Assembly: GCA_041658745.1 (NCBI GenBank)
Contig: JBAZZP010000003.1
Coordinates: 83,423 to 147,422 of the forward strand
DNA from: Candidatus Margulisiibacteriota bacterium
Lineage (GTDB): Bacteria; Margulisbacteria; WOR-1; O2-12-FULL-45-9
Direction of reading: 5' to 3'
Length of the DNA: 64,000 bases
The notes beneath the pieces are model-generated. The model worked only from the letters and a program-made list of their open reading frames with translations. It did no database searches and had not been told where the DNA came from. Shown here one piece after another: positions 1 through 64,000 of this stretch. Made by a program: the position numbers and the translations under genes. Position 1 is the stretch's first letter. Each line of letters begins with the position of its first letter.

Positions 1-142
1 AAACAATCATCCCACAAAAGATAAACTGCAAATCTTGCTCAGAGAAATCAAACCTTTGGCTGGAAAAATAAAAAGAAAATACTAGTAGTCCAAGAACAAC
101 AAAAGCATTAAAAGCGGCAAATAATTTATAGGGTATTTTCAT
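1..142 (-). CDS. hypothetical protein, N-terminal fragment (continues past left edge)
   Basis: ATG at 142-140 overlaps the stop of the upstream ORF (TAATG). The frame stays open to position 1. Translation MKIPYKLFAAFNAFVVLGLLVFSFYF.. has a hydrophobic N-terminal helix. Confidence 0.3.
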   Translation of the reverse strand, partial: MKIPYKLFAAFNAFVVLGLLVFSFYFSSQRFDFSEQDLQFIFCGMIV

Positions 143-921
143 TATGGGATCCAAGGCACCTCCACGGTAATAACGGCTCCCGTACTAGCATTAATTTCGC
201 AGCGGGCAAACTCAGATTGAGCATTATAATCAAAAATAATTTGCCATATAGCATCACCGCCTAGCGTTAATGGGGAACTTAACCGAAAAACATCAAGAAA
301 CGGTTCAGTCTTTCCACTTTCCCAGCTAGCAACCAGTGGAATATTCCTAAAAATGGCAATTGCTTGCGTGCTGTCGATCGGCCAAGTTTCTAAGCTATTG
401 GAAAACGAAGGATAAAAATTAATATAAAGTTCATTTAATTTTGCAGAGTCTGTTTCGGGATATCGATAAGCGCCTCCGTCCACTCTAATTACCTCAAAAG
501 TTACTCCATCACTATAACAAAAATCCCAGTTTTCCGCAGTGGACACGACCGTTCCGCTTCCATGTTGCTCAGAAAGCCAGGCTTTTACTCCTACCAAGTG
601 ATATCCATCTGGGACAAGCCCCCAAGGTTCGCCCATTATATAACACCATCTTAGTCCGCCTACGGCAATAGTGGAAGTAGTCATCCCAGTTGTGGTGCTC
701 GTACTAGTTGTACTCGTCGAGGTCGAAGTTGTGCTCGTTGTGGTTGAAGTGGTTGTCTCGGTTGTTGTGGAAGTGCTGGAAGTGGAGGTTTCAGTTGAGG
801 TTGTAGCTGTGCTGGTTGTAGTAGTAGAAGTAGTAGCTCCGCAACCCATCCCAAACAAAACCAACAGAATAAAAAGGAACCCAAACGAACTAAAAAAAAC
901 TAAACCATTGTTTTTATACAT
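142..921 (-). CDS. putative lipoprotein with Thr/Ser-rich linker and C-terminal domain of unknown function
   Basis: 259-aa ORF. Signal peptide ends in a lipobox-like LFGMGC. A ~55-residue T/S run is encoded at about 671-840. No catalytic motif recognised. Confidence 0.6.
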   Translation of the reverse strand: MYKNNGLVFFSSFGFLFILLVLFGMGCGATTSTTTTSTATTSTETSTSSTSTTTETTTSTTTSTTSTSTSTTSTSTTTGMTTSTIAVGGLRWCYIMGEPWGLVPDGYHLVGVKAWLSEQHGSGTVVSTAENWDFCYSDGVTFEVIRVDGGAYRYPETDSAKLNELYINFYPSFSNSLETWPIDSTQAIAIFRNIPLVASWESGKTEPFLDVFRLSSPLTLGGDAIWQIIFDYNAQSEFARCEINASTGAVITVEVPWIP

Positions 922-933
922 CTTTTATTTCCT

Positions 934-2115
934 TCAGCTGAATAGATTTTTTAAAAGCTGGCTTCCTCGCACAATCTTCAACTTCGCCTTCCTCGCCTCT
1001 TTCTCATTATACCCCTGAATGCCTTTCCTTGCCATTCCTTGCCCTCCCTTGCCATCATAAATTACGAAAGGCACATCGTCCGCCGTATGTGTCATGTATT
1101 TGATCGGGGTTGGATGATCAGGAAGAACGAGTATCCGGGTATCCGGGGATCCGGGGATCAGGGAATGGTTTAATATATTCCCCACAACATATTTATCAAA
1201 ATCCTCAATCGCTTTAATTTTATGTTTAATATTGCCTTCATGACCGGCTTCGTCGGGCGCTTCAACGTGAACAAAGACAACATCGTGCTTTTTTAGTGCT
1301 CTCAGAGCAGCCTTTGCTTTCCCCACATAATTAGTATCTAAATAGCCGGTTGCTCCTGGGACTTTGATGACTTCAAGTCCAATAATTTTGCCAATTCCTT
1401 TTAGCAAGCCAACAGCAGTTATAATTGCTCCGCTTTTCCCAAATTGTTTTTTAAAAGTCGGCATCGTTGGCGCAGTTCCCTGCCCCCACAACCAAATCAT
1501 GTTAGCTTTTGACTTTAAATCATGCAGAATAACTTCGCCTTCGTTCATCAAGCGCAAAATAGCTTCAGACCCCTTCCCTTTCGGTAAATAATCGTGGATG
1601 CATTGGCCGGTGATGTCATGAGGTGGGGTAGTACCAACATTTGACATTTGACATTTGTCATTTGTCATTATCGTCATGATATGGCGATAGCTAACTCCAG
1701 TGTAAAAGCAAACATCTTTGCTTCCCAACTTCGCATTGAGTTGACGAATTATTTTGTCCGCTTCCTTGGTAGAAATGTGTCCAGCCGTGAAATCTTTCAT
1801 CTTGCCGTCTTTAACGGTCACCAGGTTGCAGCGGAAGGCTAATTCATTGTTCCGCAGTTTAATTCCCAGACTAGCAGCTTCGAGTGGTCCTCTACCCGAA
1901 TAATACTTTTTGGGATCGTAACCAAAAATGCTCATAGCAGCAACGTCAGATCCGGGCGGCATTTTGGGCGGAACGTTATTGGTCCAACCAACAAGGCCAT
2001 TGCGGGCCATAAAATCCAAGTTGGGGGTTTTGGCAACTTCAAGGGGAGTTTTCCCTCCCAAAGCTTTGAGTGGCAGATCGGACATTCCATCGCCGATGAG
2101 AACTAAATACTTCAT
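934..2115 (-). CDS. apgM: cofactor-independent phosphoglycerate mutase, archaeal type
   Basis: 393 aa. N-terminus MKYLVLIGDGMSDLP..GGKTPLEVAKTPNLDFMA, plus PPHD and VLPDHPTP..HTADDVPF motifs typical of ApgM. Confidence 0.85.
   Translation of the reverse strand: MKYLVLIGDGMSDLPLKALGGKTPLEVAKTPNLDFMARNGLVGWTNNVPPKMPPGSDVAAMSIFGYDPKKYYSGRGPLEAASLGIKLRNNELAFRCNLVTVKDGKMKDFTAGHISTKEADKIIRQLNAKLGSKDVCFYTGVSYRHIMTIMTNDKCQMSNVGTTPPHDITGQCIHDYLPKGKGSEAILRLMNEGEVILHDLKSKANMIWLWGQGTAPTMPTFKKQFGKSGAIITAVGLLKGIGKIIGLEVIKVPGATGYLDTNYVGKAKAALRALKKHDVVFVHVEAPDEAGHEGNIKHKIKAIEDFDKYVVGNILNHSLIPGSPDTRILVLPDHPTPIKYMTHTADDVPFVIYDGKGGQGMARKGIQGYNEKEARKAKLKIVRGSQLLKNLFS
1021..1056. repeat. decamer array GCCNTTCCTT (3.6 units) inside apgM
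   Basis: Reads gcctttcctt gccattcctt gccctccctt gccatc. It encodes ..DGKGGQGMARKG.. and belongs to the same family as 47901-47946. Confidence 0.8.
1133..1164. repeat. 4 x octamer array ATCCGGGN inside apgM
   Basis: Reads atccgggt atccgggg atccgggg atcaggga. On the coding strand it encodes ..SLIPGSPDTRIL.. Confidence 0.8.
1641..1677. repeat. heptamer array TTGNCAT x4 plus TATCGTCAT inside apgM
   Basis: Reads ttgacat ttgacat ttgtcat ttgtcat tatcgtcat. It encodes ..MTIMTNDKCQMSN.. Confidence 0.8.
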
Positions 2116-2516
2116 TTTTTGTTCAACGGCAATTGCAACTCAGGCACAGCAGGGATAGCCATTTTGGGCATCATTTTTTCCACCGCCGGAATACTGGGAA
2201 GCTCTGGGGTAGAAGTCTGAGTAGACATAATTTTATCTTTTATATATGAATTTACCTTGGGTGCTCCATTTTCAATCGTCGGGTAAATGGTTTTGATGAT
2301 GTTGTATGACAGATTAACCACAAACGAATCTTTTAAATACTGTCTCCCAGCCCCCAAGATTGGCCAATCAACGATAAAACTGGTTACAATTCCAAAAATA
2401 ATCAAAGCACAGATGATGATTACAATACTTTTTAAGGTTTTAAAGATTCCACCAAAGTTCTTGACGAGGTAAATTAAAATCAGCGCCCCAATAACAATAT
2501 CGATAATGTTTATCAT
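2112..2516 (-). CDS. CvpA-like small integral membrane protein
   Basis: 134 aa. N-terminus [18 protein letters not shown].. and two or three TM helices resemble the colicin V production protein family. It is next to a pur gene, as cvpA often is. Confidence 0.45.
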   Translation of the reverse strand: MINIIDIVIGALILIYLVKNFGGIFKTLKSIVIIICALIIFGIVTSFIVDWPILGAGRQYLKDSFVVNLSYNIIKTIYPTIENGAPKVNSYIKDKIMSTQTSTPELPSIPAVEKMMPKMAIPAVPELQLPLNKK

Positions 2517-2971
2517 TATCCTTTGCGCATTTCCTGTTTAAACTTTTTTAGTTTGGCTTTTAGCTCGGGGTACTTAAGGGCTAAGATTTGAGCCGCTAAT
2601 ATCGCTGCATTCTTGGCTCCATCAATCGCAACGGTTGCAACCGGAACCCCTGGCGGCATCTGCACAATCGAAAACAAAGCGTCGTGGCCTTCTAGGCCTT
2701 TGGAGTGAATTGGAATCCCAATCACCGGCAAAATAGTGTGACCGGCAATTACGCCGGGCAGCGCCGCCGCCATCCCCGCCGCAGCGATAATTAGATCATA
2801 TTTTTTTTCGGCATTGGCTGCATACCTTGCAACTTGTTGAGGGGTGCGATGGGCCGAGGCGACCGTAATATCATAAGCAACGCCAAATTCTTTTAGCATG
2901 CTTTCAGTTTTAATTAAAATCGGCAGGTCTGACCGACTACCAGTAATGATTCCTACTTTTGGTTGTTTCAT
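2516..2971 (-). CDS. purE: N5-carboxyaminoimidazole ribonucleotide mutase
   Basis: 151 aa. Motifs [18 protein letters not shown] and [14 protein letters not shown] are PurE hallmarks. Confidence 0.92.
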
Positions 2972-2980
2972 TTTTTCTCC

Positions 2981-4219
2981 CTATTCAGGAGTAACGGTCA
3001 TTATCAGTTTGGCTTGGTCCGGATACTTGGCAATAAAAATCAATTCTTCTTTGGTGAGTGGCTTTTGGGTATGGACATTGGCATAGCGCACCAGTTCTAG
3101 AACTCGGGCTGCTTCTTTGTCATCTTTAAATTCTACTTCTAATTTTCCATAGACATTGGCAAAGCCTTTTATTCCGCTGTATTCACCTACAGTAATCATA
3201 CGGCCAGATTCAACTAGTTCGGGTTCCCCTCGGCCCAATTCTTCGTAATCATATAATTCGTAATTGCGGCGGTTTTTAAGGGCTCCGTCAGCATGAATCC
3301 CTGATTCGTGGGCAAAAGCATTCGAACCTACCCCTACCTGATTAACCGGCAAAGGAATGCCAAAAGCGTATGAAGCATATTTGGCAAACTGCCATATTTT
3401 ATTTAACTTGATATTTTCGGGGAAAAGATTTAAATCTTTAAAACCACTGGAATATTTCAAGGCTAAAAGAACAGAAAGCAAGTCGGCATTACCGGCTCTT
3501 TCTCCCATCCCATTAATGGTCGTATTAATATAAGCGTCTTGTCCGCCGTCAATAATTCCTTTGGCTCCCATCACCGAACAAGCCACTGCCATTCCCAGAT
3601 CATTATGGCAATGCGTCTCAAGTGCAATTTTAGCTTTTTGAGCTATCGTCTTTAGTTTTTCATAAATCGTGAAAGGATCATCGGCCCCCAAAGTATCGCA
3701 ATAGCGAACTCGTTTTGCACCAACTTCTTTGGCAGCTTGGGCAAATTCAACTAGAAAATTAATATCCGTCCTTGAAGCATCTTCAGCGTTAACCCCTATC
3801 GTTTCAGCTCCCATTTTATACCCGGCCTTAACGGCACGCTGCATATTGGTAATAATTTCCTGGCGCGAAAATTTGCCGCTAAACTTGGCTTCGAGCATAA
3901 TATCCGAGGTTGAAATCGACATATTTAAATGCTTTATTGTAGGCACTAATTTATAAGCCAATTCAACGTCTTTGGTAATCGCTCGGATCCAGCCTTCGAG
4001 TTTAATTGGGCTCAGAGCGCCTATCTCGGCGAGTTGTAAATTAGCATTCAGATAATTAACTTCGTGTTGGGTGAAAGGGAAACCAAATTCAGACTGGTAA
4101 ACCCCAATATCGTTGAGATACATATTAACAATGGTTTTTTCTAATTTGGCAAGGCCAATGCGTGAAGTTTGCACCCCATCGCGGTTTGTAACATCCAGAA
4201 TATGAATTTTTGGCATCAT
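2981..4219 (-). CDS. 2-isopropylmalate/homocitrate/citramalate synthase family enzyme (short form, no LeuA regulatory domain)
   Basis: 412 aa. Motifs ILDVTNRDGVQ, HCHNDLGMAVA and AFAHESGIH match the DRE-TIM aldolase HMGL-like family. Substrate specificity cannot be told from sequence by eye. Confidence 0.8.
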   Translation of the reverse strand: MMPKIHILDVTNRDGVQTSRIGLAKLEKTIVNMYLNDIGVYQSEFGFPFTQHEVNYLNANLQLAEIGALSPIKLEGWIRAITKDVELAYKLVPTIKHLNMSISTSDIMLEAKFSGKFSRQEIITNMQRAVKAGYKMGAETIGVNAEDASRTDINFLVEFAQAAKEVGAKRVRYCDTLGADDPFTIYEKLKTIAQKAKIALETHCHNDLGMAVACSVMGAKGIIDGGQDAYINTTINGMGERAGNADLLSVLLALKYSSGFKDLNLFPENIKLNKIWQFAKYASYAFGIPLPVNQVGVGSNAFAHESGIHADGALKNRRNYELYDYEELGRGEPELVESGRMITVGEYSGIKGFANVYGKLEVEFKDDKEAARVLELVRYANVHTQKPLTKEELIFIAKYPDQAKLIMTVTPE

Positions 4220-4289
4220 TTTCCTCCCGTAAAAGTAAATTATAGCTTATTTTTATTTGCGCTGCAACTATGCTATACTCGCCTTAAAG

Positions 4290-5141
4290 ATGCACAAAAT
4301 TACCGGATTATTGGGATTTCCGCTTGGACACACTCTTTCCCCCGCTATGCAAAACGCGGCCTTCAAAGAATTGGGCCTTGATTGGGAATATAAAAAGTTT
4401 GAAGTTGCGCCAGAAGATCTCAAGGCAGCTGTTGATGGATTCAAGGCCATGCATCTAGCCGGATTTAATGTTACCATCCCCCACAAAGAAAAAATTATTC
4501 CATTGCTAGATGACGTCACTAAGCTTGCCTCCTTGATTGGCGCGGTTAATACCGTAAAATATCAAAATGGCAGTTTAATTGGTTACAACACCGACGGAGA
4601 AGGATTTATCGCTTCCTTAAAGAACGATGCCAATGAAAGTCCGGCCGGAAAAAACATCGTAGTATTAGGGGCGGGAGGAGCTGGTCGCGCGGTTTGTGTG
4701 ATGCTAGCAGAAAACAAGGCCAGCAATTTAACAATATCGGATATTGACCAAACCAAATCCGCAGAATTAGCAAAACATATTCGATCAAATTTTAAAATAA
4801 CTTGCTCAAGCCTACTGCCCAACAGTCCAGCACTGCAAGCCGCCATTAATTCAGCTCATATTTTAGTCAACACAACTCCGATCGGCATGCTTCCTAAAAT
4901 TGATTTTTCTCCGATCGACGAAACCATTCTTCTTCCTTCACAATTATTAGTTTATGACTTAGTCTACAATCCGGCTGAAACCAAATTAATTAAACAAGCC
5001 AAAGCTGCCGGCTGTCGCACCTGCTCTGGTCTAGGCATGCTGGTCTATCAAGGAGCTTTTGCTTTTACCATCTGGACCGGTGAAGAGGCCCCGCTTGAAG
5101 TAATGCGAGCAGCGGCGAAAAAGGCGCTAGGCCTGTCGTAA
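4290..5141 (+). CDS. aroE: shikimate dehydrogenase
   Basis: Motifs GLLGFPLGHTLSPAMQNAAF, NVTIPHK, NTDGEGF and GAGGAGRAV. I prefer the ATG at 4290 over the track start at 4257, because a TATACT -10 lies at about 4273. Confidence 0.9.
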   Translation: MHKITGLLGFPLGHTLSPAMQNAAFKELGLDWEYKKFEVAPEDLKAAVDGFKAMHLAGFNVTIPHKEKIIPLLDDVTKLASLIGAVNTVKYQNGSLIGYNTDGEGFIASLKNDANESPAGKNIVVLGAGGAGRAVCVMLAENKASNLTISDIDQTKSAELAKHIRSNFKITCSSLLPNSPALQAAINSAHILVNTTPIGMLPKIDFSPIDETILLPSQLLVYDLVYNPAETKLIKQAKAAGCRTCSGLGMLVYQGAFAFTIWTGEEAPLEVMRAAAKKALGLS

Positions 5142-5207
5142 TTTCGACACCATTCCTCGTAATTTACCCGCAAATAGCTTGGCAATAACATTGCTGGGTT
5201 GCTAAGC

Positions 5208-6209
5208 ATGCATTCATATCGCGAAACGCCCGCTCTATTAGATGAGATTATTGCACAGGCAATTTCCCAAAATGCATCTGATATCCATTTAGAGCCGCAC
5301 GAGAATCATCTTAAAGTGCGTTATCGAGTGGACGGGCTTCTGCAAGAAGGAGCCTCTGTTCCCAAGATAAAACAAGCATCGCTTACTTCCCGCCTTAAAG
5401 TGATGGTTAACCTCGATATCGCCGAAAGCCGACAACCGCAAGACGGAAGAACCAATCTGCAAATTAACAAAACAGCCTTTGATGTTCGGGTATCCACCAT
5501 TCCAACGATACATGGCGAAAAAGTAGTTATGCGACTGCTCAACCGCCAGCATGCCGCCCTGAAAATTGACGAGTTAGGGATGGAAAAAGAGGATTTAATA
5601 AAATATGAGAGGATGTTAAAGAAAAGAAGCGGAATAATTTTGGTAACTGGCCCAACGGGATCAGGCAAAACGACCACCCTCTACGCCACACTGTCCTATC
5701 TAAATTCGAAAGAGATAAACATCACGACCATTGAAGATCCGGTAGAATACCAATTGACAGGAATCAACCAAATTCAAATTAATCCAAAGGCAGGATTAAC
5801 TTTTGCTCGCGGGTTGCGCTCTATTTTGCGCCAAGATCCTGACGTTATCATGGTTGGTGAAATTCGCGATTTGGAAACGGCCAAGATCGCCCTACAAGCA
5901 GCGCTAACTGGGCATTTAGTCTTTTCAACCCTGCATACCAATGATGCGACATCAACCATTTGTCGTCTAATCGACATAGGGATCGAAAAATATTTAATCG
6001 AGTCAACCATTGTTGGAGTAATTGCGCAAAGACTAGTGCGCAAGAGAACTAGTGAGGGATATAAGGGACGCATTGGAATCTACGAAGTAATGGAAGGCAT
6101 CCAATCAAACACTGACATGTCTTCTCTTGCACAGAACGGAGAATTAAAAGTAGCACAGGGAATAACCACTAAAGAAGAATTAGCTCGCGTGCTTTATCTC
6201 GAACATTAA
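5208..6209 (+). CDS. compact GspE/PilB-family type II/IV secretion ATPase (core only)
   Basis: Motifs SDIHLEP..LKVRYRVDGLL, Walker A GPTGSGKTT, Asp box and His box TGHLVFSTLHTND. It lacks the N-terminal domains and the C-terminal tetracysteine motif. Confidence 0.8.
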   Translation: MHSYRETPALLDEIIAQAISQNASDIHLEPHENHLKVRYRVDGLLQEGASVPKIKQASLTSRLKVMVNLDIAESRQPQDGRTNLQINKTAFDVRVSTIPTIHGEKVVMRLLNRQHAALKIDELGMEKEDLIKYERMLKKRSGIILVTGPTGSGKTTTLYATLSYLNSKEINITTIEDPVEYQLTGINQIQINPKAGLTFARGLRSILRQDPDVIMVGEIRDLETAKIALQAALTGHLVFSTLHTNDATSTICRLIDIGIEKYLIESTIVGVIAQRLVRKRTSEGYKGRIGIYEVMEGIQSNTDMSSLAQNGELKVAQGITTKEELARVLYLEH

Positions 6210-6553
6210 CCACCACCGCCACCACCACCGCCGCCTCCGCCACCGGCCCCACCTCCAGCCCCTGCTCCTCCACCAGCTCCAGCTCCACCACTAGAACCAA
6301 CTCCTGGTCCTCCTCCCATATGCGCAAGAAGCGAAATAGCCAAAGCTTTGACATGTTGAAACAGGTTTTTCATGACATTGGTTTCTTGCAAAATTTGAAC
6401 CCGTGGGCATCTTTCGCAGAATTTAAACTCGGCCTTTAGCGGATTACAGGCAGCTTCTGGATAATAAATGCACTTTTTAAACCCTTCTTTTCTACGCTTC
6501 ATTTCTTTAGGGCTAATCAGCTTATTTGCCTCATCAATCTTATTTATTTCCAT
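6206..6553 (-). CDS. small Cys4 protein with hydrophobic helix and C-terminal Gly/Ala tail ending in G12
   Basis: 115-aa ORF. Cys pattern is C-x7-C-x9-C-x2-C, followed by NVMKNLFQHVKALAISLLAHM and then GGGPGVGSSGGAGAGGGAGAGGGAGGGGGGGGGGGG. Mixed GGT/GGC/GGA codons are used. Confidence 0.5.
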   Translation of the reverse strand: MEINKIDEANKLISPKEMKRRKEGFKKCIYYPEAACNPLKAEFKFCERCPRVQILQETNVMKNLFQHVKALAISLLAHMGGGPGVGSSGGAGAGGGAGAGGGAGGGGGGGGGGGG

Positions 6554-6576
6554 GATTTCTGATATACTAGCACCAA

Positions 6577-7281
6577 ATGCTTTCTAAAGTCATCCGCACT
6601 ATCCTATTTTATTTTGTTTTAGTGGTAACTTTCTTTATTGGTACAACCATTACTTTTTTCTTCTTACCTTTCCACAGCAACAAGCACCGCCCCTTTCAAA
6701 TCGCCGCTCGCCTTTGGGCTAGGCTGCTGGTTAAAACCTCCAGGATCCCGCTCCAAATTGTTGGGCTAGAAAATATCGATAAAAATCAAACCTACTTGAT
6801 CGCGGCCAACCATCAAGGAGCAGCCGATATTCTGATTGTTTTAGCTGGATTGCCGATTAATTTCCTTTTCGCTATCAAAAAAGAATTATTTGAAATACCC
6901 GTCTTTGGCTGGTACCTTAAAAGAGCCGGTTATATTCCTGTTGACCGTGCTTTAATTCTAAGTGCCTATAAATTGGTAGAAACTTTTGCGGGACATTTGT
7001 CAGCCGGTGAATCTATTTTAGTTTTTCCGGAAGGGACCAGGACTAAGACTGGAGAACTAGGAGAATTTAAGCGCGGCAGTCTTCTCTCTGCTCCCAAAGC
7101 CAACGTGCCGGTTTTGCCGGTAGCCATTTCCGGCAGTTTTCATCTCCTGCCCAAAGGCTCCAAAATCATTGTCCCCCACCCGGTTAAAATGTCGATTGGC
7201 AAACCAATCACTTTTAGCCCAAGCGATGATTACGAAGAAAAAGTAAAAGAAGTCCACGATACAATTGCCAAGCTGCTTTAA
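6577..7281 (+). CDS. plsC: 1-acyl-sn-glycerol-3-phosphate acyltransferase
   Basis: NHQGAADILIV (NHxxxxD) and FPEGTRT motifs, with an N-terminal TM segment. Confidence 0.85.
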   Translation: MLSKVIRTILFYFVLVVTFFIGTTITFFFLPFHSNKHRPFQIAARLWARLLVKTSRIPLQIVGLENIDKNQTYLIAANHQGAADILIVLAGLPINFLFAIKKELFEIPVFGWYLKRAGYIPVDRALILSAYKLVETFAGHLSAGESILVFPEGTRTKTGELGEFKRGSLLSAPKANVPVLPVAISGSFHLLPKGSKIIVPHPVKMSIGKPITFSPSDDYEEKVKEVHDTIAKLL

Positions 7282-7303
7282 GATTTGTTATACTTAAATT
7301 AAT

Positions 7304-7807
7304 ATGCAACTAAACGGCAAAGCTCGGCGCTTTAAACAAAACGATGACATCAATACCGATTATGTAATTTCCGGTCGCTACAAATTTAAAATCCAGGATC
7401 CCCATGAATTAGCTAAACACGTGATGGAAGATTTGGATCCTAATTTCTACAATCGCATCCAACAAGGCGATTTTATCGTGGTTGGTCGCAACTTTGGCTG
7501 TGGTTCTTCGAGAGAACAAGCCCCACAATCGATTAAATATGCTGGCATTGCAGCCGTAATAGCCAAATCGTTTGCTCGTATTTTCTATCGCAATTGCTAT
7601 AATCTAGGATTATTAGCGATCGAAGCCAATACTGACGGGATTGATGATGCTGATGAATTAGAACTGGATCTTGATGCTGGAGTGCTGCGCAACAAAACCA
7701 AAAAGCAGGAAATTAAAGTTGCTCCTCTTCCCAAAACTATGCAAACTTTGCTAGCGGACGGGGGATTAATTGAACATTTCAAAAAACATGGTGGGTTTGA
7801 GGTTTAA
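7304..7807 (+). CDS. leuD: 3-isopropylmalate (or homoaconitate) dehydratase small subunit
   Basis: 167 aa. Motifs DINTDYVISGRY and GRNFGCGSSREQAP are typical of the short LeuD/HacB type. No large subunit is adjacent. Confidence 0.8.
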   Translation: MQLNGKARRFKQNDDINTDYVISGRYKFKIQDPHELAKHVMEDLDPNFYNRIQQGDFIVVGRNFGCGSSREQAPQSIKYAGIAAVIAKSFARIFYRNCYNLGLLAIEANTDGIDDADELELDLDAGVLRNKTKKQEIKVAPLPKTMQTLLADGGLIEHFKKHGGFEV

Positions 7808-7837
7808 AATCAACTTTCTTTGTAAATTTTCTGCAAA

Positions 7838-9203
7838 TTACAAATCAACAACTTCTCTTGCCATTGGAACCGTAATTGATTTTGTTGGCAACGTCCTAGC
7901 AAAACGATTCATGGCATCAAGTCTTCCATGACATATAACGTACTTTTGAGCATCTGTGTTTCTTAAAAAATGATCAAGGGGCCCGGAATAGGGATGATCA
8001 AATCCAGGAGGCATTTTAAAAGCCGCTCCTGCCTGTTCGGCGGTCATTCCTAATAGTTTAGCAATTTCAGGATCCAAACAAGTTTTGGGGGGGGAGGAGA
8101 AGCACTCCGCCATCAGCAGCAATCTCTCTAACAAATCTGGTTAACTGAAAAGTGTTTTGGGAAACCCCTGTAAAATTTCGTGTCCTCGTTAAGAATATGG
8201 CTCCTCTATAGTCTCTAGGGTTAAAATTTTTACCGGCGGGTTGCATGGAACTAAAATATTCTCTAAGTTCGGAGCTTTTTCTCCCAAATTTTGCTTTATA
8301 TTCTGGCGTAAAATAGCTGAAATATCTTAGCATTACACGCATCAATTGGTCTGTAAAAAGCTCATGACAGGTATCATTGTCAGTTCTGCCAACACGCTCA
8401 TGATCAAAACAAATAACCGGTTTGGTTGGAAAATCGCTATTTTTTGATCGCATCAAACCAATACAGTGCAAAACAAACTCAAAAGCAAGCCCCCCATAAT
8501 CAATATCAACTAGCACATTCCTCCCACCTGTCAGAGCCTGTTGTAATGATTTAGTTATCAGCCTTAATTCATTAAAATAATCTGGCTCGGGAACCCAAAG
8601 AAGGCTTGCCTCGGAGATAATAGCACGAGCACTGCGCTGTTCATCTGGCAAGTTAAAGGGAGGAAAGACTTTTCTCGCTCGATCTGACCAGTCACCAGTA
8701 AAAACGATCTTCCCGCCGGGATCATCAATCGCTATAGCCGCTGATCCCAGCATATGTCCCGCCGGGAATAAAGTAACAACTGCTGCTTCATGACGCCTTC
8801 CAACACAAGGCAGTTGCAGAATATATTCTTTTCCATAATCAAGCTCAATAATTCTATTTGATTGTAAAAGGGCTCGATCGGCAGCATTTTTACTAAAAAA
8901 TAGAGCTATTAAACGACGTGTTGCCGGAGTACATACTACCTGAGCCTCCCTGTTGGCTCGCATAGCCGAAGCCAACCCCCCCGCATGATCTGGATGGGCG
9001 TGTGAAACAAAAATCAAACGACAGTTTGAGAGAGAAGGAAATTCTTGTCTTTCTAAAGGGGTTCCGGGGTCAAGAAGATACCTATTCCCTCCACTTTCCA
9101 AAACATGCGTATTCCTTGCTGCCCCACTATGCAAACTTCCCCTGTAAGAAACAAAGGACATTGGTCTCTGTTTAACAATTGGTTTTATTCTTGGTGGTAC
9201 CAT
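7838..9203 (-). pseudogene. MBL-fold beta-CASP-like hydrolase split by a frameshift in a C8 (coding-strand) homopolymer
   Basis: ORFs 8067..9203 (VSHAHPDHAGG, FPAGHMLGS, FTGDWS) and 7838..8134 (..YVICHGRLDAM) overlap at the G8 run 8087-8094. Removing one base joins ..LLLPP to KTCLDPEIAKLL.. into one reading frame of ~455 aa. Confidence 0.6.
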
Positions 9204-9214
9204 ATCAGTAAAGT

Positions 9215-9241
9215 ATCATGAATAAATAGCAATAATTTCAC
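9215..9241 (-). promoter_or_regulatory. ECF-sigma-like promoter box GTGAAAT-N16-TGAT, 11 nt before the beta-CASP MBL ATG
   Basis: The coding strand reads AGTGAAAT-tattgctatttattca-TGAT-actttactgat-ATG. There is no SD. Confidence 0.5.
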
Positions 9242-9315
9242 TTTTTCAATTGCAGATTAATTGAATACAGGCTAAAATAGTCTCGGATAGAAGGGGCATT
9301 CTTTTAGGAGAAATT

Positions 9316-9762
9316 ATGTCAGACATAATGGTTGTAGCTAATTTATTAATTTCTTTTCTGCTGGGGGGAGCAATTGGCTGGCTGAGAGAAATAGAAGGCA
9401 AAACTGCTGGGCTCAGAACTCACATTTTGGTCGCGGTTGGTTCCACGCTATTTACCATTCTATCCATGGAAATGATGAATATTTCCGGCAGCTCAGATCC
9501 CGGCAGATTAACCGCGGGAATAGTTACCGGAATTGGTTTTATTGGCGCTGGCTGTATTATTCAAGCTGGGGGCGGAGTAAAAGGAATAACCACGGCTGCA
9601 TCAATCTGGGTTGTGTCTGCGATCGGCGTTGCAGCCGGAATGGGTTATTATGTCGCCGCTGTTGCCACCACCGTTATTTCACTTTTCACCATTCAAGTCC
9701 TCGGCCATGCCGAACATCGGGTAATGAAAAGCAAAGAAAGGGAAGAAGCAAAAAAAGGATAA
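9316..9762 (+). CDS. MgtC/SapB family membrane protein
   Basis: 148 aa. Motif LLGGAIGWLREIEGKTAGLRTHILVAVGS. SD TAGGAG lies upstream. Confidence 0.8.
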   Translation: MSDIMVVANLLISFLLGGAIGWLREIEGKTAGLRTHILVAVGSTLFTILSMEMMNISGSSDPGRLTAGIVTGIGFIGAGCIIQAGGGVKGITTAASIWVVSAIGVAAGMGYYVAAVATTVISLFTIQVLGHAEHRVMKSKEREEAKKG

Positions 9763-9765
9763 AAT

Positions 9766-10443
9766 ATGTTTTATTATGATCCAACTTTTCTATTAATCAT
9801 CCCAGCCCTCCTCTTAGCCTTGTTTGCCCAATATAGAGTTAATTCTACTTATGCCAATTATTCCAAAGTACCCGCTTCCATTGGCATAACTGGCGAAGCG
9901 CTGGCTGAAAGAATATTGGCTAATCAAAATTTACTGATAAAAGTAGAATCCGTAGCCGGCGAGCTCTCTGATCATTATGATCCAACAGCTAAGGTTTTGC
10001 GCTTATCAAAAGGAGTCTATTCTGGCAATTCGGTAGCAGCGATGGGAATTGTTGCTCACGAAATCGGCCACGCCATGCAGGATGCAAAAGCTTATATGCC
10101 CCTAAAACTGCGTAATAATTTTGTGCCAGCGGCCAATTTTGGCACCAATTTTGCCTTTCCGCTCTTTTTTGTCGGGATCATTGCCGGCTTCCCCTTTCTG
10201 ATGGATTTGGCCATTCTGCTTTTTACTTTTGCCGTTGTTTTTTCCGTTATCACCTTGCCGGTTGAATTTAATGCTAGTAAAAGAGCTATGGCATTATTGT
10301 CCGACGGACATTATTTAACCAGCCAAGAACTCCCGATGGCCAAAAGCGTCCTTTCAGCTGCGGCTTTAACCTACGTTGCTGCCACGGCTATGGCAGTGTT
10401 AAACCTCATTCGTCTCCTTATTTTGCGCCGCTCTAGAGATTAG
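9766..10443 (+). CDS. YugP-like putative neutral zinc metallopeptidase (membrane)
   Basis: 225 aa. HEIGHAMQ (HExxH) between TM segments. The N-terminus MFYYDPTFLLIIPALLLALFAQ is typical of the Zn_peptidase_2 family. Confidence 0.75.
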   Translation: MFYYDPTFLLIIPALLLALFAQYRVNSTYANYSKVPASIGITGEALAERILANQNLLIKVESVAGELSDHYDPTAKVLRLSKGVYSGNSVAAMGIVAHEIGHAMQDAKAYMPLKLRNNFVPAANFGTNFAFPLFFVGIIAGFPFLMDLAILLFTFAVVFSVITLPVEFNASKRAMALLSDGHYLTSQELPMAKSVLSAAALTYVAATAMAVLNLIRLLILRRSRD

Positions 10444-10468
10444 GCCACAAGCTTTCCTGCAAAAAAAA

Positions 10469-10495
10469 GCGAAATTTACTCTTCTATTTTTCGAT
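10469..10495 (+). promoter_or_regulatory. ECF-sigma-like promoter box (variant GCGAAAT-N16-CGAT) upstream of the NTase-fold gene
   Basis: Reads GCGAAAT-ttactcttctattttt-CGAT, then 20 nt containing a GGGAG SD before the ATG at 10516. Confidence 0.4.
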
Positions 10496-10515
10496 ATATG
10501 CTTGGGAGAAAGTTT

Positions 10516-11760
10516 ATGTCTAAAATTCGTTTAGCAAAATTTGATCAAACTTATTTACAAATTTGGCGCGGCCAAAACCGAGAAAAAGCAAGCGCAATTC
10601 GCGAAAAAGCTTTGACTAGCGCTAAAACTGGCACCTCGCTCCTACCAATAATTGCTGAACAGCATGATTTTATTGTGGGCGGGATAAATCAAGCATTAAA
10701 GGGAATAACTGAGCCATCAATTGATATTTTAGACGAGAAAGTAATGGTACTTGTTTCCGGCAGCATAGCTAGACTGAGCTGTGTCCCAGGGTCGGATATT
10801 GATCTTGATGTAACCTATCCAGATTCTGAGAGATCCCGTTTTCTCCCGCTAGAAAAGGCCCTTTTTCAGAATATTCGGTGGCTCTTTGAATTCCCCCAAG
10901 AAAGGATTGGCACCAATGTGCATTCACACATCAGCCATACGATTTTTAAAAGATTTCCGCCTAAAATGCCTATAATTGCGGGTCTCCGGAAATTTGGCTG
11001 GCGATCTGGGATTGCCCATATTATTCGGCGCAGTTTATTTCATTGCCGAGCTCTAGAAAAACGGTTACGGGGAAAAAGCGAATCATCGGCCTTTTTAGAG
11101 CGGGCTTATTTTCAGCTGTTTCAACTGGAGCGTAGACTGGCTTTTAGAGAATTTGGGACGATTTGCTCTGGCCTATTAGAACGCTACTCGGAGAAGCAGG
11201 CACTTTCCCTTTACAATTTTGACACCCCATATAATATTGAAAATATCTTTGGGCCATCAGAAAGATTTTTGGCTTACATAGAACAACGTGAGTCGGCCGT
11301 AAAAGCAATTTCACAAGGTCGATTACGCGGCATTGCCATTAACTTGCAAAGACAAGGCCATGCACATAGAAACATTGCATCATCATTACCGGCCTTAAAT
11401 GATTTATATGATTTTCATCGGCAAGTTAAACATGACATATTAATAAATTTCTATTATTTGCTCACCTTTGAAAAAATGGTTGGCATAGACCTATTAGGCG
11501 CCGACAGAGAAAAAGCTTTTGAAGCTTACCAGATGTTGTTAAGGATAAAGGCTGTAATGAATATTTTAAGCCAACCAAAGCCAACGCTTGCCCCTTGCGA
11601 TGAGAGAATGTTTCCCATTACCGACCCATTTCTGCAAAGTACTGCGGTTTTCTTCGGTTGTCATTCCAAGCTAGGGCTTTTTAATTTGATAACACAAGAA
11701 AGTGATACTCTTTTACAAATAATTGAGGCTGCCTATAATCGCTATTTGGCCATGTTATAA
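10516..11760 (+). CDS. nucleotidyltransferase-fold protein (Pol-beta superfamily, GlnD/GlnE-like NTase motif) with helical C-terminal domain
   Basis: VLVSGSIARLSCVPGSDIDLDV fits the G-S..x(n)..D-x-D NTase motif. I prefer the ATG at 10516, which has a GGGAG SD, over the track start at 10498. Confidence 0.45.
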   Translation: MSKIRLAKFDQTYLQIWRGQNREKASAIREKALTSAKTGTSLLPIIAEQHDFIVGGINQALKGITEPSIDILDEKVMVLVSGSIARLSCVPGSDIDLDVTYPDSERSRFLPLEKALFQNIRWLFEFPQERIGTNVHSHISHTIFKRFPPKMPIIAGLRKFGWRSGIAHIIRRSLFHCRALEKRLRGKSESSAFLERAYFQLFQLERRLAFREFGTICSGLLERYSEKQALSLYNFDTPYNIENIFGPSERFLAYIEQRESAVKAISQGRLRGIAINLQRQGHAHRNIASSLPALNDLYDFHRQVKHDILINFYYLLTFEKMVGIDLLGADREKAFEAYQMLLRIKAVMNILSQPKPTLAPCDERMFPITDPFLQSTAVFFGCHSKLGLFNLITQESDTLLQIIEAAYNRYLAML

Positions 11761-11768
11761 TTTAATAA

Positions 11769-12671
11769 ATGCAAACCATTATCCTTTTAGGTCCTACTGC
11801 CGTTGGAAAATCAAAAGCGGCCGTTGAGCTCGCCCTTCAAATCAACGGCGAGATAATTTCCGCCGATTCGATGCAAGTCTATCGCGGCATGGATATTGGG
11901 ACCGCCAAACCGACCAAAGAAGAACAAAAAGGCATTCCCCACCACCTAATTGATATTCGCAACCCTGAAGAAAGCTGGACAGTCTCTGATTTTGTCGAAC
12001 AATCCAACCATCTAACCATCCAACTCTCCTCAAAAGGCAAAACGCCAATCATTGTGGGAGGCACGGGACTCTATTTATGGACCCTAATTAATGGCTATAA
12101 CTTTGCCGGAATTAAATCGGATGAAGCCATCCGGAAACGATTAGAGGAGCTTCCTCCCTCTACGCTCTATGCTCAACTTTCTACGGTCGATCCCCTTTCT
12201 GCCCAAAAAATCCATCCCCACAACAAAAAAAGAGTTATGCGGGCATTGGAAGTGTTTGAATTAACCGGGGAACCGATTTCGAAGCAGCAAGAAAAATTGG
12301 CAAACGGCAAACAGCTAACAGCAACCATTATCGGATTAACTCTGCCTCGCAACCAACTTTACGAACACATCGAACAGCGAATAGAAAATATGATAAAAGC
12401 GGGACTAATTGATGAAGTCAAAGGACTTCTAGACAAGGGATATTCGAAAGGGCTTACTTCTATGCAAGCCCTGGGATATAAAGAAGTGGTTGAATTTTTA
12501 GAGGGACGATGGGATCGAGAAAAATTGATCTATGAGCTCAAAAAACGCACTCGCCACTTTGCCCGCCGGCAAATGACCTGGTTTAGACGCTTCAGAAACG
12601 TTCAATGGATCGATGCAACCCCTGAAAATTTGAATAATCTGGCAAAGTTTGCTAGAATAGAGGAATGGTAA
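11769..12671 (+). CDS. miaA: tRNA dimethylallyltransferase
   Basis: Motifs LLGPTAVGKS, ISADSMQVYRGMDIGTAKPT and RRQMTWFR. Confidence 0.92.
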   Translation: MQTIILLGPTAVGKSKAAVELALQINGEIISADSMQVYRGMDIGTAKPTKEEQKGIPHHLIDIRNPEESWTVSDFVEQSNHLTIQLSSKGKTPIIVGGTGLYLWTLINGYNFAGIKSDEAIRKRLEELPPSTLYAQLSTVDPLSAQKIHPHNKKRVMRALEVFELTGEPISKQQEKLANGKQLTATIIGLTLPRNQLYEHIEQRIENMIKAGLIDEVKGLLDKGYSKGLTSMQALGYKEVVEFLEGRWDREKLIYELKKRTRHFARRQMTWFRRFRNVQWIDATPENLNNLAKFARIEEW

Positions 12672-12749
12672 GACTTAGAAAACAAGAAATCGACCGCCGC
12701 CGCAAACGCCGCAAAGAAAGCTTACGTGCCCGTGGGCTCTGGAAAGCTA

Positions 12750-14039
12750 CTAAGAAAAGCGCACATCAATCGCACGAGCATGCGCATCCAGCCCTTCAAT
12801 CTCAGCCAGCAGCCTAATATCTTTCCAAACATTCTTTAGAGCCGGTTTAGTATAGCCAATAATGCTCTGTGTTTTAACAAAATCATACACCCCAAGTGGC
12901 GATAAAAAGCGCGCAGTTCCCCCTGTTGGCAAGACATGGCTTGGTCCGGCGATATAATCGCCGACCGGGACAGGCGAATATGGTCCCAAAAATACCGCTC
13001 CCGCATTTCTAATTTTTTCCAAGAAACGCTGAGGAGACCCAATTTGCAGTTCTAAGTGCTCTGGCGCAATCTGGTTAGTTATTTCTACAGCATCTTTGAG
13101 GTTATCAACCACAAATATTTTTATTTCGGCACTTTCAATAATTTCCTTACGGGATAATTTCACGGTTTGCTTAATAATTTCCTTGCGGGTATTTTCGGCA
13201 ACCGCCTGAGAATCAGTTAATAATACGGCAAAAGAAGAAGGATCATGTTCAACCTGCGATAATAGATCAGCTGCCATAAATTCGGGCTCAGCATCTTGGT
13301 CAGCAATAATGACCACGTTTGATGGTCCAGCTAAACTGTCAATTCCCACCATCCCAAAGACTTGTTTCTTGGCGAGTGTGACATAAATATTACCTGGCCC
13401 AACAATTTTATCCACTCTTGGAATAGTTTCGGTACCAAAAGCCAGTGCCCCAATGGCCTGGGCTCCACCGACACGATAAACCTGGGAAACCCCAGCTTCG
13501 GCTGCAGCAACCAAAACATGCGGATCAACTGGCGGCGGAGTAACCACCACAATTTCTTTTACTCCGGCAACTTTGGCAGGAATGGCCCCCATTAATACAG
13601 ATGATGGATAAATGGCCCTACCGCCCGGCACATAAACTCCCACTCTGGCTAGTGGTATTAGCCGCTGTCCCAGCACAACATCGAGCGGCAAAGTTTCAAA
13701 CCATTCATCTGGTTTTTGTTTTTGATGAAAAGCAGTAATGTTTTGAATGGCCTTTGAGAGAGCATCCGTATAATCAGAATCTACTTTTAGATAAGCATCC
13801 TTAATCTCTTCTTGAGTAACTTTTATATTTTTAGCACTAAATTGGGAGGCTGCCGGTCGGCTAGCAGAAAAATCAAATTTTTGGGTATATTCAACCAGTG
13901 CCGCATCTTTGCGCTCAATAACATCCAGCAATATTTTTCTAACACTTTCTTCCTGCTGCGATACCAGAGAAAAGCTTTGCCGTGCAACGATTTTGGCTAC
14001 TTCTTCCGCTATTTTATCTTTCTGAAATAATTCGAGCAT
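12750..14039 (-). CDS. hisD: histidinol dehydrogenase
   Basis: 429 aa. Motifs GGAQAIGALAFGTE, IVGPGNIYV and APEHLEL. Confidence 0.92.
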   Translation of the reverse strand: MLELFQKDKIAEEVAKIVARQSFSLVSQQEESVRKILLDVIERKDAALVEYTQKFDFSASRPAASQFSAKNIKVTQEEIKDAYLKVDSDYTDALSKAIQNITAFHQKQKPDEWFETLPLDVVLGQRLIPLARVGVYVPGGRAIYPSSVLMGAIPAKVAGVKEIVVVTPPPVDPHVLVAAAEAGVSQVYRVGGAQAIGALAFGTETIPRVDKIVGPGNIYVTLAKKQVFGMVGIDSLAGPSNVVIIADQDAEPEFMAADLLSQVEHDPSSFAVLLTDSQAVAENTRKEIIKQTVKLSRKEIIESAEIKIFVVDNLKDAVEITNQIAPEHLELQIGSPQRFLEKIRNAGAVFLGPYSPVPVGDYIAGPSHVLPTGGTARFLSPLGVYDFVKTQSIIGYTKPALKNVWKDIRLLAEIEGLDAHARAIDVRFS

Positions 14040-14042
14040 TTT

Positions 14043-15107
14043 TTATATTCCAACCCGTGTTCCGCGCTTAATTAACGATCCGTCAGCTAAAACCAATCCT
14101 TCGCTTATATAAGACTCATCCTCAATAGTACACCCCTTGCCAACAATACAGTTTGAAAGGTGAACATGATTCCCAATCTTTGAACCATCCCAAACAATCG
14201 TCCTGGTTAGCAGGCAATGCTCTCCCACAGTAACGTTATTGCCAAGGACAACATAATCTTTAATTTCTGTCCCCTTTCCGATCCTTACTTTTTCTCCAAT
14301 TACCGATGGGCCGCTCAACCTAACACTTGCATCGGGATATGTATCTTTGGCAATCCAGGTTTTGTTATTCACCCGCGTTCCATCGATACGCACTGCTACT
14401 TCGCCGCGCAAGATTGCCTCATGCGCTTCTTGATATTTAGCCGGGTTGCCAATATCAATCCAATAAGCACTCGAAGAATAGCCATAGACAGCCTCACCGG
14501 AGGCAAGAAGTGACGGATATAGTTCTCTTTCAAAAGAAAAGGGAACACCGGCAGGAACACTAGCAAATATTTTGGGATCTACCACGTAGATGCCTGCATT
14601 GATATTATGGGTAGTTACTCTTTCCCAGCTGGGTTTTTCAATAAATTCAGTAACCCGCCCATCTTGATCGGTTAAAACCAGGCCAAAGGGAGTTGGATCT
14701 TCTACTTCGACCAACGTTAAGGTTACCCGCGCTTTTTTATCTTGGTGGAATTTTACTACTTTCGTAATATTAATATCGGTTAAAATATCGCCATTAAAAA
14801 TAATCATGGGTCCAGCATCAAAATATTTTTCAGCGTTTTTTACCGCCCCCGCCGTTCCCAGAGGGGATTCTTCAATTGAATAATGAACCTTAATTCCCCA
14901 TTTTCGACCATCATCAATTACCCTTTTTATATCTTGAGAAAGATAATGCAAATTTAGAATAACCTCATCTACCCCATGTCGCACCAGCTGCTCAATTTGA
15001 TGGATTACAAAGGGGATATTAACTAGCGGAACAATCGGCTTGGGGGTATTATGGGTCAGAGGTCGAAGCCTTGTCCCTAATCCACCAGCAATAATTACCG
15101 CCTTCAT
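14043..15107 (-). CDS. sugar-1-phosphate nucleotidyltransferase (mannose-1-P guanylyltransferase-like) with C-terminal left-handed beta-helix
   Basis: N-terminus MKAVIIAGGLGTRLRPLTHNTPKPIVPL, with hexapeptide repeats at the C-terminus. Its start overlaps the PGI/PMI gene stop. Confidence 0.8.
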   Translation of the reverse strand: MKAVIIAGGLGTRLRPLTHNTPKPIVPLVNIPFVIHQIEQLVRHGVDEVILNLHYLSQDIKRVIDDGRKWGIKVHYSIEESPLGTAGAVKNAEKYFDAGPMIIFNGDILTDINITKVVKFHQDKKARVTLTLVEVEDPTPFGLVLTDQDGRVTEFIEKPSWERVTTHNINAGIYVVDPKIFASVPAGVPFSFERELYPSLLASGEAVYGYSSSAYWIDIGNPAKYQEAHEAILRGEVAVRIDGTRVNNKTWIAKDTYPDASVRLSGPSVIGEKVRIGKGTEIKDYVVLGNNVTVGEHCLLTRTIVWDGSKIGNHVHLSNCIVGKGCTIEDESYISEGLVLADGSLIKRGTRVGI

Positions 15108-16171
15108 CTTTTCAGTTCCTTCTTAAGCCGCGTAATCGCATCAACTGGAGTAGGATCAATTTTTGAAACCAGCGGCAAATAAACACTGAGCAAATCACCA
15201 TAATAGATTAACGACAAAATTCGAGCTAATTTGCTTTGACCTTGAGAAAAGATTTCACTAAAGCCACCGAGCTGCCTCCCCAGTAGGGACTTGGTTATTT
15301 CGATGCGCTTTTTGTTTTTTTCGAGATCTTTCTCGTCCCGCAAAAATATTGCCATAAATTTATGACTATCACGTTTTAATTCATATAGGTTAACTATTTC
15401 GTTATGGTTCATTTCAGGCAAAACATAGAGAATGGCACAAGACTTACTATTCTCATTAAACTGACATTTTAGGCGCAAGCCGGCCGCCGCAGAGCTACCA
15501 GCAACTGTAAAAATTAGAGGAATTTTACCGACTAATTGCTGGGCTAGGCGCTTGGCTGGGTTATTGCGCATAGGGCGATTAATCCCTATTTCTCCGCGAA
15601 CTTTTTCAAGGACCAAGGTAGCCTCGTTAATGGCCTTATCCAGATTGCTAACTAACCCACTTTTCTGTAGCGCCTTAAGCAGGGCGATTAAAATGTAGGG
15701 AAGCGCCGCTCTGGGCTGAAAACCTGCTGGCAACATGAACGTTGGATATTTTCGCGCAGTTGCTATTTCTTTTAATTTCCCCCCGGCTGTAATACAAACA
15801 ATCCGAGCCCCTAGAGCCTCAGCCTCTTTTAGACTGGCAAGTGTTTCTTCGGTATCTCCAGAATATGAGATTGAAAAAAAGAGGGTCTCGTCGCCAACCA
15901 TCGCCGGAATACGGTAATTTCGGCAAACCTGAATGGGGACTTTTAAATCGGCAATCAATAAATCAGCAACGATATCACCGGCAATCGCTGATCCGCCCAT
16001 TCCGGAAATCACAATATTCTTTATTTTTTTTATCTTAGGAAATTTGGTGTTTTCATATAATGCTTCAGCTTTTTGCAAATGTTCGGGCATGGCAAGAGCA
16101 ATTCCCAACATGCCACTCTTATCAATTTTATTTATTTCATCTTGATTATCAATTACATCAATTTTATTCAT
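15104..16171 (-). CDS. bifunctional phosphoglucose/phosphomannose isomerase (SIS domains)
   Basis: Motifs ISGMGGSAIAGD, SYSGDTEET and C-terminal PTPVDAI. I prefer the ATG at 16171 (MNKIDVID), which overlaps the last codons of ctpA. Confidence 0.75.
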   Translation of the reverse strand: MNKIDVIDNQDEINKIDKSGMLGIALAMPEHLQKAEALYENTKFPKIKKIKNIVISGMGGSAIAGDIVADLLIADLKVPIQVCRNYRIPAMVGDETLFFSISYSGDTEETLASLKEAEALGARIVCITAGGKLKEIATARKYPTFMLPAGFQPRAALPYILIALLKALQKSGLVSNLDKAINEATLVLEKVRGEIGINRPMRNNPAKRLAQQLVGKIPLIFTVAGSSAAAGLRLKCQFNENSKSCAILYVLPEMNHNEIVNLYELKRDSHKFMAIFLRDEKDLEKNKKRIEITKSLLGRQLGGFSEIFSQGQSKLARILSLIYYGDLLSVYLPLVSKIDPTPVDAITRLKKELKR

Positions 16172-17363
16172 GGTTATTCGACTTAGCAATTAACTCTCGC
16201 AAAACTACTATCGCTTGTTGTAATTGGAGATCCTTGGTTTCGTCAAAGTTATCGCTTTCTAACCTCGCTTGAACTTCTTTGGTTGGAACCGTTACTTCGA
16301 TATTGGGAGAAATCCCCTTTTTGCTAATATATTCACCATTTGGAGTTAAATATTTGGCAATGGTAACCAAAACAGCAGAACCGTCATCCAATTGACGCAC
16401 ATTTTGCACAGAAGCTTTTCCAAATGTTTTAGTGCCTACCAAAGTAGCAATTTTATTGTCCCGCAGGGCTCCGGCTAGTATCTCCGAAGCAGAAGCTGAT
16501 CCACCATCAATTAAAACCACCACCGGCTTTGCCCACAAGACTCGCCCATTTGAACGCATTTGATCAGTTGTCCCATTCCGGTCAACTGTTTGCACAATCA
16601 CGCCATCTTCAATAAACATACTACCAATATCAATCGCTGCAGAAAGAAGCCCTCCCCCATTCCCCCGCACATCAATAATCAATCCGTTACGATTCTTCCC
16701 TTTAGAAAGAGCAGCTTGAAATTCTTCGGCCGATTTTAAGTTTTCAAAGGTGATTAGTTTAATATAGGCAATATCTTCCCCAAACTGTTTGCTTTCGCAG
16801 CTTTTTATCACTATTTTTTGACGAACAATTTCAATTATTTTGGGGTCATGCCAGCCATTTCGTTGGATTCCAAGTTTTACTGTGGTCCCTTGCTTGCCAC
16901 GAATCATACTAACAGCTTCTTCCAAGGCCATATCCTTGGTGTTTTTACCGTCAATTGTGACAATTTTATCGCCACTTTTTAATTTCTTGTAGGAAGGGGT
17001 TCCCGGAATTGGTGAAATCACAGAAAGCATATTTTCTTTTATGCCAATATAAATCCCAATGCCAGAATATGAACCTCCCATCCTAACCTTCATTTCTTTG
17101 AAGGCCGAAGGCTCCATAAAACGAGTGTAGGGATCATCTAAAGCAGCTAGTAAACCGCGGATCGATCCATAGACCAATTTTTTATTGTCTAGTTTTTTAT
17201 CGACATATTCATTTTTTACAATATCCAGCGCCTGCAGATAAGTTTCGAGGTCTCTTTCAAGCTGTTCTTCCGCCACTACTTTGCCAATGTAAAAAAAGCC
17301 CGCAGAAACAATTATAACCCCAACAATCAAATACTTAAATTTACTTAATATTTTTAGCATCAT
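16164..17363 (-). CDS. ctpA: S41 carboxy-terminal processing protease
   Basis: N-terminal TM segment, a PDZ region, and the motifs RGNGGGLL and SASASEILAGAL. Confidence 0.85.
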   Translation of the reverse strand: MMLKILSKFKYLIVGVIIVSAGFFYIGKVVAEEQLERDLETYLQALDIVKNEYVDKKLDNKKLVYGSIRGLLAALDDPYTRFMEPSAFKEMKVRMGGSYSGIGIYIGIKENMLSVISPIPGTPSYKKLKSGDKIVTIDGKNTKDMALEEAVSMIRGKQGTTVKLGIQRNGWHDPKIIEIVRQKIVIKSCESKQFGEDIAYIKLITFENLKSAEEFQAALSKGKNRNGLIIDVRGNGGGLLSAAIDIGSMFIEDGVIVQTVDRNGTTDQMRSNGRVLWAKPVVVLIDGGSASASEILAGALRDNKIATLVGTKTFGKASVQNVRQLDDGSAVLVTIAKYLTPNGEYISKKGISPNIEVTVPTKEVQARLESDNFDETKDLQLQQAIVVLRELIAKSNNHE

Positions 17364-17400
17364 TTATCCTTTCTTCTCATCATTATACTCTCTTTTTCCC

Positions 17401-18519
17401 CTACCTCAAGTAAGGGGAGGGATTAACTGGTTTTCCATTTTTGCGGATTTCAAAATGCAAATGCGGACCGGTCGAATAGCCAGTACTGCCCTCAAGCCCA
17501 ATGGTTTGGCCCTTTTCTACCGCCAACCCCACCGTGGCATAAATTTTGGACATATGGCCATAGACAGTAGAAAAACCCTTCCCATGATCAATTACTACCG
17601 CCTTTCCATAACCATCCCACCAACCAGCAAAAATAACTTCCCCCGCGTCAGCCGCTTTAATCGGCGTCCCATACGAAGTAGCAATATCAATTCCAGTATG
17701 CATATTACGCCCACCCCAAAAAGGACTGCGCCGATAGCCAAAAACCGAAGTAATTCGGCCACGCATTGGCCAAGCAAATTGTCCACTCCCCTGTACTCCT
17801 TCGCCTTTTCGGGAAGCAACCGATTTTACAATTAATCTTTCGAGATCGGCGGAGCTCTTCTCGAGCTCTGCAATCTGAGCTTCATACTGTGCTTTTCTGT
17901 CTTCAAGTGAAGAAAATAATTTCTTTTTTTCTTCTGCCTTAATGGTATATTCTTGTTTTTGGACTTCCACCACCCTTGCCAATTGTTTAATCTCGGTAGT
18001 TTTATCTTCTAATATTTTTTTCTTCTGCTCTACAATTTGCACGTCTTCCCGCACCCCAATAACCAAACGGGCATCAGAGGCAATAATTTTTGAGAAGAAG
18101 TAGAGCCGGTTAAAAAAATCGGACATAGAACGTGAAGTGACAATTAACTCCAAATAGCTCATCCCGCTAGATTTATAGATTTCTTGTAAGCGTCTCTTGA
18201 GCTTGGTCTCTTTTGCTTTTAACACTTTTGATCTTGCAGTTATCTCCGAACCCAAAACAATGGTTTGGGTTTCATTCACCACGATCTTCTTTTGAGCCCG
18301 ATTTAAGGTTTGTTGCGTTTTTCTGATTTCTTTACGAATAACAGCTAATTTACCCAAAACATCCTGCTGCTCTGCCTTGGTTTGGTGTAATTTTCTTTTA
18401 CTCTCGATTAATTGTTTTTGGATGGCTTCAAGTTTTTGTTGGGGGGTAAGTTCGTCAGCGTATAACGCTGGCGAAAAAATAACAATTAAACAATAAAGAA
18501 TTAGCGCCGCTAATTTCAT
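17401..18519 (-). CDS. coiled-coil M23 peptidase (EnvC-like murein hydrolase activator/peptidase)
   Basis: Signal peptide MKLAALILYCLIVIFSPALYA, a long coiled coil, and HTGIDI..GSTGYSTGPHLHFEI. I prefer the internal ATG at 18519. Confidence 0.8.
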   Translation of the reverse strand: MKLAALILYCLIVIFSPALYADELTPQQKLEAIQKQLIESKRKLHQTKAEQQDVLGKLAVIRKEIRKTQQTLNRAQKKIVVNETQTIVLGSEITARSKVLKAKETKLKRRLQEIYKSSGMSYLELIVTSRSMSDFFNRLYFFSKIIASDARLVIGVREDVQIVEQKKKILEDKTTEIKQLARVVEVQKQEYTIKAEEKKKLFSSLEDRKAQYEAQIAELEKSSADLERLIVKSVASRKGEGVQGSGQFAWPMRGRITSVFGYRRSPFWGGRNMHTGIDIATSYGTPIKAADAGEVIFAGWWDGYGKAVVIDHGKGFSTVYGHMSKIYATVGLAVEKGQTIGLEGSTGYSTGPHLHFEIRKNGKPVNPSPYLR

Positions 18520-18629
18520 GAGAATATCATCATAACATAACCTAAACCTGCAAAACAAGGCTAAAGAAACAAGCCTTAGCGGGGGCGTATATGACACTCT
18601 CGTGGCCAACAATGAAGAGAAGGCTGACT

Positions 18630-20552
18630 TTAGCGGAAATCGGTGTCAAATTCTATCCCGTTTGCGTGATTCTCTTTGATATAAGTATAAATATCAATTA
18701 AGTTTTGTCGCAAAGCAGCGCGATCGGGAGTTTGACTATAAATAACTCTAAAAACACGGTTTAAAGATTCGCTCCTAAACGGTTCATTTTGTAAAGATTC
18801 TTCCATAGCTGAAGGATTAAGGGCAAATAAAGCAATGATTCTTCGGTAAGTGGCTGGAAATATTGTATAAGCCATCCCCGCGGATGCAATCCCCTCATCC
18901 GGTGCATCTTTTGGATGCCCTGCCCATGGATAATAATCCAGCAATACCGAGTCATCCAACAAATCCCACGTACCTAAACTTCGTCCTGCATAATAAAGAT
19001 TTAAATACTTTTCTTTCGTCGGGGTATAAGGGTGTTCACTGTATGGGGTATAACTGTAATCATAAAATCCGTGGCTTAGTTCGTGAGCAACAACCGTAGC
19101 CAAGACAAGCTCAAATTCCTCTGGCAAGGGAGAAAGTGGCACGCGACTGTCAATGCCTATTGCCGGACCCAATCCTACGCCACTCCCACCAAAAGGAGTT
19201 GGCATACAATCATCAATTTTAAAATAAATACCATTACGTTTGAATATCACTAATCTATCGGCCAAATTAGAAATAACCGTTGAATTAGCTAAGGGAATGG
19301 CACCTCCCAAAAAGATAAAGCTCTTTCCTTTTAAGTTAATGGTTTGTGAAGATTGCCCCTCAACGACATTAATATCCTGACATTCCTTCCCAACTGGAGG
19401 TTCCAAAGACACCCCAGCCAGGGATGATCTCCAGTTGTCACCTTGCGCCAATAAATCGATAAAACGCAGTGTTAGTTCTGTTGCCTTGGCCACAGCTTCC
19501 ATGTTTGGAACCATTATGTCTGCGGCAGTATGAGCCACAAGATTGCCAGGATAAGCACTACCGGCCGGTCCTGGTCCGCCATTTTCTGAAATCATTACTG
19601 ATGGAATACCCTTAAGATAAAATTGTCCCTGATCGCTGCTCATGGCAGCTAAAGGATCATTGATTAAATCGGTAACAACTCCAGCGCTATCGTTAACCTG
19701 ATGCAATATGTCCATGAGCCGCCCAGAAATTCCCTTTCCACCCAGAACCAGGCGATCGGTCAAGGGATTCCCTCCCAACGTATCCAGATTGATAACTCCC
19801 AAAATAGAAGGATCATTTTGCTCTAGCACAGCTGTATAAGCCTTGCTGCCAAGTTGGCCATATTCTTCACCATCAAAGGCAATCAGCTCAATGTCAAAGG
19901 GGAGCTGGTAATTCCGCAAATTCATTGCGATTTCAAGCAATGCGGCAACACCCGAAGCATTGTCATCCGCTCCGGGCGCAAATTCATTGTTTATCCCCTC
20001 TCCAATAGAATCAAAGTGAGCACAAATTATTAATCTTAGGCCTAAAGCTTCCCTCCCTGGAATTCTGGCAATCACATTGTGTAATTCACCAATATTTATA
20101 CCAGGGAGATCATACTTCAGAGACAGCCTGGCAGAATCGTCAATTGGAATCGTCACAGATTCTACTGTAGCCCTACCACCTAAGGCTCGATACAAAGTAT
20201 CATAAATAAATTGTCTTGCAGCTTCATTCCCTTCCGTAAAAATACGTCTTGGCATCAATGACAAAATACGAATGCTTTCTGCAATCCTCTGCCGATCAAC
20301 CTGGCAATGGACAACACTCCCGGCAACCCTTCCTCCCCCACAACCTCGCCGTAGCAATCTCCTTCTGGAAACGCCAACATTGTTGTCTCTTGGTTTTGGG
20401 TTTGCGTGTGATTGATTCATAGGTTGATTTTGTGTGACTAATTCTTGATTTGAATTATTAGTTTCCATGGTAGAAAAAGGGCTAATTGTCTTTAGGCAAC
20501 TGAAAAAGTTGGCACTATTGCTGTTTAAACAATATTGTATTTTATCTGTCAT
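18630..20552 (-). CDS. M28-family aminopeptidase domain fused to a C-terminal HExxH metalloprotease-like domain
   Basis: The M28 part shows ICAHFDS, GADDNASGVAALLEIA and FDGEEYGQLGS. The C-terminal third contains VAHELSHGF. The N-terminus is Q/N-rich and has no clear signal peptide. Confidence 0.65.
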   Translation of the reverse strand: MTDKIQYCLNSNSANFFSCLKTISPFSTMETNNSNQELVTQNQPMNQSHANPKPRDNNVGVSRRRLLRRGCGGGRVAGSVVHCQVDRQRIAESIRILSLMPRRIFTEGNEAARQFIYDTLYRALGGRATVESVTIPIDDSARLSLKYDLPGINIGELHNVIARIPGREALGLRLIICAHFDSIGEGINNEFAPGADDNASGVAALLEIAMNLRNYQLPFDIELIAFDGEEYGQLGSKAYTAVLEQNDPSILGVINLDTLGGNPLTDRLVLGGKGISGRLMDILHQVNDSAGVVTDLINDPLAAMSSDQGQFYLKGIPSVMISENGGPGPAGSAYPGNLVAHTAADIMVPNMEAVAKATELTLRFIDLLAQGDNWRSSLAGVSLEPPVGKECQDINVVEGQSSQTINLKGKSFIFLGGAIPLANSTVISNLADRLVIFKRNGIYFKIDDCMPTPFGGSGVGLGPAIGIDSRVPLSPLPEEFELVLATVVAHELSHGFYDYSYTPYSEHPYTPTKEKYLNLYYAGRSLGTWDLLDDSVLLDYYPWAGHPKDAPDEGIASAGMAYTIFPATYRRIIALFALNPSAMEESLQNEPFRSESLNRVFRVIYSQTPDRAALRQNLIDIYTYIKENHANGIEFDTDFR

Positions 20553-20679
20553 GTTTTCCTTATTTCCTTATAAACAAGTAATTAATTATTTTACTAGCTT
20601 GCCCCCATGCGTTGAATTAATCCCTTCCCTTAAAGGTTCGTGATTTTTTCACTTCCACCAACATCCTCAACAGTAATAT

Positions 20680-20706
20680 ATCGCTACTTCCTTCAGTATA
20701 TTTCAC
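20680..20706 (-). promoter_or_regulatory. ECF-sigma-like promoter box GTGAAAT-N16-CGAT, 127 nt upstream of the M28 peptidase ATG
   Basis: The coding strand reads TGTGAAAT-atactgaaggaagtag-CGAT. The leader ends with an AAGGAAA SD. Confidence 0.45.
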
Positions 20707-20810
20707 ATTATCGCATGTGACCGAGAAATGATTAGGGACATGGTTCCCCTCTGAATCTGGCAAAAATCGGGTTTTAAGACGGCAAAAGTGTGTTTAGGCT
20801 GAGTCATATT

Positions 20811-22073
20811 CTACATAAACAATCTTTGGCTGCGTTTTTGGCGATGGAAAGTAATCGCAAAACGATGGGCTTCATCACGGATCCTTTGCAGTAGCATTAG
20901 CGCAGCAGAATGTTTTTCCAAAACTAGTGAATTTCTTTTATTTGGCATAAATATTTCCTCTTCCCGCTTGGCAAGGCTAATCAACGGTAAATCTAATCTG
21001 TTTGCTACGGATAGAGCTTTTAGCGCCGCTCCAAGCTGAGGCTTTCCCCCATCAATTAAGATTAAATCAGGCCAAGGAAGCTTTTTAGTTAGAGAATTAG
21101 AGTACCGCCGTTTAACAATTTCATAAATAGCAGCGGCATCGTTTGGATCAGGTCCAACTGTTTTAAGATTAAAACGGCGATAATCCCTTTTTAAAGGAAT
21201 TCCTCCCTGAAAAACCACCATAGATCCGACCATGTTGGATCCTTGAATATTTGAAACATCAAAGGCTTCAATCCGCATAGGAATTTTTGAAAGCCCTAAT
21301 GCTTTTTGTAGATCGTTTAATACGCTTACTCGCTGGCCTCCAGCTGGCCTTTCCAAATCTTTTGCTTCTAGCAACTTTTCCAATTGTTCCACTCGATCCC
21401 TTAACATACCTGCCCGCTCATAGTTTTGCTCTTGTGCTGCCTTTTTCATTTCATCATTGAGTTTAACAATTGCTTTATCACTCTTTCCTTCCAACAGCAG
21501 AATAATGCTCTGTATTAACTGCCTGTAGGCGGCATGACTTATCTGTTGCAAACATGGAGCAGCACAACTGCCAATCCGGCCAAACAAACAAGGTTGCGTT
21601 CTTGGTTTCAATGTCACTTCTTTGCACCATCTGACCGGATAAGTTTTTTTAATTAGCCCCAAAATAGTTTTTACCATCCCGCCACGATAGGGCCCAAAAT
21701 AACGAGCACCATCACTTTCTTTTCGACGAACCATAAAAACCCGCGGCCATTCTTCCTTAATAGTTATTTTGATATAGGGATAAGTTTTATCATCTTTTAA
21801 AACAATGTTATAGCGTGGTTGATATTTTTTGATTAGCTTATTTTCTAATATCAAGGCATCCATTTCGGAGGCAGTAAGGATCCAATCCAAATCATAAAGA
21901 CGGGTTAATAAAATAGCGGTTTTTAAATCATTGCCCTTTTTAAAATAGGAGAAAACTCGTTTGCGCAAAGACTTGGCTTTGCCAACATATATAATGTCAC
22001 CATTTTGGTTTTTAAAAAGATAAACACCCGCCGTTTCCGGCAAGGATTTAATTTTATCCTTCAAGGAAAACAT
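20811..22073 (-). CDS. uvrC: compact UvrC-like excinuclease subunit (GIY-YIG + UVR + RNase H-like endonuclease domain, no C-terminal HhH2)
   Basis: Motifs GVYLFKNQNGDIIYVGKAKSLRKRV, the Cys cluster, UVR motif YERAGMLRDRVEQLE, RIEAFDVSNIQGS and DEAHRFAITFHR. It ends at 420 aa. Confidence 0.75.
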   Translation of the reverse strand: MFSLKDKIKSLPETAGVYLFKNQNGDIIYVGKAKSLRKRVFSYFKKGNDLKTAILLTRLYDLDWILTASEMDALILENKLIKKYQPRYNIVLKDDKTYPYIKITIKEEWPRVFMVRRKESDGARYFGPYRGGMVKTILGLIKKTYPVRWCKEVTLKPRTQPCLFGRIGSCAAPCLQQISHAAYRQLIQSIILLLEGKSDKAIVKLNDEMKKAAQEQNYERAGMLRDRVEQLEKLLEAKDLERPAGGQRVSVLNDLQKALGLSKIPMRIEAFDVSNIQGSNMVGSMVVFQGGIPLKRDYRRFNLKTVGPDPNDAAAIYEIVKRRYSNSLTKKLPWPDLILIDGGKPQLGAALKALSVANRLDLPLISLAKREEEIFMPNKRNSLVLEKHSAALMLLQRIRDEAHRFAITFHRQKRSQRLFM

Positions 22074-22528
22074 TATTCTTTTGGAGTAGCAACCACCTTA
22101 ACACGTACTTGCGCAGAAATATCTTTGTAAATTTTAATTTTGGCGTTATAATCACCAATCATTTTGATTGGAGCACTTAGTTCAACTTTCTTCTTCTCAA
22201 CTTCTATGCCAGCAGTGGAGCTAATTGCCTCAACGATGTCTTGAGTGGTAACAGAGCCAAATAATTTGCCCTCTTCGCCAGCGTCCGCAGCAATTTCAAC
22301 GGTCACATCAGATAATTTTTTGGCCATGGCTTCAAATTCATGTCTTCTCGCTTCCAAGGCCTTTTCGCGTAGCGTTATCCGTTTGGCACCGGCAGCAACG
22401 GCACCTTTAGTTGCCCGTAAAGCAATCCCGCGAGGCAACAAATAATTGCGCGCATACCCATCAGCAACGTCCATCACACTATCAACTTCACTCAAATTAG
22501 CTAATTCTTTCTTGATAATTACTTTCAT
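22073..22528 (-). CDS. rplI: 50S ribosomal protein L9
   Basis: MKVIIKKELANL..DGYARNYLLPRGIA. I prefer the ATG at 22528, which is 1 nt after the rpsR stop. Confidence 0.9.
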   Translation of the reverse strand: MKVIIKKELANLSEVDSVMDVADGYARNYLLPRGIALRATKGAVAAGAKRITLREKALEARRHEFEAMAKKLSDVTVEIAADAGEEGKLFGSVTTQDIVEAISSTAGIEVEKKKVELSAPIKMIGDYNAKIKIYKDISAQVRVKVVATPKE

Positions 22529-22529
22529 A

Positions 22530-22787
22530 TTATTCCACCGTATATGGGACAAGCCCCATCTGCCTTGATTTTTTTACTATCGCTGACACCATCCGCTGAT
22601 GAAGAGCACAACATCCGCTCATCCGGCGAGGAGCAATTTTGCCGCGGTCAGTTACAAAGCGGCGTACAAAATTAACATCCTTATAATCTAATGTTTTTTT
22701 GTCGATACAAAACATGCACGGCTTCCTTTTCATCGGCTTCTTATACGTTTGCGGTTTACTTGGTTTTCTTCTTTCTCGATTACTCAT
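22530..22787 (-). CDS. rpsR: 30S ribosomal protein S18
   Basis: 85 aa. Motifs CMFC..IDYKDVNFVRRFVTDRGKIAPRRMSG.CA.HQR. Confidence 0.92.
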   Translation of the reverse strand: MSNRERRKPSKPQTYKKPMKRKPCMFCIDKKTLDYKDVNFVRRFVTDRGKIAPRRMSGCCALHQRMVSAIVKKSRQMGLVPYTVE

Positions 22788-22804
22788 CTATTTCTCCTTG
22801 ATAT

Positions 22805-23269
22805 TTAAAAAGGTATTTCGTCAATTTCTTTACTCTCGTCCCCTTCAATGGCCATTACGGGCCCTTTCTTCCCTTCCTCTCCCTCATGGGCCTTCACGGG
22901 CCCTTTGTCCCCCTCTTCTCTTTTTCCCAACATTTGGATATTATCCGCGATAACTTCGACCATGCTTCTTTTTTCGCCATCTCGTCCCACAAAATTACTG
23001 ACCTGCAGCCGGCCTTCTACCGCCACCGGTCGGCCTTTTTTAAGGTATTCGCCCACAATTTCGGCGGTTCTTCTCCATGCAACAATATTTATAAAATCCA
23101 CATCCTGGTTGGCAGATGAAGAATCATGCCCCGTAGCTTCTTGGGATTCTTCCTTGCGTTTAAACCGGTTTACCGCAACCGTAAAACGACAGACAGGAAT
23201 CCCCGAAGTGGTATAGCGAAGCTCCGGATCCCTCGTTAAATTCCCAATTATAAAAACTTTATTATACAT
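22805..23269 (-). CDS. ssb: single-stranded DNA-binding protein (paralogue 2, with internal 13-aa tandem duplication)
   Basis: OB fold MYNKVFIIGNLTRDPELRYT..CRFTVAVNR..FINIVAWR, with the acidic tip DEIPF. Confidence 0.85.
   Translation of the reverse strand: MYNKVFIIGNLTRDPELRYTTSGIPVCRFTVAVNRFKRKEESQEATGHDSSSANQDVDFINIVAWRRTAEIVGEYLKKGRPVAVEGRLQVSNFVGRDGEKRSMVEVIADNIQMLGKREEGDKGPVKAHEGEEGKKGPVMAIEGDESKEIDEIPF
22841..22918. repeat. 2 x 39-nt tandem duplication inside ssb paralogue 2
   Basis: It encodes EEGDKGPVKAHEG / EEGKKGPVMAIEG. An exact 14-mer, ccctcatgggcctt (22881-22894), recurs intergenically at 23298-23311. Confidence 0.7.
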
Positions 23270-23314
23270 GCCATATACCCTTAATCGCCTTTATGGGCCC
23301 TCATGGGCCTTTTA

Positions 23315-23737
23315 CTAAAAAGGCAAATCGTTATCTAAGTCAGCGTCATCCACCACATCTTCGGCGGCAGCAACACTGGCAAGCGTCGGTTTAGCAGCGT
23401 GTTGGTGATCAGCTCCCAGCAAAAAAACATCTTTCGCTACGACTTCAGTTACCCATTTCCGTTTCCCGCCTTGGTCATCAAAAGAGCGGACCTGAATTCG
23501 TCCTTCAACTAAGACCATTTGGCCGGATTTTAATTTTGCACTGCCTTCGGCAACATTGCGCCAGGCAATAATATCAATTAAATCAGAACCAGATTGGATC
23601 GGCGTTGGTTGTCCTAAAGAAGCCCGCCTCTCAACCAGCAATTTAAATTTGGTCATGGCCAAACCGTCCATCGTAGCACGCGCCTCGGCATCTGTAGCCA
23701 GTTTACCTGACAAAATAATACGGTTTAAACTAGCCAA
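23315..23737 (-). CDS. ssb: single-stranded DNA-binding protein (paralogue 1)
   Basis: OB fold NRIILSGKLATDAE..DIIAWRNVAE..VEGRIQVRSF, with the acidic tip DNDLPF. Confidence 0.85.
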   Translation of the reverse strand: MASLNRIILSGKLATDAEARATMDGLAMTKFKLLVERRASLGQPTPIQSGSDLIDIIAWRNVAEGSAKLKSGQMVLVEGRIQVRSFDDQGGKRKWVTEVVAKDVFLLGADHQHAAKPTLASVAAAEDVVDDADLDNDLPF

Positions 23738-24092
23738 TGGCCTTTACTTCCTCTTTTGGCTGTGGGACGCCTTGAATTTCGGCAAGAGCGGCTTCTTTTT
23801 CTTCTGCACGGTAGACCGAATAGCGAAAAACGTCTTCGGTAACTTTTAAGAAATATTGCAATTCGGCTGGTAAAGTGGAAGGAGCATCAAAGAATAGCAT
23901 TACATAGTAAACATATTGCATTTTTTGGGCTTTCTTAAAAAGATTAGGCAAGCGCTTACTTCCCCACTTTTCGGTCTTTTTCATCTCGCCACCCAAACTT
24001 TTGATCTTATCTTCAATCTTTTTAATCAATAAATCAATTTTTTCTTCGCCCAGCACCGGATCAAATATCAACAACGATTCATACGCATTCAA
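23730..24092 (-). CDS. rpsF: 30S ribosomal protein S6
   Basis: MNAYESLLIFDP..EKWGSKRL, in the rpsF-ssb-rpsR-rplI context. Confidence 0.9.
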   Translation of the reverse strand: MNAYESLLIFDPVLGEEKIDLLIKKIEDKIKSLGGEMKKTEKWGSKRLPNLFKKAQKMQYVYYVMLFFDAPSTLPAELQYFLKVTEDVFRYSVYRAEEKEAALAEIQGVPQPKEEVKAIG

Positions 24093-24173
24093 AGTAAAAC
24101 CCTCCTTATGGCAGATGCAGAATGGTAATTATAGCATAAAAGTGGCTATTTGGGCAAATAGGATGGTCAATCA

Positions 24174-25259
24174 CTACACATTAAACTTAACAATGATCAC
24201 ATCGCCATCTTGAATGGTATAACTCTTCCCTTCAGTGCGCAGTAAGCCTTTTTCGCGAGCCTTAGCCCAAGTAACGCAGTCAATTAAATCTTGCCAATTG
24301 ATTACTTCATCCGCAATAAAGCCTCTTTCCATATCAGAATGGATTTTGCCGGCAGCTTGGGGAGCCTTCGTCCCTTTTTGTACAGTCCAAGCCCGAGATT
24401 CTTTTTCGCCCGCCGTAAAAAAAGTGATTAAATCCAACAATTCATAGCCGGTACGGATTAATTGGTGCAAAGCCGATTCTTTTACCCCCATCTCCAACAA
24501 ATAAGCCTTGGCATCTTCATCAGACAATTCAGCAATTTCAGATTCAAGTTTGGATGAAATGCTAATCACTTTGGCATTTTCAGCTTTAGCAATTTTTTCA
24601 ACAATGGCTACTTGCTCTTTACTGCCTGACTCATCAACATTGGCTACATATAATACCGGTTTTTGGGTTAGGAGTGAAAACCCGACCAATAAAGCCCTTT
24701 CGTCTTCGGTTAAATTTGACTCACGAGCCGGCTTTCCAGCCTCTAAAACACTTTTAAGCCGATTTAAGATTTCGGTTTCTTTAGCGGTTTTCTTATCCCC
24801 GCTGCGAGCCTTGGCAGCAACGGCCGATAAACGTTTTTCTACTTGCGCTAAATCAGCCAATATCAGTTCTAGATTAATAATTTCGATATCTCTTGCGGGA
24901 TCAACATTGCCTGCCACATGAATAATTTCATCATTTTCAAAGCAACGGACAACGTGGGCAATCGCGTCTACCTCGCGGATATGGGCCAAAAATTTATTGC
25001 CTAACCCCTCCCCCTCATGCGCCCCTTTGACTAACCCCGCGATATCGTAGAACTCTATATATGTAGGGACCGTCTTCTTGGAGGCAAAGAGCTGGGACAG
25101 TTTAATCAGCCGTTCATCGGGGACTTCTACTACCCCAACATTGGGATCGATCGTGCAAAAGGGATAATTGGACGCCTCGGCCTTGGCGCGGGAGAGCGCA
25201 TTAAATAAGGTGGATTTCCCAACGTTCGGCAAACCAACAATTCCTAAAGATAAAGCCAT
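24174..25259 (-). CDS. ychF: ribosome-binding ATPase YchF
   Basis: Motifs [17 protein letters not shown] and FCTIDPNVG, plus a C-terminal TGS-like region ending in [11 protein letters not shown]. Confidence 0.92.
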
Positions 25260-25292
25260 ATTTTTAGTATAACACAGACCAGTGTCTTTGAA

Positions 25293-26597
25293 CTATGTCT
25301 GGCGAATCCCAGCACCCCAACGTGCAAGTGTCGCCGTCAGGCAGACATCTAGATTAGTATTACGGATCTCTCCCAAGCCTCTTCCTTGTAGACGGTTGGC
25401 AACACAACCCCCTTGGCATATTTCTATGACATCACAGGGTTGGCAAATGGATGACGGGTATTGCAAATGGTCTTCGATGACCCGGTTTTTAAAAATCTGC
25501 CCAGTTTTCGGGTCCCCCAAAATTAAGCCATCGGTTTTTTCTCCCACTAAGGCTAGACAAAAAACAAACTTTTCTTCTGGCAGGAGAAGGGTGTAAGACT
25601 GCGGAGAATCAAGCATAGGACAAGGTCGGCGCGAAGTAAGATAGGCATTATCCTCAAGTCCTAATTGATAGCGCCAGATCCCTTTGGAATAATAATTTGG
25701 TCCAATGGTCCCCATACTAAGCAGGATCTGCAACTTTTCCTTTGGCCAATTTTTCCGAGCTTCAATCACGGACAACAAAAAGCGATCCATGGCGTCTTCC
25801 GTGAGAGGGGAAACGCCCCCTTTAGCGTTTCCAAGCGGCCGCGTTAAACGCAAAACCACTGTTTCAACTCCCAACTCAACAGCCTCCCGCGCAACTTCTT
25901 GAATTCCTTCTAAATAATCCAAATAAACCTGACTAAATATTCCCACCGAAAATGGTCGCGGATTATGGCTGCGCGAAAACTCAACCATTTCCCCAATATT
26001 TGAAGAGACAGCAGCATGGCTGTTTCTCCCATAAGCTATTTGGTGAAGGGCAGCCGGCAGATGACTAATGCGTAAATGGCGAACCGAAGATTGAGCCAAA
26101 GCCTGCAAATTTTGCTGGGTCAGTCTTCTTTCCCCATTGGTAATGGCATAGGGATCCCCTGCCAAAGTTTTAAGACGCAGCACCTGTTCCAACAGGCGAT
26201 CATTTACATTTAATTCTTTTGGATAGGCGGTAGTTAGAAAGCCTTCAGCTTGCGCGGCACGGATTCTTGCTGAGATTAAATCTTCATCAATAACTGGGCT
26301 CTCTGGTCCTTCGGGTGTCCAAAAACAAAACTCACAGCGGCGATTGCAGGGAGTATTAAGTAGTAGATCGGCCATTGGCTTTACTGGACGCTGCAACAAC
26401 CGCTCTCCATAGCGCTTAATATTCGGCATATTTGTCGCCGCTCGTGCCCGTTGACTGGCCGAGAGGCCAAGGTAAGGAGCAATCAAAGAATACTCCGCCG
26501 GCCCCAAGGTTTTTCCAGCCACAACAATGTTTCCCGATTTACGTGGTAGTAAATGAACAACCATATTATTTTTTCTCCCAACCATTAAACTCGTCAT
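25293..26597 (-). CDS. radical SAM enzyme with C-terminal SPASM-like Cys cluster and ~70-aa N-terminal extension
   Basis: CNRRCEFC (Cx3Cx2C) lies at about residue 84. The C-terminus has CPMLD.., FCLAL.. and CQPCDVIEICQGGCVANR (CxxCx5Cx3C). Confidence 0.75.
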   Translation of the reverse strand: MTSLMVGRKNNMVVHLLPRKSGNIVVAGKTLGPAEYSLIAPYLGLSASQRARAATNMPNIKRYGERLLQRPVKPMADLLLNTPCNRRCEFCFWTPEGPESPVIDEDLISARIRAAQAEGFLTTAYPKELNVNDRLLEQVLRLKTLAGDPYAITNGERRLTQQNLQALAQSSVRHLRISHLPAALHQIAYGRNSHAAVSSNIGEMVEFSRSHNPRPFSVGIFSQVYLDYLEGIQEVAREAVELGVETVVLRLTRPLGNAKGGVSPLTEDAMDRFLLSVIEARKNWPKEKLQILLSMGTIGPNYYSKGIWRYQLGLEDNAYLTSRRPCPMLDSPQSYTLLLPEEKFVFCLALVGEKTDGLILGDPKTGQIFKNRVIEDHLQYPSSICQPCDVIEICQGGCVANRLQGRGLGEIRNTNLDVCLTATLARWGAGIRQT

Positions 26598-26604
26598 CTA
26601 GTCT

Positions 26605-26631
26605 ATCTGAGTAAATAAAAAATAATTTCAC
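26605..26631 (-). promoter_or_regulatory. ECF-sigma-like promoter box GTGAAAT-N16-AGAT, 7 nt before the radical-SAM ATG
   Basis: The coding strand reads AGTGAAAT-tattttttatttactc-AGAT-agactag-ATG. There is no SD. Confidence 0.55.
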
Positions 26632-26661
26632 TAAATAAATTAGGCAAAAGAAAAAATATTC

Positions 26662-26687
26662 TGAAATTATCCTAACTTCCTCTCGAG
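26662..26687 (+). promoter_or_regulatory. near-match to the same promoter box (TGAAAT-N16-CGAG), 8 nt before the MBL ATG
   Basis: Reads cTGAAAT-tatcctaacttcctct-CGAG-attaagtt-ATG. There is no SD. Confidence 0.35.
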
Positions 26688-26695
26688 ATTAAGTT

Positions 26696-27646
26696 ATGAT
26701 TTCGCGCATATCAAAACATGCAGCAAAACCTACACATCAAAAAAATGCTGCTCCAATGCGACCAGGCTTCGCTAAGCTCGAGAAGGTCGGCACCTTTCAA
26801 GAGTGGTTCGAGGTTTACAGGCTCACGCCGGATACATATGCAATTTATGAACCGTATCAATTCCAGGAAGCGATCTGCTATCTTGCTCTGGGCACATCGA
26901 AGGCACTGCTCATAGACACCGGTAACGGCATTGGCAACATTCGAGATGTTGCCTCCACATTAACAGGTTTGCCCATCTCAGTTGTCCTAACTCACGAGCA
27001 CGCGGATCACTACGGCGGCGCGCATTTATTTGAGCACGTTGCCGTTTACAATTTTCAGGCAGCGCTTAAGGAGCTGCGACAAGGGGTTCCGAACGCATCC
27101 GCATGCTGCTCCATCACTGGGAATAACTTATGGGGACCGCTTCCTAATGGGGTTGATCCCGCGACTTGGTCTGTGCTGCCGGTCAATCCCGATTTGCTGC
27201 TCGAAGAGGGCTCAATAGTTGATTTGGGTGGCCGTCAGCTTGAAGTGATCCACACGCCAGGGCACTCGGCTTCCGAAATCTGCCTGCTGGATAACAGCCG
27301 CCGTCTATTGTTCTCGGGAGATCATTTTTACCCCGGTCCGTTGTATTTACAATCGGCAACGGCCGACATCCTCAGCATCTTCGTGGAATCGAACAATAAA
27401 TTAGTACAACGTGTTAATGAGTACGACCATGTGCTTGGCGGTCATAACGAGCCGTGGATCGACGCCGCCGTAATTCCCCGTGTTAGCCAAGCGATGGCGA
27501 TTGTTCTCTGTGGTGGTGGCGCTTTTTCTGAAGATCAGGGAATCAGACGTTATTTCTTCGACGGGTTCGATATCCTGCTTCGCGCTGCGAGCATCAAGAG
27601 TTACATGGTAAAACATCTGCCTGTTAGTGAAAAAAAGATGGATTGA
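26696..27646 (+). CDS. MBL-fold metallo-hydrolase
   Basis: Motifs THEHADHYGG (HxHxDH), HTPGHS and FSGDH. Spot counts suggest it is GC-richer than most of the window. Confidence 0.8.
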   Translation: MISRISKHAAKPTHQKNAAPMRPGFAKLEKVGTFQEWFEVYRLTPDTYAIYEPYQFQEAICYLALGTSKALLIDTGNGIGNIRDVASTLTGLPISVVLTHEHADHYGGAHLFEHVAVYNFQAALKELRQGVPNASACCSITGNNLWGPLPNGVDPATWSVLPVNPDLLLEEGSIVDLGGRQLEVIHTPGHSASEICLLDNSRRLLFSGDHFYPGPLYLQSATADILSIFVESNNKLVQRVNEYDHVLGGHNEPWIDAAVIPRVSQAMAIVLCGGGAFSEDQGIRRYFFDGFDILLRAASIKSYMVKHLPVSEKKMD

Positions 27647-27692
27647 TCTAGCTTAATCCTGGGAAAGAAATAAATCTGGAATTTTAAATCGC

Positions 27693-27719
27693 GTGAAATT
27701 TATTAGAAATATAGAAGAA
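27693..27719 (+). promoter_or_regulatory. near-match promoter box GTGAAAT-N16-AGAA upstream of the FGE-like gene
   Basis: The 13-mer gtgaaatttatta is identical to 28806-28818. It is followed by a 44-nt leader with a TAGGAG SD. Confidence 0.3.
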
Positions 27720-27763
27720 AACAAAGTGAAAGATACAACGCAGAATACTTAGGAGATTAGAAC

Positions 27764-28804
27764 ATGGTTAAAACCTCTGTTGCAGGAAATGTTGGCGGGG
27801 ACAGTTTGGTTAGAGCCCTGCTATGTTCTCAAGCTTCTATAAGAGGGGACCAAAAAAGAAGCCGAAGTTGTGGCATAAGGATATTTTCACAATACTTAGG
27901 GAGAAACTCCGCAAGACAAGAGGCATGGGTGAAAAACACCCCCCTTTCACCGGAAGTGGTTTTTGCTCGTGCTAGTTTAGATAGTGCTTGGCTAAAACAA
28001 GCTGGGCAATGGCTGGAAACCTCAACTGACCCAAAACAACGGGCGGCCATGTTAAAAAGACTTGGGGCTGAAAAGCTTGAACCAGAAAATCTTTACCCCC
28101 TTCCCGAAATTGAGTTACCCATGGTGCCCCACATTCCAACAGGGCCATTCACGATGGGCAGTCAGCAATTTGATGACGCTAAACCTTTGAGAGAAATAAT
28201 CCTTGATCCTTTTAGTATAAGTATTTTCCCAGTAACCAGAGCCCAATATTTGATAGGAATGCAGCAAGCAGGTTTAATCACACCGGAATATTGGAAGCAA
28301 ACAGACGGAGAATTGATTTGCCCTTCCCATCCGGTTACCGGTGTAACTTGGGAACAGGCCAACGCGTTTGCAGAGTGGCTTGGCCGAAGATTACCTACCG
28401 AAGCTGAATGGGAATTCTCCGCTAGAGGTTATGATGAAAAACTCTATCCATGGGGAAACATATTTGATCCTTCACGGGCGGCCTTTCACCAACGGGGAAC
28501 CAGCCCCGTTGATGCCTACCCAACCGGTGTATCTTGGAATGGGATTTTTGGACTAGCTGGTAATATTTGTGAGTGGTGCGCTGATTGGTATGCTTCATAT
28601 GACCCGTCCGCATTACACAACCCTCGCGGCCCAGAAGAAGGAAGCATGCGAGTTTTACGTGGTGGGTCACATTTCTATGATGAGCCCGAATTATTGCGTA
28701 GTGATCGTCGCAACAAGCATTATCCAAGCATCGTCGGCAATAGTTATGGTTTTCGCGTAGCGGAAGGGGGCATTGTTCCCCCAAATGGCTTAGTTAAAAA
28801 ATAG
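27764..28804 (+). CDS. FGE-sulfatase domain protein (SUMF1/EgtB/PvdO family) with ~115-aa N-terminal extension
   Basis: Motifs GPFTMGS, HPVTGVTWEQANAFAEWLGRRLPTEAEWEFSARG, GNICEWCADWY and RVLRGGSHF. Confidence 0.8.
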   Translation: MVKTSVAGNVGGDSLVRALLCSQASIRGDQKRSRSCGIRIFSQYLGRNSARQEAWVKNTPLSPEVVFARASLDSAWLKQAGQWLETSTDPKQRAAMLKRLGAEKLEPENLYPLPEIELPMVPHIPTGPFTMGSQQFDDAKPLREIILDPFSISIFPVTRAQYLIGMQQAGLITPEYWKQTDGELICPSHPVTGVTWEQANAFAEWLGRRLPTEAEWEFSARGYDEKLYPWGNIFDPSRAAFHQRGTSPVDAYPTGVSWNGIFGLAGNICEWCADWYASYDPSALHNPRGPEEGSMRVLRGGSHFYDEPELLRSDRRNKHYPSIVGNSYGFRVAEGGIVPPNGLVKK

Positions 28805-28805
28805 A

Positions 28806-28832
28806 GTGAAATTTATTAAGAGAGGGGCTGAT
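28806..28832 (+). promoter_or_regulatory. ECF-sigma-like promoter box GTGAAAT-N16-TGAT, 8 nt before the M20 peptidase ATG
   Basis: Reads AGTGAAAT-ttattaagagaggggc-TGAT-ataaaggc-ATG. Confidence 0.55.
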
Positions 28833-28840
28833 ATAAAGGC

Positions 28841-30463
28841 ATGAACAAAGTAACGACTCAAGGCACTGCCGCTCAAATCAGGCAGCTATCAGCATTAACT
28901 GCCCGGCTGGTAAAAACGGGGAGCATTAGTCCCTCTCAAGGAGAAAATAGGGTCGCTAAACTAATTGTTAGAACCATGCAACGCGGAGGATTTTCTATCG
29001 CTGATCCGCTAACAAGCGATGTCCTTCTATCCGCCAGCACCGGCTTAATTCCACTGCCCGACGGAAGGGCAAATGCCTTTGCCTTCCTGCCCGCCTTAGA
29101 AAGAACCGATAAAACATTATTACTATTTGGCCACATGGATACTGTTGGGATAGATGATTTTGGCCAGCTAAAAGGTGTGGCAAACGATCCCGTAAAATTA
29201 AGAAAGGCTCTCATAGAAGAAGGAAGCGAAGCTGAGGCCATTAAGGACTTACTAACTGGGAACTGGATGTGCGGACGTGGGTCATTGGATATGAAGAGCG
29301 GTCTCGCCATTGAAATGACAACCTTAATTAATCTTCGCAGTAATCCTTCCAATGGGAATATTCTTTTTATGGGAATGCCCGACGAAGAAAACGATTCGGC
29401 CGGTATGCTGGGCGCTGTCCCATTTTTAAAACATTTTGCCGAATTACACCAGCTCAACCTAATGGGAGCCATTAATGCCGACTATACTACCGAAAGATTT
29501 CCAGGAGATAGCAACCGCTATTTGTATTTGGGAACAGTTGGTAAACTTTTACCAACTTTTTTAGTCATTGGCAGTACAACCCACGTGGGAGAGATTTTTA
29601 ACGGGATCAACCCTTCATTAATCCTTGCCCAGCTAGCTGCTCAAATGGAAACTAATCCGGCCTTTTGCGATACAATGGAAGGAGAAACGACCCTTCCCCC
29701 CACTGCATTAAAGTTTTCCGACCTAAAAGCAGGTTATAATGTGCAAACTCCGCTCTCTGCCTGGGCATATTTTAATTTATTCACCCATTCAATGACTCCG
29801 GAAAACGCCATGCAGCATATTTTGTCTATCGCTCGGGAAGCAGCACATAGGTCCCAACAAATATTGCGGGCAAGAACCAGGGATTTTAATGTGCGGACTG
29901 GCAGCAACCATCCCGATACCCAAATTAACATTTCTGTTTTGCCTTTTGACGAATTAGCTACTGGGCTTACAATTGATTCTTCGGCTGCTGCAATAGCTAC
30001 CGATCCACGGGATAAAAGCCGACTAATTGTTGAAGATTTATGGAGAAGGTCGGGAAGATCGCTTGGTAGACATGAGGCGGTGATTATCCCATTTTTGTCT
30101 CCACCTTACTATCCACATGGACATGTTTCGAAGGAAGAATCGGCCGCTTCCTCTTTTATTTCAGCAGCAACAGCTAGTGCAAAACGGGCCGGATTAGCCG
30201 TCAGGAAATTTTATCCGTATATTTCGGATGCCAGCTTTCTGCGGGCGCCCATGACCGGAGCAGACATGACCAGTCTATTGCCTTTATGGGAAAAGGGCTA
30301 TCGTCTTCCCATCGAAGACATTCGTGCATTAAATTTACCCGTAATTAATTTAGGACCTTGGGGAAAGGGGGCGCATCAGAGAATCGAAAGAATTGAAACC
30401 AGTTATTCTTTTGGAAGGCTTCCACAAATTATGGAAGATGTTATCCGTAATACCTTTAGATAA
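28841..30463 (+). CDS. M20-family metallopeptidase/amidohydrolase, RocB-like (long form)
   Basis: 540 aa. Motifs LLLFGHMDTVGIDDFG, GRGSLDMKSG and MPDEENDSAGM. The size and N-terminal block resemble the arginine-utilisation protein RocB. Confidence 0.7.
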   Translation: MNKVTTQGTAAQIRQLSALTARLVKTGSISPSQGENRVAKLIVRTMQRGGFSIADPLTSDVLLSASTGLIPLPDGRANAFAFLPALERTDKTLLLFGHMDTVGIDDFGQLKGVANDPVKLRKALIEEGSEAEAIKDLLTGNWMCGRGSLDMKSGLAIEMTTLINLRSNPSNGNILFMGMPDEENDSAGMLGAVPFLKHFAELHQLNLMGAINADYTTERFPGDSNRYLYLGTVGKLLPTFLVIGSTTHVGEIFNGINPSLILAQLAAQMETNPAFCDTMEGETTLPPTALKFSDLKAGYNVQTPLSAWAYFNLFTHSMTPENAMQHILSIAREAAHRSQQILRARTRDFNVRTGSNHPDTQINISVLPFDELATGLTIDSSAAAIATDPRDKSRLIVEDLWRRSGRSLGRHEAVIIPFLSPPYYPHGHVSKEESAASSFISAATASAKRAGLAVRKFYPYISDASFLRAPMTGADMTSLLPLWEKGYRLPIEDIRALNLPVINLGPWGKGAHQRIERIETSYSFGRLPQIMEDVIRNTFR

Positions 30464-30484
30464 AAAAACAAGGAGGAAAAGAAA

Positions 30485-31171
30485 ATGGCAGTATTAAGTA
30501 TTGGTTCAATCCACGTGCAAAAATTATACAGAGGAATGAGGACTCCTGAAAGCACAATGAAAATTGGGGGGGAACGCTTGGCCCACATCCTAGGGGTTAG
30601 GCCGGGAACAGCTTCTTTCGGGAGAATTGCTTTCGGCAATCAAGAATTAGATCTCAGGGAAATAGTAAACTTGGCTGCTCCTGCCGACATAGCCGTAAAT
30701 GGCAGGGAAGAGATTGACGCGGCAAAAGCACAAGCAATTTTAGCTGCTAGAGTAACTGGCAACTGGGAAACGGCCAATGGATTGCTTGGAACTAATTTGC
30801 ACGCAAGCCGCACGATAAGAAGATCGCTAGCTTATACTCTTTTGGAAGAAGGAGTAGCAGCCTTTAACCGTTTAAGAGAATCCTTAAGTGAAGCAACTGT
30901 TAATCTGCGCGGCGTCGAAATGCCCGAGATTGACCTTTCTGGCGCTACCCTTTCTGGTGCAGAATTAGCGTTTGCCAATTTGTCTAGGACACGTTTCTCG
31001 AGTAAGACCAGATTAGACGGTGCAGATTTAACCGGCGCAAACCTAGCTGGGGCAGATCTATCAAATGCAGATTTGTCAACGGCGCTTGTTGCAGAGGCGA
31101 CCTATTCTAGCGCTACTCGATTTCCAGCAAATTTCGATCCTGCAAATCTTGGAATGATAAAAATAGGATAA
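30485..31171 (+). CDS. pentapeptide-repeat protein (repeats only in the C-terminal ~80 aa)
   Basis: LSGATLSGAELAFANLSRTRFSSKTRLDGADLTGANLAGADLSNADLS. AAGGAGG SD lies upstream. Confidence 0.8.
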   Translation: MAVLSIGSIHVQKLYRGMRTPESTMKIGGERLAHILGVRPGTASFGRIAFGNQELDLREIVNLAAPADIAVNGREEIDAAKAQAILAARVTGNWETANGLLGTNLHASRTIRRSLAYTLLEEGVAAFNRLRESLSEATVNLRGVEMPEIDLSGATLSGAELAFANLSRTRFSSKTRLDGADLTGANLAGADLSNADLSTALVAEATYSSATRFPANFDPANLGMIKIG

Positions 31172-31187
31172 TAAAGGAGGAAATAAT

Positions 31188-32447
31188 ATGACAACTTTAA
31201 TCGGGACAGCGCTTAGGAATTATTCTCATCTCAAAATGGACACAATTAGAGCCTCAATTCAAGAATCAGTTGGCTCATTAAGGTCAAGATTGAGAGAAAG
31301 ACATCGAGGGACATTGGTTCAACAGGCAACAGAGGTTGCCAGAAAGGGGGCAGCTCTCAGCATTTATTGCCCAATCAACGTAGCACTTGCCCACACCGCC
31401 GCACCAAGATTGGAAGCGGTCGCTAAACCGGACTCACAGTCAAGGATTTTGTCCAGAAGGCCAATGACAATTGTAACTGTTAACTCCGGTTTTTGTGCCG
31501 GAAAATCTACCGATCCCAACCTGCAAACCCCCAACATGGTTGTAAGCAGATTGCGGGAAATGCTTTTAACTTTAGGCGACCAATGGAAATCCATTGGTAA
31601 AAATTTAAAATGGGTGCATGCCCCTACCGTATTTTACCCAAGCAAACCGATTGAATTAGCAAGGGTGGATGATCGCAATCCCAATTCGTTTAAGTATATA
31701 CGAGAAGCTGTTCTAAATTACTACTTTTCTTATTCAACAACTATTAATGGGGTGCTAGAGAGAGGATTTTCTCCATTACTCGTCGGAGGAGATCATTCTT
31801 TGGCTTTTGCGAGCGTCTCTACCGTAAGCAACCACTATTTTAGAAAAACTGGAAAAACCGCCGGATTGGTTTGGGTTGATGCCCATGGAGATATAAACAC
31901 TAGAGCTACTTCGCCGTCAGGAAATTTCCATGGCGGACCAGTTGCTGCCCTGCTTGGGATATCCAACACAGTTATGGATCTTTTCATGGAAAAACCATTA
32001 AACCCCAGAAACATCGTATATATTGCCATTAGAGATTTGGATCCAGGAGAAATTGCAACTATTGCCCGTCTTGGCATAAAAGTTTTTAGCGCCAAGGACA
32101 TTGAAAAAGATGGATTGGAATCGGTAATGCAACAAGCCAGAGCCATTGCCGGCCAAGGAACCTCTGGTATTTGTGTTTCATTTGATATTGATGGAGTTGA
32201 AGGAACCCATGTCCCCGGAACAGGAACTCCGGTTAGTGTTGGAGAAAATATGGACAAGAGGGGCCTTACTCCTCAAGAAGCCAAAGATATGGCAACCATT
32301 TTCGGGAGCTGGAGGAACCTTATTTCTTTTGACATGGTAGAAGTAAATCCCGAAATTGATCAAAAACCGGGGTTTCCAACAGTCCAACTCGCCAGTGAAA
32401 TTCTTACAAACTTTATTGTCAGCCGTAACGACACTTCCATAACATAG
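31188..32447 (+). CDS. arginase/agmatinase/formiminoglutamase-family ureohydrolase with ~90-aa N-terminal extension
   Basis: Motifs VGGDHSLA, VWVDAHGDINT and SFDIDGVEGTHVPGTGTP, so the metal ligands are intact. AAGGAGG SD lies upstream. Confidence 0.8.
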   Translation: MTTLIGTALRNYSHLKMDTIRASIQESVGSLRSRLRERHRGTLVQQATEVARKGAALSIYCPINVALAHTAAPRLEAVAKPDSQSRILSRRPMTIVTVNSGFCAGKSTDPNLQTPNMVVSRLREMLLTLGDQWKSIGKNLKWVHAPTVFYPSKPIELARVDDRNPNSFKYIREAVLNYYFSYSTTINGVLERGFSPLLVGGDHSLAFASVSTVSNHYFRKTGKTAGLVWVDAHGDINTRATSPSGNFHGGPVAALLGISNTVMDLFMEKPLNPRNIVYIAIRDLDPGEIATIARLGIKVFSAKDIEKDGLESVMQQARAIAGQGTSGICVSFDIDGVEGTHVPGTGTPVSVGENMDKRGLTPQEAKDMATIFGSWRNLISFDMVEVNPEIDQKPGFPTVQLASEILTNFIVSRNDTSIT

Positions 32448-32484
32448 CAACAATTTGGCGAATAGTCCAAATAAGGGGGAAAAC

Positions 32485-34344
32485 ATGGCAATCGATAGAG
32501 AAATGGGCCTGCAGAGATTAAGATTTATTCTGCCCGGAAGGCATACACAGCCGATGCTGGCAACCCATCCTGCTCCAAGGACGGAAGGAGTTCCAACCAT
32601 TGCCGGCTTAGGCAGTCCTTTGCGGATTGCTACCCGTCCCCCTCTCTTTAAACCTTTATTGCAGAGAGAGTTTTTTGCAGCTTTAGCCACAGCTTTCCCT
32701 GCCTACCAATTAACCCCTGAAGTAGAAAAACAGCTAGGAGTTACTTATCCAAAACTAGCCGATCATGGCGATTATGCTATCCCCGTTTTTGCTCTGTCCA
32801 AAGCGATAAGACAAGCTCCTGCAACTATCGCCGAAAAAATTGCCTCCGAAATGCGCGCCAATCCGGACATTAACCGTTATTTCGATATTAATGTGATTAA
32901 TGGTTATATTAATTTCCGCTTTAGTGATGCTTTTTTGATGGCCTCTGCCACTTCCCTAGATTCAACTTTTGGGAATAACGATACTTTGGCGGGACAAACC
33001 ATTCAGGTTGAATGGGTCTCGGCTAATCCAACCGGACCGTTACACATTGGCCATGCTCGCTGGGCGGTGATGGGAGATTTACTTTGCAAAATGCTCGAAG
33101 CCTGTGGCGCAACTGTGCAACGCGAATTTTATGTTAATGACGCCGGCGCCCAGATTGAGCGCTTTAGGAAATCCGTCCAAGCCGCCAAAGAAGGAAGCGC
33201 CATCCCGGAAGATGGCTATCATGGACAATATATCTATGAAATTGCCAAACAAGGGGGAGACCCTGTTTTGCTTATGATGGAATATCAACGTCTTTCACTG
33301 GAAGCCATCGGTGTCCATTTTGATCGTTGGTTTTCGGAAAAAACCCTCTACATTCCCGATGCAGAAGGCAGAACGATGGTAGATAAGGGCTTAGCCATTT
33401 TAGAAGCTGCCCACTTAACCTACCGCGCCGCCGAAGGAGAACAGGTTGACGAAGAAATAAACGCTCCCGTAAACAGAAAAGGACAAGCCCAAACCGGAGA
33501 AGCCTTATGGTTTCGTTCTACCCAATTTGGTGACACTAAGGACAGAGTACTCATCAAGGCAAATGGCGCTGCAACCTACTTTTTAGGAGACATTGCTTAT
33601 CACTTAGATAAAGTTGGGCGTGGCTTTGATTTCTTGTTCAATATTTTAGGGGCCGACCACGGCGGTTATGTCGCCCGTCTTTCAGCTGCGATCCAGGCTT
33701 TATCTGACGGAAAACAAGGCCACCACATAATCATTGGCCAATTAGTTAAATTACTAAAGGAAGACCCCGATTCACACCAACTAGTAGAGGCCCGCATGTC
33801 AAAACGCACCGGCGAAATGGTCTCTTTGGGAGATATAACCGAAGCTATTGGGGCAGATGCGGTACGCGTTTTTATGGGGAGCGCCGGATTTGATACCGCC
33901 GTAAATATCAATTTGGATGTTGCTACCAAAAAGTCTTCTGATAATCCAGTATTTTACATCCAGTACGCCCACGCCCGCATTGCCCAGTTATTAAAAAAAG
34001 CACAGGAACAAGGCATCACTCCAGCCACAACCATTCCTGCCGATTATAGACTAAATACCGAAGAGAGAGCGCTATTAGCAGCTATCTACAAAATACCGGA
34101 TGAAATATTAGAGGCTGCTGATGCTCAGGCCACCCAGAGGATCCTTCAATTTACGATGGATCTGGCAACCCGCTTCCATGCTTTTTATCATGCGCACCAT
34201 ATTGTTAACGAACATGATTTGCCTACCAGCCAAGCAAGATTGGCTCTCTGCCAGGCAACTGCGCAAGTTCTTAAAAACGTTTTTGCTCTTATGGGGATTT
34301 CTGCACCAGAAGAAATGGCAGCCAGAGAAGAAGCACCAGTTTAA
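32485..34344 (+). CDS. argS: arginyl-tRNA synthetase with ~55-aa N-terminal extension
   Basis: Motifs SANPTGPLHIGHAR (HIGH) and MSKRTG (KMSK-like), plus the DALR anticodon-binding region. The ATG at 32485 has a strong AAGGGGGA SD. The track start at 32455 is also possible. Confidence 0.88.
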   Translation: MAIDREMGLQRLRFILPGRHTQPMLATHPAPRTEGVPTIAGLGSPLRIATRPPLFKPLLQREFFAALATAFPAYQLTPEVEKQLGVTYPKLADHGDYAIPVFALSKAIRQAPATIAEKIASEMRANPDINRYFDINVINGYINFRFSDAFLMASATSLDSTFGNNDTLAGQTIQVEWVSANPTGPLHIGHARWAVMGDLLCKMLEACGATVQREFYVNDAGAQIERFRKSVQAAKEGSAIPEDGYHGQYIYEIAKQGGDPVLLMMEYQRLSLEAIGVHFDRWFSEKTLYIPDAEGRTMVDKGLAILEAAHLTYRAAEGEQVDEEINAPVNRKGQAQTGEALWFRSTQFGDTKDRVLIKANGAATYFLGDIAYHLDKVGRGFDFLFNILGADHGGYVARLSAAIQALSDGKQGHHIIIGQLVKLLKEDPDSHQLVEARMSKRTGEMVSLGDITEAIGADAVRVFMGSAGFDTAVNINLDVATKKSSDNPVFYIQYAHARIAQLLKKAQEQGITPATTIPADYRLNTEERALLAAIYKIPDEILEAADAQATQRILQFTMDLATRFHAFYHAHHIVNEHDLPTSQARLALCQATAQVLKNVFALMGISAPEEMAAREEAPV

Positions 34345-34350
34345 TTATAT

Positions 34351-34962
34351 TTATCCAGCTTGAATATGCCGGACAAGCTCAATAATGCCATCGCTGATGA
34401 ACTGCACGGCGATGGCGGCAATGATAATAACCATAACCCTTGAAATGGCCTTAAAAAAAGGTCCACCAAGTTTGTTGTAGAAAACTTCTCCCCAATAGAG
34501 GGTCATGAAGCTTAAAAAGAAGTTAATTACTACCGCTATAGCTGTAGCAACAAAACCAACCGTCCCAATTAACACCATCGTAGTCGTAATTGCTCCCGGT
34601 CCAACCAGCAGCGGACAACCCATCGGCATTACACCAACATCTTGCGCCCCTTCTGGCTTGTGGTGTCCACGCACCAACAGCATAATGGCAATTGCCAAAA
34701 GTAAAATCCCACCAGCAATTTTAAAATCGCGAAGAGTAATATGAAAAATGTTGAGGATTAATGATCCAAAAAGGGCAAAGATGCTTAACAGGATAAAACC
34801 AAAGACCACCGCACTAATAAACTGCTTCAATCTTTCTTTTTCGTCCAGGTCGTCGGTAAGTCCCATAAAAATAGGCAAATTGCCCAGTGGGTCAGTGATC
34901 ACAAACAAAGCCGTGACCGCCTGCAATAAACCATACCAATTAAAATCCATCACGCCCAGCAT
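34351..34962 (-). CDS. MarC family (UPF0056) integral membrane protein
   Basis: 203 aa. Motif ITDPLGNLPIFMGLT, with six TM segments. Confidence 0.8.
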   Translation of the reverse strand: MLGVMDFNWYGLLQAVTALFVITDPLGNLPIFMGLTDDLDEKERLKQFISAVVFGFILLSIFALFGSLILNIFHITLRDFKIAGGILLLAIAIMLLVRGHHKPEGAQDVGVMPMGCPLLVGPGAITTTMVLIGTVGFVATAIAVVINFFLSFMTLYWGEVFYNKLGGPFFKAISRVMVIIIAAIAVQFISDGIIELVRHIQAG

Positions 34963-35015
34963 TATAACAGATGCGGACGCTAGTATGCTAGAATATCAAA
35001 GAAAGCAGGCAAAAT

Positions 35016-35474
35016 ATGATTTTTGATTCGCTAGAAAACCTAAAGAAATACAAAGGGATCCCCAATCTAGAAGATCTCCTTGAGTTTATTCAAAACCACT
35101 ACTTAGCTTCTCTGCCAGAAGGCGACATCGCCATCAAAGGCAAGGAATTATATGTAAAAGTTTTGCATTATTTACCAAAGGAAGTAAAAGAAAAGAAATT
35201 TGAAACCCATAAACTTTATGCTGACATACAGGTGATCATAAAAGGCTCTGAAAAAATATTACTGACAAACGAGAAAAACCTACACAAAATTACCGATTAT
35301 GATTCCAAAGATGATTATCAGCTTTTTTCATCCCAAAATGATATTTCCGAACTTATCATCGGCGAAAAGGAATTTGTTGTTTTTTTCCCGGGGGAAGCAC
35401 ATATGCCTGGCTGTCTTAATACTGACTTGAGTGCGCCTGTCATAAAGTTGGTTTTTAAATCTCAGTGCGGATAA
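35016..35474 (+). CDS. YhcH/YjgK/YiaL family (DUF386) protein
   Basis: 152 aa. N-terminus MIFDSLENLKKYKGI.., plus ..HKLYADIQVIIKGSE and FFPGEAHMPG. Confidence 0.7.
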   Translation: MIFDSLENLKKYKGIPNLEDLLEFIQNHYLASLPEGDIAIKGKELYVKVLHYLPKEVKEKKFETHKLYADIQVIIKGSEKILLTNEKNLHKITDYDSKDDYQLFSSQNDISELIIGEKEFVVFFPGEAHMPGCLNTDLSAPVIKLVFKSQCG

Positions 35475-35525
35475 AACAAACCTGACCGATTTACCTCTTC
35501 TTCCTTTTGGGTTAGAATTACAAAT

Positions 35526-37154
35526 ATGCAGCCAGAGCCAACCATTAAAATCCTCACCGAAGAACTAATCAACAAAATCGCTGCCGGAGAAGTGGTTGAG
35601 AGACCAGCCGCTGCGGTTAAAGAATTGGTTGAGAACTCGATTGACGCCGGCGCATCCAAAGTAAGCGTTGAAATTCAAGCAGCTGGCAGTAAACTAATCC
35701 GCGTTGCCGATAACGGCCGGGGAATGAGCCAAGAAGATTTAACTCTTGCGGTCCAACGCCATGCCACTTCCAAAATTAGCACCTTGGAAGACTTATTTAA
35801 CATTCAAACCCTGGGCTTTCGCGGAGAAGCGCTCTCCTCCATTGCCGCGGTTTCAAAATTTGATATCGAACAAAATCCTTCAGGACAAGGCGTTACCGTT
35901 ACGGCCAAAGACTTATTTTACAACACTCCCGCCCGCAAAAAGTTTTTAAAATCACCCTCGACCGAAATGGGACACATTGGCGACGTAGTTTCCAAATACG
36001 CCATGGCCTACCCAGAAATTGCCTTTGAATTAATTGTGGATGGAAAACCCCTCTTGCAATCCCCTGGATCAGGAAAACTAAAAGATGCCGTCTTGTCGGT
36101 TTACGGCTTAGAACTAGTTAAAGACTTGATTGCAATCGAAGGTAAAATTAACAACATTAAGGTCTCGGGCCTCATTAGTTTGCCCACTCTAACCCGGGTG
36201 GATAAAAATTATGAGAATTTTTTTGTCAACCGTCGTTTTGTAAAAAACTTCTTACTCAACCGGGCACTTGAAGACGCTTATCGTACTTTAATTCCCAATA
36301 ATCGTTATCCTGCAGCTATTGTCTTTATCGATGTCGATCCCAAACAAATCGATGTTAACGTCCACCCCACTAAACGCGAAATAAAGTTTGCCAATAATCA
36401 GGCCGTAATGGAAGCTGTTCGCACGGTTGTTCAGCAAGCCTTAGGCAACAAAACTCCCATACTCCATACTCCAAACTCCAATCTCCATACTCATTCCCAC
36501 TGGGATCCTCCGTGCCAGAAATGGGAACCAAGCATGGCTGACGTTCTCTTTCCGGTAGAGTGTGCGACTGGTGAAAATCTTCCTTTAAGGCCTGTTAGCA
36601 CTTACAAAGATACCTACATTATTACCACTGATGGAGAAGACCTGGTAATGATCGATCAGCACGCGGCTCACGAACGAGTGTTATACGACCGGCTCACAGC
36701 TCACAGCTCACAGCAAGCCCACGTTGAACAACAAACTTTGTTATTGCCCGAAAATATTGAGTTGGATACAAAAAGTTATTCAACAACCAAGGCAAATTTA
36801 GATTTACTGCGTGAGCTAGGCTTTGATTTGGAAGAGTTTGGCGGAAATGCCTTAATTTTACGCGCTGTTCCATCAATCTCGTCCAAGCTTAACCCTAAAC
36901 AACTCTTACTAGATATCGTGGCCGAATTAGACAATCTCGGCAAAAGCGTTCAAACCGAAACCAAACAAGAAAATATCCGCAAATTAATCGCTTGCCATAG
37001 TGCAGTCAAAGCAGGGGATAAATTATCCGCTCTCGAAATTAACCAACTGATCAAAGACCTTTATGCAACCCAAAACCCCATGACCTGCCCACACGGTCGA
37101 CCAATCATGTTTCGGATGACCGAAAACGAAATTAAAAAGAAATTTGCCCGCTAG
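35526..37154 (+). CDS. mutL: DNA mismatch repair protein MutL
   Basis: Motifs INKIAAGEVVERPAAAVKELVENSIDAG, DNGRGM, GFRGEAL, and C-terminal DQHAAHER and CPHGRP. Confidence 0.92.
   Translation: MQPEPTIKILTEELINKIAAGEVVERPAAAVKELVENSIDAGASKVSVEIQAAGSKLIRVADNGRGMSQEDLTLAVQRHATSKISTLEDLFNIQTLGFRGEALSSIAAVSKFDIEQNPSGQGVTVTAKDLFYNTPARKKFLKSPSTEMGHIGDVVSKYAMAYPEIAFELIVDGKPLLQSPGSGKLKDAVLSVYGLELVKDLIAIEGKINNIKVSGLISLPTLTRVDKNYENFFVNRRFVKNFLLNRALEDAYRTLIPNNRYPAAIVFIDVDPKQIDVNVHPTKREIKFANNQAVMEAVRTVVQQALGNKTPILHTPNSNLHTHSHWDPPCQKWEPSMADVLFPVECATGENLPLRPVSTYKDTYIITTDGEDLVMIDQHAAHERVLYDRLTAHSSQQAHVEQQTLLLPENIELDTKSYSTTKANLDLLRELGFDLEEFGGNALILRAVPSISSKLNPKQLLLDIVAELDNLGKSVQTETKQENIRKLIACHSAVKAGDKLSALEINQLIKDLYATQNPMTCPHGRPIMFRMTENEIKKKFAR
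36453..36500. repeat. degenerate heptamer array (ACTCCAN x6) in the mutL linker
   Basis: Reads actcccat actccat actccaa actccaa tctccat actcatt, encoding ..TPILHTPNSNLHTHSH.. Confidence 0.75.
36692..36712. repeat. perfect (GCTCACA)x3 tandem heptamer in the mutL C-terminal domain
   Basis: Reads gctcaca gctcaca gctcaca. The 21 nt stay in frame and encode LTAHSSQ. Confidence 0.9.
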
Positions 37155-37253
37155 TGTAGGGGATCTCGACACTGCTGCTGTCTAAAAATCGTCGTTTTTG
37201 TTTTACTTAGCCTTGACCAGAGCTGATTAGGCTTGGCAATACAATTGCTAGGG

Positions 37254-37448
37254 ATTGAATATCTGGTGATCAGGAAATCTGGGAAGGGAGATCGGGGAAT
37301 CAGGATATCTGGATAGGGAAATCAAGACAGTAGAAAATTATAGATTTGAATAATTATTATGAAAATACGGTCTTAAAGGTTTATTTCCCCCTAATTTCCA
37401 GATGCCCGGATTCCCCTTTCCTGATTCCCCGATCCCCAGATACCCAAT
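37254..37448. repeat. 195-bp imperfect inverted repeat built from ATCNGGRN octamer arrays (MITE-like or cruciform-prone element)
   Basis: The left arm 37254-37322 and the reverse complement of the right arm 37383-37448 both read attgRRt-atctggNg-atcNggRa-..-agggRR-..-gggaaat. A 60-nt AT-rich spacer separates them. Confidence 0.7.
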
Positions 37449-37455
37449 AGCATAT

Positions 37456-37485
37456 TTGACAGCTCAACCCATGCTCTGTTACCAT
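37456..37485 (+). promoter_or_regulatory. sigma-70-like promoter candidate for topA
   Basis: TTGACA (37456-37461), then 17-18 nt, then TTACCAT. This is about 25 nt upstream of the ATG at 37509. Confidence 0.35.
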
Positions 37486-37508
37486 CTTATCAGAAGCGCA
37501 AATAATTT

Positions 37509-39668
37509 ATGGCTAAGAAACAAACAAAATTAGTGATCGTTGAGTCTCCTTCTAAGGCCAACACCTTAAAGAAGTTCTTGGGGAGCGAATATACAGTAGA
37601 GGCCTCTGCCGGACATGTTATTGATCTTCCGCCAAAGTCGCTGGGAGTTAATGTTGAAAAAGACTTTACGCCAACCTACAAAACCATTAAAGGCAAAGAG
37701 AAAATCATCAAGCACTTGCAGGAAGCCGCCAAAAACGCCAGCGTAATTCTACTGGCTCCCGATCCGGATCGCGAAGGGGAAGCAATCGCATGGCACCTTT
37801 CAACAGCTCTGGGCAAAAACAAAAACATCAAACGAATAGAATTTCACGAAATCACCAAAGATGCCGTTCTATTTGCCGTTAAACATCCTAGAGAAATCGA
37901 TATGGATCGGGTCAATGCCCAGCAAGCCCGGCGAATACTGGATCGTTTGGTCGGTTACAAAATTAGCCCCCTCCTCTGGCGTAAAGTCCGCAAGGGTCTT
38001 TCGGCTGGCAGAGTCCAATCGGTGGCCGTCCGCTTAATTTGTGAACGCGAAGACCTAATCAATGCCTTTAAAGCTCAAGAATATTGGACTATTATTGCCA
38101 ATTTAGCAAACAATAGTAAAGTCGAGTTTTCTGCTCGTCTAATTTCCAAAGACGGGGAAGCCCTCGGTGGCCGCCCACAAGAAAAAACCAAAATTGTCGT
38201 TTCAGAGGCGGAAGCCAAACAAATTTTAAGTGAATTAGATGGGGCACAATATACTATTTCCCAAATTACCAAAAAAGAATCTCGCCGTTATCCCACCCCA
38301 CCCTTTATCACCAGTACGCTCCAGCAAGAAGCATCTCGCAAACTGGGCTTTTCAGCCAAAAGAACTATGATGCTGGCTCAGAAACTGTACGAAGGGATGG
38401 ATTTAAAAGACGAAGGCAGGCACGGCTTAATCACCTATATGCGTACCGACTCAGTCCGTATTGCCACCGAGGCCGAAACAGCCGTCCGCAAATATATTGT
38501 TGAAAATTTTGGCAAAGAATTTATTCCCGCTCAACCCCTTCACTACAAAAAAAAGAAACAGGCCCAAGATGCCCACGAAGCTATTCGCCCAACCTCTGTC
38601 CTGCGCTCTCCGGAGAAAATCAAAGAAAGCTTAGGGCCAGATGAATATAAACTATACGATTTGATTTGGAAAAGGTTTGTCGCCTGTCAGATGGAAGCCG
38701 CAATTTTTGATCAAACCGCCGCCGACATTGCGGCCAAAAACTATTTATTCCGCGCCAATGGATCAGTCATCAAATTTGAAGGATTTTTAAAAGTTTACAT
38801 GGAAAGCACCGATGAGGACACCCCACAAGAAACTGAAGGACTTTTACCCGAATTAAACGAAAAAGAATTACTAACATTATTAAAATTATTACCAGAACAA
38901 CATTTTACCGAACCGCCTGCCCGCTACAACGAAGCCTCCCTCGTCAAAGAACTGGAAAAAAGAGGGATTGGACGACCATCAACCTACGCCCCCATTATTG
39001 CTACTATCCAAGATCGCGGCTATGTTGAAAAAGAAGGGAAAGCTCTAAAGCCAACCGAAATTGGAGTAACAACCAACACCTTATTGGTGAAACATTTTCC
39101 ACAAATCCTGGACATCAAATTTACCGCCCAAATGGAAGATGAACTGGATGACGTGGCAGAAGCAAAAATTAACTGGGTTAAGGCCTTAAAAGACTTCTAT
39201 GAGCCATTTGCCGCTGCCCTTTCACTAGCTGAAGTAAAAATGGAGAAGGTAAAAAAAGAAATTGCCACTGACGAGGTTTGCCCTACCTGTGGCAAACCCC
39301 TTATTATCCGTGAAGGGCGCTATGGCAATTTTATTGCTTGCTCCGGCTACCCTAAATGCAAATATACAAAGCCCACCAAAGAGGACGAAGTAAAAGTAAC
39401 TGAGGTCTGTGAAAAATGCGGGAAACCGATGGTCATGAAGCATAGTCGTTTTGGCAGTTTTCTAGCTTGCTCTGGATATCCAAACTGCAAAAACACCAAA
39501 AATATCATAAAAAAGATAGACGCCAAATGTCCCAAGTGCGGTGGAGATATATCCGAAAGAAGGACTCGGCGCGGCAAGATCTTTTATGGCTGCAGCAACT
39601 GGCCCAAATGCGACTTTGCCACTTGGCAGCGGCCAGCTCCAGAAAAGAAAGAAGGGGAAAATGCTTAA
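37509..39668 (+). CDS. topA: DNA topoisomerase I
   Basis: Toprim N-terminus KLVIVESPSKA, active-site region YMRTDS, and three C-terminal C4 zinc ribbons (CPTCGKPL.., CEKCGKPM.., CPKCGG..). Confidence 0.93.
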   Translation: MAKKQTKLVIVESPSKANTLKKFLGSEYTVEASAGHVIDLPPKSLGVNVEKDFTPTYKTIKGKEKIIKHLQEAAKNASVILLAPDPDREGEAIAWHLSTALGKNKNIKRIEFHEITKDAVLFAVKHPREIDMDRVNAQQARRILDRLVGYKISPLLWRKVRKGLSAGRVQSVAVRLICEREDLINAFKAQEYWTIIANLANNSKVEFSARLISKDGEALGGRPQEKTKIVVSEAEAKQILSELDGAQYTISQITKKESRRYPTPPFITSTLQQEASRKLGFSAKRTMMLAQKLYEGMDLKDEGRHGLITYMRTDSVRIATEAETAVRKYIVENFGKEFIPAQPLHYKKKKQAQDAHEAIRPTSVLRSPEKIKESLGPDEYKLYDLIWKRFVACQMEAAIFDQTAADIAAKNYLFRANGSVIKFEGFLKVYMESTDEDTPQETEGLLPELNEKELLTLLKLLPEQHFTEPPARYNEASLVKELEKRGIGRPSTYAPIIATIQDRGYVEKEGKALKPTEIGVTTNTLLVKHFPQILDIKFTAQMEDELDDVAEAKINWVKALKDFYEPFAAALSLAEVKMEKVKKEIATDEVCPTCGKPLIIREGRYGNFIACSGYPKCKYTKPTKEDEVKVTEVCEKCGKPMVMKHSRFGSFLACSGYPNCKNTKNIIKKIDAKCPKCGGDISERRTRRGKIFYGCSNWPKCDFATWQRPAPEKKEGENA

Positions 39669-39766
39669 AACTTTTTTTACCCGTAACTTAAACATAAAGT
39701 TCTTGGCCGTTTTCCTATCAATATTACTTTGGTCAATTGCCCGTTTTTGGGGAATAAGATAAATAG

Positions 39767-40615
39767 ATGCGCACAATCAAAGACCCAAAAGAAATGTTTG
39801 CTTTTTCCCAGCGAGCCAAAAACCATGGCAAGACAATTGGCTTTGTGCCAACTATGGGTTCCTTACACGAAGGGCATCTTTCCTTGGTTGCCGAAGCCAA
39901 AAAGAGAGCGGATCTTGTAGTTGTTAGCATCTTTGTTAATCCATTACAGTTTTCGCAAAATGAGGACTTCAAACAATACCCCCGCAACCAAAAACATGAT
40001 AGCAAATTACTGGACAATTTCGCCGTAGACGCCCTTTTTATTCCTGAAGCGTCCAAAATGTATGCGGACAAGTTTACCACCACCGTGGACGTTGGCGATC
40101 TCGGCAAGAAAATGTGCGGCAAATCGCGCCCCCATCACTTCAAGGGCGTAGCCACAATTGTTACCAAACTATTTAATATAGTATGCCCCAATTTTGTTTT
40201 CTTTGGTGAAAAAGACTACCAACAATTTATTATCATAAAACAATTAGTTCAAGACCTAAATCTGCCGATAGAGGTTATTGGCCTGCCAATTGTGCGTGAT
40301 TTCGATGGGCTAGCTCTTTCCTCCCGCAATAAAAATTTAAATGATAAAGAAAGAAAATCGGCAACCATAATTAGCAAGGCCCTTTCCACTGCCCGCGCTG
40401 AGATAGAGGCCGGGGAAAGAGACCCCAACAAAATCCTCTTCCGCATGCGCTCCCTGATTGGCAGTGAACCGGTAGTGCGAATCGATTATATTACGATTGC
40501 TAATCCTATTACCTTAGAAGAAACCAAAACCATAAAAGGCAAATTATTGATAGCGATTGCCGCCCATGTTGGCAACACTCGCTTGATAGACAATATTCAG
40601 CTCTATATAAAATGA
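39767..40615 (+). CDS. panC: pantoate--beta-alanine ligase
   Basis: Motifs GFVPTMGSLHEGHLSLV, VSIFVNPLQF and GEKDYQQ. Confidence 0.92.
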   Translation: MRTIKDPKEMFAFSQRAKNHGKTIGFVPTMGSLHEGHLSLVAEAKKRADLVVVSIFVNPLQFSQNEDFKQYPRNQKHDSKLLDNFAVDALFIPEASKMYADKFTTTVDVGDLGKKMCGKSRPHHFKGVATIVTKLFNIVCPNFVFFGEKDYQQFIIIKQLVQDLNLPIEVIGLPIVRDFDGLALSSRNKNLNDKERKSATIISKALSTARAEIEAGERDPNKILFRMRSLIGSEPVVRIDYITIANPITLEETKTIKGKLLIAIAAHVGNTRLIDNIQLYIK

Positions 40616-40992
40616 CCTCCTCTGCGAAAAAAGGGTTCAGTTTATTAGAGTGCTTAATTGTTGTTGGAATTTTGGGGATTCTCCTTACAATTAGCCTTCC
40701 GACCTTAAAGCAATATCGCGAATCGGTTATTCTGAATGCCTCTGCAATAGCCTTAGCCAGCGACCTTCGAGCGCTGCAAAACCAGGCAATGTTAAACCAT
40801 GGAATTGCCAGGCTTTCTTTGTCAGCTTTAAAGCCCCCTGCTCCAATAAAGATTTTATCTTTCTCATCCATTGCATTTTCTCCGTCCGGACTTCCCATCG
40901 TTGGCGGCAGCGGGACAATTGTATTGGGTAGCTCAGCCAGCATAAGCAAAAAGATAATTGTTTCTTCCCTGGGGAGGATCCGCATTGAATAA
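40612..40992 (+). CDS. prepilin-type N-terminal cleavage/methylation domain protein (GspH/FimT-like pseudopilin)
   Basis: KKGFSLLECLIVVGILGILL. Its ATG overlaps the panC stop (ATGA). Confidence 0.75.
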   Translation: MTSSAKKGFSLLECLIVVGILGILLTISLPTLKQYRESVILNASAIALASDLRALQNQAMLNHGIARLSLSALKPPAPIKILSFSSIAFSPSGLPIVGGSGTIVLGSSASISKKIIVSSLGRIRIE

Positions 40993-41329
40993 CCAAAAAG
41001 GCTTTACTCTAATTGAGATGTTAACTGCTTTTGCCCTGCTTATTTGTATCAGCATGGGTCTCAACTATTTACTAAAAAGCGGCAAATGCGCCATTTCATC
41101 TGCCACGAAACAGCGTCAGGCAATATATGCCGCTCAATCAAAGATGGAAGAAATAAGAGCTGTCCCCTTTTCTAGTTTGGCAGCATTCAACAAAAATTCT
41201 TTTGCCGATGGAAAGGGGAGAATTAGCATTAATTCAGTTGCTTCAAATCTTATGCTAATAACCCTTGAAATGCAGTGGTCAGCCAATAAAAGACCCCTGC
41301 GATTAACTACCTTAAGGAGCAATTTGTGA
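40985..41329 (+). CDS. prepilin-type pseudopilin
   Basis: A TTG start at 40985 gives (M)NNQKGFTLIEMLTAFALLI and overlaps the previous stop. Confidence 0.7.
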   Translation: MNNQKGFTLIEMLTAFALLICISMGLNYLLKSGKCAISSATKQRQAIYAAQSKMEEIRAVPFSSLAAFNKNSFADGKGRISINSVASNLMLITLEMQWSANKRPLRLTTLRSNL

Positions 41330-41754
41330 TGCGCAAAGGCTTTAGCTTGGTAGAAATGATTATCGCCCTTAGTCTTTTTGCGTGCTTATTTTGCAGTTTA
41401 TATTATTTTACTGGCCAATCTATCCGTTTTTGGCAACGAGCGGCAGATAATTGCTCCCACCAGCAGACCGAAAACTTTGTTTTGGAGCAAATCATAACAG
41501 CAGTCCGCCAATCCGATCAAATTATGCCAACTTCAAGCACCTCGACATTAATTCTTTCCAGCGAAGGGGAAAACCTGCAATATTCATTAACAAACCACAA
41601 AGTCCAACGCAAAAAAAACGGATCCATTGGTTATCTGACGGATGAAAATGAAATTAACCAATTGTCGTTTGCCTATCCTTCCGCCAAGCGAGTTCAAATT
41701 TCCCTTGAAACAGTTTCAGCAGAAGCATATATGAGAAATGGCAATGAAAACTAA
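41326..41754 (+). CDS. prepilin-type pseudopilin
   Basis: MMRKGFSLVEMIIALSLFACLF. AAGGAG SD lies at 41314-41319. Confidence 0.7.
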   Translation: MMRKGFSLVEMIIALSLFACLFCSLYYFTGQSIRFWQRAADNCSHQQTENFVLEQIITAVRQSDQIMPTSSTSTLILSSEGENLQYSLTNHKVQRKKNGSIGYLTDENEINQLSFAYPSAKRVQISLETVSAEAYMRNGNEN

Positions 41755-42166
41755 ACATGCCGGGTTTGCTCTGCTGAGCGTAATATTGCTTTGTACTCTT
41801 TTGTTTATAGTAGCTGGCTTATTTGCCAAAATAGTCTATAATTATTCTTTGGGGAACAACGGGTTGCAACAAAGAGCCCAAGCTTATTATCTGGCAGAGG
41901 CAGGAATTGAAAAAGGAAAGACAGAAATTGCCGAAAATCCCGCCTGGTACACCGACCTCCCCAATCATGCCGAAGATGACACTGAGTGGCTTATCAATTC
42001 TGCCGCCGGTCAAACAAACAGCCTAGATTCTGGAAAATTTAAAATTATACGGGAACAAGGCAAAAGCATTCTATATGCGGTTGGTTTTCAGGGAGAAGGG
42101 GTTAATGTCCAAAAAATTGAATTTGCCCCCTTTCCTTTTAAGGAGAAAAAATGGGAAATTATCTAA
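41738..42166 (+). CDS. pseudopilin-like protein lacking Glu5 (GspK/PilX-like)
   Basis: HAGFALLSVILLCTLLFIVAG. Its start overlaps the previous gene. Confidence 0.55.
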   Translation: MAMKTKHAGFALLSVILLCTLLFIVAGLFAKIVYNYSLGNNGLQQRAQAYYLAEAGIEKGKTEIAENPAWYTDLPNHAEDDTEWLINSAAGQTNSLDSGKFKIIREQGKSILYAVGFQGEGVNVQKIEFAPFPFKEKKWEII

Positions 42167-42510
42167 TAGCGGCAACTTCGATTATATTAGCGATCACAGG
42201 TCAATTACTAATGAAAAAAGGGATGATGGTTTTTGGAACCTTTCAAATTTCAGATTTACTCACTAAAATTGTCCCCATGTTTCTTAACCCCTACGTCTTC
42301 CTTGGCTTTTTTTGTTTTGGGCTAAGCTCAATTTTCTGGTTAGTGGTCCTATCTCGTCTCGAAATTAGTTTGGTTTATCCCATGGTAAGTGTGGCATATG
42401 TTATCGTCGCCATTTTTTCCTGGTATGTCTTTAAAGAAAATTTATCGGTTATTCGCTGGGCGGGGATTCTGGTTATTCTTCTCGGGGTATTCTTGATTTC
42501 GCGCAGTTAA
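42151..42510 (+). CDS. small DMT/EamA-half membrane protein (ArnE/ArnF-like, 4 TM)
   Basis: 119 aa with four hydrophobic segments and the C-terminus GILVILLGVFLISRS. Confidence 0.5.
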   Translation: MGNYLIAATSIILAITGQLLMKKGMMVFGTFQISDLLTKIVPMFLNPYVFLGFFCFGLSSIFWLVVLSRLEISLVYPMVSVAYVIVAIFSWYVFKENLSVIRWAGILVILLGVFLISRS

Positions 42511-42512
42511 TT

Positions 42513-43001
42513 TTAACTTTTTCCGTAAAATTTGGTAAAGTCTTCGGGTTTCATATTGTCAATAAAGTCTTTGAATTTTTTAGTTTCTTCCTCGTCCTTC
42601 TCGGCATTTACCAATTTGGCCTGAACCATTACTGTTTCAGAAACTAATATTGGAATGTGAGCACGGACGGCGATGGCAATAGCATCCGAAGGTCTTGAAT
42701 CGAGCAGAATTTTTTTTCCTTCCTTCTCAACTTCAATCGTGGCAAAGAAGGTCCCCTCTTTTATATCACTAATAATTATTCTCTGGATGCTCCCTCCCAT
42801 TTTCTCGACCGCGCTTTTTAGCAAATCATGGGTCATAGGCCGAGGGGGCTTAACGCCTTGCAGCTCCATGGCAATGGCTGCAGCTTCAAATATACCAATC
42901 CAGATAGGAAGAAAATTTATTTCGGCAGCATCACGCAACAATACCAGAGGAGACATGTTTTTGGGATCAAATCCCAATCCACCAATCTGCAGTTCGATCA
43001 T
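42513..43001 (-). CDS. bifunctional nuclease family protein (DUF151/BFN domain)
   Basis: Motifs LPIWIG..EA.AIA, PRPMTHDLL and SRPSDAIAIAVR. Confidence 0.75.
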   Translation of the reverse strand: MIELQIGGLGFDPKNMSPLVLLRDAAEINFLPIWIGIFEAAAIAMELQGVKPPRPMTHDLLKSAVEKMGGSIQRIIISDIKEGTFFATIEVEKEGKKILLDSRPSDAIAIAVRAHIPILVSETVMVQAKLVNAEKDEEETKKFKDFIDNMKPEDFTKFYGKS

Positions 43002-43348
43002 TTTGCGCTTATTTTAGCGATCAACTTCTTCAAATCATCAGCATGATTAATGGCCATGTCGGCAAGCATTTTTCGATCAATTATAATGTTCTGTTTTTTT
43101 AGTAAATGAATAAAGGAGCTATATTTCATCCCTGCTTCTTTTAAGAAAGCATTGATTCTGATAATCCAAAGACCTCGCATGGTCCTCTTTTTAGTTTTGC
43201 GATCAACCGTGGCATGTCGTTGAGCCTTATAGACCGCTTGCTTAGAACGCCTAAACTGGACTCTTAGTGAACCACGAAAACCCTTTGCCCTGGCGCGAAC
43301 CTTCTTGCGGCGGCGACGAGCAACAAATCCACGTTTTACCCTAACCAT
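42998..43348 (-). CDS. rplT: 50S ribosomal protein L20
   Basis: MVRVKRGFVARRRRKKV..DRK.LADMAI. Confidence 0.93.
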   Translation of the reverse strand: MVRVKRGFVARRRRKKVRARAKGFRGSLRVQFRRSKQAVYKAQRHATVDRKTKKRTMRGLWIIRINAFLKEAGMKYSSFIHLLKKQNIIIDRKMLADMAINHADDLKKLIAKISAK

Positions 43349-43349
43349 T

Positions 43350-43550
43350 TTAAAAACCTCCCGGCAGCATGAGTTTTACTCGAGCCCTATCAGAATCAGA
43401 CACCATGCCTGCTTTTCCAAGGCCCCTCTTTGATTTTGATCGCTTCGTGGCTAAAAGATGTCTCATGCCCGAATGATGACGCTTTACTTTGCCGGAACTT
43501 GTAACATGAAATCGTTTTGCGGCTGCTTTTCTGGTCTTTATTTTTGGCAT
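43350..43550 (-). CDS. rpmI: 50S ribosomal protein L35
   Basis: MPKIKTRKAAAKRF..SGKVKR. Confidence 0.92.
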   Translation of the reverse strand: MPKIKTRKAAAKRFHVTSSGKVKRHHSGMRHLLATKRSKSKRGLGKAGMVSDSDRARVKLMLPGGF

Positions 43551-43559
43551 TTTTTTACC

Positions 43560-44063
43560 TTACTTTGGGACAATAATTGCAATTAGCAACTTCCCGAACA
43601 TTTTGGGCGGTGATTCAACCTTTGCAACATCCGTCACCGCATCAATTAATCTTTCCATTATCTTTTTCCCCAATTCCGAATGCATCATTTCTCTTCCCCG
43701 GAATTGGAGAGTTGCTTTTACTTTATTCTTTTTCTCAATACACTCGCGTACCTTTTGGACGCGGACTTCAAAATCGTGTTGGGCAATTTTGGCAGAAAGC
43801 TTAACTTCTTTTAAGACGCCGGCTTTTTGAGCCTTACGAGCTTCTTTGTCGCGCTTGCTTTCTTCATATTTCAATTTTCCGATATCACTGATCCGGCAAA
43901 CTGGAGGGTTGGCATCTGGTGCAATTAAAACTAAGTCCAAACCTCTCTCGCGGGCGGCACTCAAGGCATTCGGCAGAGGCATAACCCCCAACTGCCCACC
44001 AGCTTCATCCACAACTCGAACCTCTCGAGCGCGAATCCTATCGTTTATGATGAAATACTTAAT
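43560..44063 (-). CDS. infC: translation initiation factor IF-3 (ATT start codon)
   Basis: The frame is open back to a TAA at 44072-44070. The only plausible initiator is ATT at 44063-44061, giving IKYFIINDRIRAREVRVVDEAGGQLGV.., which matches the conserved IF-3 N-terminus. Confidence 0.85.
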   Translation of the reverse strand: MKYFIINDRIRAREVRVVDEAGGQLGVMPLPNALSAARERGLDLVLIAPDANPPVCRISDIGKLKYEESKRDKEARKAQKAGVLKEVKLSAKIAQHDFEVRVQKVRECIEKKNKVKATLQFRGREMMHSELGKKIMERLIDAVTDVAKVESPPKMFGKLLIAIIVPK

Positions 44064-44099
44064 ACCTAATTAACCCCCGATGTCTCTATTATATACGAT

Positions 44100-45818
44100 T
44101 TAGCTTTTCTTGTCTATCTCTAAGCGCAGAAGGGCAACAAAATCGATAAGACTGATTGAGCCCATATCGCCAGTTGTTCGGTGTCGCAAAGACAATACGC
44201 CGGCTTGTTCTTCTTTATCGCCCAAGATTAGCATATAAGGCACTTTTTGCATTTGGGCATCACGGATCTTGGCCCCAATTTTCTCGCGCCGCGCGTCAAG
44301 CTCAACACGAAACCCATTATTTTTTAATTCATCCGCCATTTTTTGGGCATAAGCATTGTGGCGATCGGCAATCGGAAGAAGAATGGCTTGTACCGGCGCT
44401 AACCAGAGCGGGAAATTGCCCGCATAATGTTCTATCAGCGCACCAAAAAAGCGCTCAATGCTCCCCAATACCGCCCGATGAACCATTACTGGAACCTGTT
44501 TGGTTCCATCTTCGGCAGTATAAGACAGATTAAAGCGCTGCGGCAAATTAAAATCAACCTGAACAGTTGGCCCCTGCCAAAGACGACCAAGGGCGTCTTT
44601 TAATTTAACGTCAATTTTGGGCCCATAAAATACGCCAGCTCCGGGATCAATTTGAAACGGAATATTCCGATCTTGCAGCGTTTTTTCTAAAACTGAGGTT
44701 GCGTGATCCCAGTTTTCAATTGTTCCCGCATAGCTTTCGGGGCGAGTAGAAAGATTAACTTCATATTCAAACTTGAAGACTTGCATCACATAATTAATGA
44801 ACTCCAATACAGCTAAAATCTCATCTTCTAATTGTTCCGGTCGGCAAAAGATATGGGCATCGTCTTGCGTAAAACCACGAACTCGAAGCAGGCCGTGTAA
44901 GACCCCCGATTTTTCATAGCGATAAACCGTCCCTAATTCAAAAAAACGCATGGGTAAATCTCGGTAGCTGACCGGTTTGCGCTGATAAATTAAAATATGA
45001 CCCGGGCAATTCATCGGCTTGATGACATAATCCTGCTCATCGATCTGCATAAAATACATGTTTTCTTTGTAATAATTGGTATGGCCAGAGGTGTTCCACA
45101 AATCCACTTTGGCGATGTGGGGAATATTAACTAATTCATAGCCTCTTTTTAAATTTTCGTCCTTTAAAAAAGTTTCAATAATGTTGCGAATAATCGCGCC
45201 TTTGGGATGATAATAGACGAAGCCCGCCCCTGCTTCTTCGTGGATAGAAAACAAATCCAGGTCTTTGCCTAATTTACGATGATCCCGCTTTTTTGCTTCT
45301 TCCAGATTTTTTAAATACTCATCTAATTCTTTTTGTGAAAAGAAGGCAATTCCATAAATTCGTTGCATGACCGGATTAGTTTCAATCCCATGCCAATAGG
45401 CTCCGGCAATAGAGGTCAATTTAAAAGCTTTGATGTGACTAGTGGATTCCAGATGAGGGCCGCGGCACAAATCGATAAAATCTCCATTGCGGTAAATAGT
45501 TACATTGTCGCCTTCTATTTCCCGAATCAGTTCAACTTTAAATTTTTGTTGTTTTTCTTCAAATAACTTAGTCGCTTCCGCTTTTGAGAGTAATTGTTGT
45601 TCAAACTTTTGGTTGACTTTAACAATTTCTGCCATTTTATCTTCAATTTTGGGCAAATCTTCGGGGGTTAATTGCTGAGGGATTTCAAAGTCATAATAAA
45701 ACCCGTCTTCAATCGCCGGGCCAATCCCTAATTTCGCTTCAGGAAAGAGAGAAAGCACCGCTTGCGCCATGACATGGGCCGTCGAATGTCGAAGAGTTTC
45801 GAGATCAGGGTGAGACAT
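44100..45818 (-). CDS. thrS: threonyl-tRNA synthetase lacking the N-terminal TGS domain
   Basis: 572 aa. It starts directly at the editing-domain motif LRHSTAHVMAQAV..GPAIEDGFYYDF. Class II motifs and the anticodon-binding domain are present. Confidence 0.92.
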   Translation of the reverse strand: MSHPDLETLRHSTAHVMAQAVLSLFPEAKLGIGPAIEDGFYYDFEIPQQLTPEDLPKIEDKMAEIVKVNQKFEQQLLSKAEATKLFEEKQQKFKVELIREIEGDNVTIYRNGDFIDLCRGPHLESTSHIKAFKLTSIAGAYWHGIETNPVMQRIYGIAFFSQKELDEYLKNLEEAKKRDHRKLGKDLDLFSIHEEAGAGFVYYHPKGAIIRNIIETFLKDENLKRGYELVNIPHIAKVDLWNTSGHTNYYKENMYFMQIDEQDYVIKPMNCPGHILIYQRKPVSYRDLPMRFFELGTVYRYEKSGVLHGLLRVRGFTQDDAHIFCRPEQLEDEILAVLEFINYVMQVFKFEYEVNLSTRPESYAGTIENWDHATSVLEKTLQDRNIPFQIDPGAGVFYGPKIDVKLKDALGRLWQGPTVQVDFNLPQRFNLSYTAEDGTKQVPVMVHRAVLGSIERFFGALIEHYAGNFPLWLAPVQAILLPIADRHNAYAQKMADELKNNGFRVELDARREKIGAKIRDAQMQKVPYMLILGDKEEQAGVLSLRHRTTGDMGSISLIDFVALLRLEIDKKS

Positions 45819-45874
45819 ATAAAATCAGTATAGCACGGGGTGAAAAGCACTGTAAAGAAGGGAAAATGGGACAA

Positions 45875-46432
45875 TCAGCGATATATACGAAGATTGATCT
45901 CTGGTTTCCCCAGCCAATTTTCGCTGTTGAGGTTATATAAAGCGCGCGGAGAAAGCGTCCCACGCATACTAAGCATGGCCTGCGCAATACGCAAACCCAG
46001 AAAAGCGAAAACCCAACTTCTTATTTCTTCAAAATCCATACCAAGCTTATCAGCCATATGATAATGAAAGAGCTGAAAGATGCCCATCGCCATCATTGGC
46101 CATTTTTCTATTCGCTTAAAGCCATTATCTTTATTGGTTTCATAACACAAATCTAGGTCGGCTTGATCGACCGACAAAAACTGGTCAATTAAGGATAGAT
46201 AATGCCCCTGCATCGCACGGGCAGCTGCTTTTCCGTAACTTTTTTCGGAGAGATGCAGAAAAAAGGCCGTAAACTCAGCATCCCACTCTCCGAAAGTGAG
46301 CGGACCAAGCAGTAGTTTGCGGGGGATATCGGCCGCGTTTATAACTGGCGAAGAATTTTGTTCAGAATTTATAATCGCAATTACTTCTTGAGGAACAAGC
46401 TGCTTAGTCTCAATATTGTTTTCCATGTGCAT
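45875..46432 (-). CDS. hypothetical protein
   Basis: 185-aa ORF. TAATAT lies 7 nt upstream of the ATG. No motif recognised. Confidence 0.5.
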   Translation of the reverse strand: MHMENNIETKQLVPQEVIAIINSEQNSSPVINAADIPRKLLLGPLTFGEWDAEFTAFFLHLSEKSYGKAAARAMQGHYLSLIDQFLSVDQADLDLCYETNKDNGFKRIEKWPMMAMGIFQLFHYHMADKLGMDFEEIRSWVFAFLGLRIAQAMLSMRGTLSPRALYNLNSENWLGKPEINLRIYR

Positions 46433-46477
46433 TTCATAAATATTATCGGAGGAAAACCAGAAAAACTTGCGTGAAAG

Positions 46478-47620
46478 CTATGCCGGGGAGTTTTCTCTTG
46501 CCCATTTGTCGGCGGCTAGAATATCTTCCAATGTTGGGTTTTCAATGTTTTGGTGCTGATCCATCGCCGCTTTAATCTTCTCTGCAATCTGGCCAAAATT
46601 AATTTTCCCTTTGAGGAACAACTTTATCGCTTCTTCGTTGGCTGCATTAACCACGGCTGGCATGGTTCCCTTTTTCTGCCCAGCTTCATAGGCAAAGCCA
46701 AGGCAAGGGAATTTAATTTTATCGGGTGGAAGAAAGCTCATTTCCATAGTTTTTGCAAAGCTTAAACGACTCCACATGTTAGGAAAGCGCGTTTCTTCTA
46801 GCAAAGCGTACTGGATCGGAATGCGCATGTCCGGCGCCCCTAGCTGGGCTTTAACCGAACCATCCGCAAACTCAACCATCGAATGAATAATGCTTTGCGG
46901 ATGGACAACAACTTCAATTTGGGAATAATCTAGACCAAATAAATAATGGGCCTCGATTACTTCAAAACCCTTATTCATTAATGTGGCTGAATCAATGGTA
47001 ATTTTGGGCCCCATTTTCCAGGTTGGGTGCTGGAGCGCTTCTTTTGCGGTCATCAAAGCCATCTTTTCAGACGGGGTTTTTAAAAATGGGCCACCTGAAG
47101 CGGTTAGAATTAACTTTTTGATGCTTTTTGGGTCCTCGCCTTTTAAGCATTGGGCAATAGCGCTGTGTTCCGAATCAATGGGAAAGATTTTTATTCCAGC
47201 TGCCTTGGCCTCGCGCATAAAAATTTCGCCGGCTGCCACCAAAACTTCTTTGGTCGCTAAAGCAATATCCTTTTTGAGTTTGACCGCCTCAAGCACCGCC
47301 GTTAAAGCTAAAGATCCGGGGATAGCTACAACCAGCATTTTGGCTTCAGGAATAGTCGCAACTTTCAAAAGGCCTTCGGCACCAAACACAATTTGAACTT
47401 TTGAAGTTCCTAGTTTTTCTTCAACTTTAGCTTTTACAGCTTCGTTTTCAACCGAAACCAACTTGGGAGCAAACTTTTTAATTTGTCCAACGATTAAATC
47501 AACTTCGTCTTTGGCAGCTAGGGCGACAACAGTTAAGCTACTGGGGAAAATTGAGACGACTTCCAAGGTTTGTTTGCCGATGGAGCCAGTGGAACCAAGA
47601 ATTGATAGCCCTTTTTTCAT
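46478..47620 (-). CDS. dxr: 1-deoxy-D-xylulose 5-phosphate reductoisomerase
   Basis: Motifs ILGSTGSIGKQTL, DSEHSAI and NAANEEA. Confidence 0.93.
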   Translation of the reverse strand: MKKGLSILGSTGSIGKQTLEVVSIFPSSLTVVALAAKDEVDLIVGQIKKFAPKLVSVENEAVKAKVEEKLGTSKVQIVFGAEGLLKVATIPEAKMLVVAIPGSLALTAVLEAVKLKKDIALATKEVLVAAGEIFMREAKAAGIKIFPIDSEHSAIAQCLKGEDPKSIKKLILTASGGPFLKTPSEKMALMTAKEALQHPTWKMGPKITIDSATLMNKGFEVIEAHYLFGLDYSQIEVVVHPQSIIHSMVEFADGSVKAQLGAPDMRIPIQYALLEETRFPNMWSRLSFAKTMEMSFLPPDKIKFPCLGFAYEAGQKKGTMPAVVNAANEEAIKLFLKGKINFGQIAEKIKAAMDQHQNIENPTLEDILAADKWARENSPA

Positions 47621-47631
47621 GATAATTGATT

Positions 47632-48486
47632 TTATACCAGCTTCAAATTTATATCCAGTGCCTTAGAGGAATGCGTTAGCTCGCCAATCGAAATAAAATC
47701 CACGCCAGTAGCGGCAATTTTCGCAACTGTTTTTAAATTTACTCCGCCAGACGCTTCGGTTTTTATCCCAGCCTCTTTGCATAATTTAACCGCTTGCCTT
47801 AGAGTTTTAATCTCCATATTATCTAAAAGTATCCTCCCAGCCCCCACTTCAATTGCTTCTTTGACTTCCCCTATTGTCTTTGCTTCAATTTCCGCCCTAA
47901 GCCCTCTCCATCTTCCCTTGCCCTTCCTTGCCTTTCCTTGCCCCTCAACTGCTTCAATCGCTTCTTTCACGCCTCCCGCCAAAGCAATGTGATTATCTTT
48001 AATTAACACAGCATCGTAAAGCCCCATCCGATGGTTAGTTCCGCCACCACACTTGACCGCGTACTTTTCCAAGGAACGTAATCCTGGGATCGTTTTTCGA
48101 GTATCTAGCACTTTGACCATCGACAATGGACCCTGGACTTTTGCAACGAATTTTGCCGTCAGCGTAGAAACCCCAGAAAGATGTTGCAGAAAATTTAACG
48201 CTACGCGCTCGCCCGTTAGTATCCCGCGAGCTGGCCCAGACAGTTCAGCTAAAATTGTCCCCGCCTTAACTAATTGGCCATCTCGGCATTTTGGAATAAA
48301 TTTAATTCTACAATCGATCTGCCGAAAAACCTCACGGGCAATGTCTATCCCCGCAATAACTCCGGCTTCTTTAGCGCGAATAACCGCTTTGGCAATTTTA
48401 TCTCTTGCCACAATCGCATTGGTCGTGATATCTCCCGTGCCAACGTCTTCTTTTAGCGCCGCTTTAATTATTTCAATATAACCCAT
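47632..48486 (-). CDS. nadC: nicotinate-nucleotide pyrophosphorylase (carboxylating)
   Basis: Motifs DVGTGDITT, LDTRKTIPGLR, GGG.NHR.GLYDAVLIKDNH and LLDNM. Confidence 0.9.
   Translation of the reverse strand: MGYIEIIKAALKEDVGTGDITTNAIVARDKIAKAVIRAKEAGVIAGIDIAREVFRQIDCRIKFIPKCRDGQLVKAGTILAELSGPARGILTGERVALNFLQHLSGVSTLTAKFVAKVQGPLSMVKVLDTRKTIPGLRSLEKYAVKCGGGTNHRMGLYDAVLIKDNHIALAGGVKEAIEAVEGQGKARKGKGRWRGLRAEIEAKTIGEVKEAIEVGAGRILLDNMEIKTLRQAVKLCKEAGIKTEASGGVNLKTVAKIAATGVDFISIGELTHSSKALDINLKLV
47901..47946. repeat. decamer array GCCYTTCCTT (about 4.5 units) inside nadC
   Basis: Reads gccctctcca tcttccctt gcccttcctt gcctttcctt gcccctc. It encodes ..EGQGKARKGKGRWRG.. and belongs to the same family as 1021-1056. 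Confidence 0.75.
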
Positions 48487-49274
48487 ACTAGATAATAGTA
48501 GACGATCGGTGCAGCCAAAATAAAGCTGTCCATCCGATCCAACATCCCTCCGTGTCCTGGAACTAATTGGGAAGAATCCTTAACTCCAGCATCCCGCTTA
48601 ATTAAAGACTCCACCAAATCACTGAACTGGGCCACGATGCCAATAATTGCCCCTAAGATCAAAGAATGTACCATTTCAAACCCAGCGTAATAACCAAACA
48701 CTCCTGCCGCAATAATACAAAAAACAAAACCGGCAGCGGCCCCCTCAATGCTTTTCTTAGGAGAAACCGAAGGCCAAAGCTTATGTCGGCCAAACTTTTT
48801 TCCCACAAAATAGGCAATGGTATCTAGCGCCCAAATCGTTACCATCATAAACAATAAATAACCACCACGTTCGGTTAGCGCTCGAATGTATAAAAAATAA
48901 CTAAAAAACCACCCAATATAAATCATGCCTAGCAAAGTTACCGCAATATCGACAATTGCTTCCTTGGGTCGTTGTTTTAAAAAGAGAGTGGCAATCATCG
49001 TTGCCAAAGCTGCTCCCGTAAAAATGGCCGATTGAGCAGGTTCCCAGTTTTTCTTTAGAGCAAGATATGCGAAAACAATAAAAAAGATGGTAAAAAAATT
49101 ACCCACCCAATAGGCCGGGTGAAAATCTTTATTGCGCATCATATTGTAAAATTCATTGATAGCAATAATGGCTAGAAAAAGCACCATGGCCAAAAAGGGA
49201 ATCCCGCCCCAATAGACACACAAGACCAAAAGAGGGACAGAGATTAAAGCCGTAATAATTCTAAGCCACATCAC
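48468..49274 (-). CDS. cdsA: phosphatidate cytidylyltransferase
   Basis: 268 aa, multi-TM, with C-terminal motif SLIKRDAGVKDSSQLVPGHGGMLDRMDS. Confidence 0.9.
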   Translation of the reverse strand: MMWLRIITALISVPLLVLCVYWGGIPFLAMVLFLAIIAINEFYNMMRNKDFHPAYWVGNFFTIFFIVFAYLALKKNWEPAQSAIFTGAALATMIATLFLKQRPKEAIVDIAVTLLGMIYIGWFFSYFLYIRALTERGGYLLFMMVTIWALDTIAYFVGKKFGRHKLWPSVSPKKSIEGAAAGFVFCIIAAGVFGYYAGFEMVHSLILGAIIGIVAQFSDLVESLIKRDAGVKDSSQLVPGHGGMLDRMDSFILAAPIVYYYLVWVILK

Positions 49275-49980
49275 TCACCTGCTCTTTAGTTTTACCAAAT
49301 TTGCGTGTACGTTTCTGAAAATCTTCGATGGCAGCAATTAGTTGTTCCCGGCGAAAATCGGGCCAATAAGTAGGAGTCACATAAATTTCGGCATAGGCTA
49401 TTTGCCATAACAGAAAATTGGACACTCGCATCTCATTAGCAGTACGAATCAGCAGGTCAGGGTCAGGCATGTTTTTTGTGTATAGATATTGGGAAATTGT
49501 TTCCTCGTTTATTTCGTCATTTTTTAATTCGTCATTCGTCATTCGTTTACATGCATCTACTAGTTCGGCTCGCCCCCCATAATTAACCATTACATTTAAA
49601 GTGATGCGAGAATTGTTTTTGGTGGTTTCCATTGAGTTCTTCATTCTTTGTTGCAAGGCCAAAGAAAATTGTTCGAGCCGACCTAAGAAGTTAAGCTTAA
49701 CACTATTGGCCATCAAATCATCGATTTCACTATCAATGGTTTGCATAAAAAGATCCATTAAAAAATCAACTTCTTCTTGTGGTCTCCTCCAATTTTCGGT
49801 AGAAAAAGCATAGACGGTTAAATATTTTACGCCAAACTCAGCACAAGCCTTGAGGATTGCTCGAACAGATTCTGCTCCTTCTTTGTGGCCAGCAATGCGC
49901 GGCAGACCCTTTGCCTGCGCCCAACGCCCGTTCCCATCCATGATAATTGCAATGTGTTGAGGAATGTTATTGCGATCCAT
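49261..49980 (-). CDS. uppS: di-trans,poly-cis-undecaprenyl-diphosphate synthase
   Basis: Motifs HIAIIMDGNGRWA, AFSTENW.RP and RVSNFLLWQIAYAE. Confidence 0.92.
   Translation of the reverse strand: MDRNNIPQHIAIIMDGNGRWAQAKGLPRIAGHKEGAESVRAILKACAEFGVKYLTVYAFSTENWRRPQEEVDFLMDLFMQTIDSEIDDLMANSVKLNFLGRLEQFSLALQQRMKNSMETTKNNSRITLNVMVNYGGRAELVDACKRMTNDELKNDEINEETISQYLYTKNMPDPDLLIRTANEMRVSNFLLWQIAYAEIYVTPTYWPDFRREQLIAAIEDFQKRTRKFGKTKEQVSDVA
49513..49548. repeat. heptamer repeats TTCGTCA (1 + 3 tandem) inside uppS
   Basis: Reads ttcgtca(49513-19) .. ttcgtca ttcgtca ttcgttt(49528-48). It encodes KRMTNDELKNDEI. Confidence 0.75.
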
Positions 49981-49995
49981 TTGCCCATCCTAAAA

Positions 49996-50550
49996 CTAAA
50001 CCTCGAGAATTTCTTTTTCCTTAGAATGTAATATTTTGTCAATGTCGGCAGAATATTTGTCGGTTAGTTCCTGGACTTTTTTGTCCTGGGTTTTTTCTTC
50101 ATCCTCGGTGATTTGTTTTTCGTTTTTCTTTTTTTTGAGAGCTTCCACTGCTTCGCGACGAATATTACGCAACGCTACCTTGCTTTCTTCCGATTCCTTT
50201 TTAACCGTTTTTACGAGTTCTTTGCGCCGTTCCTCGGAAGGGGAAGGGAGGGAAAGGCGAATAACGTTAGCATCTCTCCGCGGATTAAGTCCCAAATCAG
50301 ACGACATCAAGGCCCTTTCAATATCGGCAGAAGCATTTTTATCGAACGGGGTGATCACCAAACTGCGTGGCTCTGGAGCGGAAACCTGGGCAATTTGTTT
50401 TAGAGGCACATCCGACCCATAATATGAAACCTTAATGTGATCAAGCAAGGAGGGATTGGCGCGACCAGTCCTAACCCCCGACAGGTTCTTCTTTAATGCT
50501 TCCAGTGCTTTTTGCATTTTAATTTCGCTTTCTTTAATTACATCTTGCAT
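49996..50550 (-). CDS. frr: ribosome recycling factor
   Basis: 184 aa. Motifs VRTGRANPSLLD, LGLNP and EERRKELVK. Confidence 0.93.
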   Translation of the reverse strand: MQDVIKESEIKMQKALEALKKNLSGVRTGRANPSLLDHIKVSYYGSDVPLKQIAQVSAPEPRSLVITPFDKNASADIERALMSSDLGLNPRRDANVIRLSLPSPSEERRKELVKTVKKESEESKVALRNIRREAVEALKKKKNEKQITEDEEKTQDKKVQELTDKYSADIDKILHSKEKEILEV

Positions 50551-50559
50551 AGTTCCCTC

Positions 50560-51282
50560 CTAGTTTTCTTCGCTAACCAAAGTTCCAACGTCTTTACCAA
50601 GAATTGCTTTTTTAATATTCCCGCGCTCGGTTAAATTGAGAACTAAAATGGGGATTTTGTTTTCCATACACAGAGAAGCCGCTGTTGTATCCATAACTTT
50701 TAACCGGCGCTGAATAACTTCCATGTGACTAATATTTTTATACTTTTTGGCATCGGGATATTGCATGGGGTCTTTATCATAAACACCGCCAACTTTAGTG
50801 GCTTTTAGGATAATGTCAACGTCTAATTCGGCAGCTCGCAAGGCCGCAGCTGTGTCAGTTGAGAAATATGGGTTGCCTGTTCCTGCCGCCAGAATAATGA
50901 CGCGACCTTTTTCCATGTGGCGAATCGCCCGCCGCCGAATAAACGGTTCGGCAATTGATTGCATAGGAATCGCGCTTTGCACACGAGAAGGAACCCCAAT
51001 TCGCTCCAAAGCATCTTGCAGGGCCAATGAATTGATGACTGTAGCCAACATTCCCATATAGTCGCCGGTGGCACGATCAATCCCTTTAACAGCCCCCGCC
51101 ACCCCACGAAAAATATTACCCCCACCCACTATGATGGCAATATCTACCCCTAACTTGCGAATTGCTTTTATCTCTTCGGCTACAACGTTTAAGATTTCGA
51201 GGTCAATGCCATATTTTTGTTTGCCGCCGAAGACTTCACCTGAGAGTTTTAAGAGGATACGTTTGTATCTAACCCTAGCCAT
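50560..51282 (-). CDS. pyrH: uridylate kinase
   Basis: Motifs [20 protein letters not shown] and [17 protein letters not shown]. Confidence 0.93.
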
Positions 51283-51313
51283 GTTACAGCGATTATAACA
51301 TAAGCCAAATCGC

Positions 51314-51342
51314 TTGTCACAAGCCGTTTGCTATACTATAAT
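51314..51342 (+). promoter_or_regulatory. sigma-70-like promoter giving a leaderless transcript of the PAS sensor gene
   Basis: TTGTCA (51314-19), then 17 nt, then TATAAT (51337-42), then 7 nt to the ATG at 51350. There is no SD. Confidence 0.5.
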
Positions 51343-51349
51343 TCGAAGC

Positions 51350-52387
51350 ATGATCCTTTATCCATATTTTGAGTTGGCCGCTTCGCTTTTTATTTTGCTC
51401 TTTGCCCTCGAACTCCATCTTTGGCATCACGAGAACCGCGCAGCTCGCTTCTTTGTCCGCTGCGCTGTGGTTTCTTTTTTAGCCTGTATTATGGTTTATT
51501 CGCTCCGCATTGCCTTCACTCTTGAGCTAGCCGCTTTTATCGATCGAATTGCCACCTGCTTAACAACTTTTAGTTTTGCTATGTATTTGCATTTTGCCAT
51601 AATTTTTACCCGCCGAGAAAGCTTCTTCGACAAAAAATGGGCACTGCCATTATTTTATACTCCTCCCGCAATTGTGGCTTTATTAGCGTTATGTACTAAT
51701 TTGATTTACAACCGCTATGACATCTTTGCTTATGGTATTATTGGGCAACCTTCGTCATTGTATTTTGTTTATGCCCTGCAAACCATGCTTTACACTTTTT
51801 GGGGAATCGTTTTGTTTTTTATTTACTCTCGGCAGGCAATCCAACCATCTGTTCGCAATCAATCTTTGGCCATTGCCATTGGGACATTGATTCCAGTCTC
51901 TATTGGTGTGGTGTTTGATCAAATTTTGCCAATTATTTTTGGATTTCACGTTTTTCCTCCCACGGTTATTTTTGATTACGCCCTGATGATATTTTTTATT
52001 TATCTAGCCATGCGGCGCTACAGCCTATTTGCTATTTCTCCATCTCTAGCCGCCAAACAAATCATTGAGACCATGCCTGATTCTCTTTTGGTAACTGATT
52101 TGGATGGGAGAATTATTTTTGTTAATAACGAGGCCCACAAATTTTTCCATGTTGACAAGGCCGAAATCCACGGCCGCAACATAAAAGACTTATTTACTGA
52201 GAAAGAAAATTACGAAAAACTTTACGATGAAGTGGTCAACAAAAAGCTGAAGATTGAACGTTTTGGGGCCCGTCTCTGTGATCCTCGGGGAGAATGCATC
52301 CCTTCTTTAATTAATTCTTCCCTCTTCCGCGACGACTTTGGTGCTCTGCTCGGCATCATCTTCATTTGTCGGGATGTAAGGGGATAA
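51350..52387 (+). CDS. polytopic membrane protein (about 7 TM) with a single C-terminal PAS domain and no output domain
   Basis: Hydrophobic N-terminal ~230 aa, then IIETMPDSLLVTDLDGRIIFVNNEAHKFF..GRNIKDLF.. (PAS). I prefer the ATG at 51350 because of the promoter geometry. Confidence 0.65.
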   Translation: MILYPYFELAASLFILLFALELHLWHHENRAARFFVRCAVVSFLACIMVYSLRIAFTLELAAFIDRIATCLTTFSFAMYLHFAIIFTRRESFFDKKWALPLFYTPPAIVALLALCTNLIYNRYDIFAYGIIGQPSSLYFVYALQTMLYTFWGIVLFFIYSRQAIQPSVRNQSLAIAIGTLIPVSIGVVFDQILPIIFGFHVFPPTVIFDYALMIFFIYLAMRRYSLFAISPSLAAKQIIETMPDSLLVTDLDGRIIFVNNEAHKFFHVDKAEIHGRNIKDLFTEKENYEKLYDEVVNKKLKIERFGARLCDPRGECIPSLINSSLFRDDFGALLGIIFICRDVRG

Positions 52388-52427
52388 TCTTCCGTTTTTG
52401 CCATAATTCTGGTAAAATATAACTACT

Positions 52428-54254
52428 GTGCCTCTCGAAACCACCCATTATCCTAAAGAATATGATGTAATCGTCATTGGCGCTGGGCATGCAGGAATTG
52501 AAGCTGCCTTGGCGGCAGCTCGCATGGGTTGTCAGACCTTACTCTTAACTATCAACCTTGATACGATTGCTTTTATGGCCTGTAATCCCGCCGTGGGGGG
52601 GCCGGCAAAAAGCCAATTAGTACGCGAAGTTGACGCTTTAGGCGGACAAATGGGAGTATCGACCGATTTAACTTTCTTGCAGATGAAAATGCTCAACACC
52701 ACCAAAGGCCCAGCGGTTCAAGCTTTGAGAGCCCAGTCTGACCGCAATTCCTATCACGTCACTATGAAACAGGTCCTCGAAGAACAAACCAATCTTGATC
52801 TAAAACAAGGGATTGTCGAAGAACTTCTTTCCGACTCACGCCCCCATACGCCCACCGATTCACCCGACGCAACCACCACCGCTAGACGCATTACGGGAGT
52901 CCGCACAAATCTCAACATGGTTTACTCAAGCAAAACCGTTGTGGTAACAACAGGAACGTTCCTCAATGGCATCGTTCACGTTGGAATGACCCACATGGAA
53001 GCCGGCCGAGCAGGAGAATTGCCCGCTAAAGGTATGTCTGAAAGTTTGGTAGCACTGGGATTAGAACTTGGAAGATTAAAAACCGGGACTCCAGCCCGAT
53101 TAAATAAACGCTCGATCGATTTTTCTAAAATGATCCCGCAGCCTGGCGACGAACCACCAAAAATGTTTTCATTTGTCTGGGAATATCAACAATACGGGTT
53201 ATCGGGGAATCCGATGATCGGGGGATCTGGGACAAATCAAATTCCTTGTCATTTAACCTGGACTACTCCTCAAACTCACGCAATTATCCGAGCAAATCTT
53301 GATCGTTCACCGTTATTTCAGGGGAAAATTAAAGGAACGGGGCCTCGCTATTGTCCGTCGATTGAAGATAAAGTTGTTCGCTTCCCTGAAAAAGATCGAC
53401 ATCAATGTTTCATTGAACCGTGCGGGAGAGACACGCTGGAAATGTACGCCCAAGGCATGAGCACCAGCCTTCCCGCCGATGTACAACTAGAAATGCTAAG
53501 AACTATGCCAGGGCTTGAAAATGTAGAAATGCTGCGGCCGGGATACGCCGTTGAGTATGATTACGTCAAGCCCTCTCAACTCTTGCCCACCTTAGAAACC
53601 AAACAGATTACTGGGTTGTTTTGTGCTGGACAAATTAACGGGACTTCGGGCTACGAAGAAGCGGCCGCGCAAGGAATTGTAGCGGGGATAAACGCCGCAC
53701 TTAAAGTTAAAGAGAAAGAGCCGCTCGTGCTGGGGAGAGAAAACTCATATATTGGAACTTTAATTGACGACCTAATCACCAAAGATATTGACGAGCCTTA
53801 TCGCATGTTAACTTCACGCTCCGAATATCGCTTGCTTCTGCGACAAGATAATGCCGACCTGCGGTTGACAGAAAAAGGTTATCAGGTTGGTTTAATTTCT
53901 AAAGAACGTTTTTCTAGTTTTCAGAAAAAGAAAGCGGCAGTTGAATCTGAAACAGTTATTTCCCCGGAAACAGAAGAACAAATCGCCATAACCAAAAAAT
54001 ATGCAGGCTATATAATGCGCCAATTGCAACAAATCGAGCGTTTTAAAAAACTGGAACACAAAAAATTGCCCTCGGATTTTGATTACTCGGAACTACGAGG
54101 ATTATCTAATGAGGCTCGAATTAAACTGGCCAAAATTCAACCCCTTTCCATCGGACAAGCCACCAGAATTGCGGGAGTTTCTCCAGCCGACATTTCTGTT
54201 TTGCTAATTCACCTTGAAACCCGTGGACGCTCAAAAGAATCTATGCTAAAATAA
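52428..54254 (+). CDS. mnmG: tRNA uridine 5-carboxymethylaminomethyl modification enzyme MnmG/GidA
   Basis: Motifs [35 protein letters not shown] and [16 protein letters not shown]. The start codon is non-ATG (GTG). Confidence 0.92.
53201..53232. repeat. 4 x octamer array ATCNGRNN inside mnmG
   Basis: Reads atcgggga atccgatg atcggggg atctggga. It encodes ..[12 protein letters not shown].. and belongs to the same family as 1133-1164 and the arms of 37254-37448. Confidence 0.75.
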
Positions 54255-54282
54255 TGCCCGATTGATTGTTTAGGAGGGAAAA

Positions 54283-54738
54283 ATGAAAAAGATAATTGGA
54301 ATTCTTCTCGGGGTTACGTTTCTAGCTACAATTGCCTCAGCCGCTTCGGTTTCTTCGATTGGTTTTATCGATGTTCAGAGAGTATTTAAAGAATACAAGG
54401 CCACCTCTAAGGCCCAGGATGAATTAAAAAAACAAGAAGAATCATTTAAAAAAGAATTTGAAGAAAGCCAGGCAAAACTAGAGAAGGCCGAGAAAGACGG
54501 AAAAAGCAAGGAAGTTTTGGAAAAAATGAAAGCTGAGCTGGAAGAAAAGCTGGCCCCTAAAAGAGAGACTTTGTTAAAGCTTAATGAACAATTAACCGGC
54601 AAACTACAACAAGATATCCTTGCCGCAGTAAAAAGTGTCGGCAAAAAAGTGGGAATCGACTTAATCCTCGACAAACAAGTGGTTATTACTGGCGGCACCG
54701 ACCTTTCGGAATTGGTAGTTAACGAACTCAATAAATGA
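54283..54738 (+). CDS. skp: OmpH/Skp family periplasmic chaperone
   Basis: Signal peptide, then K/E-rich coiled coil starting IGFIDVQRVFKEYK. It lies immediately upstream of lpxD. Confidence 0.85.
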   Translation: MKKIIGILLGVTFLATIASAASVSSIGFIDVQRVFKEYKATSKAQDELKKQEESFKKEFEESQAKLEKAEKDGKSKEVLEKMKAELEEKLAPKRETLLKLNEQLTGKLQQDILAAVKSVGKKVGIDLILDKQVVITGGTDLSELVVNELNK

Positions 54739-55652
54739 AATTAAAGGCCCTTGCCAAACTTGTAGCCGGACAGCTAGTGGGTGACGGCGAAGTAGAGATT
54801 GCGCATGTTGCCCAGATCGAAAACGCCCAAAAGGGCGATCTGGTTTTTGTTCTCGAGGAAAAGCTACTTGCTAAGGCCATCAACTCCAAAGCGTCTGCTT
54901 GTATTGCTAGCAAAAAAAGTGGGAATTTAAACAAGCCAGCAATCTTGGTTGATAGTCCGCGGCTTGCCATGGTGACTCTTCTCCCTCTCTTTGCCCCCCA
55001 ACCACGCAAAAAACCAAGTATCCATAAAACTGCCCTTATTCCAAAGTCCTGTCGGATAGGCAAAAAAGTCTCGATTGGCGCCTATGCCGTCCTAGGAGAA
55101 AACGTAAAAATTGGAGATGGCTCACAAATTTATCCCAACGTAACAATTTATGACAACACCATTATTGGCAAAAGAGTAACGATCCACGCCGGAGCAAGGA
55201 TTGGAGTGGATGGCTATGGCTACGTTCAACAAGATGGAAAACACATAAAAATTCCCCAAATCGGCACAGTTGTTATTGAAAATGATGTTGAAATCTACGC
55301 CAACGTATGCGTTTCAAGAGGGACTATGGGACCAACGGTCATTGGCGCTGGGACAAAAATTGACAGCCTTACCCATGTTGCACACAATTGTAAAATTGGT
55401 CAAGACTGTGCCATTGTCAGTCTAGTGGGAGTTGCTGGCTCGGTTACTTTGGGCGACCGTGTTTTCGTGGGTGGCCAAGCGGGGTTTAATGGCCATATTT
55501 CAATTGGAGAAAACACCATTATCATGGCCCGCTCGGGAGTAACTAAAGATATCCCCGCCAATTCAATTGTTTCTGGGTTTCCCGCTATGAACCATCGCGA
55601 AGATATGGCTAATCAAGCTGCCCTGCGCCGTTTTGCTAAAAAAGCAAAATGA
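54735..55652 (+). CDS. lpxD: UDP-3-O-acylglucosamine N-acyltransferase
   Basis: N-terminal uridine-binding domain, hexapeptide repeats, and GVDGYGYV..KIPQIGTVVIENDVEI..HVAHNCKIG. Confidence 0.88.
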   Translation: MKLKALAKLVAGQLVGDGEVEIAHVAQIENAQKGDLVFVLEEKLLAKAINSKASACIASKKSGNLNKPAILVDSPRLAMVTLLPLFAPQPRKKPSIHKTALIPKSCRIGKKVSIGAYAVLGENVKIGDGSQIYPNVTIYDNTIIGKRVTIHAGARIGVDGYGYVQQDGKHIKIPQIGTVVIENDVEIYANVCVSRGTMGPTVIGAGTKIDSLTHVAHNCKIGQDCAIVSLVGVAGSVTLGDRVFVGGQAGFNGHISIGENTIIMARSGVTKDIPANSIVSGFPAMNHREDMANQAALRRFAKKAK

Positions 55653-56818
55653 AAATTGCCTTCTTTTCTAATTGCTACCTGCCCTATCTTAGCGGAATAA
55701 CGATTTCCATTAAGACTCTGCGAGAAAGCTTAGAAGCTCTAGGACACGAAGTTTTTGTGGTTGGACCAGAATATCCTAATTTTAAAGAAACCGATCGGCA
55801 CGTTTTACGCTTGCCTTCCATCCCAGCCCCCTACCCAGGCTATCGTTTTGTTTTTCCGTTTTCGGCCAAAGTTTTTAAGCAGCTGAAAGAAGAAAAGATC
55901 GATATTATCCATGCTCATCAGCCATTTGGAATCGGTCTTTCTGCTCTATATTTATCACGCAAATTACAAATCCCTTTAGTGTATACTTTTCACACTCTTT
56001 TCCCCCGTTATGTCCACAACGTTCCGTTCGTTCCGTCGGTAATTTCTAAAGCGATCACTGTTCGTTATCTCCGTTTCTTCTGCAATCAAGTAAATGCGGT
56101 GATCGCTCCGTCGACGATGGTTAAAAGATATTTAAAGATCTTAGGTGTAAAAAAACCAATCGAGGTTGTGCCAACGGGGGTTAATGTCGGAAAGATACAA
56201 GACACAAGGGACAAGGCACAAATATTATCCAAACATCAAATTCCAAATAATTCAAAAATACTCCTCTTTAGCGGGAGGATTTCGGAAGAGAAAAACATCT
56301 TGTTTCTTATAAAAGCATTCCCTTCTATTTTAGAAAAAGCTCCCGGCACATATCTTGTCCTGTGCGGTGGGGGACCAAAAGAGGCTGAATACCGAAAATT
56401 TGCTAAACAATTTACCGATCGGATTATTTTTGCCGGCCAAATCCCGCACACAGAATTAACCGCTTATTATCAGGCAGCCGATCTATTTGTTTATTCTTCA
56501 ATCTCAGAAACCCAAGGGCTGGTTTTATGCGAAGCTAAGGCTAATGGACTCCCCATTGTTGCCCTTTTTGGCGGAGGATTAACCGATGTGGTAGAAAGCG
56601 GGATTGACGGATATCTTGTTCCGCGCAATCCAGCCATTTTTGTTGAGCATGTGGTCCGTTTATTAAACGACGATCAATTACGCGCTAAAATGGCCACAAG
56701 GGCCAAAGAAGATGCACTAGCCCGCTTTTCACCAAAAACAGTCGCCAATAAAATGATTTCTGTTTACCAGAATTTAGCCGGCATACAGATTTGCATATCA
56801 AAAGATAGTGCTTTATAA
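55649..56818 (+). CDS. GT4-family (GT-B fold) glycosyltransferase
   Basis: N-terminus MKIAFFSNCYLPYLSGITISI and the C-terminal E-x7-E region SISETQGLVLCEAKANGLP. Confidence 0.8.
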   Translation: MKIAFFSNCYLPYLSGITISIKTLRESLEALGHEVFVVGPEYPNFKETDRHVLRLPSIPAPYPGYRFVFPFSAKVFKQLKEEKIDIIHAHQPFGIGLSALYLSRKLQIPLVYTFHTLFPRYVHNVPFVPSVISKAITVRYLRFFCNQVNAVIAPSTMVKRYLKILGVKKPIEVVPTGVNVGKIQDTRDKAQILSKHQIPNNSKILLFSGRISEEKNILFLIKAFPSILEKAPGTYLVLCGGGPKEAEYRKFAKQFTDRIIFAGQIPHTELTAYYQAADLFVYSSISETQGLVLCEAKANGLPIVALFGGGLTDVVESGIDGYLVPRNPAIFVEHVVRLLNDDQLRAKMATRAKEDALARFSPKTVANKMISVYQNLAGIQICISKDSAL

Positions 56819-56851
56819 TGGCAAACAACTAATTGTCAGGGGGGGGTTATT

Positions 56852-57571
56852 ATGAAATCGTTTAGTTTAATTATTATTGGATTGGTATTGTGCTTCTCTC
56901 TTCTCAGCCCTGCCGGAGCCATCACAAATGTTTTTCCGTCTCCTTGTATCGGCGGTGAAACGGGTTTAGTTAGAATTCCTTCAGCCGATATTGTCCCTTA
57001 CAAAAACTTTAATATTGGTGCAAATTTCGGCACAAAAATCACCAGCGATTCTGCTTCGGTTACCAGCGCCACCTACATGATGAATATCGGGATCTTCAAC
57101 GGAATGGAGCTTGGGATTGTAGGGGGGACGGAGCTAGACACTAATCAATTGCGCGATGGAGTCTATGTTAACTCCAAGCTTTCCCTTTCTTCGGGCGATG
57201 AACCTTACCCTATGCATTTAGCCATTGGGGTTGAAAATCTGTTTTCCAGAACCCAAGCCGATGTGTATATGGTTGCTACCAAACACTTCAAGCAAGGCTT
57301 TAAATTAACTTTTGGATTCATGGGTGATTTTCCTGATTCCCGCTTTCGTCCGCTGGGAATGTTAGGCGCAGAAACCAACCTAGGCTCAACCCTTTTTGTT
57401 GCGGGAGATATGCTCCTTGGCGAAACGCTATCGCAAGTTAATGCTGGAGTAAAATTGTATTTTACCCCCGTTTTTTCCCTCAACCTTTATGGTTTAAATT
57501 TATTAAACAGTACTGTTTGCAAAGACAATCGCTCAGCCTTGCTCGGGTTTAGCTGGGCCAATCCGTTTTAG
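56852..57571 (+). CDS. putative outer-membrane beta-barrel protein (possibly YjbH/DUF940-like)
   Basis: Signal peptide ..LLSPAGA, alternating beta-strand pattern, GETGLVRIPSADIV, and a C-terminal ..FSWANPF ending in aromatic Phe. Confidence 0.55.
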   Translation: MKSFSLIIIGLVLCFSLLSPAGAITNVFPSPCIGGETGLVRIPSADIVPYKNFNIGANFGTKITSDSASVTSATYMMNIGIFNGMELGIVGGTELDTNQLRDGVYVNSKLSLSSGDEPYPMHLAIGVENLFSRTQADVYMVATKHFKQGFKLTFGFMGDFPDSRFRPLGMLGAETNLGSTLFVAGDMLLGETLSQVNAGVKLYFTPVFSLNLYGLNLLNSTVCKDNRSALLGFSWANPF

Positions 57572-57576
57572 GTGAC

Positions 57577-58644
57577 ATGGAAGAATCTTTATTGCGCCCA
57601 CTGGTGAAAGAGATAAAAGACTACGTGCCTGGAAAAAACACTACCGAACCCGGCATGATCAAATTGGCGTCCAACGAAAATCCCTTTGGCCCTTCCCCTA
57701 AAGCCCTAGAGGCTATCGCCAAAGAAGCCTCGAAGTTACATGTTTATCCTGACCAAAAAGCTGTCCTGCTTCGAGACTCCCTTTCAAAAACTTTGGGAAT
57801 TGAAAGCGAAAAGATAATTGTTGGCAACGGCTCCGATGAAATCATGCAAATAGCAATTGCAACCTGCCTCAAGCCCGGCGAGGAAGTAATTATTTCTAGC
57901 AACACCTTTAGTGTTTATGAGTTTGTTACTCGCTTATTTGACGGCTTCCCGGTTTTTGTCCCACTTAATAATTACGAACAAGACTTGGACTCAATTCTCA
58001 AGGCAATTTCTCCTAAGACAAAGGCCATTTTTCTGTGCAACCCCCACAATCCGACCGGGACATATATCATCAATCAAAAACTAAACGCTTTTTTAACCAG
58101 TGTTCCAGACAATATTTTAGTGGTTGTCGACGAAGCCTATGCCGAGTTTGCAGAAGCAGCGGATTTTCCTTCTTCCCTAGAGCAAACCAAAAAGCATGGA
58201 CATGTTTTAATTTTGCGAACCTTTTCCAAATATTATGGTTTAGCCGGGTTACGAGTTGGCTACGGGGTTGCTTGTCCAGAATTGATTCACTATATGTTCC
58301 GTACCAAGTTGCCCTTTAATGTTGGCCGACTAGCTCAAGTTGGAGCCACTGCTGCCTTAGAGGATAAAGAATTCTTGGCTAAAACATTTCAAAACAATAG
58401 CTTAGGAAAAAAATATTTGTACGCCGAGCTAGATAAATTGGGATTGGACTACAAAAAAACTGAATCTAATTTTATTTTTATAAACATCAAAAAGTCGGCC
58501 GACGAAATGTTTATGGAATTAATGCGGGCGGGAATAATCATTCGCCCCCTTACTTCTTTTGGTTTGCCAGAAGCCATTCGGGTTTCAATTGGAACCCCGG
58601 AACAGAACGAAAAGCTAGTTTTTGCTTTCTCGCAAGCCTTTTGA
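57577..58644 (+). CDS. hisC: histidinol-phosphate aminotransferase
   Basis: Motifs KLASNENPFGPSP, NPHNPTG, DEAYAEF and RTFSKYYGLAGLRVGY. Confidence 0.92.
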   Translation: MEESLLRPLVKEIKDYVPGKNTTEPGMIKLASNENPFGPSPKALEAIAKEASKLHVYPDQKAVLLRDSLSKTLGIESEKIIVGNGSDEIMQIAIATCLKPGEEVIISSNTFSVYEFVTRLFDGFPVFVPLNNYEQDLDSILKAISPKTKAIFLCNPHNPTGTYIINQKLNAFLTSVPDNILVVVDEAYAEFAEAADFPSSLEQTKKHGHVLILRTFSKYYGLAGLRVGYGVACPELIHYMFRTKLPFNVGRLAQVGATAALEDKEFLAKTFQNNSLGKKYLYAELDKLGLDYKKTESNFIFINIKKSADEMFMELMRAGIIIRPLTSFGLPEAIRVSIGTPEQNEKLVFAFSQAF

Positions 58645-59298
58645 TGGCATTGGACTAGAAGGAGCTCCCGTACTTGCGGTTTCTTTTTTTTTGTTTTCTT
58701 TTGTTTTCATTGTTTCATATTTTGCCTTAACTGCTAATATTTCAGTCCGCGACTCAAAGGGCTTTTGGACTAATTTGTCTAAAGCAGGATATATTATTCT
58801 GTTCTCAACACTTTCACAACCAGGCGAAGCAGGCAATTTTTTGGCAGTTGTCGCCAAGGCTATTAATAGATTCCCCGCTTCCGCTAAAAAGCTTGGGGAA
58901 AAAGAGTTGTCCATGGCCACAATCAAATAACTAGCTACCTCCTCAACTGCGGACAGGATCAAATAGCTCTCATCTGCGGCCCCTTCTTTATAAGCAGCAT
59001 TGGCACATTCTGTCGCAATCTCCGACGCCAACAGAAGCAACGCCCTCTCTTGGCTCCTCTGCCGCACTGGGTTTGCATAAAAAGGAAAGTTGTTTTTCCC
59101 TTTTAATGCTGCTGAAGCGTAAAGTTCTAGCCGTTGATTTTCGCTTAGGTTCGTTGCTTTGTGGACATCATGCACAACTTCCAATAATTCCGTGGGGGAT
59201 TGTTTATGGCATATTCTACGGGCAAAAGAGTATTCGTTTTGTTGGCACCCAGAAAACGCCATCATTCCCAACATTACCGGCAAAAACCTAATTCTCAT
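58615..59298 (-). CDS. hypothetical lipoprotein
   Basis: Lipobox MLGMMAFSGC. 227 aa. Its 3' end overlaps the hisC 3' end by 30 nt (convergent). Confidence 0.55.
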   Translation of the reverse strand: MRIRFLPVMLGMMAFSGCQQNEYSFARRICHKQSPTELLEVVHDVHKATNLSENQRLELYASAALKGKNNFPFYANPVRQRSQERALLLLASEIATECANAAYKEGAADESYLILSAVEEVASYLIVAMDNSFSPSFLAEAGNLLIALATTAKKLPASPGCESVENRIIYPALDKLVQKPFESRTEILAVKAKYETMKTKENKKKETASTGAPSSPMPSKGLRESKN

Positions 59299-59963
59299 TG
59301 TGTCTTCCTTTCAGTAGAAAAAAGGGCCGCATACTGAATTGTTGTTTCTCTTCTGGTGTTTTCTAAGAACTGCATATCACTAGCAAGCAAACGGCCCAAG
59401 CTCGTTCTTACAATGACCTCTTTAGCAAACAATTCATCGTCGACACAATATACGACATTGCTTTTCCAGCTAGCGAACTTTGCCCTTGCCCCTTCCATCT
59501 TTGTCCCTGCACAGGGATGATCCTCGTTGTTGAGCGGATCTACCGCCAAGTACACTGTAATGTTTGGGTTCTGTATTCTTACAAAACCGAAGAAGATCCG
59601 ATTGATTTCGTCATCTGAGAATCGGCCCACCGTTTTGTTTTCCATAAATTCAGCTTTGGCCGAAAAAGCAAGTCTATTCACAATAAGCTTAGCTAATTCC
59701 TGTGGTGTTTGCTTTTCCTCCGGCAAATTAAAAAATGCGCTCAGCAATTCTATCGGCAGCTCATACTCGAGTTTTGGCAAAAGAGCCCTTTTGGCTTCCA
59801 CTATCTGCTTGCCTTCAGCTCCCATTTTTTCAGCAGTTATTTGTCCAATCAGGGCATCAAGCTCGGCAGCAATCTCGGCATCGGTTTGCCCAGCCCTTGG
59901 TTGAGCGGCTCCCCTGCCTTCCGCTTGAAAATATTTCAATGGACTAACGAATTGAATGGCCAT
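59295..59963 (-). CDS. hypothetical protein
   Basis: 222-aa ORF with an AGGAAGGAG SD. It is coupled to the downstream lipoprotein gene by a 4-nt overlap. Confidence 0.55.
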   Translation of the reverse strand: MAIQFVSPLKYFQAEGRGAAQPRAGQTDAEIAAELDALIGQITAEKMGAEGKQIVEAKRALLPKLEYELPIELLSAFFNLPEEKQTPQELAKLIVNRLAFSAKAEFMENKTVGRFSDDEINRIFFGFVRIQNPNITVYLAVDPLNNEDHPCAGTKMEGARAKFASWKSNVVYCVDDELFAKEVIVRTSLGRLLASDMQFLENTRRETTIQYAALFSTERKTQ

Positions 59964-60007
59964 TTGTTCTCCTTCCTATAATGAAACACGAAATCGGACA
60001 TAATATT

Positions 60008-60034
60008 ATCTGCATAAAAATAAAATAATTTCAG
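60008..60034 (-). promoter_or_regulatory. ECF-sigma-like promoter box (cTGAAAT-N16-AGAT) upstream of the hypothetical gene pair
   Basis: The coding strand reads ACTGAAAT-tattttatttttatgc-AGAT. It is 44 nt from the ATG at 59963. Confidence 0.45.
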
Positions 60035-60046
60035 TTTGGTGGGATT

Positions 60047-61144
60047 TTATTTTTCCGAATCTTCTCCCCGAGAAAGCCATAAAGCAAAAAGATGGGAGAC
60101 AGGATCATTTTGAGGAACCGCAAGAAAAGGGGTGGCAATCCCAAAGGCTTGCCCCAAGGCACTCAAAGCAAACTCTTTTCTTCTCCCCTTAGAGATTACG
60201 GCTCCACAAAGAGAAAAGAAGACCTCGCCTAAAAGACTTCTTTCGGTTAATATAAAGTCCCGACCTTGCGACGGGCCTGTCAAAGAAAGCAGCTTTATTG
60301 GCCTATATGCCGACTGTATGCCTGCCTTGAAAGAACCTGGCCTCCCCCCTTCGGCAGGATGATGCCAAAAACGTGAAAGAGGCATAAAAACTAATTGCCA
60401 CTCTTTTGCCACTCGATTAGCAAATTCAGAATCCTCCGCTTTAGTATACCCGGGGAAATTTACTTCATCATAATGCTCTTTCTCAAAAACTTCCTTTCTA
60501 AAAGCGGCCACTCCCCCAAACACATTTGTCCTTGTTGGATGGTTGGTCCAATTAACTTTTGCTAAATAACCATTGGGCAACAATAGCCCATCATATTCTT
60601 CCCCAAATGGTTGGAATAGGTGAAATATTGTAGCTTTTACGCCTCCTCTCCTCGGCTTGTTCACCCAAAAGCCATCAACTCCCCCTATTTTTTTCTCTTT
60701 ATCTGCTACAAATATCCTTAAGGTTTGTTCTAGGTACTCTTTATCAAAAAAAATGTCATCATCTGCAAAAAAGACAATTTCGCCAAGAGCTCTTCTTTCT
60801 CCTCTGTTCCTGGAGGCCGAAATCCCACTTATTACTTCATTTGAAACAATCGAACAGGTTATCCCAGCGGATTCGATTTTTTGTTTAAGCCCGTTATGCA
60901 AAAAGTGTCCGTCGTCAACAATGATAATTTCAAATGGTTTTATGGTCTGGGCAATTAACGAATCAACACAGGCATCAAGAACCTTGCGGCGATTACGCGT
61001 CGGGATAACAACTGAAACCCTTGGGAGATTAATCCCCGCCAAAGAACTTGGCAGGACAGACGTATATCTCCGCTCTTCTGCCGTTTTGAGTCGAGAAGAA
61101 TAGTTTTTGACAAACATTCTCTTTATTGCCGCTCCAACTTTCAT
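60047..61144 (-). CDS. GT2-family glycosyltransferase
   Basis: VSVVIPTRNRRKVLDACVDSL.., IIVDDG and FADDD (DxD). Confidence 0.8.
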   Translation of the reverse strand: MKVGAAIKRMFVKNYSSRLKTAEERRYTSVLPSSLAGINLPRVSVVIPTRNRRKVLDACVDSLIAQTIKPFEIIIVDDGHFLHNGLKQKIESAGITCSIVSNEVISGISASRNRGERRALGEIVFFADDDIFFDKEYLEQTLRIFVADKEKKIGGVDGFWVNKPRRGGVKATIFHLFQPFGEEYDGLLLPNGYLAKVNWTNHPTRTNVFGGVAAFRKEVFEKEHYDEVNFPGYTKAEDSEFANRVAKEWQLVFMPLSRFWHHPAEGGRPGSFKAGIQSAYRPIKLLSLTGPSQGRDFILTERSLLGEVFFSLCGAVISKGRRKEFALSALGQAFGIATPFLAVPQNDPVSHLFALWLSRGEDSEK

Positions 61145-61152
61145 ATTTAATA

Positions 61153-61179
61153 ATCGTTCTGTCTCATAGTAAATTTCAC
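61153..61179 (-). promoter_or_regulatory. ECF-sigma-like promoter box GTGAAAT-N16-CGAT, 8 nt before the GT2 ATG
   Basis: The coding strand reads TGTGAAAT-ttactatgagacagaa-CGAT-tattaaat-ATG. There is no SD. Confidence 0.5.
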
Positions 61180-61209
61180 AATTTAGCCAAAAAGTTATAT
61201 AATATTTTT

Positions 61210-62286
61210 ATGTCCAAACAAACTCCCCTTTATTCCCAACATATAAAGCTTGGTGCCAAAATGGTTCCCTTTGGCGGCTGGGATATGCCGGTTTCGTATA
61301 AGGGCATCATTGAAGAGCACAATGCTACCCGCAAGGCGGCGGGACTGTTTGATATTGGCCATATGGGACTGATTAAAATTGAAGGCAAAGACGATCTGAC
61401 TTTTATCCAAAGTGTTGCTACCAATGATGCTTCCCTTTTGGCACTAAACGAATGCCAATATTCTATTCTTTGTACTCCTAGCGGTGGAGCAATTGACGAT
61501 ATTTTGGTTTACCGTTTACCGATGTTTTATATGATTATTTGCAATGCCTCTAATTTTGATAAAGTCATGGCATGGCTAACCGAAAAAGCAAAAGATTATT
61601 CTTCTTTAATTGTCGCGCCCTATGAAAATTATTGCGCTATCGCCCTGCAGGGCCCAAAAGCAATTTCGCTGACCGAAAAAACCCTAAAGGTTCCGCTTTC
61701 TTCTCTCAAACGCAACCATACGCTTTGGTGGCGCGATATTATTATCTCCCGCACCGGCTATACCGGCGAGGACGGGGTTGAAATGGTTATCGCCAAAAAT
61801 GAAGTGGCAAAGATTTGGGAAATGTTTATCGCAGCGGGAGCACAACCCTGCGGCCTGGGCGCACGCGACACCCTGCGGCTTGAAGCGGGGCTTCCACTTT
61901 ACGGACATGAATATAATGATCAGACCTCTCCGCTTGAAGTTGGTTATAGTTGGGCGGTAAAGTTGAACAAGGGAGAATTTGTTGGGCGAGAAGCATTGCT
62001 TAAACAAAAAGAGCAAGGATTAACAAAAAAGCTGGTTGGATTGGAAGTTGAGGGAAGGGCAATTGCAAGACAAGGGGGCGAAGTGTATGGTCAAGAGAAA
62101 GTAGAAAATGGAAAATTGAAAATAGGAACTGTATCGAGTGGAACGTTCTCCCCAACCCTGCAAAAACCAATTGCTTTGGCCTTCTTGGATCCAACACATG
62201 CCAAGATTGGAAACCTGGTCCAAGTTAAAATCCGCGAAAATTTCGCAAACGCTAAGATTGTTGCTAAATCGTTCTATAAGCGATAA
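61210..62286 (+). CDS. gcvT: glycine cleavage system aminomethyltransferase T
   Basis: MSKQTPLYSQHIKLGAKMVPFGGWDMPVSY.., with GYTGEDG. I prefer the ATG at 61210, because TATAAT lies at 61198-61203, 6 nt upstream. Confidence 0.92.
   Translation: MSKQTPLYSQHIKLGAKMVPFGGWDMPVSYKGIIEEHNATRKAAGLFDIGHMGLIKIEGKDDLTFIQSVATNDASLLALNECQYSILCTPSGGAIDDILVYRLPMFYMIICNASNFDKVMAWLTEKAKDYSSLIVAPYENYCAIALQGPKAISLTEKTLKVPLSSLKRNHTLWWRDIIISRTGYTGEDGVEMVIAKNEVAKIWEMFIAAGAQPCGLGARDTLRLEAGLPLYGHEYNDQTSPLEVGYSWAVKLNKGEFVGREALLKQKEQGLTKKLVGLEVEGRAIARQGGEVYGQEKVENGKLKIGTVSSGTFSPTLQKPIALAFLDPTHAKIGNLVQVKIRENFANAKIVAKSFYKR
62103..62123. repeat. 3 x tandem heptamer NGAAAAT inside gcvT
   Basis: Reads agaaaat ggaaaat tgaaaat. 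The 21 nt stay in frame and encode ..VENGKLKI.. Confidence 0.7.
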
Positions 62287-62294
62287 AATAGGAA

Positions 62295-62624
62295 TTGGAA
62301 ATGAACCTCGACGTAAAAAAATTTTATTATTACGCTCTGTGCGGAATGGCCTTTTTTGCCTTAATGTGGGGGGCGATTGATTTCGCCAGCTCCTCTCTCG
62401 GGTTAGCCTTGGCAGGGCCTTCAGAACCCAGCAACTCGCAACCTGTCCTGCCTGAAGAGATTAATCCTCAAGCCGAAAAAAACGGAGAACAAACCTTGGA
62501 TGTTTACTATCAAAAGAAAATGCTGGGCGACCGACTTTGGGATAGCTTTGCACGGGTAGTTGTTTCCGGCGCAATTTTTGCCTACTGTCGCGTCCAAGCC
62601 AAGAAAACGGAGGGAAAAGCATGA
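62295..62624 (+). CDS. small hypothetical membrane protein inserted between gcvT and gcvH
   Basis: 109-aa ORF with two hydrophobic segments. Its stop overlaps the gcvH ATG (ATGA). Confidence 0.45.
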   Translation: MEMNLDVKKFYYYALCGMAFFALMWGAIDFASSSLGLALAGPSEPSNSQPVLPEEINPQAEKNGEQTLDVYYQKKMLGDRLWDSFARVVVSGAIFAYCRVQAKKTEGKA

Positions 62625-63001
62625 GCAATTATCCAGAAGATTTGAAATATAGCAAAGAGCACGAGTGGGTTAAGGCGGAAGGCAAAATCGCCACAATTGG
62701 CATTAGCTATCATGCTCAAGACGCTTTGGGAGACGTAGTTTACGTTGAGCTCCCTTCGGTTGGAAAAGAATTGAAAGCGATGGAAGAGTTTGGGGTAGTT
62801 GAATCAGTTAAATCCGTTTCTTCTCTGTTCTGTCCCATCAGTGGCAAAGTTGTCGAAGTTAATTCCGCGTTAAATGATGCTCCTCAGGCAGTCAACGAAG
62901 ATCCTTATGGCAAGGGATGGATAATTAAAGTAGAAATGGCCAATCCAGCCGAAATCAACACACTTTTGTCTTCGGCAGATTATCAGAAAACTTTTGCTTA
63001 G
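62621..63001 (+). CDS. gcvH: glycine cleavage system H protein
   Basis: YSKEHEWV.., with the lipoyl-lysine motif ESVKSVS. Confidence 0.93.
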   Translation: MSNYPEDLKYSKEHEWVKAEGKIATIGISYHAQDALGDVVYVELPSVGKELKAMEEFGVVESVKSVSSLFCPISGKVVEVNSALNDAPQAVNEDPYGKGWIIKVEMANPAEINTLLSSADYQKTFA

Positions 63002-64000
63002 ATGGGAAATTATATCCCCAATACCGCCAAGGATCAAAAAGAGCTCCTAAAAACGGTCGGACAAGCTTCTCTTGAAAATCTTTTGGCTGACATTCCAGCA
63101 AAAGCACGCTTTAAGGGTGAATTAAGCCTTCCCTCCCCCCTTTCCGAGCCAGAATTATTAGATGAATTAACCGCCTTAAGCAAACAAAATAAGCCCTCTT
63201 CTTCGTTTTTGGGAGGCGGAAGTTACAACCATTTTATTCCAAGCGTGGTGAAGCATTTAGTTAGCCGTTCAGAATTTTATACAGCCTACACCCCCTATCA
63301 AGCTGAGATGAGCCAGGGAATGTTGCAAGCCATCTATGAGTATCAAAGTTTAATTTGTGCCTTAACGGGCATGGAAGCCGCCAATGCGTCGATGTATGAC
63401 GGGGCAACTGCCCTAGCAGAAGCTGCGTTTCTTGCGTGCCATGCCAAAGGCAAAAACGAAATTGTTATTTCAAATAGCGTGCATCCCGAATATCGCAAAG
63501 TACTTAAGACCTATGCCAAGGCGGCCGGTTTAATAATAAAAGAAGCCCCCTATCGTCCCTTGCTTCTACAAGCCATGGACAATAAGACTGCTTGTGTGAT
63601 TATTCAACAACCAAACTTTTTTGGTTGCATTGAAGAGGTTGCTGGTTTAGCCGAAAAAATCCATGCCGCTGGCGCATTGTTTATTGTAAGCGTTGACCCC
63701 ATTTCGCTTGGTATCTTAAAATCCCCCGGAGAATACGGAGCCGATATTGTAACCGGCGAAGGCCAATCTCTGGGGAATCCTCGCTCATTTGGCGGGCCGG
63801 GTCTTGGAATTATGGCCGTAAAAAAAGAATTGATTCGTCACTTGCCCGGCAGAGTGGTTGGGCAAACAGTTGATCACGATGGCAAAAGAGGTTTCTGTTT
63901 AACCCTACAGACCCGGGAACAACATATCCGCCGCGAAAAAGCATCCTCAAATATTTGCAGCAACGAAGCTCTTGCCGCACTTGCCGCCTGCATATATCTT
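63002..64000 (+). CDS. gcvPA: glycine dehydrogenase (decarboxylating) subunit 1, partial (runs off right edge)
   Basis: ATG at 63002. Translation MGNYIPNTAKDQKELLKTVG.., with YTPYQAEMSQGMLQAIYEYQ and ASSNICSNEAL. Confidence 0.9.
   Translation, partial: MGNYIPNTAKDQKELLKTVGQASLENLLADIPAKARFKGELSLPSPLSEPELLDELTALSKQNKPSSSFLGGGSYNHFIPSVVKHLVSRSEFYTAYTPYQAEMSQGMLQAIYEYQSLICALTGMEAANASMYDGATALAEAAFLACHAKGKNEIVISNSVHPEYRKVLKTYAKAAGLIIKEAPYRPLLLQAMDNKTACVIIQQPNFFGCIEEVAGLAEKIHAAGALFIVSVDPISLGILKSPGEYGADIVTGEGQSLGNPRSFGGPGLGIMAVKKELIRHLPGRVVGQTVDHDGKRGFCLTLQTREQHIRREKASSNICSNEALAALAACIYL

Follow-up and report, generated by a model that had tools for sequence, protein, structure and literature searches.

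An undescribed radical SAM/SPASM enzyme family of Candidatus Margulisiibacteriota with a predicted N-terminal hairpin motif and a recurrent lysS, LKR and SDH neighbourhood

The minus-strand gene at 25293..26564 of the window (the whole 64,000-nucleotide stretch of DNA that was analysed) almost certainly encodes an active radical SAM/SPASM enzyme of an undescribed subfamily. Enzymes of this type are commonly interpreted as peptide maturases. The new points of this study are a phylum-restricted subfamily, a new N-terminal module, and a genomic association that is metabolic instead of RiPP-related. The recurrent neighbours of the family are lysS together with LKR and SDH, the split genes of the saccharopine pathway, and a functional tie to lysine metabolism is tentatively proposed from them.

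Gene and start codon

The open frame in the ORF list covers 25293-26597 (-), has 434 aa and reaches an upstream ATG at 26597. No ribosome-binding site was found before this first ATG in the minus-strand sequence. The ATG at 26564 (M12) is preceded by a GGGAGA Shine-Dalgarno sequence at 26574..26579 (-), which was read from the sequence and has a 9-nt spacer. The enzyme is annotated at NCBI as WC890_03265 of a Candidatus Margulisiibacteriota MAG, with 423 aa, and every homologue begins at the position equivalent to M12. Because the Shine-Dalgarno sequence, the NCBI call and the homologues agree, M12 is the probable true start, and the coding sequence then has 423 aa. The residue numbering of the 434-aa frame is used throughout. 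The sequence-only reading had put the beginning of the CX3CX2C motif at about residue 84, which holds in the 434-aa frame, but counting from M12 makes residue 73 the first of the three Cys. The flanking intergenic lengths of 33 nt and 98 nt given there are correct, and the upstream gap becomes 131 nt from M12. The dN/dS value was 0.09 against the 74%-identical homologue of locus L010, a comparison in which dS is near saturation. Therefore, the gene is judged to be functional.

Radical SAM/SPASM assignment

The radical SAM/SPASM class, which had been proposed from the letters of the DNA, was confirmed by the motifs, the profile and the fold and is secure. The ligands of the SAM-binding [4Fe-4S] cluster are C84, C88 and C91 of the CX3CX2C motif (26325..26348, minus strand), with the aromatic F90 just ahead of the third Cys. 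The partial TIM-barrel core of the radical SAM domain comprises residues 73-295 (25713..26381, minus strand). Y125-P-K127-E128 sits where the GGE motif would be, and T153-N154-G155 is the ribose motif. E128 and N154 are nearly invariant across the 48-sequence alignment A2. The SPASM domain, residues 326-419 (25341..25622, minus strand), was recognised by the invariance of its Cys residues, a weak match to TIGR04085 and profile matches to CteB, PqqE and anSME through the region. It contains a variable insert at residues 353-376. The C-terminal Cys pattern described earlier (CPML, FCLAL and CQPCx5Cx3C) is fully present. C326 in PCPML, C347 in FCLAL and C385-x2-C388-x5-C394-x3-C398 are invariant together with the N-terminal triad in the seven-member alignment A1 and in A2, and C419 is nearly so. 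The seven SPASM Cys residues are predicted to hold two auxiliary [4Fe-4S] clusters, which would make three clusters in total. anSME and BtrN, which are radical SAM dehydrogenases, differ from the enzyme in having eight SPASM Cys instead of seven and in lacking the extra N-terminal domain, and the enzyme has no sulfatase context.

The Pfam search of the enzyme gave no match at E≤0.01, PF04055 included, and the same was true of the relative P0008. The missing PF04055 match reflects divergence and is no ground for exclusion from the radical SAM superfamily. In NCBIfam, the SPASM model TIGR04085 was matched with 23.6 bits (E 5e-5), below its 27-bit cut-off, which is passed by some relatives such as P0013 with 45.5 bits. 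Other matches were trivial and local, with 18 bits against 349.45 for anSME (TIGR03942) and 15.5 against 340 for PapB. None of the curated rSAM-SPASM equivalog cut-offs in NCBIfam (AhbD, NirJ, PqqE, MftC, PapB and others) was reached, so that the HMM classification gave no characterised subfamily. Assignment to a well-characterised subfamily with its substrate encoded elsewhere was the outcome named in the sequence-only reading as speaking against it. Since the enzyme falls in no characterised subfamily, the reading stands on this point.

A single-sequence search of the PDB with the enzyme gave a best E value of only 0.31. The profile built from A2 matched CteB (2.7e-27), PqqE (1.3e-23) and anSME (7e-20). 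Structure prediction by AF2 with the 48 sequences of A2 gave a pLDDT of 93 and a pTM of 0.90; this model replaced one from seven sequences, which had a pLDDT of 61 and an unusable SPASM domain. The predicted fold is similar to those of solved radical SAM enzymes and includes the partial (beta/alpha)6 TIM barrel. The best fold matches were mostly peptide- or protein-modifying enzymes, namely SuiB, ChlB, anSME, TigE, CteB and SkfB, and the sequence identity to any solved structure was about 12-16%.

N-terminal extension

The N-terminal extension pointed out earlier is real and conserved. Residues 20-46 (26460..26540, minus strand) carry the family-specific motif KSGNIvVaGktLgPaEYsLiAPyLG, which is predicted to form a beta-hairpin and a short helix. 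They are the best-conserved stretch, with a mean column conservation of 0.80 versus 0.71 for CX3CX2C and 0.76 for CX2CX5CX3C. S21, G22, N23, I24, G28, P33, E35, Y36, A40, P41, L43 and G44 are invariant in A1. In the AF2 model, the hairpin strands are residues 24-26 and 29-31, followed by a four-residue helix, at a pLDDT of 93-97. The motif is missing from the alignment of the second-tier relatives described below. On the alignments, the hairpin motif is judged to be unprecedented and unique to the family. The helical half, residues 47-72 (26382..26459, minus strand), bears an S-x3-R-x3-A-T motif and is predicted to form helices at residues 47-55 and 60-69. It is homologous to the G-S/T-x3-R-I-x2-A-T-G-L motif of the second tier in an hhalign comparison of the N-termini only (94%, E 1e-7, 35 columns).

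The suggestion that the extension could be an RRE/PqqD-like element found no support at the sequence level. Neither PqqD/RRE (PF05402) nor another model was found in the N-termini of the family in Pfam at E≤10 (four tested) or in NCBIfam at E≤1 (three tested). The canonical RRE has about 85 aa and a winged-helix fold of a three-stranded sheet and three helices with an exposed beta3 edge. The structure prediction, which had been proposed as a check, gave a short two-stranded hairpin and helices packed on the barrel, half of which is common to the wider rSAM/SPASM clade. The whole extension is modelled with two three-residue strands, one four-residue helix and two helices within about 50 residues, and it packs confidently onto the barrel within the single body of pTM 0.90. 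The modelled beta-beta-alpha-alpha-alpha order resembles a shortened winged helix, and the extension may thus be a degenerate RRE. A cap for substrate binding fits better than an RRE because there are only about 50 structured residues, the packing is of high confidence and the conservation is extreme. Judging from the model, the extension is probably a family hallmark that caps the barrel and helps to bind the substrate.

SuiB, CteB, ChlB and TigE are radical SAM/SPASM maturases that modify RiPPs and carry an RRE at the N-terminus, and the enzyme is only 12-15% identical to them. In contrast to theirs, its N-terminal element is shorter, contains a hairpin of two strands and is recognised by no RRE model. 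The enzyme also lacks an adjacent precursor in any lineage; its neighbours are metabolic enzymes and lysS.

Family size and relatives

Among 5.8 billion protein clusters, seven relatives were found by word-indexed search. Five representatives were found at E<1e-30 among 1.84 billion in the exhaustive HMM search, and one family locus was present among 185,579 GTDB species genomes. The GTDB and JGI scans added only the new locus L011, since L012 and L013 repeat known contigs. All of the named family members come from Candidatus Margulisiibacteriota MAGs. Margulisbacteria is a sister phylum of Cyanobacteria. As far as these searches reach, the family is undescribed, tiny and so far seen in Candidatus Margulisiibacteriota alone. 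Literature searches gave nothing relevant on radical SAM enzymes with saccharopine, LKR or SDH, on such enzymes in Margulisbacteria, or on the family itself.

The same 1.84-billion HMM search also gave about 30 proteins (P0011-P0040) of about 400 aa, the second tier, at E values from 1e-27 to 1e-10. They are mostly metagenome singletons in clusters of one to four sequences, with one from a Nanoarchaeota MAG, and are as rare as the family. They share with it the length, the architecture and the helical N-terminal motif ahead of CX3CX2C, but their identity to it is 20-24% and they lack the SGNI..G..P.EY..AP.LG hairpin motif. Most of them are recognised by Pfam Radical_SAM. No NCBIfam equivalog was reached by them; the nearest curated models, AhbD, NirJ and TIGR04053, were matched far below threshold (67-99 bits against a cut-off of 500 for AhbD). 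The enzyme itself matches none of the three models and has no tetrapyrrole gene context. The neighbourhoods of the second tier are not lysine-related and show no consistent partner: aminotransferases and hisS accompany the gene at L015, and L018 differs.

Genomic neighbourhood in the window

The gene ychF (24174-25259, minus strand), identified by Pfam and the ORF list, lies 33 nt downstream of the enzyme gene on the same strand, and rpsF, ssb, ssb, rpsR and rplI come after it. The scan for terminator-like sites on the minus strand of 24000-27000 found none; its counts were at or below the shuffled expectation and are hence uninformative. Because ychF on the same strand at 33 nt heads this string, the enzyme gene is probably co-transcribed with ychF-rpsF-ssb-ssb-rpsR-rplI. 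ychF is also downstream in L010, the closest relative, and this arrangement is common to the window and L010 only. ychF is a neighbour and no functional partner.

The divergent genes upstream encode an MBL-fold hydrolase (from 26696, 98 nt from the 434-aa frame), an FGE-sulfatase-domain protein, an M20 peptidase-like protein, a pentapeptide-repeat protein and an arginase-family protein, followed by argS. A functional link to the MBL/FGE-like/M20/pentapeptide/arginase cluster was considered and rejected. These genes, the FGE-sulfatase-domain gene 1.2 kb upstream of the enzyme gene among them, and likewise argS, occur at no other family locus, and the upstream gene of L010 is different. The sulfatase signature C/S-x-P-x-R was not found in the long ORFs of the 64-kb window.

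Several other features of the window were recorded. The plus-strand genes at 26696-31171 encode the MBL-fold protein, the FGE-sulfatase-domain protein with weak SenA/EgtB-like matches far below the cut-offs, a 540-aa M20/DapE-like protein and the pentapeptide-repeat protein. The arginase-family gene at 31188-32447 (+) encodes 419 aa with an N-terminal extension of about 170 aa and ends 8 nt before argS (32455-34344, plus strand). Bacteria usually have a single ssb between rpsF and rpsR. Here, two SSB-like genes of 154 and 140 aa stand in tandem at 22805-23269 (-) and 23315-23737 (-), and the second of the tandem has an acidic tail rich in Glu, Gly and Lys. The 640-aa protein of 18630-20552 (-) has an M28 peptidase domain at residues 159-359 and a C-terminal region of about 280 aa with no family match. 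The 420-aa ORF of 20811-22073 (-), which directly adjoins the end of rplI, has a UvrC-like GIY-YIG N-terminus and falls about 180 aa short of the typical UvrC length.

Genomic neighbourhoods of relatives

The description of the enzyme as an orphan with no partner holds for its flanks in the window but not for its relatives, in which a lysS/LKR/SDH neighbourhood recurs. Six of the eight lineages have the radical SAM gene at most two genes away from lysS, LKR and SDH, in about five arrangements. In L001-4 (P0005), SDH is followed after a 2-nt gap by the radical SAM gene, and LKR and LysS converge on them in the order SDH -> rSAM -> <- LKR <- LysS; this LysS gene is a bona fide lysS (675 bits). 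SDH -> rSAM also occurs in L005/6 (P0006), where the contig then ends, and in L008 (P0003), where <- LKR follows. The order is rSAM -> LysS -> LKR -> <- second rSAM paralogue in L011 and rSAM -> LysS in L009. The radical SAM gene faces away from a PHP gene in L021 (<- rSAM, PHP ->, SDH -> LysS -> LKR ->) and lies beside <- LysS <- PhzF in L007 (rSAM ->). The substantial blocks shared between the loci in tblastx within 8-10 kb on either side are only the radical SAM gene, SDH, LKR and lysS. The association has therefore outlived about five different rearrangements, whereas all other synteny is gone.

Neither in the window nor in L010, the closest relative, is the enzyme gene linked to lysS, LKR or SDH, and the LKR gene of the window's MAG (WC890_05930) lies on another contig. 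As a counter-example, L019/L020 of Margulisbacteria have lysS-LKR-...-SDH with no radical SAM gene within 8 kb. From these gene orders, the lysS-LKR-SDH cluster would appear to be the ancestral and recurrent home of the family, and the gene in the window would have left it to stand first in the operon of ychF and the ribosomal-protein genes. Since all of the linked loci come from one phylum, they are not fully independent, and the association may have come about through inherited synteny.

The earlier statement that no precursor peptide or sulfatase stands by the gene proved right. No conserved small ORF was found by the family members among ORFs of 15-110 aa within 2.5 kb on either side at eight loci; the cross-locus matches were frame shadows inside large genes. 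No lysine riboswitch or other Rfam element was found in the window and the eight loci.

Proposed function and alternative explanations

Given that the recurrent home of the family is the lysS-LKR-SDH cluster, a functional tie to lysine metabolism is a serious but tentative possibility, in which the substrate would belong to the lysine pathway and would most likely be a metabolite and less likely a protein lysine. By analogy with established radical SAM chemistry, the [4Fe-4S] cluster on CX3CX2C would cleave SAM to the 5'-deoxyadenosyl radical, and this radical would abstract a hydrogen atom from the substrate. The two auxiliary clusters on the seven C-terminal Cys residues would probably take an electron from the substrate radical or help to bind the substrate. 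Auxiliary clusters have been proposed as the electron exit in anSME and BtrN. With seven Cys instead of eight, a site on an auxiliary cluster might stay open, as in CteB. Candidate substrates would be lysine, saccharopine, 2-aminoadipate semialdehyde (AASA) and diaminopimelate (DAP), whereas a neighbouring precursor peptide is most likely not the substrate. Oxidation of lysine at C6 or oxidative decarboxylation of diaminopimelate could yield AASA, which is the substrate or product of SDH; as another option, saccharopine or AASA itself could be transformed. To our knowledge, the saccharopine pathway has no radical SAM step. It would go a good deal further, and we regard it as unlikely, to see in the family the first case of a radical SAM enzyme in the lysine/saccharopine pathway, performing an O2-independent step with split LKR and SDH beside lysS, for example oxidative decarboxylation or deamination of DAP, or lysine C6 oxidation, to AASA. 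If true, this would be a new anaerobic route by which Margulisbacteria form or consume lysine, and SPASM enzymes would gain a new reaction class on a free amino acid together with a new N-terminal module for substrate binding.

A peptide or protein maturase with its substrate encoded elsewhere, as for anSME and QhpD, would explain why the top fold matches are the RiPP and protein maturases SuiB, ChlB, anSME, TigE, CteB and SkfB and why the enzyme gene stands alone in the window. The N-terminus would then be a minimal, divergent recognition element, as its modelled resemblance to a shortened winged-helix RRE would allow, and the lysine neighbourhood would be inherited synteny with no functional meaning. 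With its seven Cys, the SPASM domain could also have an auxiliary cluster with an open site, as thioether-forming enzymes do. However, PqqD/RRE models are not matched even at E≤10, no conserved small ORF accompanies the gene at any of the eight loci, and the structured extension of about 50 residues with two three-residue strands is shorter than the RRE of about 85 aa. Moreover, a neighbourhood of enzymes and lysS has persisted through about five rearrangements while other synteny was lost. We hold such a maturase to be somewhat less likely than the tie to lysine metabolism.

It is improbable that the enzyme tailors a cofactor or metabolite (a tetrapyrrole, sugar or lipid) in the manner of AhbD, NirJ, BtrN or BlsE, unrelated to its neighbours. 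Only the second tier scores with such models, far under the cut-offs, and genes of haem, sugar or lipid pathways do not recur by the family members. AhbD/NirJ-type enzymes act on small molecules, and an oxidative decarboxylation could in principle suit an amino-acid substrate. Least probable by far is a role as an anSME, generating formylglycine on a sulfatase whose gene lies elsewhere. The FGE-sulfatase-domain gene upstream would suit such a role, but it does not co-occur with the enzyme family. Known anSMEs generally have no N-terminal extension, and the alignment with 4K36 starts at chain residue 12. Membership in the anSME family is effectively refuted by the HMM score of 18 bits against 349 and by the lack of a sulfatase signature in the window.

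The tie to lysine metabolism, if functional, would indicate a novel anaerobic reaction there and extend the known chemistry of SPASM enzymes; otherwise, the family would be one more well-delimited orphan. Radical SAM families with no assigned role are common, but here the linkage to lysS, LKR and SDH offers a concrete lead. The alignments A1 and A2 can be used as a curated seed for the HMM libraries, which now miss the enzyme family.

Additional observations at related loci

Two paralogues of the radical SAM family flank the lysS-LKR pair of L011 in one Margulisbacteria MAG (4516-5787, plus strand, and 9004-9540, minus strand). The second copy is truncated and is the nearest to the window protein after P0002, with 55% identity over residues 237-432. 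In the genome of the window, an unrelated 782-aa radical SAM protein is encoded at L014 (5053-7401, plus strand), two genes downstream of LKR. The genes between them encode a 273-aa protein with no assignment and a methyltransferase-like protein, and DapF and an aminotransferase lie beyond on the opposite strand. Conserved proteins of 251 and 232 aa with 26% identity and no Pfam or NCBIfam match are encoded downstream of LKR at L019 (11076-11831) and L021 (9584-10282), and a PHP-domain gene accompanies the lysS-LKR-SDH clusters of both loci. Aminoacyl-tRNA synthetase genes stand with enzyme genes in arginase-argS of the window, in LKR/SDH-lysS of related genomes, where LKR and SDH degrade or form lysine, and in aminotransferases-rSAM-hisS of L015; the pairing of a synthetase gene with an enzyme for the same amino acid may be a recurrent pattern of the phylum.

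What the first reader, a model, noticed from the sequence alone, without database searches (positions are those of the whole stretch)
26598..26695. Shared ECF-sigma-like promoter GTGAAAT-N16-nGAT on all island transcription units, mostly leaderless
I read each upstream region on its coding strand. rSAM: AGTGAAAT-tattttttatttactc-AGAT-7nt-ATG (26631->26605). M20 operon: AGTGAAAT-ttattaagagaggggc-TGAT-8nt-ATG (28806-28832). MBL: cTGAAAT-tatcctaacttcctct-CGAG-8nt-ATG (26662-26687; one mismatch). FGE-like: GTGAAAT-N16-AGAA (27693-27719; one mismatch). The FGE-like site shares an exact 13-mer, gtgaaatttatta, with the M20 site. The 16-nt spacing is invariant. The distance from the GAT element to the ATG (7-8 nt) would place the transcription start at or next to the start codon, and these genes have no SD. 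The architecture resembles ECF-type promoters, for example B. subtilis sigma-W TGAAAC-N16-CGTA. It differs from the TTGACA/TATACT promoters seen before housekeeping genes in this window. This is direct sequence evidence that the island is a co-regulated unit under a dedicated regulator or sigma factor.
Basis: seen in the sequence. Interest (0 to 1): 0.7.

Follow-up and report, generated by a model that had tools for sequence, protein, structure and literature searches.

The report
Alternative-sigma promoter class in Margulisbacteria
The shared upstream motif is a real, conserved promoter type, most likely read by an alternative sigma factor of an uncultured Margulisbacteria genome, but it serves genes scattered across the genome, not just this "island".

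Summary
The motif is far from chance. Exact TGAAAT-N17-GAT occurs 6 times in 4.7 kb of intergenic DNA against 0.09 expected, and once in 58.7 kb of coding DNA.

The motif is not specific to the island. A matrix scan finds nine sites in the window, at 25-41 bits with the next best at 10 bits, and five of them lie outside the island. All nine sit upstream of a gene in sense orientation.

The genome is a Candidatus Margulisiibacteriota MAG. The motif is conserved upstream of homologues of the radical-SAM gene (43-74% identity) and of operons carrying homologues of the RocB-like M20 gene (46-53%) in other Margulisbacteria. It is about 60-fold enriched in those loci over unrelated genomes.

A 22-site alignment gives [G/C]TGAAATT(w)(w)tt-N-(C)GATA(w)-N4-Y-R. 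The third block looks like a transcription start 9 nt after GAT.

The geometry equals both the sigma-28 consensus (TAAAGTTT-N11-GCCGATAA) and the ECF sigma-W consensus (TGAAAC-N16-CGTA). In relatives the -10 block reads GTCGATA or TTCGATA, which is closer to sigma-28. Sequence alone cannot settle which sigma reads it.

Leaderless starts are predicted for three genes (26696, 28841, 61144). They are not supported for FGE and are doubtful for the radical-SAM gene. This is a new variant of a known kind.

The parts
26604..26631 (-). Promoter motif GTGAAAT-N16-AGATA for the rSAM/SPASM gene (25293-26597; probable true start 26564). Predicted +1 is at 26597/26596.
   Evidence: 26 bits. The motif is conserved before rSAM homologues in L082, L084 and L086. 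N-termini were compared.
26661..26688 (+). Promoter motif CTGAAAT-N16-CGAGA for the MBL-fold gene 26696-27646. Predicted +1 is 26696, the A of the ATG (leaderless).
   Evidence: (27.9 bits). A back-to-back divergent arrangement is also present in L082.
27693..27720 (+). Promoter motif GTGAAAT-N16-AGAAA for the FGE-sulfatase-like gene 27764-28804. Predicted +1 is 27728, giving a 36-nt leader with an AGGAG SD.
   Evidence: (28.4 bits).
28806..28833 (+). Promoter motif GTGAAAT-N16-TGATA for the operon RocB-like M20 (28841-30463), pentapeptide (30485-31171), arginase family (31188-32447) and ArgRS (32455-34344). Predicted +1 is 28841, the A of the ATG (leaderless).
   Evidence: (40.6 bits). Motif-driven operons carrying RocB homologues occur in L088 and L089.
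9214..9241 (-). Same motif outside the island, before the MBL-fold/beta-CASP-like gene 8067-9203. Predicted +1 is 9206 (3-nt UTR).
10469..10496 (+). Same motif (GCGAAAT variant) before the unknown ORF 10498-11760, whose probable start is 10516 after a GGGAG SD. Predicted +1 is 10504.
   Evidence: (26.9 bits; this site was not in the training set).
20679..20706 (-). Same motif before the M28 peptidase gene 18630-20552. Predicted +1 is 20671 (119-nt leader).
60007..60034 (-). Same motif before the hypothetical genes 59295-59963 and 58615-59298. Predicted +1 is 59999 (36-nt leader with an AGGAAGGAG SD).
61152..61179 (-). Same motif before the GT2 glycosyltransferase gene 60047-61144. Predicted +1 is 61144, the A of the ATG (leaderless).

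Best explanation
The motif is the recognition sequence of one alternative sigma factor of the sigma-70 family. That sigma is conserved in Candidatus Margulisiibacteriota.

The proposed reading of the three blocks is as follows:
- Sigma domain 4 reads [G/C]TGAAATT plus a T-rich tract at about -34.
- Sigma domains 2 and 3 read (C)GATA(w), which starts exactly 17 nt after TGAAAT.
- Transcription starts at a purine preceded by a pyrimidine, 9 nt after GAT.

The holoenzyme drives a dispersed regulon of accessory genes. Members include the rSAM gene, two MBL-fold hydrolases, an FGE-like protein, a RocB-like/arginase-family/ArgRS operon, an M28 peptidase, a GT2 glycosyltransferase and several unknown genes. 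The 'island' is only one cluster of that regulon.

Where the start codon sits at the predicted +1, the mRNA is leaderless. That is a general habit of this genome, not a property of this promoter class.

The most likely reader is a group-3, sigma-28-like factor with an altered -35 specificity (my estimate about 0.45). An ECF-type factor is the main alternative (about 0.25).

Shown here: the motif, its statistics, its position and orientation, its conservation, and its difference from housekeeping promoters. Inferred: that a sigma factor rather than an activator reads it, which sigma group that is, the transcription start, and leaderless translation.
For: Enrichment:
- Exact motif: 7 in the window against 1.3 expected.
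- Intergenic only: 6 against 0.092 expected.
- The excess is specific to spacer 17.
- The matrix scan is bimodal: nine sites at 25-41 bits, next best 10.3.

Position and orientation:
- All nine sites are upstream of a gene in sense orientation.
- All five sites in co-directional intergenic regions (10470, 20705, 27694, 28807, 60033) point at the downstream gene.

Out-of-sample test:
- A matrix built from window sites only finds 9 hits of at least 16 bits in 99 kb of Margulisbacteria loci.
- It finds 2 hits in 1.37 Mb of unrelated control loci.

Phylogenetic footprint:
- The motif is present before rSAM homologues at 74%, 47% and 43% identity, in genomes of 42-54% GC.
- It is present before operons containing RocB homologues at 53% and 46% identity.
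- The flanking and spacer sequence in these loci has diverged.

Third block:
- The position 8 nt after GAT is a pyrimidine in 20 of 22 sites, and the next position is a purine in 20 of 22. This is the signature of a fixed transcription start.

Divergent regions:
- Each direction carries its own complete two-block motif, in the window and in L082.

Not a housekeeping promoter:
- The first base of the -10 hexamer is G in 22 of 22 sites.
- The -7 T is not conserved.
- No sigma-70-type site was found in the island intergenic regions.
- Housekeeping genes here show TGnTATAAT instead.

Sigma-28 likeness:
- The distance from AAA to GAT is 21 nt, as in TAAAGTTT-n11-GCCGATAA (PMC2859248) and in the P. 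aeruginosa fliC promoter (-36)TCTAAAG(-30)/(-15)GCCGATAA(-8) (PMC12784957).
- In L088 and L089 the -10 block is TTCGATA[T/A] or GTCGATA[T/A].
- The -7 position is not conserved in sigma-28 promoters either (PMC12784957).
Against: - No sigma gene lies in the window or in any fetched locus. The reader of the motif is therefore unidentified.
- The position equivalent to the T of sigma-28's TAAA is G in 22 of 22 sites. In E. coli, mutating that T cuts activity about 10-fold (PMC2859248).
- None of the target genes is flagellar or chemotactic.
- In the window genome itself the -10 block is only nGATA.
- The site density, about one per 7-10 kb, is high for a sigma-28 or ECF regulon. The sampled loci are biased towards regulon members, though.
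- No transcription start data exist.
Confidence: 0.72

Rival explanations
1. An ECF (group 4) sigma factor reads the motif. Two versions are possible: a sigma dedicated to the island, or one with a wider regulon.
For: - The geometry is identical to sigma-W TGAAAC-N16-CGTA.
- The -35 block matches TGAAAC at 5 of 6 positions.
- It is followed by a T-rich tract, like the B. subtilis ECF element tGAAACnTTTt (PMC5758882).
- CGAT is one base away from the sigma-X -10 element CGAC.
Against: - The ECF hallmark AAC is AAT in 22 of 22 sites, and CGT is never present.
- No sigma/anti-sigma pair lies next to any site in the window or in the relatives.
- The island-dedicated version is contradicted by five sites outside the island and by the spread of the motif across Margulisbacteria.
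- The site density is high for an ECF regulon.
Confidence: 0.25
2. GTGAAATT is the binding site of a transcription activator that overlaps the -35 region (class II). The primary sigma factor uses GATAnn as a weak -10 element.
For: - GTGAAA-N18-GATAAT can be read as a degenerate TTGACA-N18-TATAAT.
- The GTGAAATT block is more strongly conserved than ordinary -35 hexamers.
Against: - The -10 block lacks T at -12 in 22 of 22 sites and lacks a conserved T at -7. Housekeeping promoters of the same genome show strong TGnTATAAT.
- In L088 and L089 the conserved -10 block extends upstream as (G)TCGATA, which is not a primary-sigma feature.
- The site has no dyad or direct-repeat symmetry.
- Divergent regions carry two complete oriented motifs, not one shared site.
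Confidence: 0.1
3. The motif is a chance resemblance among AT-rich intergenic sequences, or a dispersed repeat element.
For: - The intergenic regions are AT-rich.
- The FGE and M20 sites share a 13-mer.
Against: - 6 observed against 0.092 expected in intergenic-only dinucleotide shuffles.
- The excess is specific to one spacer length.
- The motif is conserved in orthologous positions across genomes.
- It is about 60-fold enriched over control loci.
- Flanking sequences are not similar, so it is not a repeat element.
Confidence: 0.01

Closest known systems
Sigma-28 (FliA/SigD/WhiG, group 3) promoters: TAAAGTTT-N11-GCCGATAA
   Same: - Two blocks with the same geometry: AAA to GAT is 21 nt.
- A GATA(A/T) core in the -10 block.
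- C before GAT in 14 of 22 sites, and GTCGATA/TTCGATA in relatives.
- The -7 position is not conserved.
- The start lies about 9 nt after GAT.
- Non-flagellar regulons are known for family members such as WhiG and Chlamydia sigma-28.
   Different: - The base at the T of TAAA is invariably G (TGAAAT).
- The GCC extension is weak in the window genome.
- The targets are amino-acid catabolism, hydrolase and rSAM genes, not flagellar genes.
- Site density appears much higher.
- No FliA/FlgM pair was seen.
ECF (group 4) promoters, e.g. B. subtilis sigma-W TGAAAC-N16-CGTA and sigma-X TGTAAC-N17-CGAC
   Same: - The spacing is identical.
- The -35 block matches at 5 of 6 positions.
- A T-tract follows the -35 block directly (tGAAACnTTTt).
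- The -10 block is short and begins with (C)G.
   Different: - AAT replaces the AAC hallmark in every site.
- GAT(A) replaces CGT(C/A).
- No adjacent autoregulated sigma/anti-sigma operon was found.
- The regulon is dispersed and large.
Leaderless mRNAs (start codon at the transcription start), as in Actinobacteria and Deinococcus
   Same: - For three motif genes the A of the ATG is at the predicted +1 and no SD is present.
- Several housekeeping genes have TATAAT 6-9 nt before the ATG.
   Different: - This is only predicted. No start-site or translation data exist.
- It is not specific to this promoter class.

Membership tests
Sigma-28-type promoter | -35 element TAAA(G) | tested here: not met
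   AAA is present in 22 of 22 sites, but the preceding base is G in 22 of 22 (TGAAAT), not T. In E. coli a change at that T reduces activity about 10-fold (PMC2859248).
Sigma-28-type promoter | -10 element GCCGATAA | tested here: inconclusive
   GAT is present in 18 of 22 sites and A follows in 20 of 22. C precedes GAT in 14 of 22. L089 reads GTCGATA[T/A], matching 7 of 8 positions. Window sites read only nGATA.
Sigma-28-type promoter | Fixed spacing (11 nt between octamers, so AAA to GAT is 21 nt) | tested here: met
   The spacing is invariant across all 22 sites and equals the published geometry (PMC2859248, PMC12784957).
Sigma-28-type promoter | Targets are flagellar, chemotaxis or late developmental genes | tested here: not met
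   The targets are MBL-fold, M28, rSAM, FGE-like, RocB-like, arginase-family, ArgRS, GT2 and unknown genes.
Sigma-28-type promoter | The genome encodes a FliA-family sigma (and FlgM) | not testable with these tools
   Only 64 kb of the 222-kb contig was available. No sigma gene lies in the window or the fetched loci. Attempts to extend the window failed.
ECF (group 4) promoter | -35 element containing AAC | tested here: not met
   The element reads AAT in 22 of 22 sites.
ECF (group 4) promoter | -10 element CGT(C/A) | tested here: not met
   The element reads (C)GAT(A). CGT is never present.
ECF (group 4) promoter | 16-17 nt spacer and a T-tract next to the -35 element | tested here: met
   The spacing is TGAAAT-N16-nGAT. 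T follows TGAAAT in 21 of 22 sites and the next positions are T-rich (PMC5758882).
ECF (group 4) promoter | An autoregulated sigma/anti-sigma operon carrying the same promoter | tested here: inconclusive
   None was found in 64 kb plus about 99 kb of relatives (Pfam and gene tables). The rest of the genome was not seen.
Primary sigma-70/sigma-A promoter | TTGACA-N17-TATAAT with A at -11 and T at -7 | tested here: not met
   The consensus scan finds none in the island intergenic regions. The first hexamer base is G in 22 of 22 sites and the -7 T is not conserved.
Leaderless mRNA | Transcription starts at the A of the start codon, with no SD | not testable with these tools
   Predicted for 26696, 28841 and 61144 from the Y-R block. 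The M20 N-terminus is supported by homologues. Confirmation needs 5'-end mapping.

The most novel reading that the evidence does not exclude
A sigma-28-derived (group 3) sigma factor in Margulisbacteria has changed its -35 specificity from TAAA to TGAAAT. It has been repurposed from motility control to a large non-flagellar regulon that serves perhaps a quarter of transcription units. The regulon includes basic-amino-acid catabolism (RocB-like, arginase-family and saccharopine-dehydrogenase-like genes), Arg/Lys tRNA synthetases and a phylum-restricted radical-SAM enzyme. Part of it is expressed as leaderless mRNAs, and part carries terminator-type leader attenuators.
Probability: 0.25. Interest if true: 0.55.

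Novelty: new variant of a known kind. Interest (0 to 1): 0.4.

Why it matters
Margulisbacteria are uncultured relatives of Cyanobacteria. I found nothing in the searchable literature about their promoters or sigma regulons.

A well-defined three-block promoter model (-35, -10 and start site) has several uses:
- Transcription units, start codons and a regulon can be predicted directly from MAGs.
- A candidate sigma can be sought by looking for autoregulation.
- The model provides parts for heterologous expression of their gene clusters.

The result also corrects the idea that the rSAM/MBL/FGE/M20 cluster is a self-contained, separately regulated island.

Tried and rejected
- The genome-contig scan with the rSAM protein found no relative.
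- The scan with YchF gave only distant genomes. The best was a Margulisiibacteriota MAG at 66% identity. The rest served as negative controls.
- Four look-ups meant to extend the window by 10 kb on each side failed, although the proteins are in the collection. No whole-genome scan or sigma inventory was therefore possible.
- Rfam found nothing in the window and only a tRNA in the relatives. The leaders had no credible match at E<1.
- Palindromic or transcription-factor readings (CRP, ARG box, Fur-like) were considered. They were dropped because symmetry appears in only a few sites.
- L090, a 44%-identical M20 homologue, is archaeal and has no motif.
- Motif-driven unknown proteins were inspected as possible hidden sigma or anti-sigma factors. 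None resembles one, and none has a homologue in the window.
- Literature searches for Margulisbacteria sigma factors or flagella, and for the motif itself, found nothing relevant.

Full report
**Observation**

- rSAM, minus strand: AGTGAAAT-tattttttatttactc-AGAT-agactag-ATG, with the ATG at 26597.
- M20: AGTGAAAT-ttattaagagaggggc-TGAT-ataaaggc-ATG, with the ATG at 28841.
- MBL: cTGAAAT-N16-CGAG-attaagtt-ATG, with the ATG at 26696.
- FGE-like: GTGAAAT-N16-AGAA at 27693-27719.
- The FGE and M20 sites share the 13-mer GTGAAATTTATTA.

**Is it more than chance?**

Exact TGAAAT-N17-GAT occurs 7 times in the window against 1.3 expected, and 0 of 100 shuffles reach 7. The intergenic DNA is AT-rich, so I repeated the test on intergenic DNA only. 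There are 6 sites in 4.66 kb against 0.092 expected, and the maximum over 5000 dinucleotide shuffles is 2. The 58.7 kb of coding DNA holds one site. The excess is specific to spacer 17, which gives 7 hits, while each spacer from 12 to 23 gives 0-4. In 1.35 Mb of unrelated genomes the pattern occurs at the chance rate of about 1.3 per 64 kb.

**It is not an island feature**

The exact hits outside the island are these:
- 9215-9240(-), 11 nt before the ATG of an MBL-fold gene (8067-9203)
- 20680-20705(-), before an M28 peptidase gene (18630-20552)
- 60008-60033(-), before two hypothetical genes (59295-59963 and 58615-59298)
- 61153-61178(-), 8 nt before the ATG of a GT2 glycosyltransferase gene (60047-61144)

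A position weight matrix scan of the window is sharply bimodal. Nine sites score 25-41 bits and the next best scores 10.3. The ninth site, GCGAAAT-N16-CGATA at 10470(+), was not in the training set. It precedes the unknown ORF 10498-11760.

All nine sites are upstream of a gene in sense orientation. The five that lie in co-directional intergenic regions all point at the downstream gene.

Pfam and NCBIfam annotation of the window shows ordinary housekeeping genes without the motif. Examples are ychF, ribosomal proteins, thrS, infC, pyrH, frr, uppS, dxr, topA, mutL, gidA and lpxD. No sigma or anti-sigma gene is present.

**Organism and conservation**

The rSAM protein is identical to a protein of a Candidatus Margulisiibacteriota MAG (locus tag WC890_03265, contig of 221,995 bp). 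It has only six other relatives among 5.8 billion proteins, all apparently from Margulisbacteria.

The motif precedes the rSAM homologue in every locus recovered:
- L082 (74% identity): GTGAAAT-N16-TGATA lies about 45 nt before the gene. A second complete motif on the other strand points at the divergent gene.
- L086 (47% identity): site at 4446.
- L084/L085 (43% identity, 54% GC): site at 8637, before a saccharopine-dehydrogenase-like/rSAM operon. The true start of that operon is 8685.

The M20 protein is RocB-like. Loci that carry its Margulisbacteria homologues also hold the motif:
- L088 (53% identity): four sites. The one at 9207 heads the operon that contains the RocB homologue.
- L089 (46% identity): two sites. 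The one at 7667 heads an aminotransferase/RocB/DDAH-like/ArgRS/AlaDh_PNT operon.

A matrix trained only on the eight window sites then known finds 9 hits of at least 16 bits in 99 kb of Margulisbacteria loci. It finds 2 hits in 1.37 Mb of the 76 unrelated control loci, which is roughly 60-fold enrichment. Spacer and flanking sequence have diverged while the blocks are kept. The element is therefore functional, lineage-wide and lineage-specific.

**Anatomy**

The 22-site alignment gives this consensus: an A-rich upstream stretch, then [G/C]TGAAATT(w)(w)tt, then N, then (t)C-GATA(w), then N4, then Y-R.
- GAAAT is invariant in all 22 sites, and the first T of TGAAAT is present in 21 of 22.
- The T after TGAAAT is present in 21 of 22.
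- The base before TGAAAT is G or C in 20 of 22.
- GAT is present in 18 of 22, and A follows it in 20 of 22.
- C precedes GAT in 14 of 22.

The position 8 nt after GAT is a pyrimidine in 20 of 22 sites. The next position is a purine in 20 of 22. A pyrimidine followed by an initiating purine at a fixed distance is what a transcription start looks like. This favours direct reading of all three blocks by RNA polymerase holoenzyme. Each direction of a divergent region carries its own complete oriented motif, and there is no dyad symmetry. Both points argue against a shared transcription-factor site.

**Relation to housekeeping promoters**

Housekeeping genes of the window show TGnTATAAT/TATACT, sometimes with a TTGACA- or GTGACA-like -35 element. 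The consensus scan for sigma-70-type promoters finds none in the island intergenic regions and no enrichment overall. In the motif class the first base of the -10 hexamer is G in 22 of 22 sites and the -7 T is not conserved. The primary sigma is therefore an unlikely reader.

**Which sigma?**

Geometry does not decide.
- The sigma-28 consensus is TAAAGTTT-n11-GCCGATAA (PMC2859248).
- The P. aeruginosa fliC promoter reads (-36)TCTAAAG(-30)/(-15)GCCGATAA(-8) (PMC12784957).
- The B. subtilis sigma-W consensus is TGAAAC-N16-CGTA (PMC5758882).
- All three place AAA 21 nt before the G of the -10 core, exactly as here.

For sigma-28:
- The GATA(A/T) core is present.
- The -10 block reads TTCGATA[T/A] in L088 and GTCGATA[T/A] in L089, up to 7 of 8 matches.
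- The -7 position is not conserved in sigma-28 promoters either (PMC12784957).
- Against it, the T of TAAA is G in every site, and no target is flagellar.

For ECF:
- TGAAAT matches TGAAAC at 5 of 6 positions.
- It is followed by a T-rich tract, like tGAAACnTTTt (PMC5758882).
- Against it, the AAC and CGT hallmarks are absent in all 22 sites, and no sigma/anti-sigma operon lies nearby.

My estimates are about 0.45 for a group-3 sigma-28-like factor, 0.25 for an ECF-type factor, and 0.1 for an activator working with the primary sigma. The remainder covers other readers, such as another sigma class or a variant read by the primary or a group-2 sigma. I found no description of this motif in the searchable literature.

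**Leaderless claim**

With +1 placed at the conserved purine, the predicted start is the A of the ATG for three genes: MBL 26696, RocB-like M20 28841 and GT2 61144. It lies 3 nt before the ATG of 8067-9203.

The M20 start is the only candidate start codon I could find, and its N-terminus aligns with homologues.

The rSAM case is doubtful:
- All six homologues align to the third ATG (26564), which follows a GGGAGA SD.
- The automatic gene caller behind the Logan contig and the NCBI MAG annotation both give the 423-aa form (alignment).
- Orthologous loci have leaders of about 45 nt with an SD.

FGE has a predicted 36-nt leader with an AGGAG SD. The other sites have leaders of 12-119 nt.

Leaderless layout is not special to this class. 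These genes have TATAAT/TATACT 6-9 nt before the ATG and no SD: ychF, thrS, miaA, gcvT (true start 61210), 6577-7281 and 7304-7807.

**What the regulon looks like**

Conserved members are the rSAM gene and the RocB-type operon. In different genomes that operon travels with arginase-family, DDAH-like, class-III aminotransferase, saccharopine-dehydrogenase/AlaDh_PNT and ArgRS or LysRS-like genes. This suggests basic-amino-acid catabolism. Other members (MBL-fold, M28, GT2, unknown proteins) are lineage-specific and have no counterpart between genomes. These genes are native to the phylum. They do not form a recently acquired island.

**Verdict**

There is a distinct promoter class, most likely read by an alternative sigma factor, and it serves a dispersed Margulisbacteria-wide regulon and not a dedicated island. 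The ECF label is not established, and 'mostly leaderless' is overstated. This is a new variant of a known kind and of moderate interest.

Noticed in passing
window 25260-25276(-), 45819-45836(-), 11750-11768(+), 61198-61212(+), 6555-6576(+), 7285-7303(+): Many housekeeping genes have an extended -10 element (TGnTATAAT/TATACT) only 6-9 nt before the ATG and no Shine-Dalgarno sequence. Examples are ychF, thrS, miaA, gcvT, an acyltransferase gene and an aconitase-C-like gene. Leaderless mRNAs appear to be common in this Margulisbacteria genome.
   Followed up: partly
L089 4779-4811 and 7746-7787 (+); L082 415-455 (-): In relatives, the leaders downstream of the motif contain strong intrinsic-terminator hairpins with U-tracts before the SD (z = -5.2, -3.9 and -3.3). 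The two L089 leaders share CAAGAAGCCA and begin with tiny ORFs rich in basic residues (MKRH*, MRDSFKAFKKLE*). These may be attenuators of Arg/Lys-catabolic operons. There is no Rfam match.
   Followed up: partly
window 25293-26597(-); L082, L084, L086: The rSAM/SPASM-like protein (CX3CX2C motif at residues 84-91) has only 7 members among 5.8 billion proteins. Those that carry a source name are annotated as Margulisbacteria. In L084 and L086 it lies next to a class-II (Lys/Asp/Asn-type) tRNA synthetase gene and an AlaDh_PNT gene, and in L084 also a saccharopine-dehydrogenase-like gene. In the window, the nearby RocB-like operon includes an ArgRS gene.
   Followed up: partly
window 28841-34344(+): The operon runs RocB-like M20, pentapeptide-repeat protein, arginase-family protein, then a bona fide ArgRS (TIGR00456, 329 bits). 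An apparently housekeeping tRNA synthetase sits at the end of an operon driven by the alternative promoter. L089 has the same RocB-to-ArgRS linkage.
   Followed up: partly
window 61126-62286(+): The longest ORF for gcvT starts at a TTG (61126) and overlaps the GT2 promoter. The conserved N-terminus ([24 protein letters not shown]) starts at the ATG at 61210, directly after TATAAT-N6.
   Followed up: yes
window 10498-11760(+): The ORF's first ATG (10498) lies upstream of the predicted transcription start (10504). The likely start is the ATG at 10516, after a GGGAG SD. The 420-aa protein has no Pfam family.
   Followed up: partly
window 37155-37508, 22553-22804, 43349-43559: Three unusually long intergenic regions (354, 252 and 211 nt) lie before topA, between rplI and the next gene, and between rplT and infC. 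The last probably holds rpmI. No Rfam family matches any of them.
   Followed up: no
L057 (Candidatus Marinamargulisbacteria, 15.3 kb): There is no motif hit in the only locus from the marine branch of the phylum. The promoter class may be limited to part of Margulisbacteria, but the sample is too small to say.
   Followed up: no

Follow-up and report, generated by a model that had tools for sequence, protein, structure and literature searches.

The locus studied here raises the question of whether an arginase-family gene with an unusual N-terminus acts on free L-arginine or on another substrate. The gene lies on a contig of a Candidatus Margulisiibacteriota MAG. The whole stretch of DNA analyzed, 64,000 nucleotides, is referred to as the window, and every feature given with coordinates below is on its + strand. 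In this study, we computed the family, fold, ligands, substrate-site residues, and start codon of the gene, as well as the gene order and its conservation. The ORF at 31188-32447 encodes 419 aa and matched Pfam Arginase PF00491 over aa 181-408 with 163.5 bits (cutoff 22, E 9.6e-48). Its best NCBIfam match was TIGR01229, aligned only over aa 173-408, and the score of 170.2 bits was below the curated cutoff of 227.6 bits for this RocF equivalog. Two relatives, P0366 and P0003, scored 170.3 and 182.9 bits with the same model. None of the agmatinase, formimidoylglutamase, or guanidino-acid hydrolase models was the best match; compared with 170 bits from the arginase model, agmatinase models reached 58-60 bits and HutG 53. 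Arginases in the PDB were matched with E-values from 1e-39 to 1e-24 (1cev, 6.5e-39), and matches to guanidinobutyrase, agmatinase, and proclavaminate amidinohydrolase had E-values of 1e-11 or weaker. The catalytic core comprises aa 93-419 plus the stop codon (31464-32447). In a Foldseek search with the AlphaFold2 core, all of the best 50 PDB matches were arginases, with a TM-score by target of 0.7-0.86. The block-mean pLDDT of the core was 73-98 from residue 171 onward, and the pLDDT was 47-88 in the loop 152-161 and the N-terminal third of the core. This third is strongly divergent, with INSGFCAG in place of GxPxxLGxxRRGVxxGP. These results confirm that the ORF is a genuine arginase-family gene.

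The active site was then compared with human ARG1. Human ARG1, B. caldovelox arginase, and E. coli SpeB served as reference sequences; the ARG1 sequence carried the correct residue at 16 of 16 numbered positions, and the B. caldovelox sequence agreed with the 1cev alignment. The GGDHS motif occupies aa 200-204 (31785-31799), and its H203, in an invariant alignment column, corresponds to the Mn ligand H101 of human ARG1. DAHGDINT (aa 231-238) and SFDID (aa 331-335) were also intact, in agreement with the first-pass annotation. All six binuclear-Mn ligands (human H101, D124, H126, D128, D232, and D234) were present, as H203, D231, H233, D235, D333, and D335. The segment DAHGDINTRATSPSGNFHG (31878-31934) contains the Mn ligands D231/H233/D235, the alpha-carboxylate binders N237/S244/N246, and the proton shuttle H248. 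In the alignment these map to human D124/H126/D128/N130/S137/N139/H141, and they are kept in both the window protein and its clade. D283, D285, and E288 in DLDPGE (32034-32051) align with human D181/D183/E186, the residues of alpha-amino recognition. The segment SFDIDGVEGTHVPGTGTP (32178-32231) holds the Mn ligands D333/D335 and T347, the equivalent of human T246. In human numbering, N130, S137, N139, H141, D181, D183, E186, T246, and E277 were kept in the window protein as well as in P0121, P0002, and P0003; we take their roles in arginine recognition and catalysis to be those of the established arginase structural literature. The conventional consensus motifs of arginases are GGDHS, DAHxD, and SxDxDxxDP (PMC10028609), and the window protein departs from them in the trailing DP. 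The block after DxD reads GVEGTHVPGTGTP, with E338 and G339 at the positions of human D237/P238, an oddity that the first-pass annotation had also pointed out. Among 117 canonical arginases, D occurs at the first position in 116 and P at the second in 114; relatives have DA or DE. Neither residue of this DP is one of the six metal ligands, and 3 of the 117 canonical sequences lack P.

The first-pass annotation had considered a ureohydrolase specific for a peptide or a metabolite to be plausible. An enzyme of this kind, acting on peptides or on some guanidino compound other than arginine, would fit the divergent N-terminal third, the replacement of DP by EG, and an insertion of about 7 residues (SVGENMDK, 32235-32258) in the loop that follows GTPV and lies close to the rim of the active site. 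This insertion belongs to the window/L084 lineage, is longer in P0366, and has a block-mean pLDDT of 74-75. The score under the RocF cutoff and a radical-SAM/SPASM-like ORF on the opposite strand, 4.6 kb upstream, point the same way. However, the alpha-carboxylate and alpha-amino binders of arginases are all retained, the other ureohydrolases (agmatinase, HutG, guanidinobutyrase, and proclavaminate amidinohydrolase) scored much lower, no precursor-like small ORF was present in 26560-27800, the sole stretch checked, and the relatives lie in rocD-rocB-X-argS operons, X being arginase at L172. We thus regard a substrate other than free L-arginine as very unlikely. OspR of the landornamide pathway (PDB 8BRP) shares the ureohydrolase superfamily and a binuclear Mn centre with the window protein, as well as the conversion of Arg to Orn that is predicted for the latter. 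It has been reported that OspR-type enzymes have the motifs EEH(N/H)EAF, DxHxD, and LDIDLDYFSC and are without the alpha-carboxylate/alpha-amino pocket (PMC10028609). In contrast, the motifs of the window protein are GGDHS, DAHGD, and SFDID, and its pocket is retained; the OspR-family motifs were absent from it, and OspR was absent from its 63 PDB sequence matches. The protein is most likely a divergent RocF-like arginase rather than a peptide-specific ureohydrolase. Against the RocF-like reading stand the score below the TIGR01229 cutoff, the divergent N-terminal third, and the change of DP to EG.

The start of the arginase fold lies near M93, and canonical arginases offer no match to residues 1-92. 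This extension (31188-31463) is basic, with a net charge of +9 and a pI of 11.4, and was modelled as low-confidence helices followed by coil (block-mean pLDDT 34-64 in 10-residue blocks over residues 1-90). One alternative is that it is an annotation artefact and that translation starts at Met93 (ATG 31464). Met93 falls at the first beta-strand of the fold, and the low pLDDT of the extension agrees with such a start. Substitutions between the window and L084 were evenly spread over the codon positions of the extension (8/11/12), and its dN/dS of 0.54 was not significantly below 1 (Fisher p 0.18). However, a consensus Shine-Dalgarno sequence, AAGGAGG, lies 7 nt 5' of the ATG at 31188 (31174-31180), where it was read directly, and it is kept in L084 as AAGGGAGG. 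By contrast, L084 has lost the weak AGAAGG that precedes Met93 in the window (window AGAAGGCCAATG, L084 AAAAAGCCAATG). The frame of 276 nt is open in both strains and has no indels at 11% DNA divergence. An open frame of 92 codons has a chance of about 0.007, and the other two frames hold 5 and 3 stops. In P0366 (51% identity), the extension has 76 aa, of which the last ~45 residues align with window residues ~45-92. A start at Met93 would also leave an untranslated gap of 290 nt, compared to 17-37 nt for the other gaps in the operon. These results show that the extension is real and fast-evolving. The first-pass annotation had described ~90 residues that are absent from ordinary arginases; the mis-called start that it had considered is highly improbable.

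Next to the arginase gene lie other genes of arginine metabolism. An M20 hydrolase of the RocB family is encoded at 28841-30463 (Pfam Peptidase_M20). Over 83-98% of its length, the protein was 33-40% identical to entries that NCBI, UniRef, or JGI name 'arginine utilization protein RocB', and by full-length similarity it qualifies as a member of the RocB citrullinase family (COG4187), so that it is a predicted citrullinase. The earlier remark that the biochemical role of RocB is unclear is outdated, as RocB was demonstrated in 2023 to be a Mn-dependent citrullinase (PMC10404663). A pentapeptide-repeat protein of 228 aa (30485-31171, Pfam Pentapeptide E 6e-17) is encoded between the rocB-like gene and the arginase gene; it is lineage-specific, being present in L084 and not in L172. 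The argS gene follows at 32485-34344 and encodes an arginine-tRNA ligase of 619 aa. The longest ORF begins at TTG 32455, but the likely start is ATG 32485, 37 nt past the arginase stop; this start and its SD, AAGGGGG, are conserved in L084. The ArgRS scored 329.3 bits with TIGR00456 (cutoff 261.65), contained Arg_tRNA_synt_N and DALR_1 domains, and carried a Pro/Arg-rich N-terminal extension of ~50 aa. The HIGH and MSKR motifs were invariant in the ArgRS clade alignment. From the M20 gene through the pentapeptide and arginase genes to argS, the intergenic gaps are 22, 17, and 37 nt, and no terminator-like site was present in these three. Promoter and terminator scans of the window performed no better than on shuffled sequence, and Rfam revealed neither a T-box nor any other RNA element there. 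The arginine theme suggested by the first-pass annotation and the position of argS directly downstream were thus upheld, while the M20 gene is not adjacent to the arginase gene. As had been noted there too, no ornithine-consuming gene, including rocD, rocA, OCD, ODC, and OTC, was found in the 64-kb window, in which 61 of the 68 ORFs of at least 90 aa were scanned. This, together with the pentapeptide, MBL-fold, and FGE-like genes on the same strand, also speaks against the RocF-like reading.

Biosynthetic clusters classically carry aminoacyl-tRNA synthetase or pentapeptide-repeat genes as resistance markers. The region from 25.3 to 34.3 kb might be read as a natural-product cluster of rSAM/SPASM-like, MBL-fold, FGE-like, M20, pentapeptide, arginase, and ArgRS genes, in which the ArgRS and the pentapeptide protein confer self-resistance. 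Both types of marker are present, the radical-SAM-like ORF nearby has CxxxCxxC and a weak SPASM match, and the window ArgRS is 40-44% identical to the typical Margulisbacteria ArgRS proteins of 510-530 aa. However, the stretch 26560-27800 holds no precursor ORF, the window contains no second argS, and housekeeping genes flank the block. The GC3 of the block was 0.41, compared to 0.40 in the rest of the window (p 0.68), which gives no sign of acquisition. Furthermore, rSAM, MBL, FGE, and pentapeptide genes are missing from the core kept by the relatives, which comprises rocD, rocB, a gene for an Arg-to-Orn enzyme, and argS. A natural-product cluster is therefore most improbable. Horizontal transfer of the block at 26-34 kb was also rejected, as its higher GC arises from codon position 2 and not from position 3.

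The gene probably encodes a Mn-dependent L-arginine arginase, functionally RocF-like, in a putative operon with rocB-like and argS genes. We infer the substrate, transcription as one unit, the reason for the link to argS, and the function of the extension as follows. [quoted passage not shown] It is most likely co-transcribed with the RocB-type citrullinase, which would convert citrulline into ornithine, and with argS; arginase and RocB would together channel amino acids with guanidino or ureido groups into ornithine. The presence of argS in the same operon presumably ties the capacity for tRNA-Arg charging to arginine breakdown, as may be the case in the Lactococcus arc operon. The basic extension of 92 aa is translated, is conserved in part, and lies outside the catalytic fold. 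If this prediction is true, the locus serves routine arginine catabolism, and no new chemistry is needed.

We next examined the relatives of the window arginase. In an NJ tree rooted on E. coli SpeB (the fetched loci contained no other ureohydrolase as outgroup), the window arginase fell in a long-branch clade with 100% bootstrap. The tight clustering with RocF that the first-pass annotation had named as grounds for refutation was thus not seen. P0366 was missed by the first homologue search and was found only by an exhaustive search with a clade-specific segment of 112 aa, so that the clade has at least as many members as counted here. The sub-lineage is rare, with at least about six sequences among billions. 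The lineage is most likely rare and fast-evolving, and so far it is seen only in the Margulisbacteria-type group. At L172, where the arginase is 51% identical to the window protein, the gene order is ornithine-aminotransferase-like, RocB-like, arginase, and ArgRS. At L087, the order is RocD (TIGR01885, 513 bits, cutoff 378), RocB-like, an ArgZ-N/DDAH-like guanidino hydrolase, and ArgRS. Two unrelated arginine guanidino-hydrolases thus occupy one operon slot. This swap is a non-orthologous displacement and points to the arginine-to-ornithine step. ArgZ/AgrE of cyanobacteria (arginine dihydrolase-ornithine cyclodeaminase; 6juy, 6lrf) is a functional analogue, as it yields ornithine by taking the guanidino group off arginine, and its ArgZ-N/DDAH-like counterpart at L087 fills the slot held by arginase at L172 and in the window. 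However, it has the unrelated fold of guanidino-group-modifying enzymes, with a Cys nucleophile, and releases NH3 and CO2 instead of urea. The displacement is a clean one, in a phylum sister to Cyanobacteria.

The linkage to argS extends beyond the arginase lineage. For this type of ArgRS, argS adjoins or is fused with arginine/ornithine catabolic genes in 7 of 7 lineages (window/L084, L172, L087, L001/L002, L003, L171, and L170). Complete genes of this type show at least 49% identity; the L172 ArgRS is a fragment of 167 aa. Gene order is inverted between these lineages, and adjacency is retained. In P0250, the ArgRS is fused to the ornithine-cyclodeaminase-type C-terminal domain of AgrE/ArgZ (PDB 6lrf, E 5e-87); the fusion partner in L001 is a GNAT domain. 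As background, argS was adjacent at 1 of 80 canonical arginase loci, which were kept after the clade alignment had been run against GTDB species genomes and encode arginases of at most 41% identity; neither a close relative nor the source genome was among these 80. Arginase, RocB, or DDAH occurred within 10 kb at 0 of 80 other ArgRS loci; these came from metagenomes scanned with the alignment of the ArgRS clade, which yielded only ArgRS of at most 40% identity. One explanation, which may hold beside plain arginase chemistry, is that the arginase is coupled physically or functionally to the ArgRS of its lineage. Such a complex might partition arginine between translation and catabolism or sense Arg/tRNA-Arg, with the extension as a docking or tRNA-binding element. 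The contrast with both backgrounds, the adjacency that survives inversion, the fusions, the basic N-terminal extensions on both proteins, and the loss of canonical trimer-interface residues described below are consistent with it. However, operon membership alone explains the adjacency, with precedents in the L. lactis arc operon and Crocinitomicaceae L073, and all seven lineages may belong to a single phylogenetic group with inherited synteny. The extension is also weakly constrained (omega 0.54), and another subclade has an unrelated ~195-aa domain there. Coupling of this kind is unlikely. The stronger proposal, that ArgRS and the arginine-to-ornithine enzymes (arginase or ArgZ-N/DDAH-like, RocB, and AgrE-C-type) form a co-evolving unit and possibly a complex, in which the arginase lost its trimer interface and gained the extension to dock ArgRS/tRNA-Arg, is quite unlikely; if it were true, the cell could gate arginine catabolism by tRNA charging status.

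It has been reported that the arc (arginine deiminase) operon of Lactococcus lactis contains argS (PMC5300872, PMC7818446), and in both systems an arginyl-tRNA synthetase gene lies inside an arginine-catabolic cluster. The arc operon, however, encodes the ADI/OTC/CK pathway and not arginase with RocB, belongs to another phylum, and has no fusions of ArgRS with catabolic domains. The lineage-wide linkage of an aminoacyl-tRNA synthetase with the catabolism of its own amino acid, including one protein fusion, is notable in spite of this precedent, and it provides a testable lead on the balance between translation and breakdown.

The loss of trimer-interface residues is likewise notable. D204, R255, and E262 form the site of the salt bridge to Arg308 or to external arginine (PMC7925462). 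These residues were 100% conserved in 117 canonical sequences, whereas across the clade they are replaced by E/S/R, Q/A/E, and T/K/R, respectively. Judged by these residues, the window protein would lack the conventional trimer/hexamer interface, and its kinetics or regulation could differ. The extension and the lost interface residues probably alter oligomerisation or partner binding and not chemistry. Compared with RocF (Bacillus caldovelox / B. subtilis; 1cev, 6nfp), the window protein has the same fold (TM-score by target ~0.84-0.86); the residues that ligate Mn and bind L-arginine, the proton-shuttle His, and the catalytic Glu are identical, and its relatives lie in operons containing rocD and rocB. 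It differs in being ~36-39% identical, scoring below the TIGR01229 cutoff, and belonging to the 100%-bootstrap long-branch clade, as well as in the 92-aa basic extension, INSGFCAG, EG for DP, the 7-aa loop insertion, and the replaced D204/R255/E262. A sub-lineage with a rewritten N-terminus and a lost oligomer interface may be useful for gauging the trimer interface and the allosteric arginine site of arginases.

In the subclade of P0002, P0003, and L171, an unrelated N-terminal domain of ~195 aa is fused to the arginase in place of the extension. The window extension gave no signal against this domain or against the pentapeptide protein. Homology of the pentapeptide gene (30485-31171) to the ~195-aa domain, which would have been a Rosetta-stone link, was rejected (BLASTP E at least 1.2, shuffle z 1.1-3.3). 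With hhalign, the match between the two was collinear but weak (P 0.02, probability 2%), and it is suggestive at most.

The window arginase is a 419-aa ORF (31188..32447, +). A Candidatus Margulisiibacteriota MAG has an identical protein, encoded on a contig of 222 kb and deposited under the name 'arginase family protein'. Pfam Arginase matched aa 181-408 (E 1e-47). The top NCBIfam model was rocF_arginase, at 170 bits under a cutoff of 227.6, and agmatinase and HutG scored lower (58 and 53 bits). Arginases led the PDB sequence search (1cev, E 6.5e-39; others to ~1e-24), and matches to guanidinobutyrase, agmatinase and proclavaminate amidinohydrolase were 1e-11 or weaker. An AlphaFold2 model was built from an input alignment of 121 sequences, and its 50 best PDB matches in Foldseek were all arginases (TM-score by target 0.7-0.86). 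Block-mean pLDDT was 73-98 from residue 171 onward; loop 152-161 and the N-terminal third of the core had lower values (47-88).

The GGDHS, DAHGDINT and SFDID motifs are unbroken, so that the first-pass annotation of an arginase-family enzyme with intact metal-ligand blocks was correct. The atypical block that it described 3' of DxD was also found. This block reads GVEGTHVPGTGTP, in which the window arginase has E and G where canonical arginases have D in 116/117 and P in 114/117. For active-site mapping, a human ARG1 sequence, which gave the expected residue at 16/16 numbered positions, was added to the 121-sequence alignment. The six metal ligands H101, D124, H126, D128, D232 and D234 are kept in the window arginase and its close relatives. 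So are N130, S137, N139, H141, D181, D183, E186, T246 and E277, which we take, from the arginase structural literature, to be contacts of the L-arginine alpha-carboxylate and alpha-amino groups or catalytic residues. Peptide-arginase (OspR-family) features were looked for in the sequence, and none was seen. The retained L-arginine-binding residues and the lack of these features argue for free L-arginine as the probable substrate. They speak against the peptide- or metabolite-specific ureohydrolase proposed earlier, and action on a peptide or other non-arginine substrate is very unlikely. The earlier observation was confirmed, and its interpretation was supported only in part, the substrate proposal being the part not supported.

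In a neighbor-joining tree rooted on E. coli SpeB, the window arginase, its counterpart in L084 (a second strain), the homologs P0002 and P0003, and the arginase of locus L171 formed a clade (bootstrap 100/100). With this root the clade is nested among canonical arginases, not outside them. Its mean distance to canonical sequences is 1.33, vs 0.74 within the canonical set. The window gene is a novel form inside a known enzyme family. The clade has INSGFCAG where GxPxxLGxxRRGVxxGP is usual, and HGGP where HGMP is usual. D204, R255 and E262, invariant across the 117 canonical sequences, are substituted. D204 and E262 form the salt-bridge site for Arg308 or external arginine at the oligomer interface (PMC7925462), and it is a reasonable inference that quaternary structure or allostery may be changed in the clade. 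The clade is rare. A word-indexed search of 5.8 billion clusters gave 2 relatives. When a clade-specific 112-aa segment was run exhaustively against 1.84 billion representatives in HMMER, 1 more appeared. Genomic-context look-ups added L171; no close relative was present among 80 loci kept from a scan of 185,579 GTDB species genomes. In a sister subclade (L001:10001-11929, which is P0003; P0002; L171:1813-3174), the arginases share a conserved N-terminal domain of ~195 aa that matches no Pfam family. At its end is an 'LLkGDxxxyNxxR' motif, after which come degenerate pentapeptide-like repeats; in P0003 there is additionally a C-terminal leucine-rich-repeat region.

The arginase fold starts at ~Met93 (MTIVTVNSGFCAG...), preceded by the N-terminal extension of ~90 residues already recognized in the first-pass annotation. 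Consensus AAGGAGG lies 7 nt 5' of ATG 31188, merely 17 nt past the stop of the previous gene. In L084 (92% protein identity), the SD, the ATG and an open frame without indels are kept through all 92 codons; the SD-like AGAAGG before Met93 is weak and is gone in L084. The probability of 92 codons remaining open is ~0.007, and the remaining two frames hold 5 and 3 stops. P0366, the arginase of L172 (404 aa, 51% identical), has a 76-aa extension, and its final ~45 residues can be aligned to residues 45-92 of the window arginase. A mis-called start would agree with the position of the fold and with the dN/dS of the extension (0.54, not significantly <1, vs 0.18 for the core), but it is highly improbable given the SD, the L084 conservation, the open frame and the P0366 alignment. 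ATG 31188 is well supported as the likely start, and the extension is under weak constraint. It is strongly basic (net charge +9, pI 11.4), with tentative AlphaFold2 helices at 2-11, 17-37 and 42-54. Block-mean pLDDT was 34-64 over residues 1-90 (mean 83 at residues 91-100), which is no proof of disorder because just 1 other aligned sequence spans the extension.

The RocB-family M20 gene (28841-30463, +) aligns with proteins named RocB across 83-98% of its length, at 33-40% identity. The role of RocB, described earlier as unclear, is now known: it is a citrullinase (PMC10404663). A Pfam-identified pentapeptide-repeat gene (+, 228 aa) between it and the arginase is present in L084 and not in L172, and is therefore a lineage-specific insert; homology of its product to the ~195-aa domain is only suggestive (hhalign P 0.02). 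The argS gene (+) follows the arginase, likely from ATG 32485, which has a conserved SD and gives a ~50-aa Pro/Arg-rich N-terminal extension. Its product has HIGH and MSKR motifs and scores 329 bits against TIGR00456 (cutoff 261.65); typical Margulisbacteria ArgRS are 510-530 aa and just 40-44% identical to it. The gaps among these four genes are 22, 17 and 37 nt and contain no terminator-like sites, which fits a single transcription unit. As noted before, no ornithine-handling gene was found, here among 61 scanned window ORFs.

Housekeeping genes surround the operon (rpsF-ssb-rplI, ychF, mutL, topA, panC, thrS, dxr, pyrH-frr-uppS-cdsA), and a biosynthetic cluster with the ArgRS as resistance gene is exceedingly improbable. 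Recent transfer of the 26-34 kb block was rejected, since its slight GC excess stems from codon position 2, not 3. Just 5' of the rocB-like gene are genes for an MBL-fold hydrolase (26696-27646, +) and an SUMF1/EgtB/PvdO-type FGE-sulfatase-domain protein (27764-28804, +); the equivalent place in L087 and L172 holds rocD instead. Divergent from the MBL-fold gene is a 434-aa ORF (25293-26597, -) with a CxxxCxxC motif (NTPCNRRCEFCF), a weak SPASM-domain match (TIGR04085, E 5e-5) and no Pfam match; no obvious precursor-peptide ORF was found in 26560-27800. Two tandem single-strand-binding protein genes (22805-23269 and 23315-23737, -) lie between rpsF and rplI, and three successive small genes with a prepilin-type N-terminal methylation motif (pseudopilins; 40612-41754, +) lie 3' of panC.

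The principal new result came from the comparative gene context of arginase and ArgRS relatives. All arginase relatives and all ArgRS relatives with at least 49% identity lay in an arginine-catabolic neighborhood. The earlier proposal of an arginine-themed operon with a RocB-like gene and argS was supported. L172 encodes an ornithine-aminotransferase-like fragment, a RocB-like protein, arginase and ArgRS. L087 encodes RocD (TIGR01885, 513 bits vs 378 cutoff), a RocB-like protein, a guanidino-group hydrolase, ArgRS and an AlaDh_PNT_N-domain protein. In the PDB this hydrolase best matched the N-terminal domains of ArgZ and AgrE (E 1e-14), and its top NCBIfam model was dimethylargininase. Both loci are thus ordered rocD-rocB-X-argS (ArgRS fragments 68% and RocB proteins 53% identical), with X an arginase in L172 and an unrelated guanidino hydrolase in L087. 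No other contextual evidence speaks as strongly as this non-orthologous displacement for the arginase as the enzyme of the arginine-to-ornithine step. We consider it likely that the window gene encodes a bona fide though divergent L-arginine arginase in a Roc-like operon with citrullinase and argS, and that its extension is a real, fast-evolving appendage outside catalysis.

RocB location differs among relatives. The window (47632-51282, -) and L085:11516-15176 share a syntenic pyrH-frr-uppS-cdsA-nadC block. In L085, a 53%-identical RocB-like gene adjoins pyrH without arginase or argS and is followed by a 457-aa protein without a Pfam match. A RocB-like M20 protein (L088:8001-9569, 44% identity) lies beside HAD hydrolases in archaeal-looking surroundings (PolD, Cdc6/Orc1), so the family is wider than the Firmicutes distribution described for it (PMC10404663).

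The linkage of ArgRS to arginine catabolism, with its fusions, is a side lead of more interest than the window gene alone. ArgRS precedes arginase in L003 and L171. In L001/L002, a GNAT-ArgRS fusion precedes an arginase with a C-terminal LRR; in L001 this 779-aa fusion (7627-9966, Acetyltransf_3) is directly 5' of the clade arginase, and its GNAT (60% identity) is a separate gene in L170. There the GNAT gene is followed by P0250 (L170:8803-11595, 930 aa), in which an AgrE/ArgZ C-terminal domain of the ornithine cyclodeaminase type (PF21571 and PF21570; PDB 6lrf residues 364-699, E 5e-87) is joined to the N-terminus of an ArgRS, and then by a RocB-like gene. Such linkage has a low background rate: of 80 canonical arginase loci, 1 (L073) had argS directly adjoining and 6 more had it within 3-7 kb, and no gene for arginase, RocB or DDAH lay within 10 kb at any of 80 other-ArgRS loci. 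Functional or physical coupling of the arginase to ArgRS, which is compatible with the L-arginine arginase reading, is unlikely. A published precedent for argS inside an arginine-catabolic cluster is the L. lactis arc operon (PMC5300872, PMC7818446). An independent pair outside the clade occurs in the Crocinitomicaceae (Bacteroidota) MAG locus L073:3867-6718, where argS begins 3 nt after a canonical arginase of 315 aa.

Follow-up and report, generated by a model that had tools for sequence, protein, structure and literature searches.

An inverted repeat of octamer arrays inserted upstream of topA in a Margulisbacteria contig, a probable copy of a dispersed family of hairpin repeats

Our analysis revealed that the spacer between mutL and topA in the window (the whole stretch of DNA analyzed here, 64 kb in length) hosts a 195-bp inverted repeat at positions 37254-37448 which, judging from its sequence, is one copy of a widespread and dispersed family of hairpin repeats made of ATCNGGNN octamers. 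This family has apparently not been described previously; searches of the literature for the array strings and for octamer-repeat terms found no relevant match. We consider it probable, though by no means certain, that the element is an inverted doublet of this octamer family that is devoid of ORF, that resembles STRR, REPIN and IVS elements, that is probably transcribed as part of a leader and whose effect on topA is incidental.

Results

Structure and folding of the element

The architecture proposed by a first-pass annotation was confirmed: the sequence itself, its parsing into units and a repeat finder all agree on a 195-bp inverted repeat of octamer arrays located between mutL and topA, with a 60-nt AT-rich spacer between its arms (Table 1). 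In the octamer unit, ATC and GG are invariant and positions 4, 7 and 8 are variable. The pattern ATCNGGRRATCNGG (two units, at most one mismatch) was found 14 times in the window compared to 0.94 expected, a number that no shuffle reached. The repeat finder delimited two arms of 55 nt each (37254-37308 and 37394-37448) showing 76% complementarity, the distance between arms being 60-85 nt depending on the arm boundary that is retained. No other inverted repeat in the 64-kb window reaches 24 nt with arms no more than 150 nt apart, and the window contains no second full copy of the element.

Table 1. Features of the mutL-topA region and of the two other octamer arrays of the window, with the empty and filled forms of the insertion site
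Feature	Position	Strand	Remarks
Short octamer array in apgM	1103..1164	+	Gene on the - strand; mRNA has the C-rich strand
mutL, upstream gene	35526..37154	+	NCBIfam TIGR00585, E = 6.7e-150
Sigma-54-like -24/-12 box TGGCAATACAATTGCT	37234..37249	+	Left edge of the insertion; fits TGGCA-N6-TTGCW
Inserted segment, ~199 nt	37250..37449	.	Missing from empty-site relatives (alignment)
Left arm, G-rich	37254..37322	+	ATTGAAT, 3 ATCNGGNN units, AGGGAG, 3 units, AGGGAAAT
Loop, AT-rich, 60 nt	37323..37382	.	Inner stem AAGAC/GTCTT
Promoter-like hexamers in loop	37331-37360	+	9/12; consensus match only
Promoter-like hexamers in loop	37365->37337	-	TTTTCA-17-TATAAT, 10/12; consensus match only
Right arm	37383..37448	-	C-rich on the + strand; left-arm module order when read on the - strand
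Sigma-70-like topA promoter	37456..37485	+	TTGACA-18-TACCAT, upstream TG, 10/12 match
topA, downstream gene	37509..39668	+	NCBIfam TIGR01051, E = 8.8e-262
Short octamer array in mnmG	53201..53232	+	Sense orientation
Empty site, L315/L152/L314			ATTGCT-(4-6 nt)-TTTGACAG
Filled site, window			ATTGCT-[AGGGATTGAAT...ACCCAAT]-AGCATATTTGACAG
Empty-site allele, form expected at the window locus			ATTGCT-GCATATTTGACA

The potential to form a long RNA hairpin, also put forward earlier, is upheld by the folding of positions 37245-37455: the RNA fold reaches -75.4 kcal/mol compared to -55.6 +/- 4.9 for shuffled sequences (z = -4.08; 0 of 200 as good) and the DNA fold -36.4 compared to -22.9 +/- 3.7 (z = -3.67). 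When the two strands of the element were folded separately as RNA, the minus strand (-80.2) proved better than the gene-sense strand (-70.9), and the same comparison over 18 inverted pairs gave a mixed outcome. Since the antisense strand folds better, there is no sign of selection on a sense-strand RNA. Neither a terminator-like site nor a U-tract was found between 36900 and 37700. At Rfam gathering thresholds, no match was obtained in the window, and 13 related loci yielded tRNAs only; at permissive E-values, the element matched plant miRNA precursor models only, far below threshold, because it is a long hairpin.

The first-pass annotation had estimated by eye that the arms share about three-quarters identity. 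This identity, like the 76% complementarity, stems almost wholly from the invariant ATC and GG. Over the variable positions, the arms match at 6 of 15 sites in straight register and at a fraction of 0.58 at the best shift; for Margulisbacteria-type doublets, the match at these positions ranges from 0.40 to 0.58 compared to 0.45 for a null built from arms of unrelated elements. No compensatory pairing was seen at the variable positions of the arms. The arms are therefore no more alike at these positions than unrelated arms, which argues against a recent inverted duplication and leaves open either an in situ turnover of the arrays or a selection of ATC and GG by a binding factor. The octamer arrays reported inside apgM and mnmG were both found within the ORFs. 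However, the proposal that the topA-upstream element is the 'master' form of these intragenic arrays is not supported: they have only the ATC/GG pattern in common with it, and its arms are no more alike at the variable positions than random members of the family.

The mutL-topA locus and its relatives

The element lies between two promoter-like motifs. On its left side, it starts right after the TTGCT of a box whose sequence (TTGGCAATACAATTGCT) has GG and GC 10 nt apart, as in YTGGCACG-N4-TTGCW; the consensus of sigma-54 promoters is mrNrYTGGCACG-4bp-TTGCWNNw (PMC2725144). As far as its sequence goes, this box upstream of topA looks like a sigma-54 promoter, and the first ATC of the element, 11 nt downstream of it, lies at about the position where such a -24/-12 promoter would start transcription. 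The motif TGGCA-N6-TTGCW has three matches in the window compared to 0.44 expected: the box itself, a second one located 12 nt 5' of the ATG of a gene encoding a T2SSE/PilT-like ATPase and a third one inside topA itself, in its 3' part and upstream of both panC and pilin-like genes. A scan of 34 window proteins revealed neither rpoN nor an enhancer-binding protein. On its right side, the element is followed, as had been noted, by the TTGACA -35 hexamer of a candidate topA promoter, which is conserved in six relatives; this hexamer (37456) begins 7 nt past the end of the element rather than the 8 nt given earlier.

Proteins of a Candidatus Margulisiibacteriota MAG match the MutL and TopA of the window with 100% identity. 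The topA region was compared with those of L150 (TopA 81% identical), L151, L152, L313, L314, L315 and L134. From topA onwards, the relatives keep the same gene order (topA, panC, prepilin-like genes). Directly upstream of topA, they carry: (i) mutL in L152 and L315, (ii) an ORF6N gene in L150 and L134, (iii) a gene encoding a PF05635 '23S rRNA IVS protein' in L313, (iv) a minus-strand ORF without assignment in L314 and (v) an amino-acid kinase gene in L151. The sigma-70-like block GCATATTTGACAG-N14-TCTGTTACCAT is kept upstream of topA in L150, L151, L152, L313, L314 and L315, and the box, as GGCT(T)GGCAAT-N3-ATTGCT, is kept at the same place in the window and in L152, L313, L314 and L315. The gap between box and promoter is 4-6 nt in L315, L152 and L314, compared to ~199 extra nt in the window according to the alignment. 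Since both motifs are adjacent in the relatives and ~199 nt apart in the window, the element is, as the aligned sequences indicate, an insertion between box and promoter that belongs to this lineage only. No ATCNGG array was found in the topA loci of the relatives (~94 kb in total). In the comparison of the spacer in related genomes, which the first-pass annotation had advised, the promoter was thus kept and the element missing. Furthermore, as the promoter is kept in relatives devoid of the element, the topA promoter appears independent of it.

These comparisons bear on the idea of a supercoiling sensor, that is, a cruciform sensitive to supercoiling that would regulate the topA promoter. The inverted repeat is indeed located 7 nt from the -35 hexamer, its AT-rich centre could melt under negative supercoiling and its DNA fold is better than those of shuffles. 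However, six relatives have the same promoter without the element, and members of the family lie beside unrelated genes and inside ORFs. Moreover, with 76% complementarity, a mismatch every few bp and 60-85 nt between arms, the structure is neither a near-perfect repeat nor one with a short spacer; an imperfect stem and a long centre make cruciform extrusion costly. We therefore regard this role as highly improbable.

Other hairpins were observed at this locus: at the same place, L152 carries a GC-rich hairpin that is unrelated to the element (-71.7 kcal/mol, z = -7.65), and in the same spacer L314 has a hairpin of heptamer arrays, (GGTTCTN)n, whose loop is AT-rich. The loops of the window element, L314 and L152 align only via AT-rich stretches (~68% over 28 nt between the window and L314), which was not taken as significant, and the loops of the other family members are unrelated in sequence to that of the window. 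No such hairpin was found in the topA upstream regions of L315 and L150. In the relatives, the spacer also hosts unrelated inserted genes, encoding ORF6N, PF05635 and amino-acid kinase proteins. The presence of several hairpins in this spacer fits either a selection for hairpins or an insertion hot spot, and the hot spot is favoured because L315 and L150 are devoid of any hairpin.

The same observations weigh on the possibility that the element is a functional RNA hairpin selected at this place, as an insulator, a stabilizer of the 3' end of the mutL mRNA, an RNase III processing site or a 5' leader that adjusts the topA transcripts driven by the box. It would account for the long hairpins found at the same place in L152 and L314 and would be in line with the array hairpins that fill gaps between co-directional structural genes in phages (see below) and with the increase of transcript stability proposed for STRR hairpins (PMC2670836). 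However, besides the hairpin-free loci L315 and L150 and the use of the spacer as an insertion hot spot for unrelated genes too, the lack of compensatory pairing at variable positions, the better folding of the antisense strand and the lack of a U-tract make such a selected function unlikely.

The octamer module and its occurrence in genes and spacers

The arms belong to a module of ~55-65 nt in which three octamers are followed by a hexamer NNGGRR and then by another two to four octamers. This module was searched in JGI metagenomes with ATCNGGNNATCNGGRRATCNGGRRNNGGRRATCNGG (~50 bits), the order of units being taken from the Saganbacteria locus L011. This search retrieved 28 loci, six of which are simple GGGAATC arrays in GC-rich contigs and 22 of which are true modules; the family counts depend on the patterns chosen, and those obtained from the genome collection are lower bounds (at least). 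The units located beyond the search pattern keep ATC and GG and vary at positions 4, 7 and 8, and the evidence for the module is therefore not circular. When the box and left arm of the window element are aligned with L123, L145, L149 and L137, they stay in register. Concerning the hosts, L010 and L011 come from Margulisbacteria or Saganbacteria, L134 was assigned to Margulisbacteria/Saganbacteria from synteny and a 71% identical TopA, and L145 encodes a PBP1A that is 96% identical to a Saganbacteria protein.

Single intergenic modules have their G-rich strand mostly in the sense of the next gene. Modules located in ORFs occupy variable loops: those of apgM and mnmG, the mutL linker of L134, a MiaB-like protein of L011 and the linker of a ComEA-like protein of L010. 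The apgM array corresponds to a loop insertion of three residues relative to PDB 2zkt, and the loop encoded by the mnmG array is longer than those of the E. coli and Aquifex MnmG by 12 and 6 residues, respectively. Inverted pairs of modules were found in the window, L128 (same locus as L131), L129, L137, L138 and L145; all the inverted pairs examined are intergenic, many of them between co-directional genes.

In L094, one arm is made of TC units and the other one of AG units, and L169 and L028 are alike; the homogenization of the arms of a same element to different units indicates that slippage acts within arms. In L137 and L149, box and module agree even at variable positions, which indicates that whole modules are also copied.

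Breadth, polarity and controls

Among the matches listed, arrays with the same core were found in Acidobacteriota, Planctomycetota, Verrucomicrobiota, Bacteroidota, Omnitrophota, Chloroflexota and Actinomycetes, and modules containing the hexamer in Phycisphaerae, Pirellulales and Omnitrophota. Arrays are also present in bona fide phage contigs, where ATCGGGTG-armed hairpins occupy the gaps between genes encoding portal, connector and other late proteins. When all sets are considered, pairs of arrays located on opposite strands and separated by no more than 250 nt have the G-rich arm on the 5' side in at least 35 cases, a count that includes some orthologous copies, and the C-rich arm first in none of the matches listed; pairs of this polarity are present in other phyla and in phages as well.

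Viral contigs contain 57 loci with four-unit arrays compared to 36, 26 and 42 for three control octamer patterns; as raw counts are similar for the controls, the plain number of arrays in viral contigs is not special. No inverted pair was found in the 104 loci of the three control patterns, and both pairing and polarity are therefore specific to the ATC-N-GG repeat. An all-against-all clustering of 4,040 ORFs located near arrays did not reveal any transposase-like family shared across taxa, the clusters corresponding only to phage synteny groups and common housekeeping families.

The element could in principle be a local product of slippage or template switching, a microsatellite palindrome arisen by chance and without kinship to any family. 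The independent homogenization of arms in L094, L169 and L028 and the abundance of control octamer arrays in viral contigs speak for such a process. However, independent loci share the order of three octamers, hexamer and three octamers as well as the register after the box, the polarity is at least 35 to 0 among the matches listed with no inverted pairs in controls, and the units are heterogeneous, unlike the identical units of fresh slippage products. A purely local origin is thus scarcely credible.

Register after the box and PF05635 genes

The first ATC of a module lies exactly 11 nt after the box in the window, L123, L145 and L149, and a degenerate version of this arrangement is found in L137. 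The next gene is topA in the window and encodes an ORF6N-like protein in L123, a PF05635 protein in L145 and a DUF1016/YhcG protein in L149. Finding an 18-bit motif in the same register at four independent loci is not attributable to chance.

L145 and L316 are collinear, with 85-90% nucleotide identity, save for one segment: positions 8283-9000 of L145 comprise the box, an array, a PF05635 gene and an inverted pair, and L316 carries there a DUF433-DUF5615 gene pair. From the sequences compared, this difference is a cassette polymorphism. In L117 (Planctomycetota), L008 (Terriglobales) and L145, a G-array on one side and a C-array on the other bracket a PF05635 gene. The mutL-topA spacer of L313 itself contains a PF05635 gene, enclosed by inverted TTGGACN heptamer arrays. 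These observations support the view of the window element as an ORF-less miniature of array-armed cassettes. We know of no report on binding by PF05635 proteins. PF05635 is an uncharacterized family encoded in large rRNA intervening sequences. It is homologous to Avd, a nucleic-acid-associated accessory protein of DGRs (PMC10053308).

The arrays might instead be binding sites for a DNA- or RNA-binding factor reading ATC-N-GG every 8 nt, with the Avd-like PF05635 protein, a four-helix bundle, as one candidate, the hairpin being secondary. The maintenance of ATC and GG while the variable positions relevant to pairing drift, the fixed polarity and the conservation of the core across phyla would fit this explanation, as would the PF05635 genes nested between arrays in three phyla and the homology of PF05635 to Avd (PMC10053308). 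However, the scan of 34 window proteins yielded no PF05635 member, such a gene is missing next to most arrays and a period of 8 nt is unlike the helical repeat. Taken as a whole, we find a binding-site array quite improbable.

Other roles of the repeats were considered and rejected: (i) a CsrA-type GGA sponge, as many units are devoid of GGA and the motifs are base-paired in doublets, (ii) tandem mimicry of Shine-Dalgarno or anti-Shine-Dalgarno sequences, as the units of Margulisbacteria are too variable, (iii) G-quadruplexes, as most units have GG only, (iv) a DGR-style adenine mutagenesis, as the A that opens each unit does not vary, and (v) a Chi-like or uptake-sequence role, for which no support was found. 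The GGGTGATC units of the type found in Acidobacteria and phages are complementary to the 3' end of 16S rRNA.

Discussion

According to the explanation that we prefer, a doublet of the dispersed octamer family whose effect on topA is probably incidental, the window element would be an ORF-less miniature of array-armed hairpin cassettes and would spread preferentially into the place immediately 3' of the box. A transcript initiated from the box would begin at about position 37261 and have the whole hairpin as 5' leader, and a read-through transcript from mutL would also include it. In these transcripts, the hairpin would form an imperfect RNA stem that may stabilize the RNA, be processed or act as an insulator. 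The intact sigma-70-like promoter located downstream would keep the basal expression of topA independent of the element.

For the biology of topA, this outcome is deflating, the element being a lineage-specific insertion between conserved promoter motifs and not a conserved supercoil sensor. The interest lies rather in the family itself, with its ATC-N-GG core found across phyla and in phages, its invariant polarity, its constant spacing from the box and its arrays that sometimes enclose PF05635 genes. If this family is mobile or bound by a protein, it would provide a lead on what the proteins of the 23S-rRNA-IVS/Avd type do. A bolder and rather doubtful proposal is that hairpins with ATCNGGNN arms are an undescribed, cross-phylum group of IVS-like mobile cassettes, carrying PF05635 between a G-rich and a C-rich octamer array in their full form, inserted immediately 3' of sigma-54-type -12 elements and becoming 5' leaders of the genes that follow. 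ORF-less miniatures like that of the window would then be forms that last as hairpins. Such promoter-directed cassettes would, if real, give PF05635 its first role outside of DGRs and constitute a new promoter-targeting element.

Comparison with known repeat systems

Among known systems, those that we judge closest to the element are the STRR hairpins of cyanobacteria, REPIN doublets, ORF-containing rRNA intervening sequences and MITEs. The host phylum is usually placed as sister to Cyanobacteria. Like STRRs, of which hairpin-forming examples are those of hupS-hupL and upstream of hoxW, the element consists of short tandem units forming an intergenic hairpin, and heptamer versions occur in the same spacer of the relatives L314 and L313. 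Described as 7-bp repeats that form hairpins of unknown function, STRRs have been suggested to act on transcript stability or translational coupling (PMC2670836). However, in the window element the unit is octameric and degenerate, with ATC and GG as its fixed core, and the period of 8 is interrupted by one 6-nt step; its family has a module of three octamers, hexamer and three octamers that is also found in ORFs, in other phyla and in phages. To our knowledge, neither a fixed polarity with the G-rich arm first nor an association with a box has been reported for STRRs.

REPIN and REP elements consist of inverted repeat units in a hairpin of ~100-200 nt, occur as singlets and doublets and are intergenic, often within operons (PMC3116915). 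The window element is likewise an inverted doublet forming a hairpin, in a family where singlets and doublets coexist, as in REP/BIME elements. However, its arms are purine-rich tandem arrays without internal palindrome or GTAG-like head, a doublet does not have near-identical arms and some members of the family lie in coding regions (apgM, mnmG, the mutL of L134 and others). No RAYT, the transposase that mobilizes REPINs, was seen among the 34 window proteins.

The intervening sequences of rRNA genes that encode PF05635 are built as an inverted-repeat stem around a short loop or a PF05635 ORF, an architecture also displayed by octamer or heptamer arrays in L117, L008, L145 and L313. Classical IVSs are located in a helix of 23S rRNA, from which RNase III excises them. 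However, the window element is located between mutL and topA, without any rRNA gene in the window, and its 60-nt loop does not contain any ORF. We know of no report of ATCNGGNN arrays as building units of classical IVS stems.

The first-pass annotation had described the element as MITE-like. Like MITEs, Correia elements and NEMIS, it is small and non-coding, has terminal inverted repeats and is inserted beside or between promoter elements; this part of the comparison holds. However, the window contains no near-identical copy, and the repeats are internally repetitive and make up almost the whole element. The comparison with empty sites gave a target-site duplication of at most 'AG' or 'A', which is not distinguishable from chance, and the 34 window proteins that were scanned do not include any transposase.

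Overall, each of the four kinds, STRR, REPIN, rRNA IVS and MITE, has one or more hallmarks that the element lacks: it is made of octamers, has no palindromic REP, is not located in rRNA and shows no clear target-site duplication, and neither a RAYT nor a transposase is present among the 34 window proteins scanned. Should its family prove mobile or bound by a protein, the miniature bacterial repeats of the STRR and REPIN class would extend to Margulisbacteria and beyond.

Sigma-54-like boxes at synteny breakpoints

The motif TGGCAAT-N3-ATTGCT, found upstream of topA, occurs in the same form at two other positions of the window (Table). The first of these boxes lies only 12 nt upstream of the ATG of a T2SSE/PilT-like ATPase gene (5199-6209), a proximity that suggests a leaderless transcript from this predicted promoter. 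The second is located within the 3′ part of topA, with panC and prepilin-like genes downstream. The end of the pilT-like gene region (6209-6291) carries a CCACCA-type tandem repeat rich in proline codons; elsewhere, the minus strand (142-921) encodes a predicted protein with a long, low-complexity, Thr/Ser-rich N-terminal region.

The comparison of the window (4257-6209) with the relative Yes70-34 (L150, 8469-12160) revealed that breakpoints of synteny fall at such boxes. In the window, shikimate dehydrogenase, box and pilT-like gene follow each other at one locus, and mutL, box, octamer element and topA at a separate one, whereas the order in Yes70-34 is shikimate dehydrogenase, box, ORF6N and topA. 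The boxes may serve as recombination or cassette junctions.

Table. Additional sigma-54-like boxes of the window and inserts in the mutL-topA spacer of relatives
Feature	Location	Description
Sigma-54-like box	window 5180-5195	same form as topA-upstream box
Sigma-54-like box	window 39323-39338	same form as topA-upstream box
GC-rich hairpin	L152 9806-9925	unrelated; -71.7 kcal/mol, z = -7.65
(GGTTCTN)n heptamer-array hairpin	L314 2790-2925	AT-rich loop of ~65 nt
PF05635 gene	L313 2196-2870	between inverted TTGGACN heptamer arrays

Variable inserts in relatives

Differing inserts occupy the mutL-topA spacer in other Margulisbacteria/Saganbacteria (Table). A small hairpin, GTGTCG-loop-CGACAC, located 3′ of the mutL stop codon, is conserved in several relatives (L315 2866-2884, L313 2196-2215), and the window carries a diverged form of it, CGACAC...GTC (37155-37200). 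A pair of Saganbacteria genomes with 85-90% identity diverges at a single PBP1A-adjacent locus: one (L145, 8283-9000) harbors successively a box, an octamer array, a PF05635 gene and an octamer inverted pair, while the other (L316, 4235-5000) has a DUF433-DUF5615 (PIN-like) gene pair at the site of this PF05635 cassette.

Octamer-array hairpins in phages and other phyla

Six related phage contigs from IMG/VR encoding portal and head-tail connector proteins (L192, L202, L206, L207, L196 and L203) carry inverted arms of four ATCGGGTG units, which flank variable centers of 40-130 nt; these hairpins fill the spaces that separate structural genes of the same direction. L192 and L206 share an orthologous site at which the arms are conserved but the center differs. 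A proteobacterial MAG (L004, 5808-5878) contains a clean hairpin, (AAATCGGG)3-loop-(CCCGATTT)4. In a Sediminibacterium contig (L077, 1803-1972 and 2426-2515), ATCGGGTG-type inverted pairs are found between co-directional genes, including one encoding DUF5675, and other REP-like palindromes adjoin them.

Intragenic repeats

In the window, mnmG (52428-54254) shows, when set against MnmG structures from Aquifex and E. coli, a second insertion of ~15 residues (residues ~135-150), distinct from the loop encoded by the octamer array. Heptamer tandem repeats (CCATACT x5, GCTCACA x3.3 and ACATTTG x4.7) are present within the coding regions of mutL (36451-36492 and 36692-36714) and apgM (1637-1669); mutL of the relative L134 carries an octamer module in place of those of the window mutL. 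These intragenic heptamer repeats resemble the short tandemly repeated repetitive sequences (STRR) of cyanobacteria.
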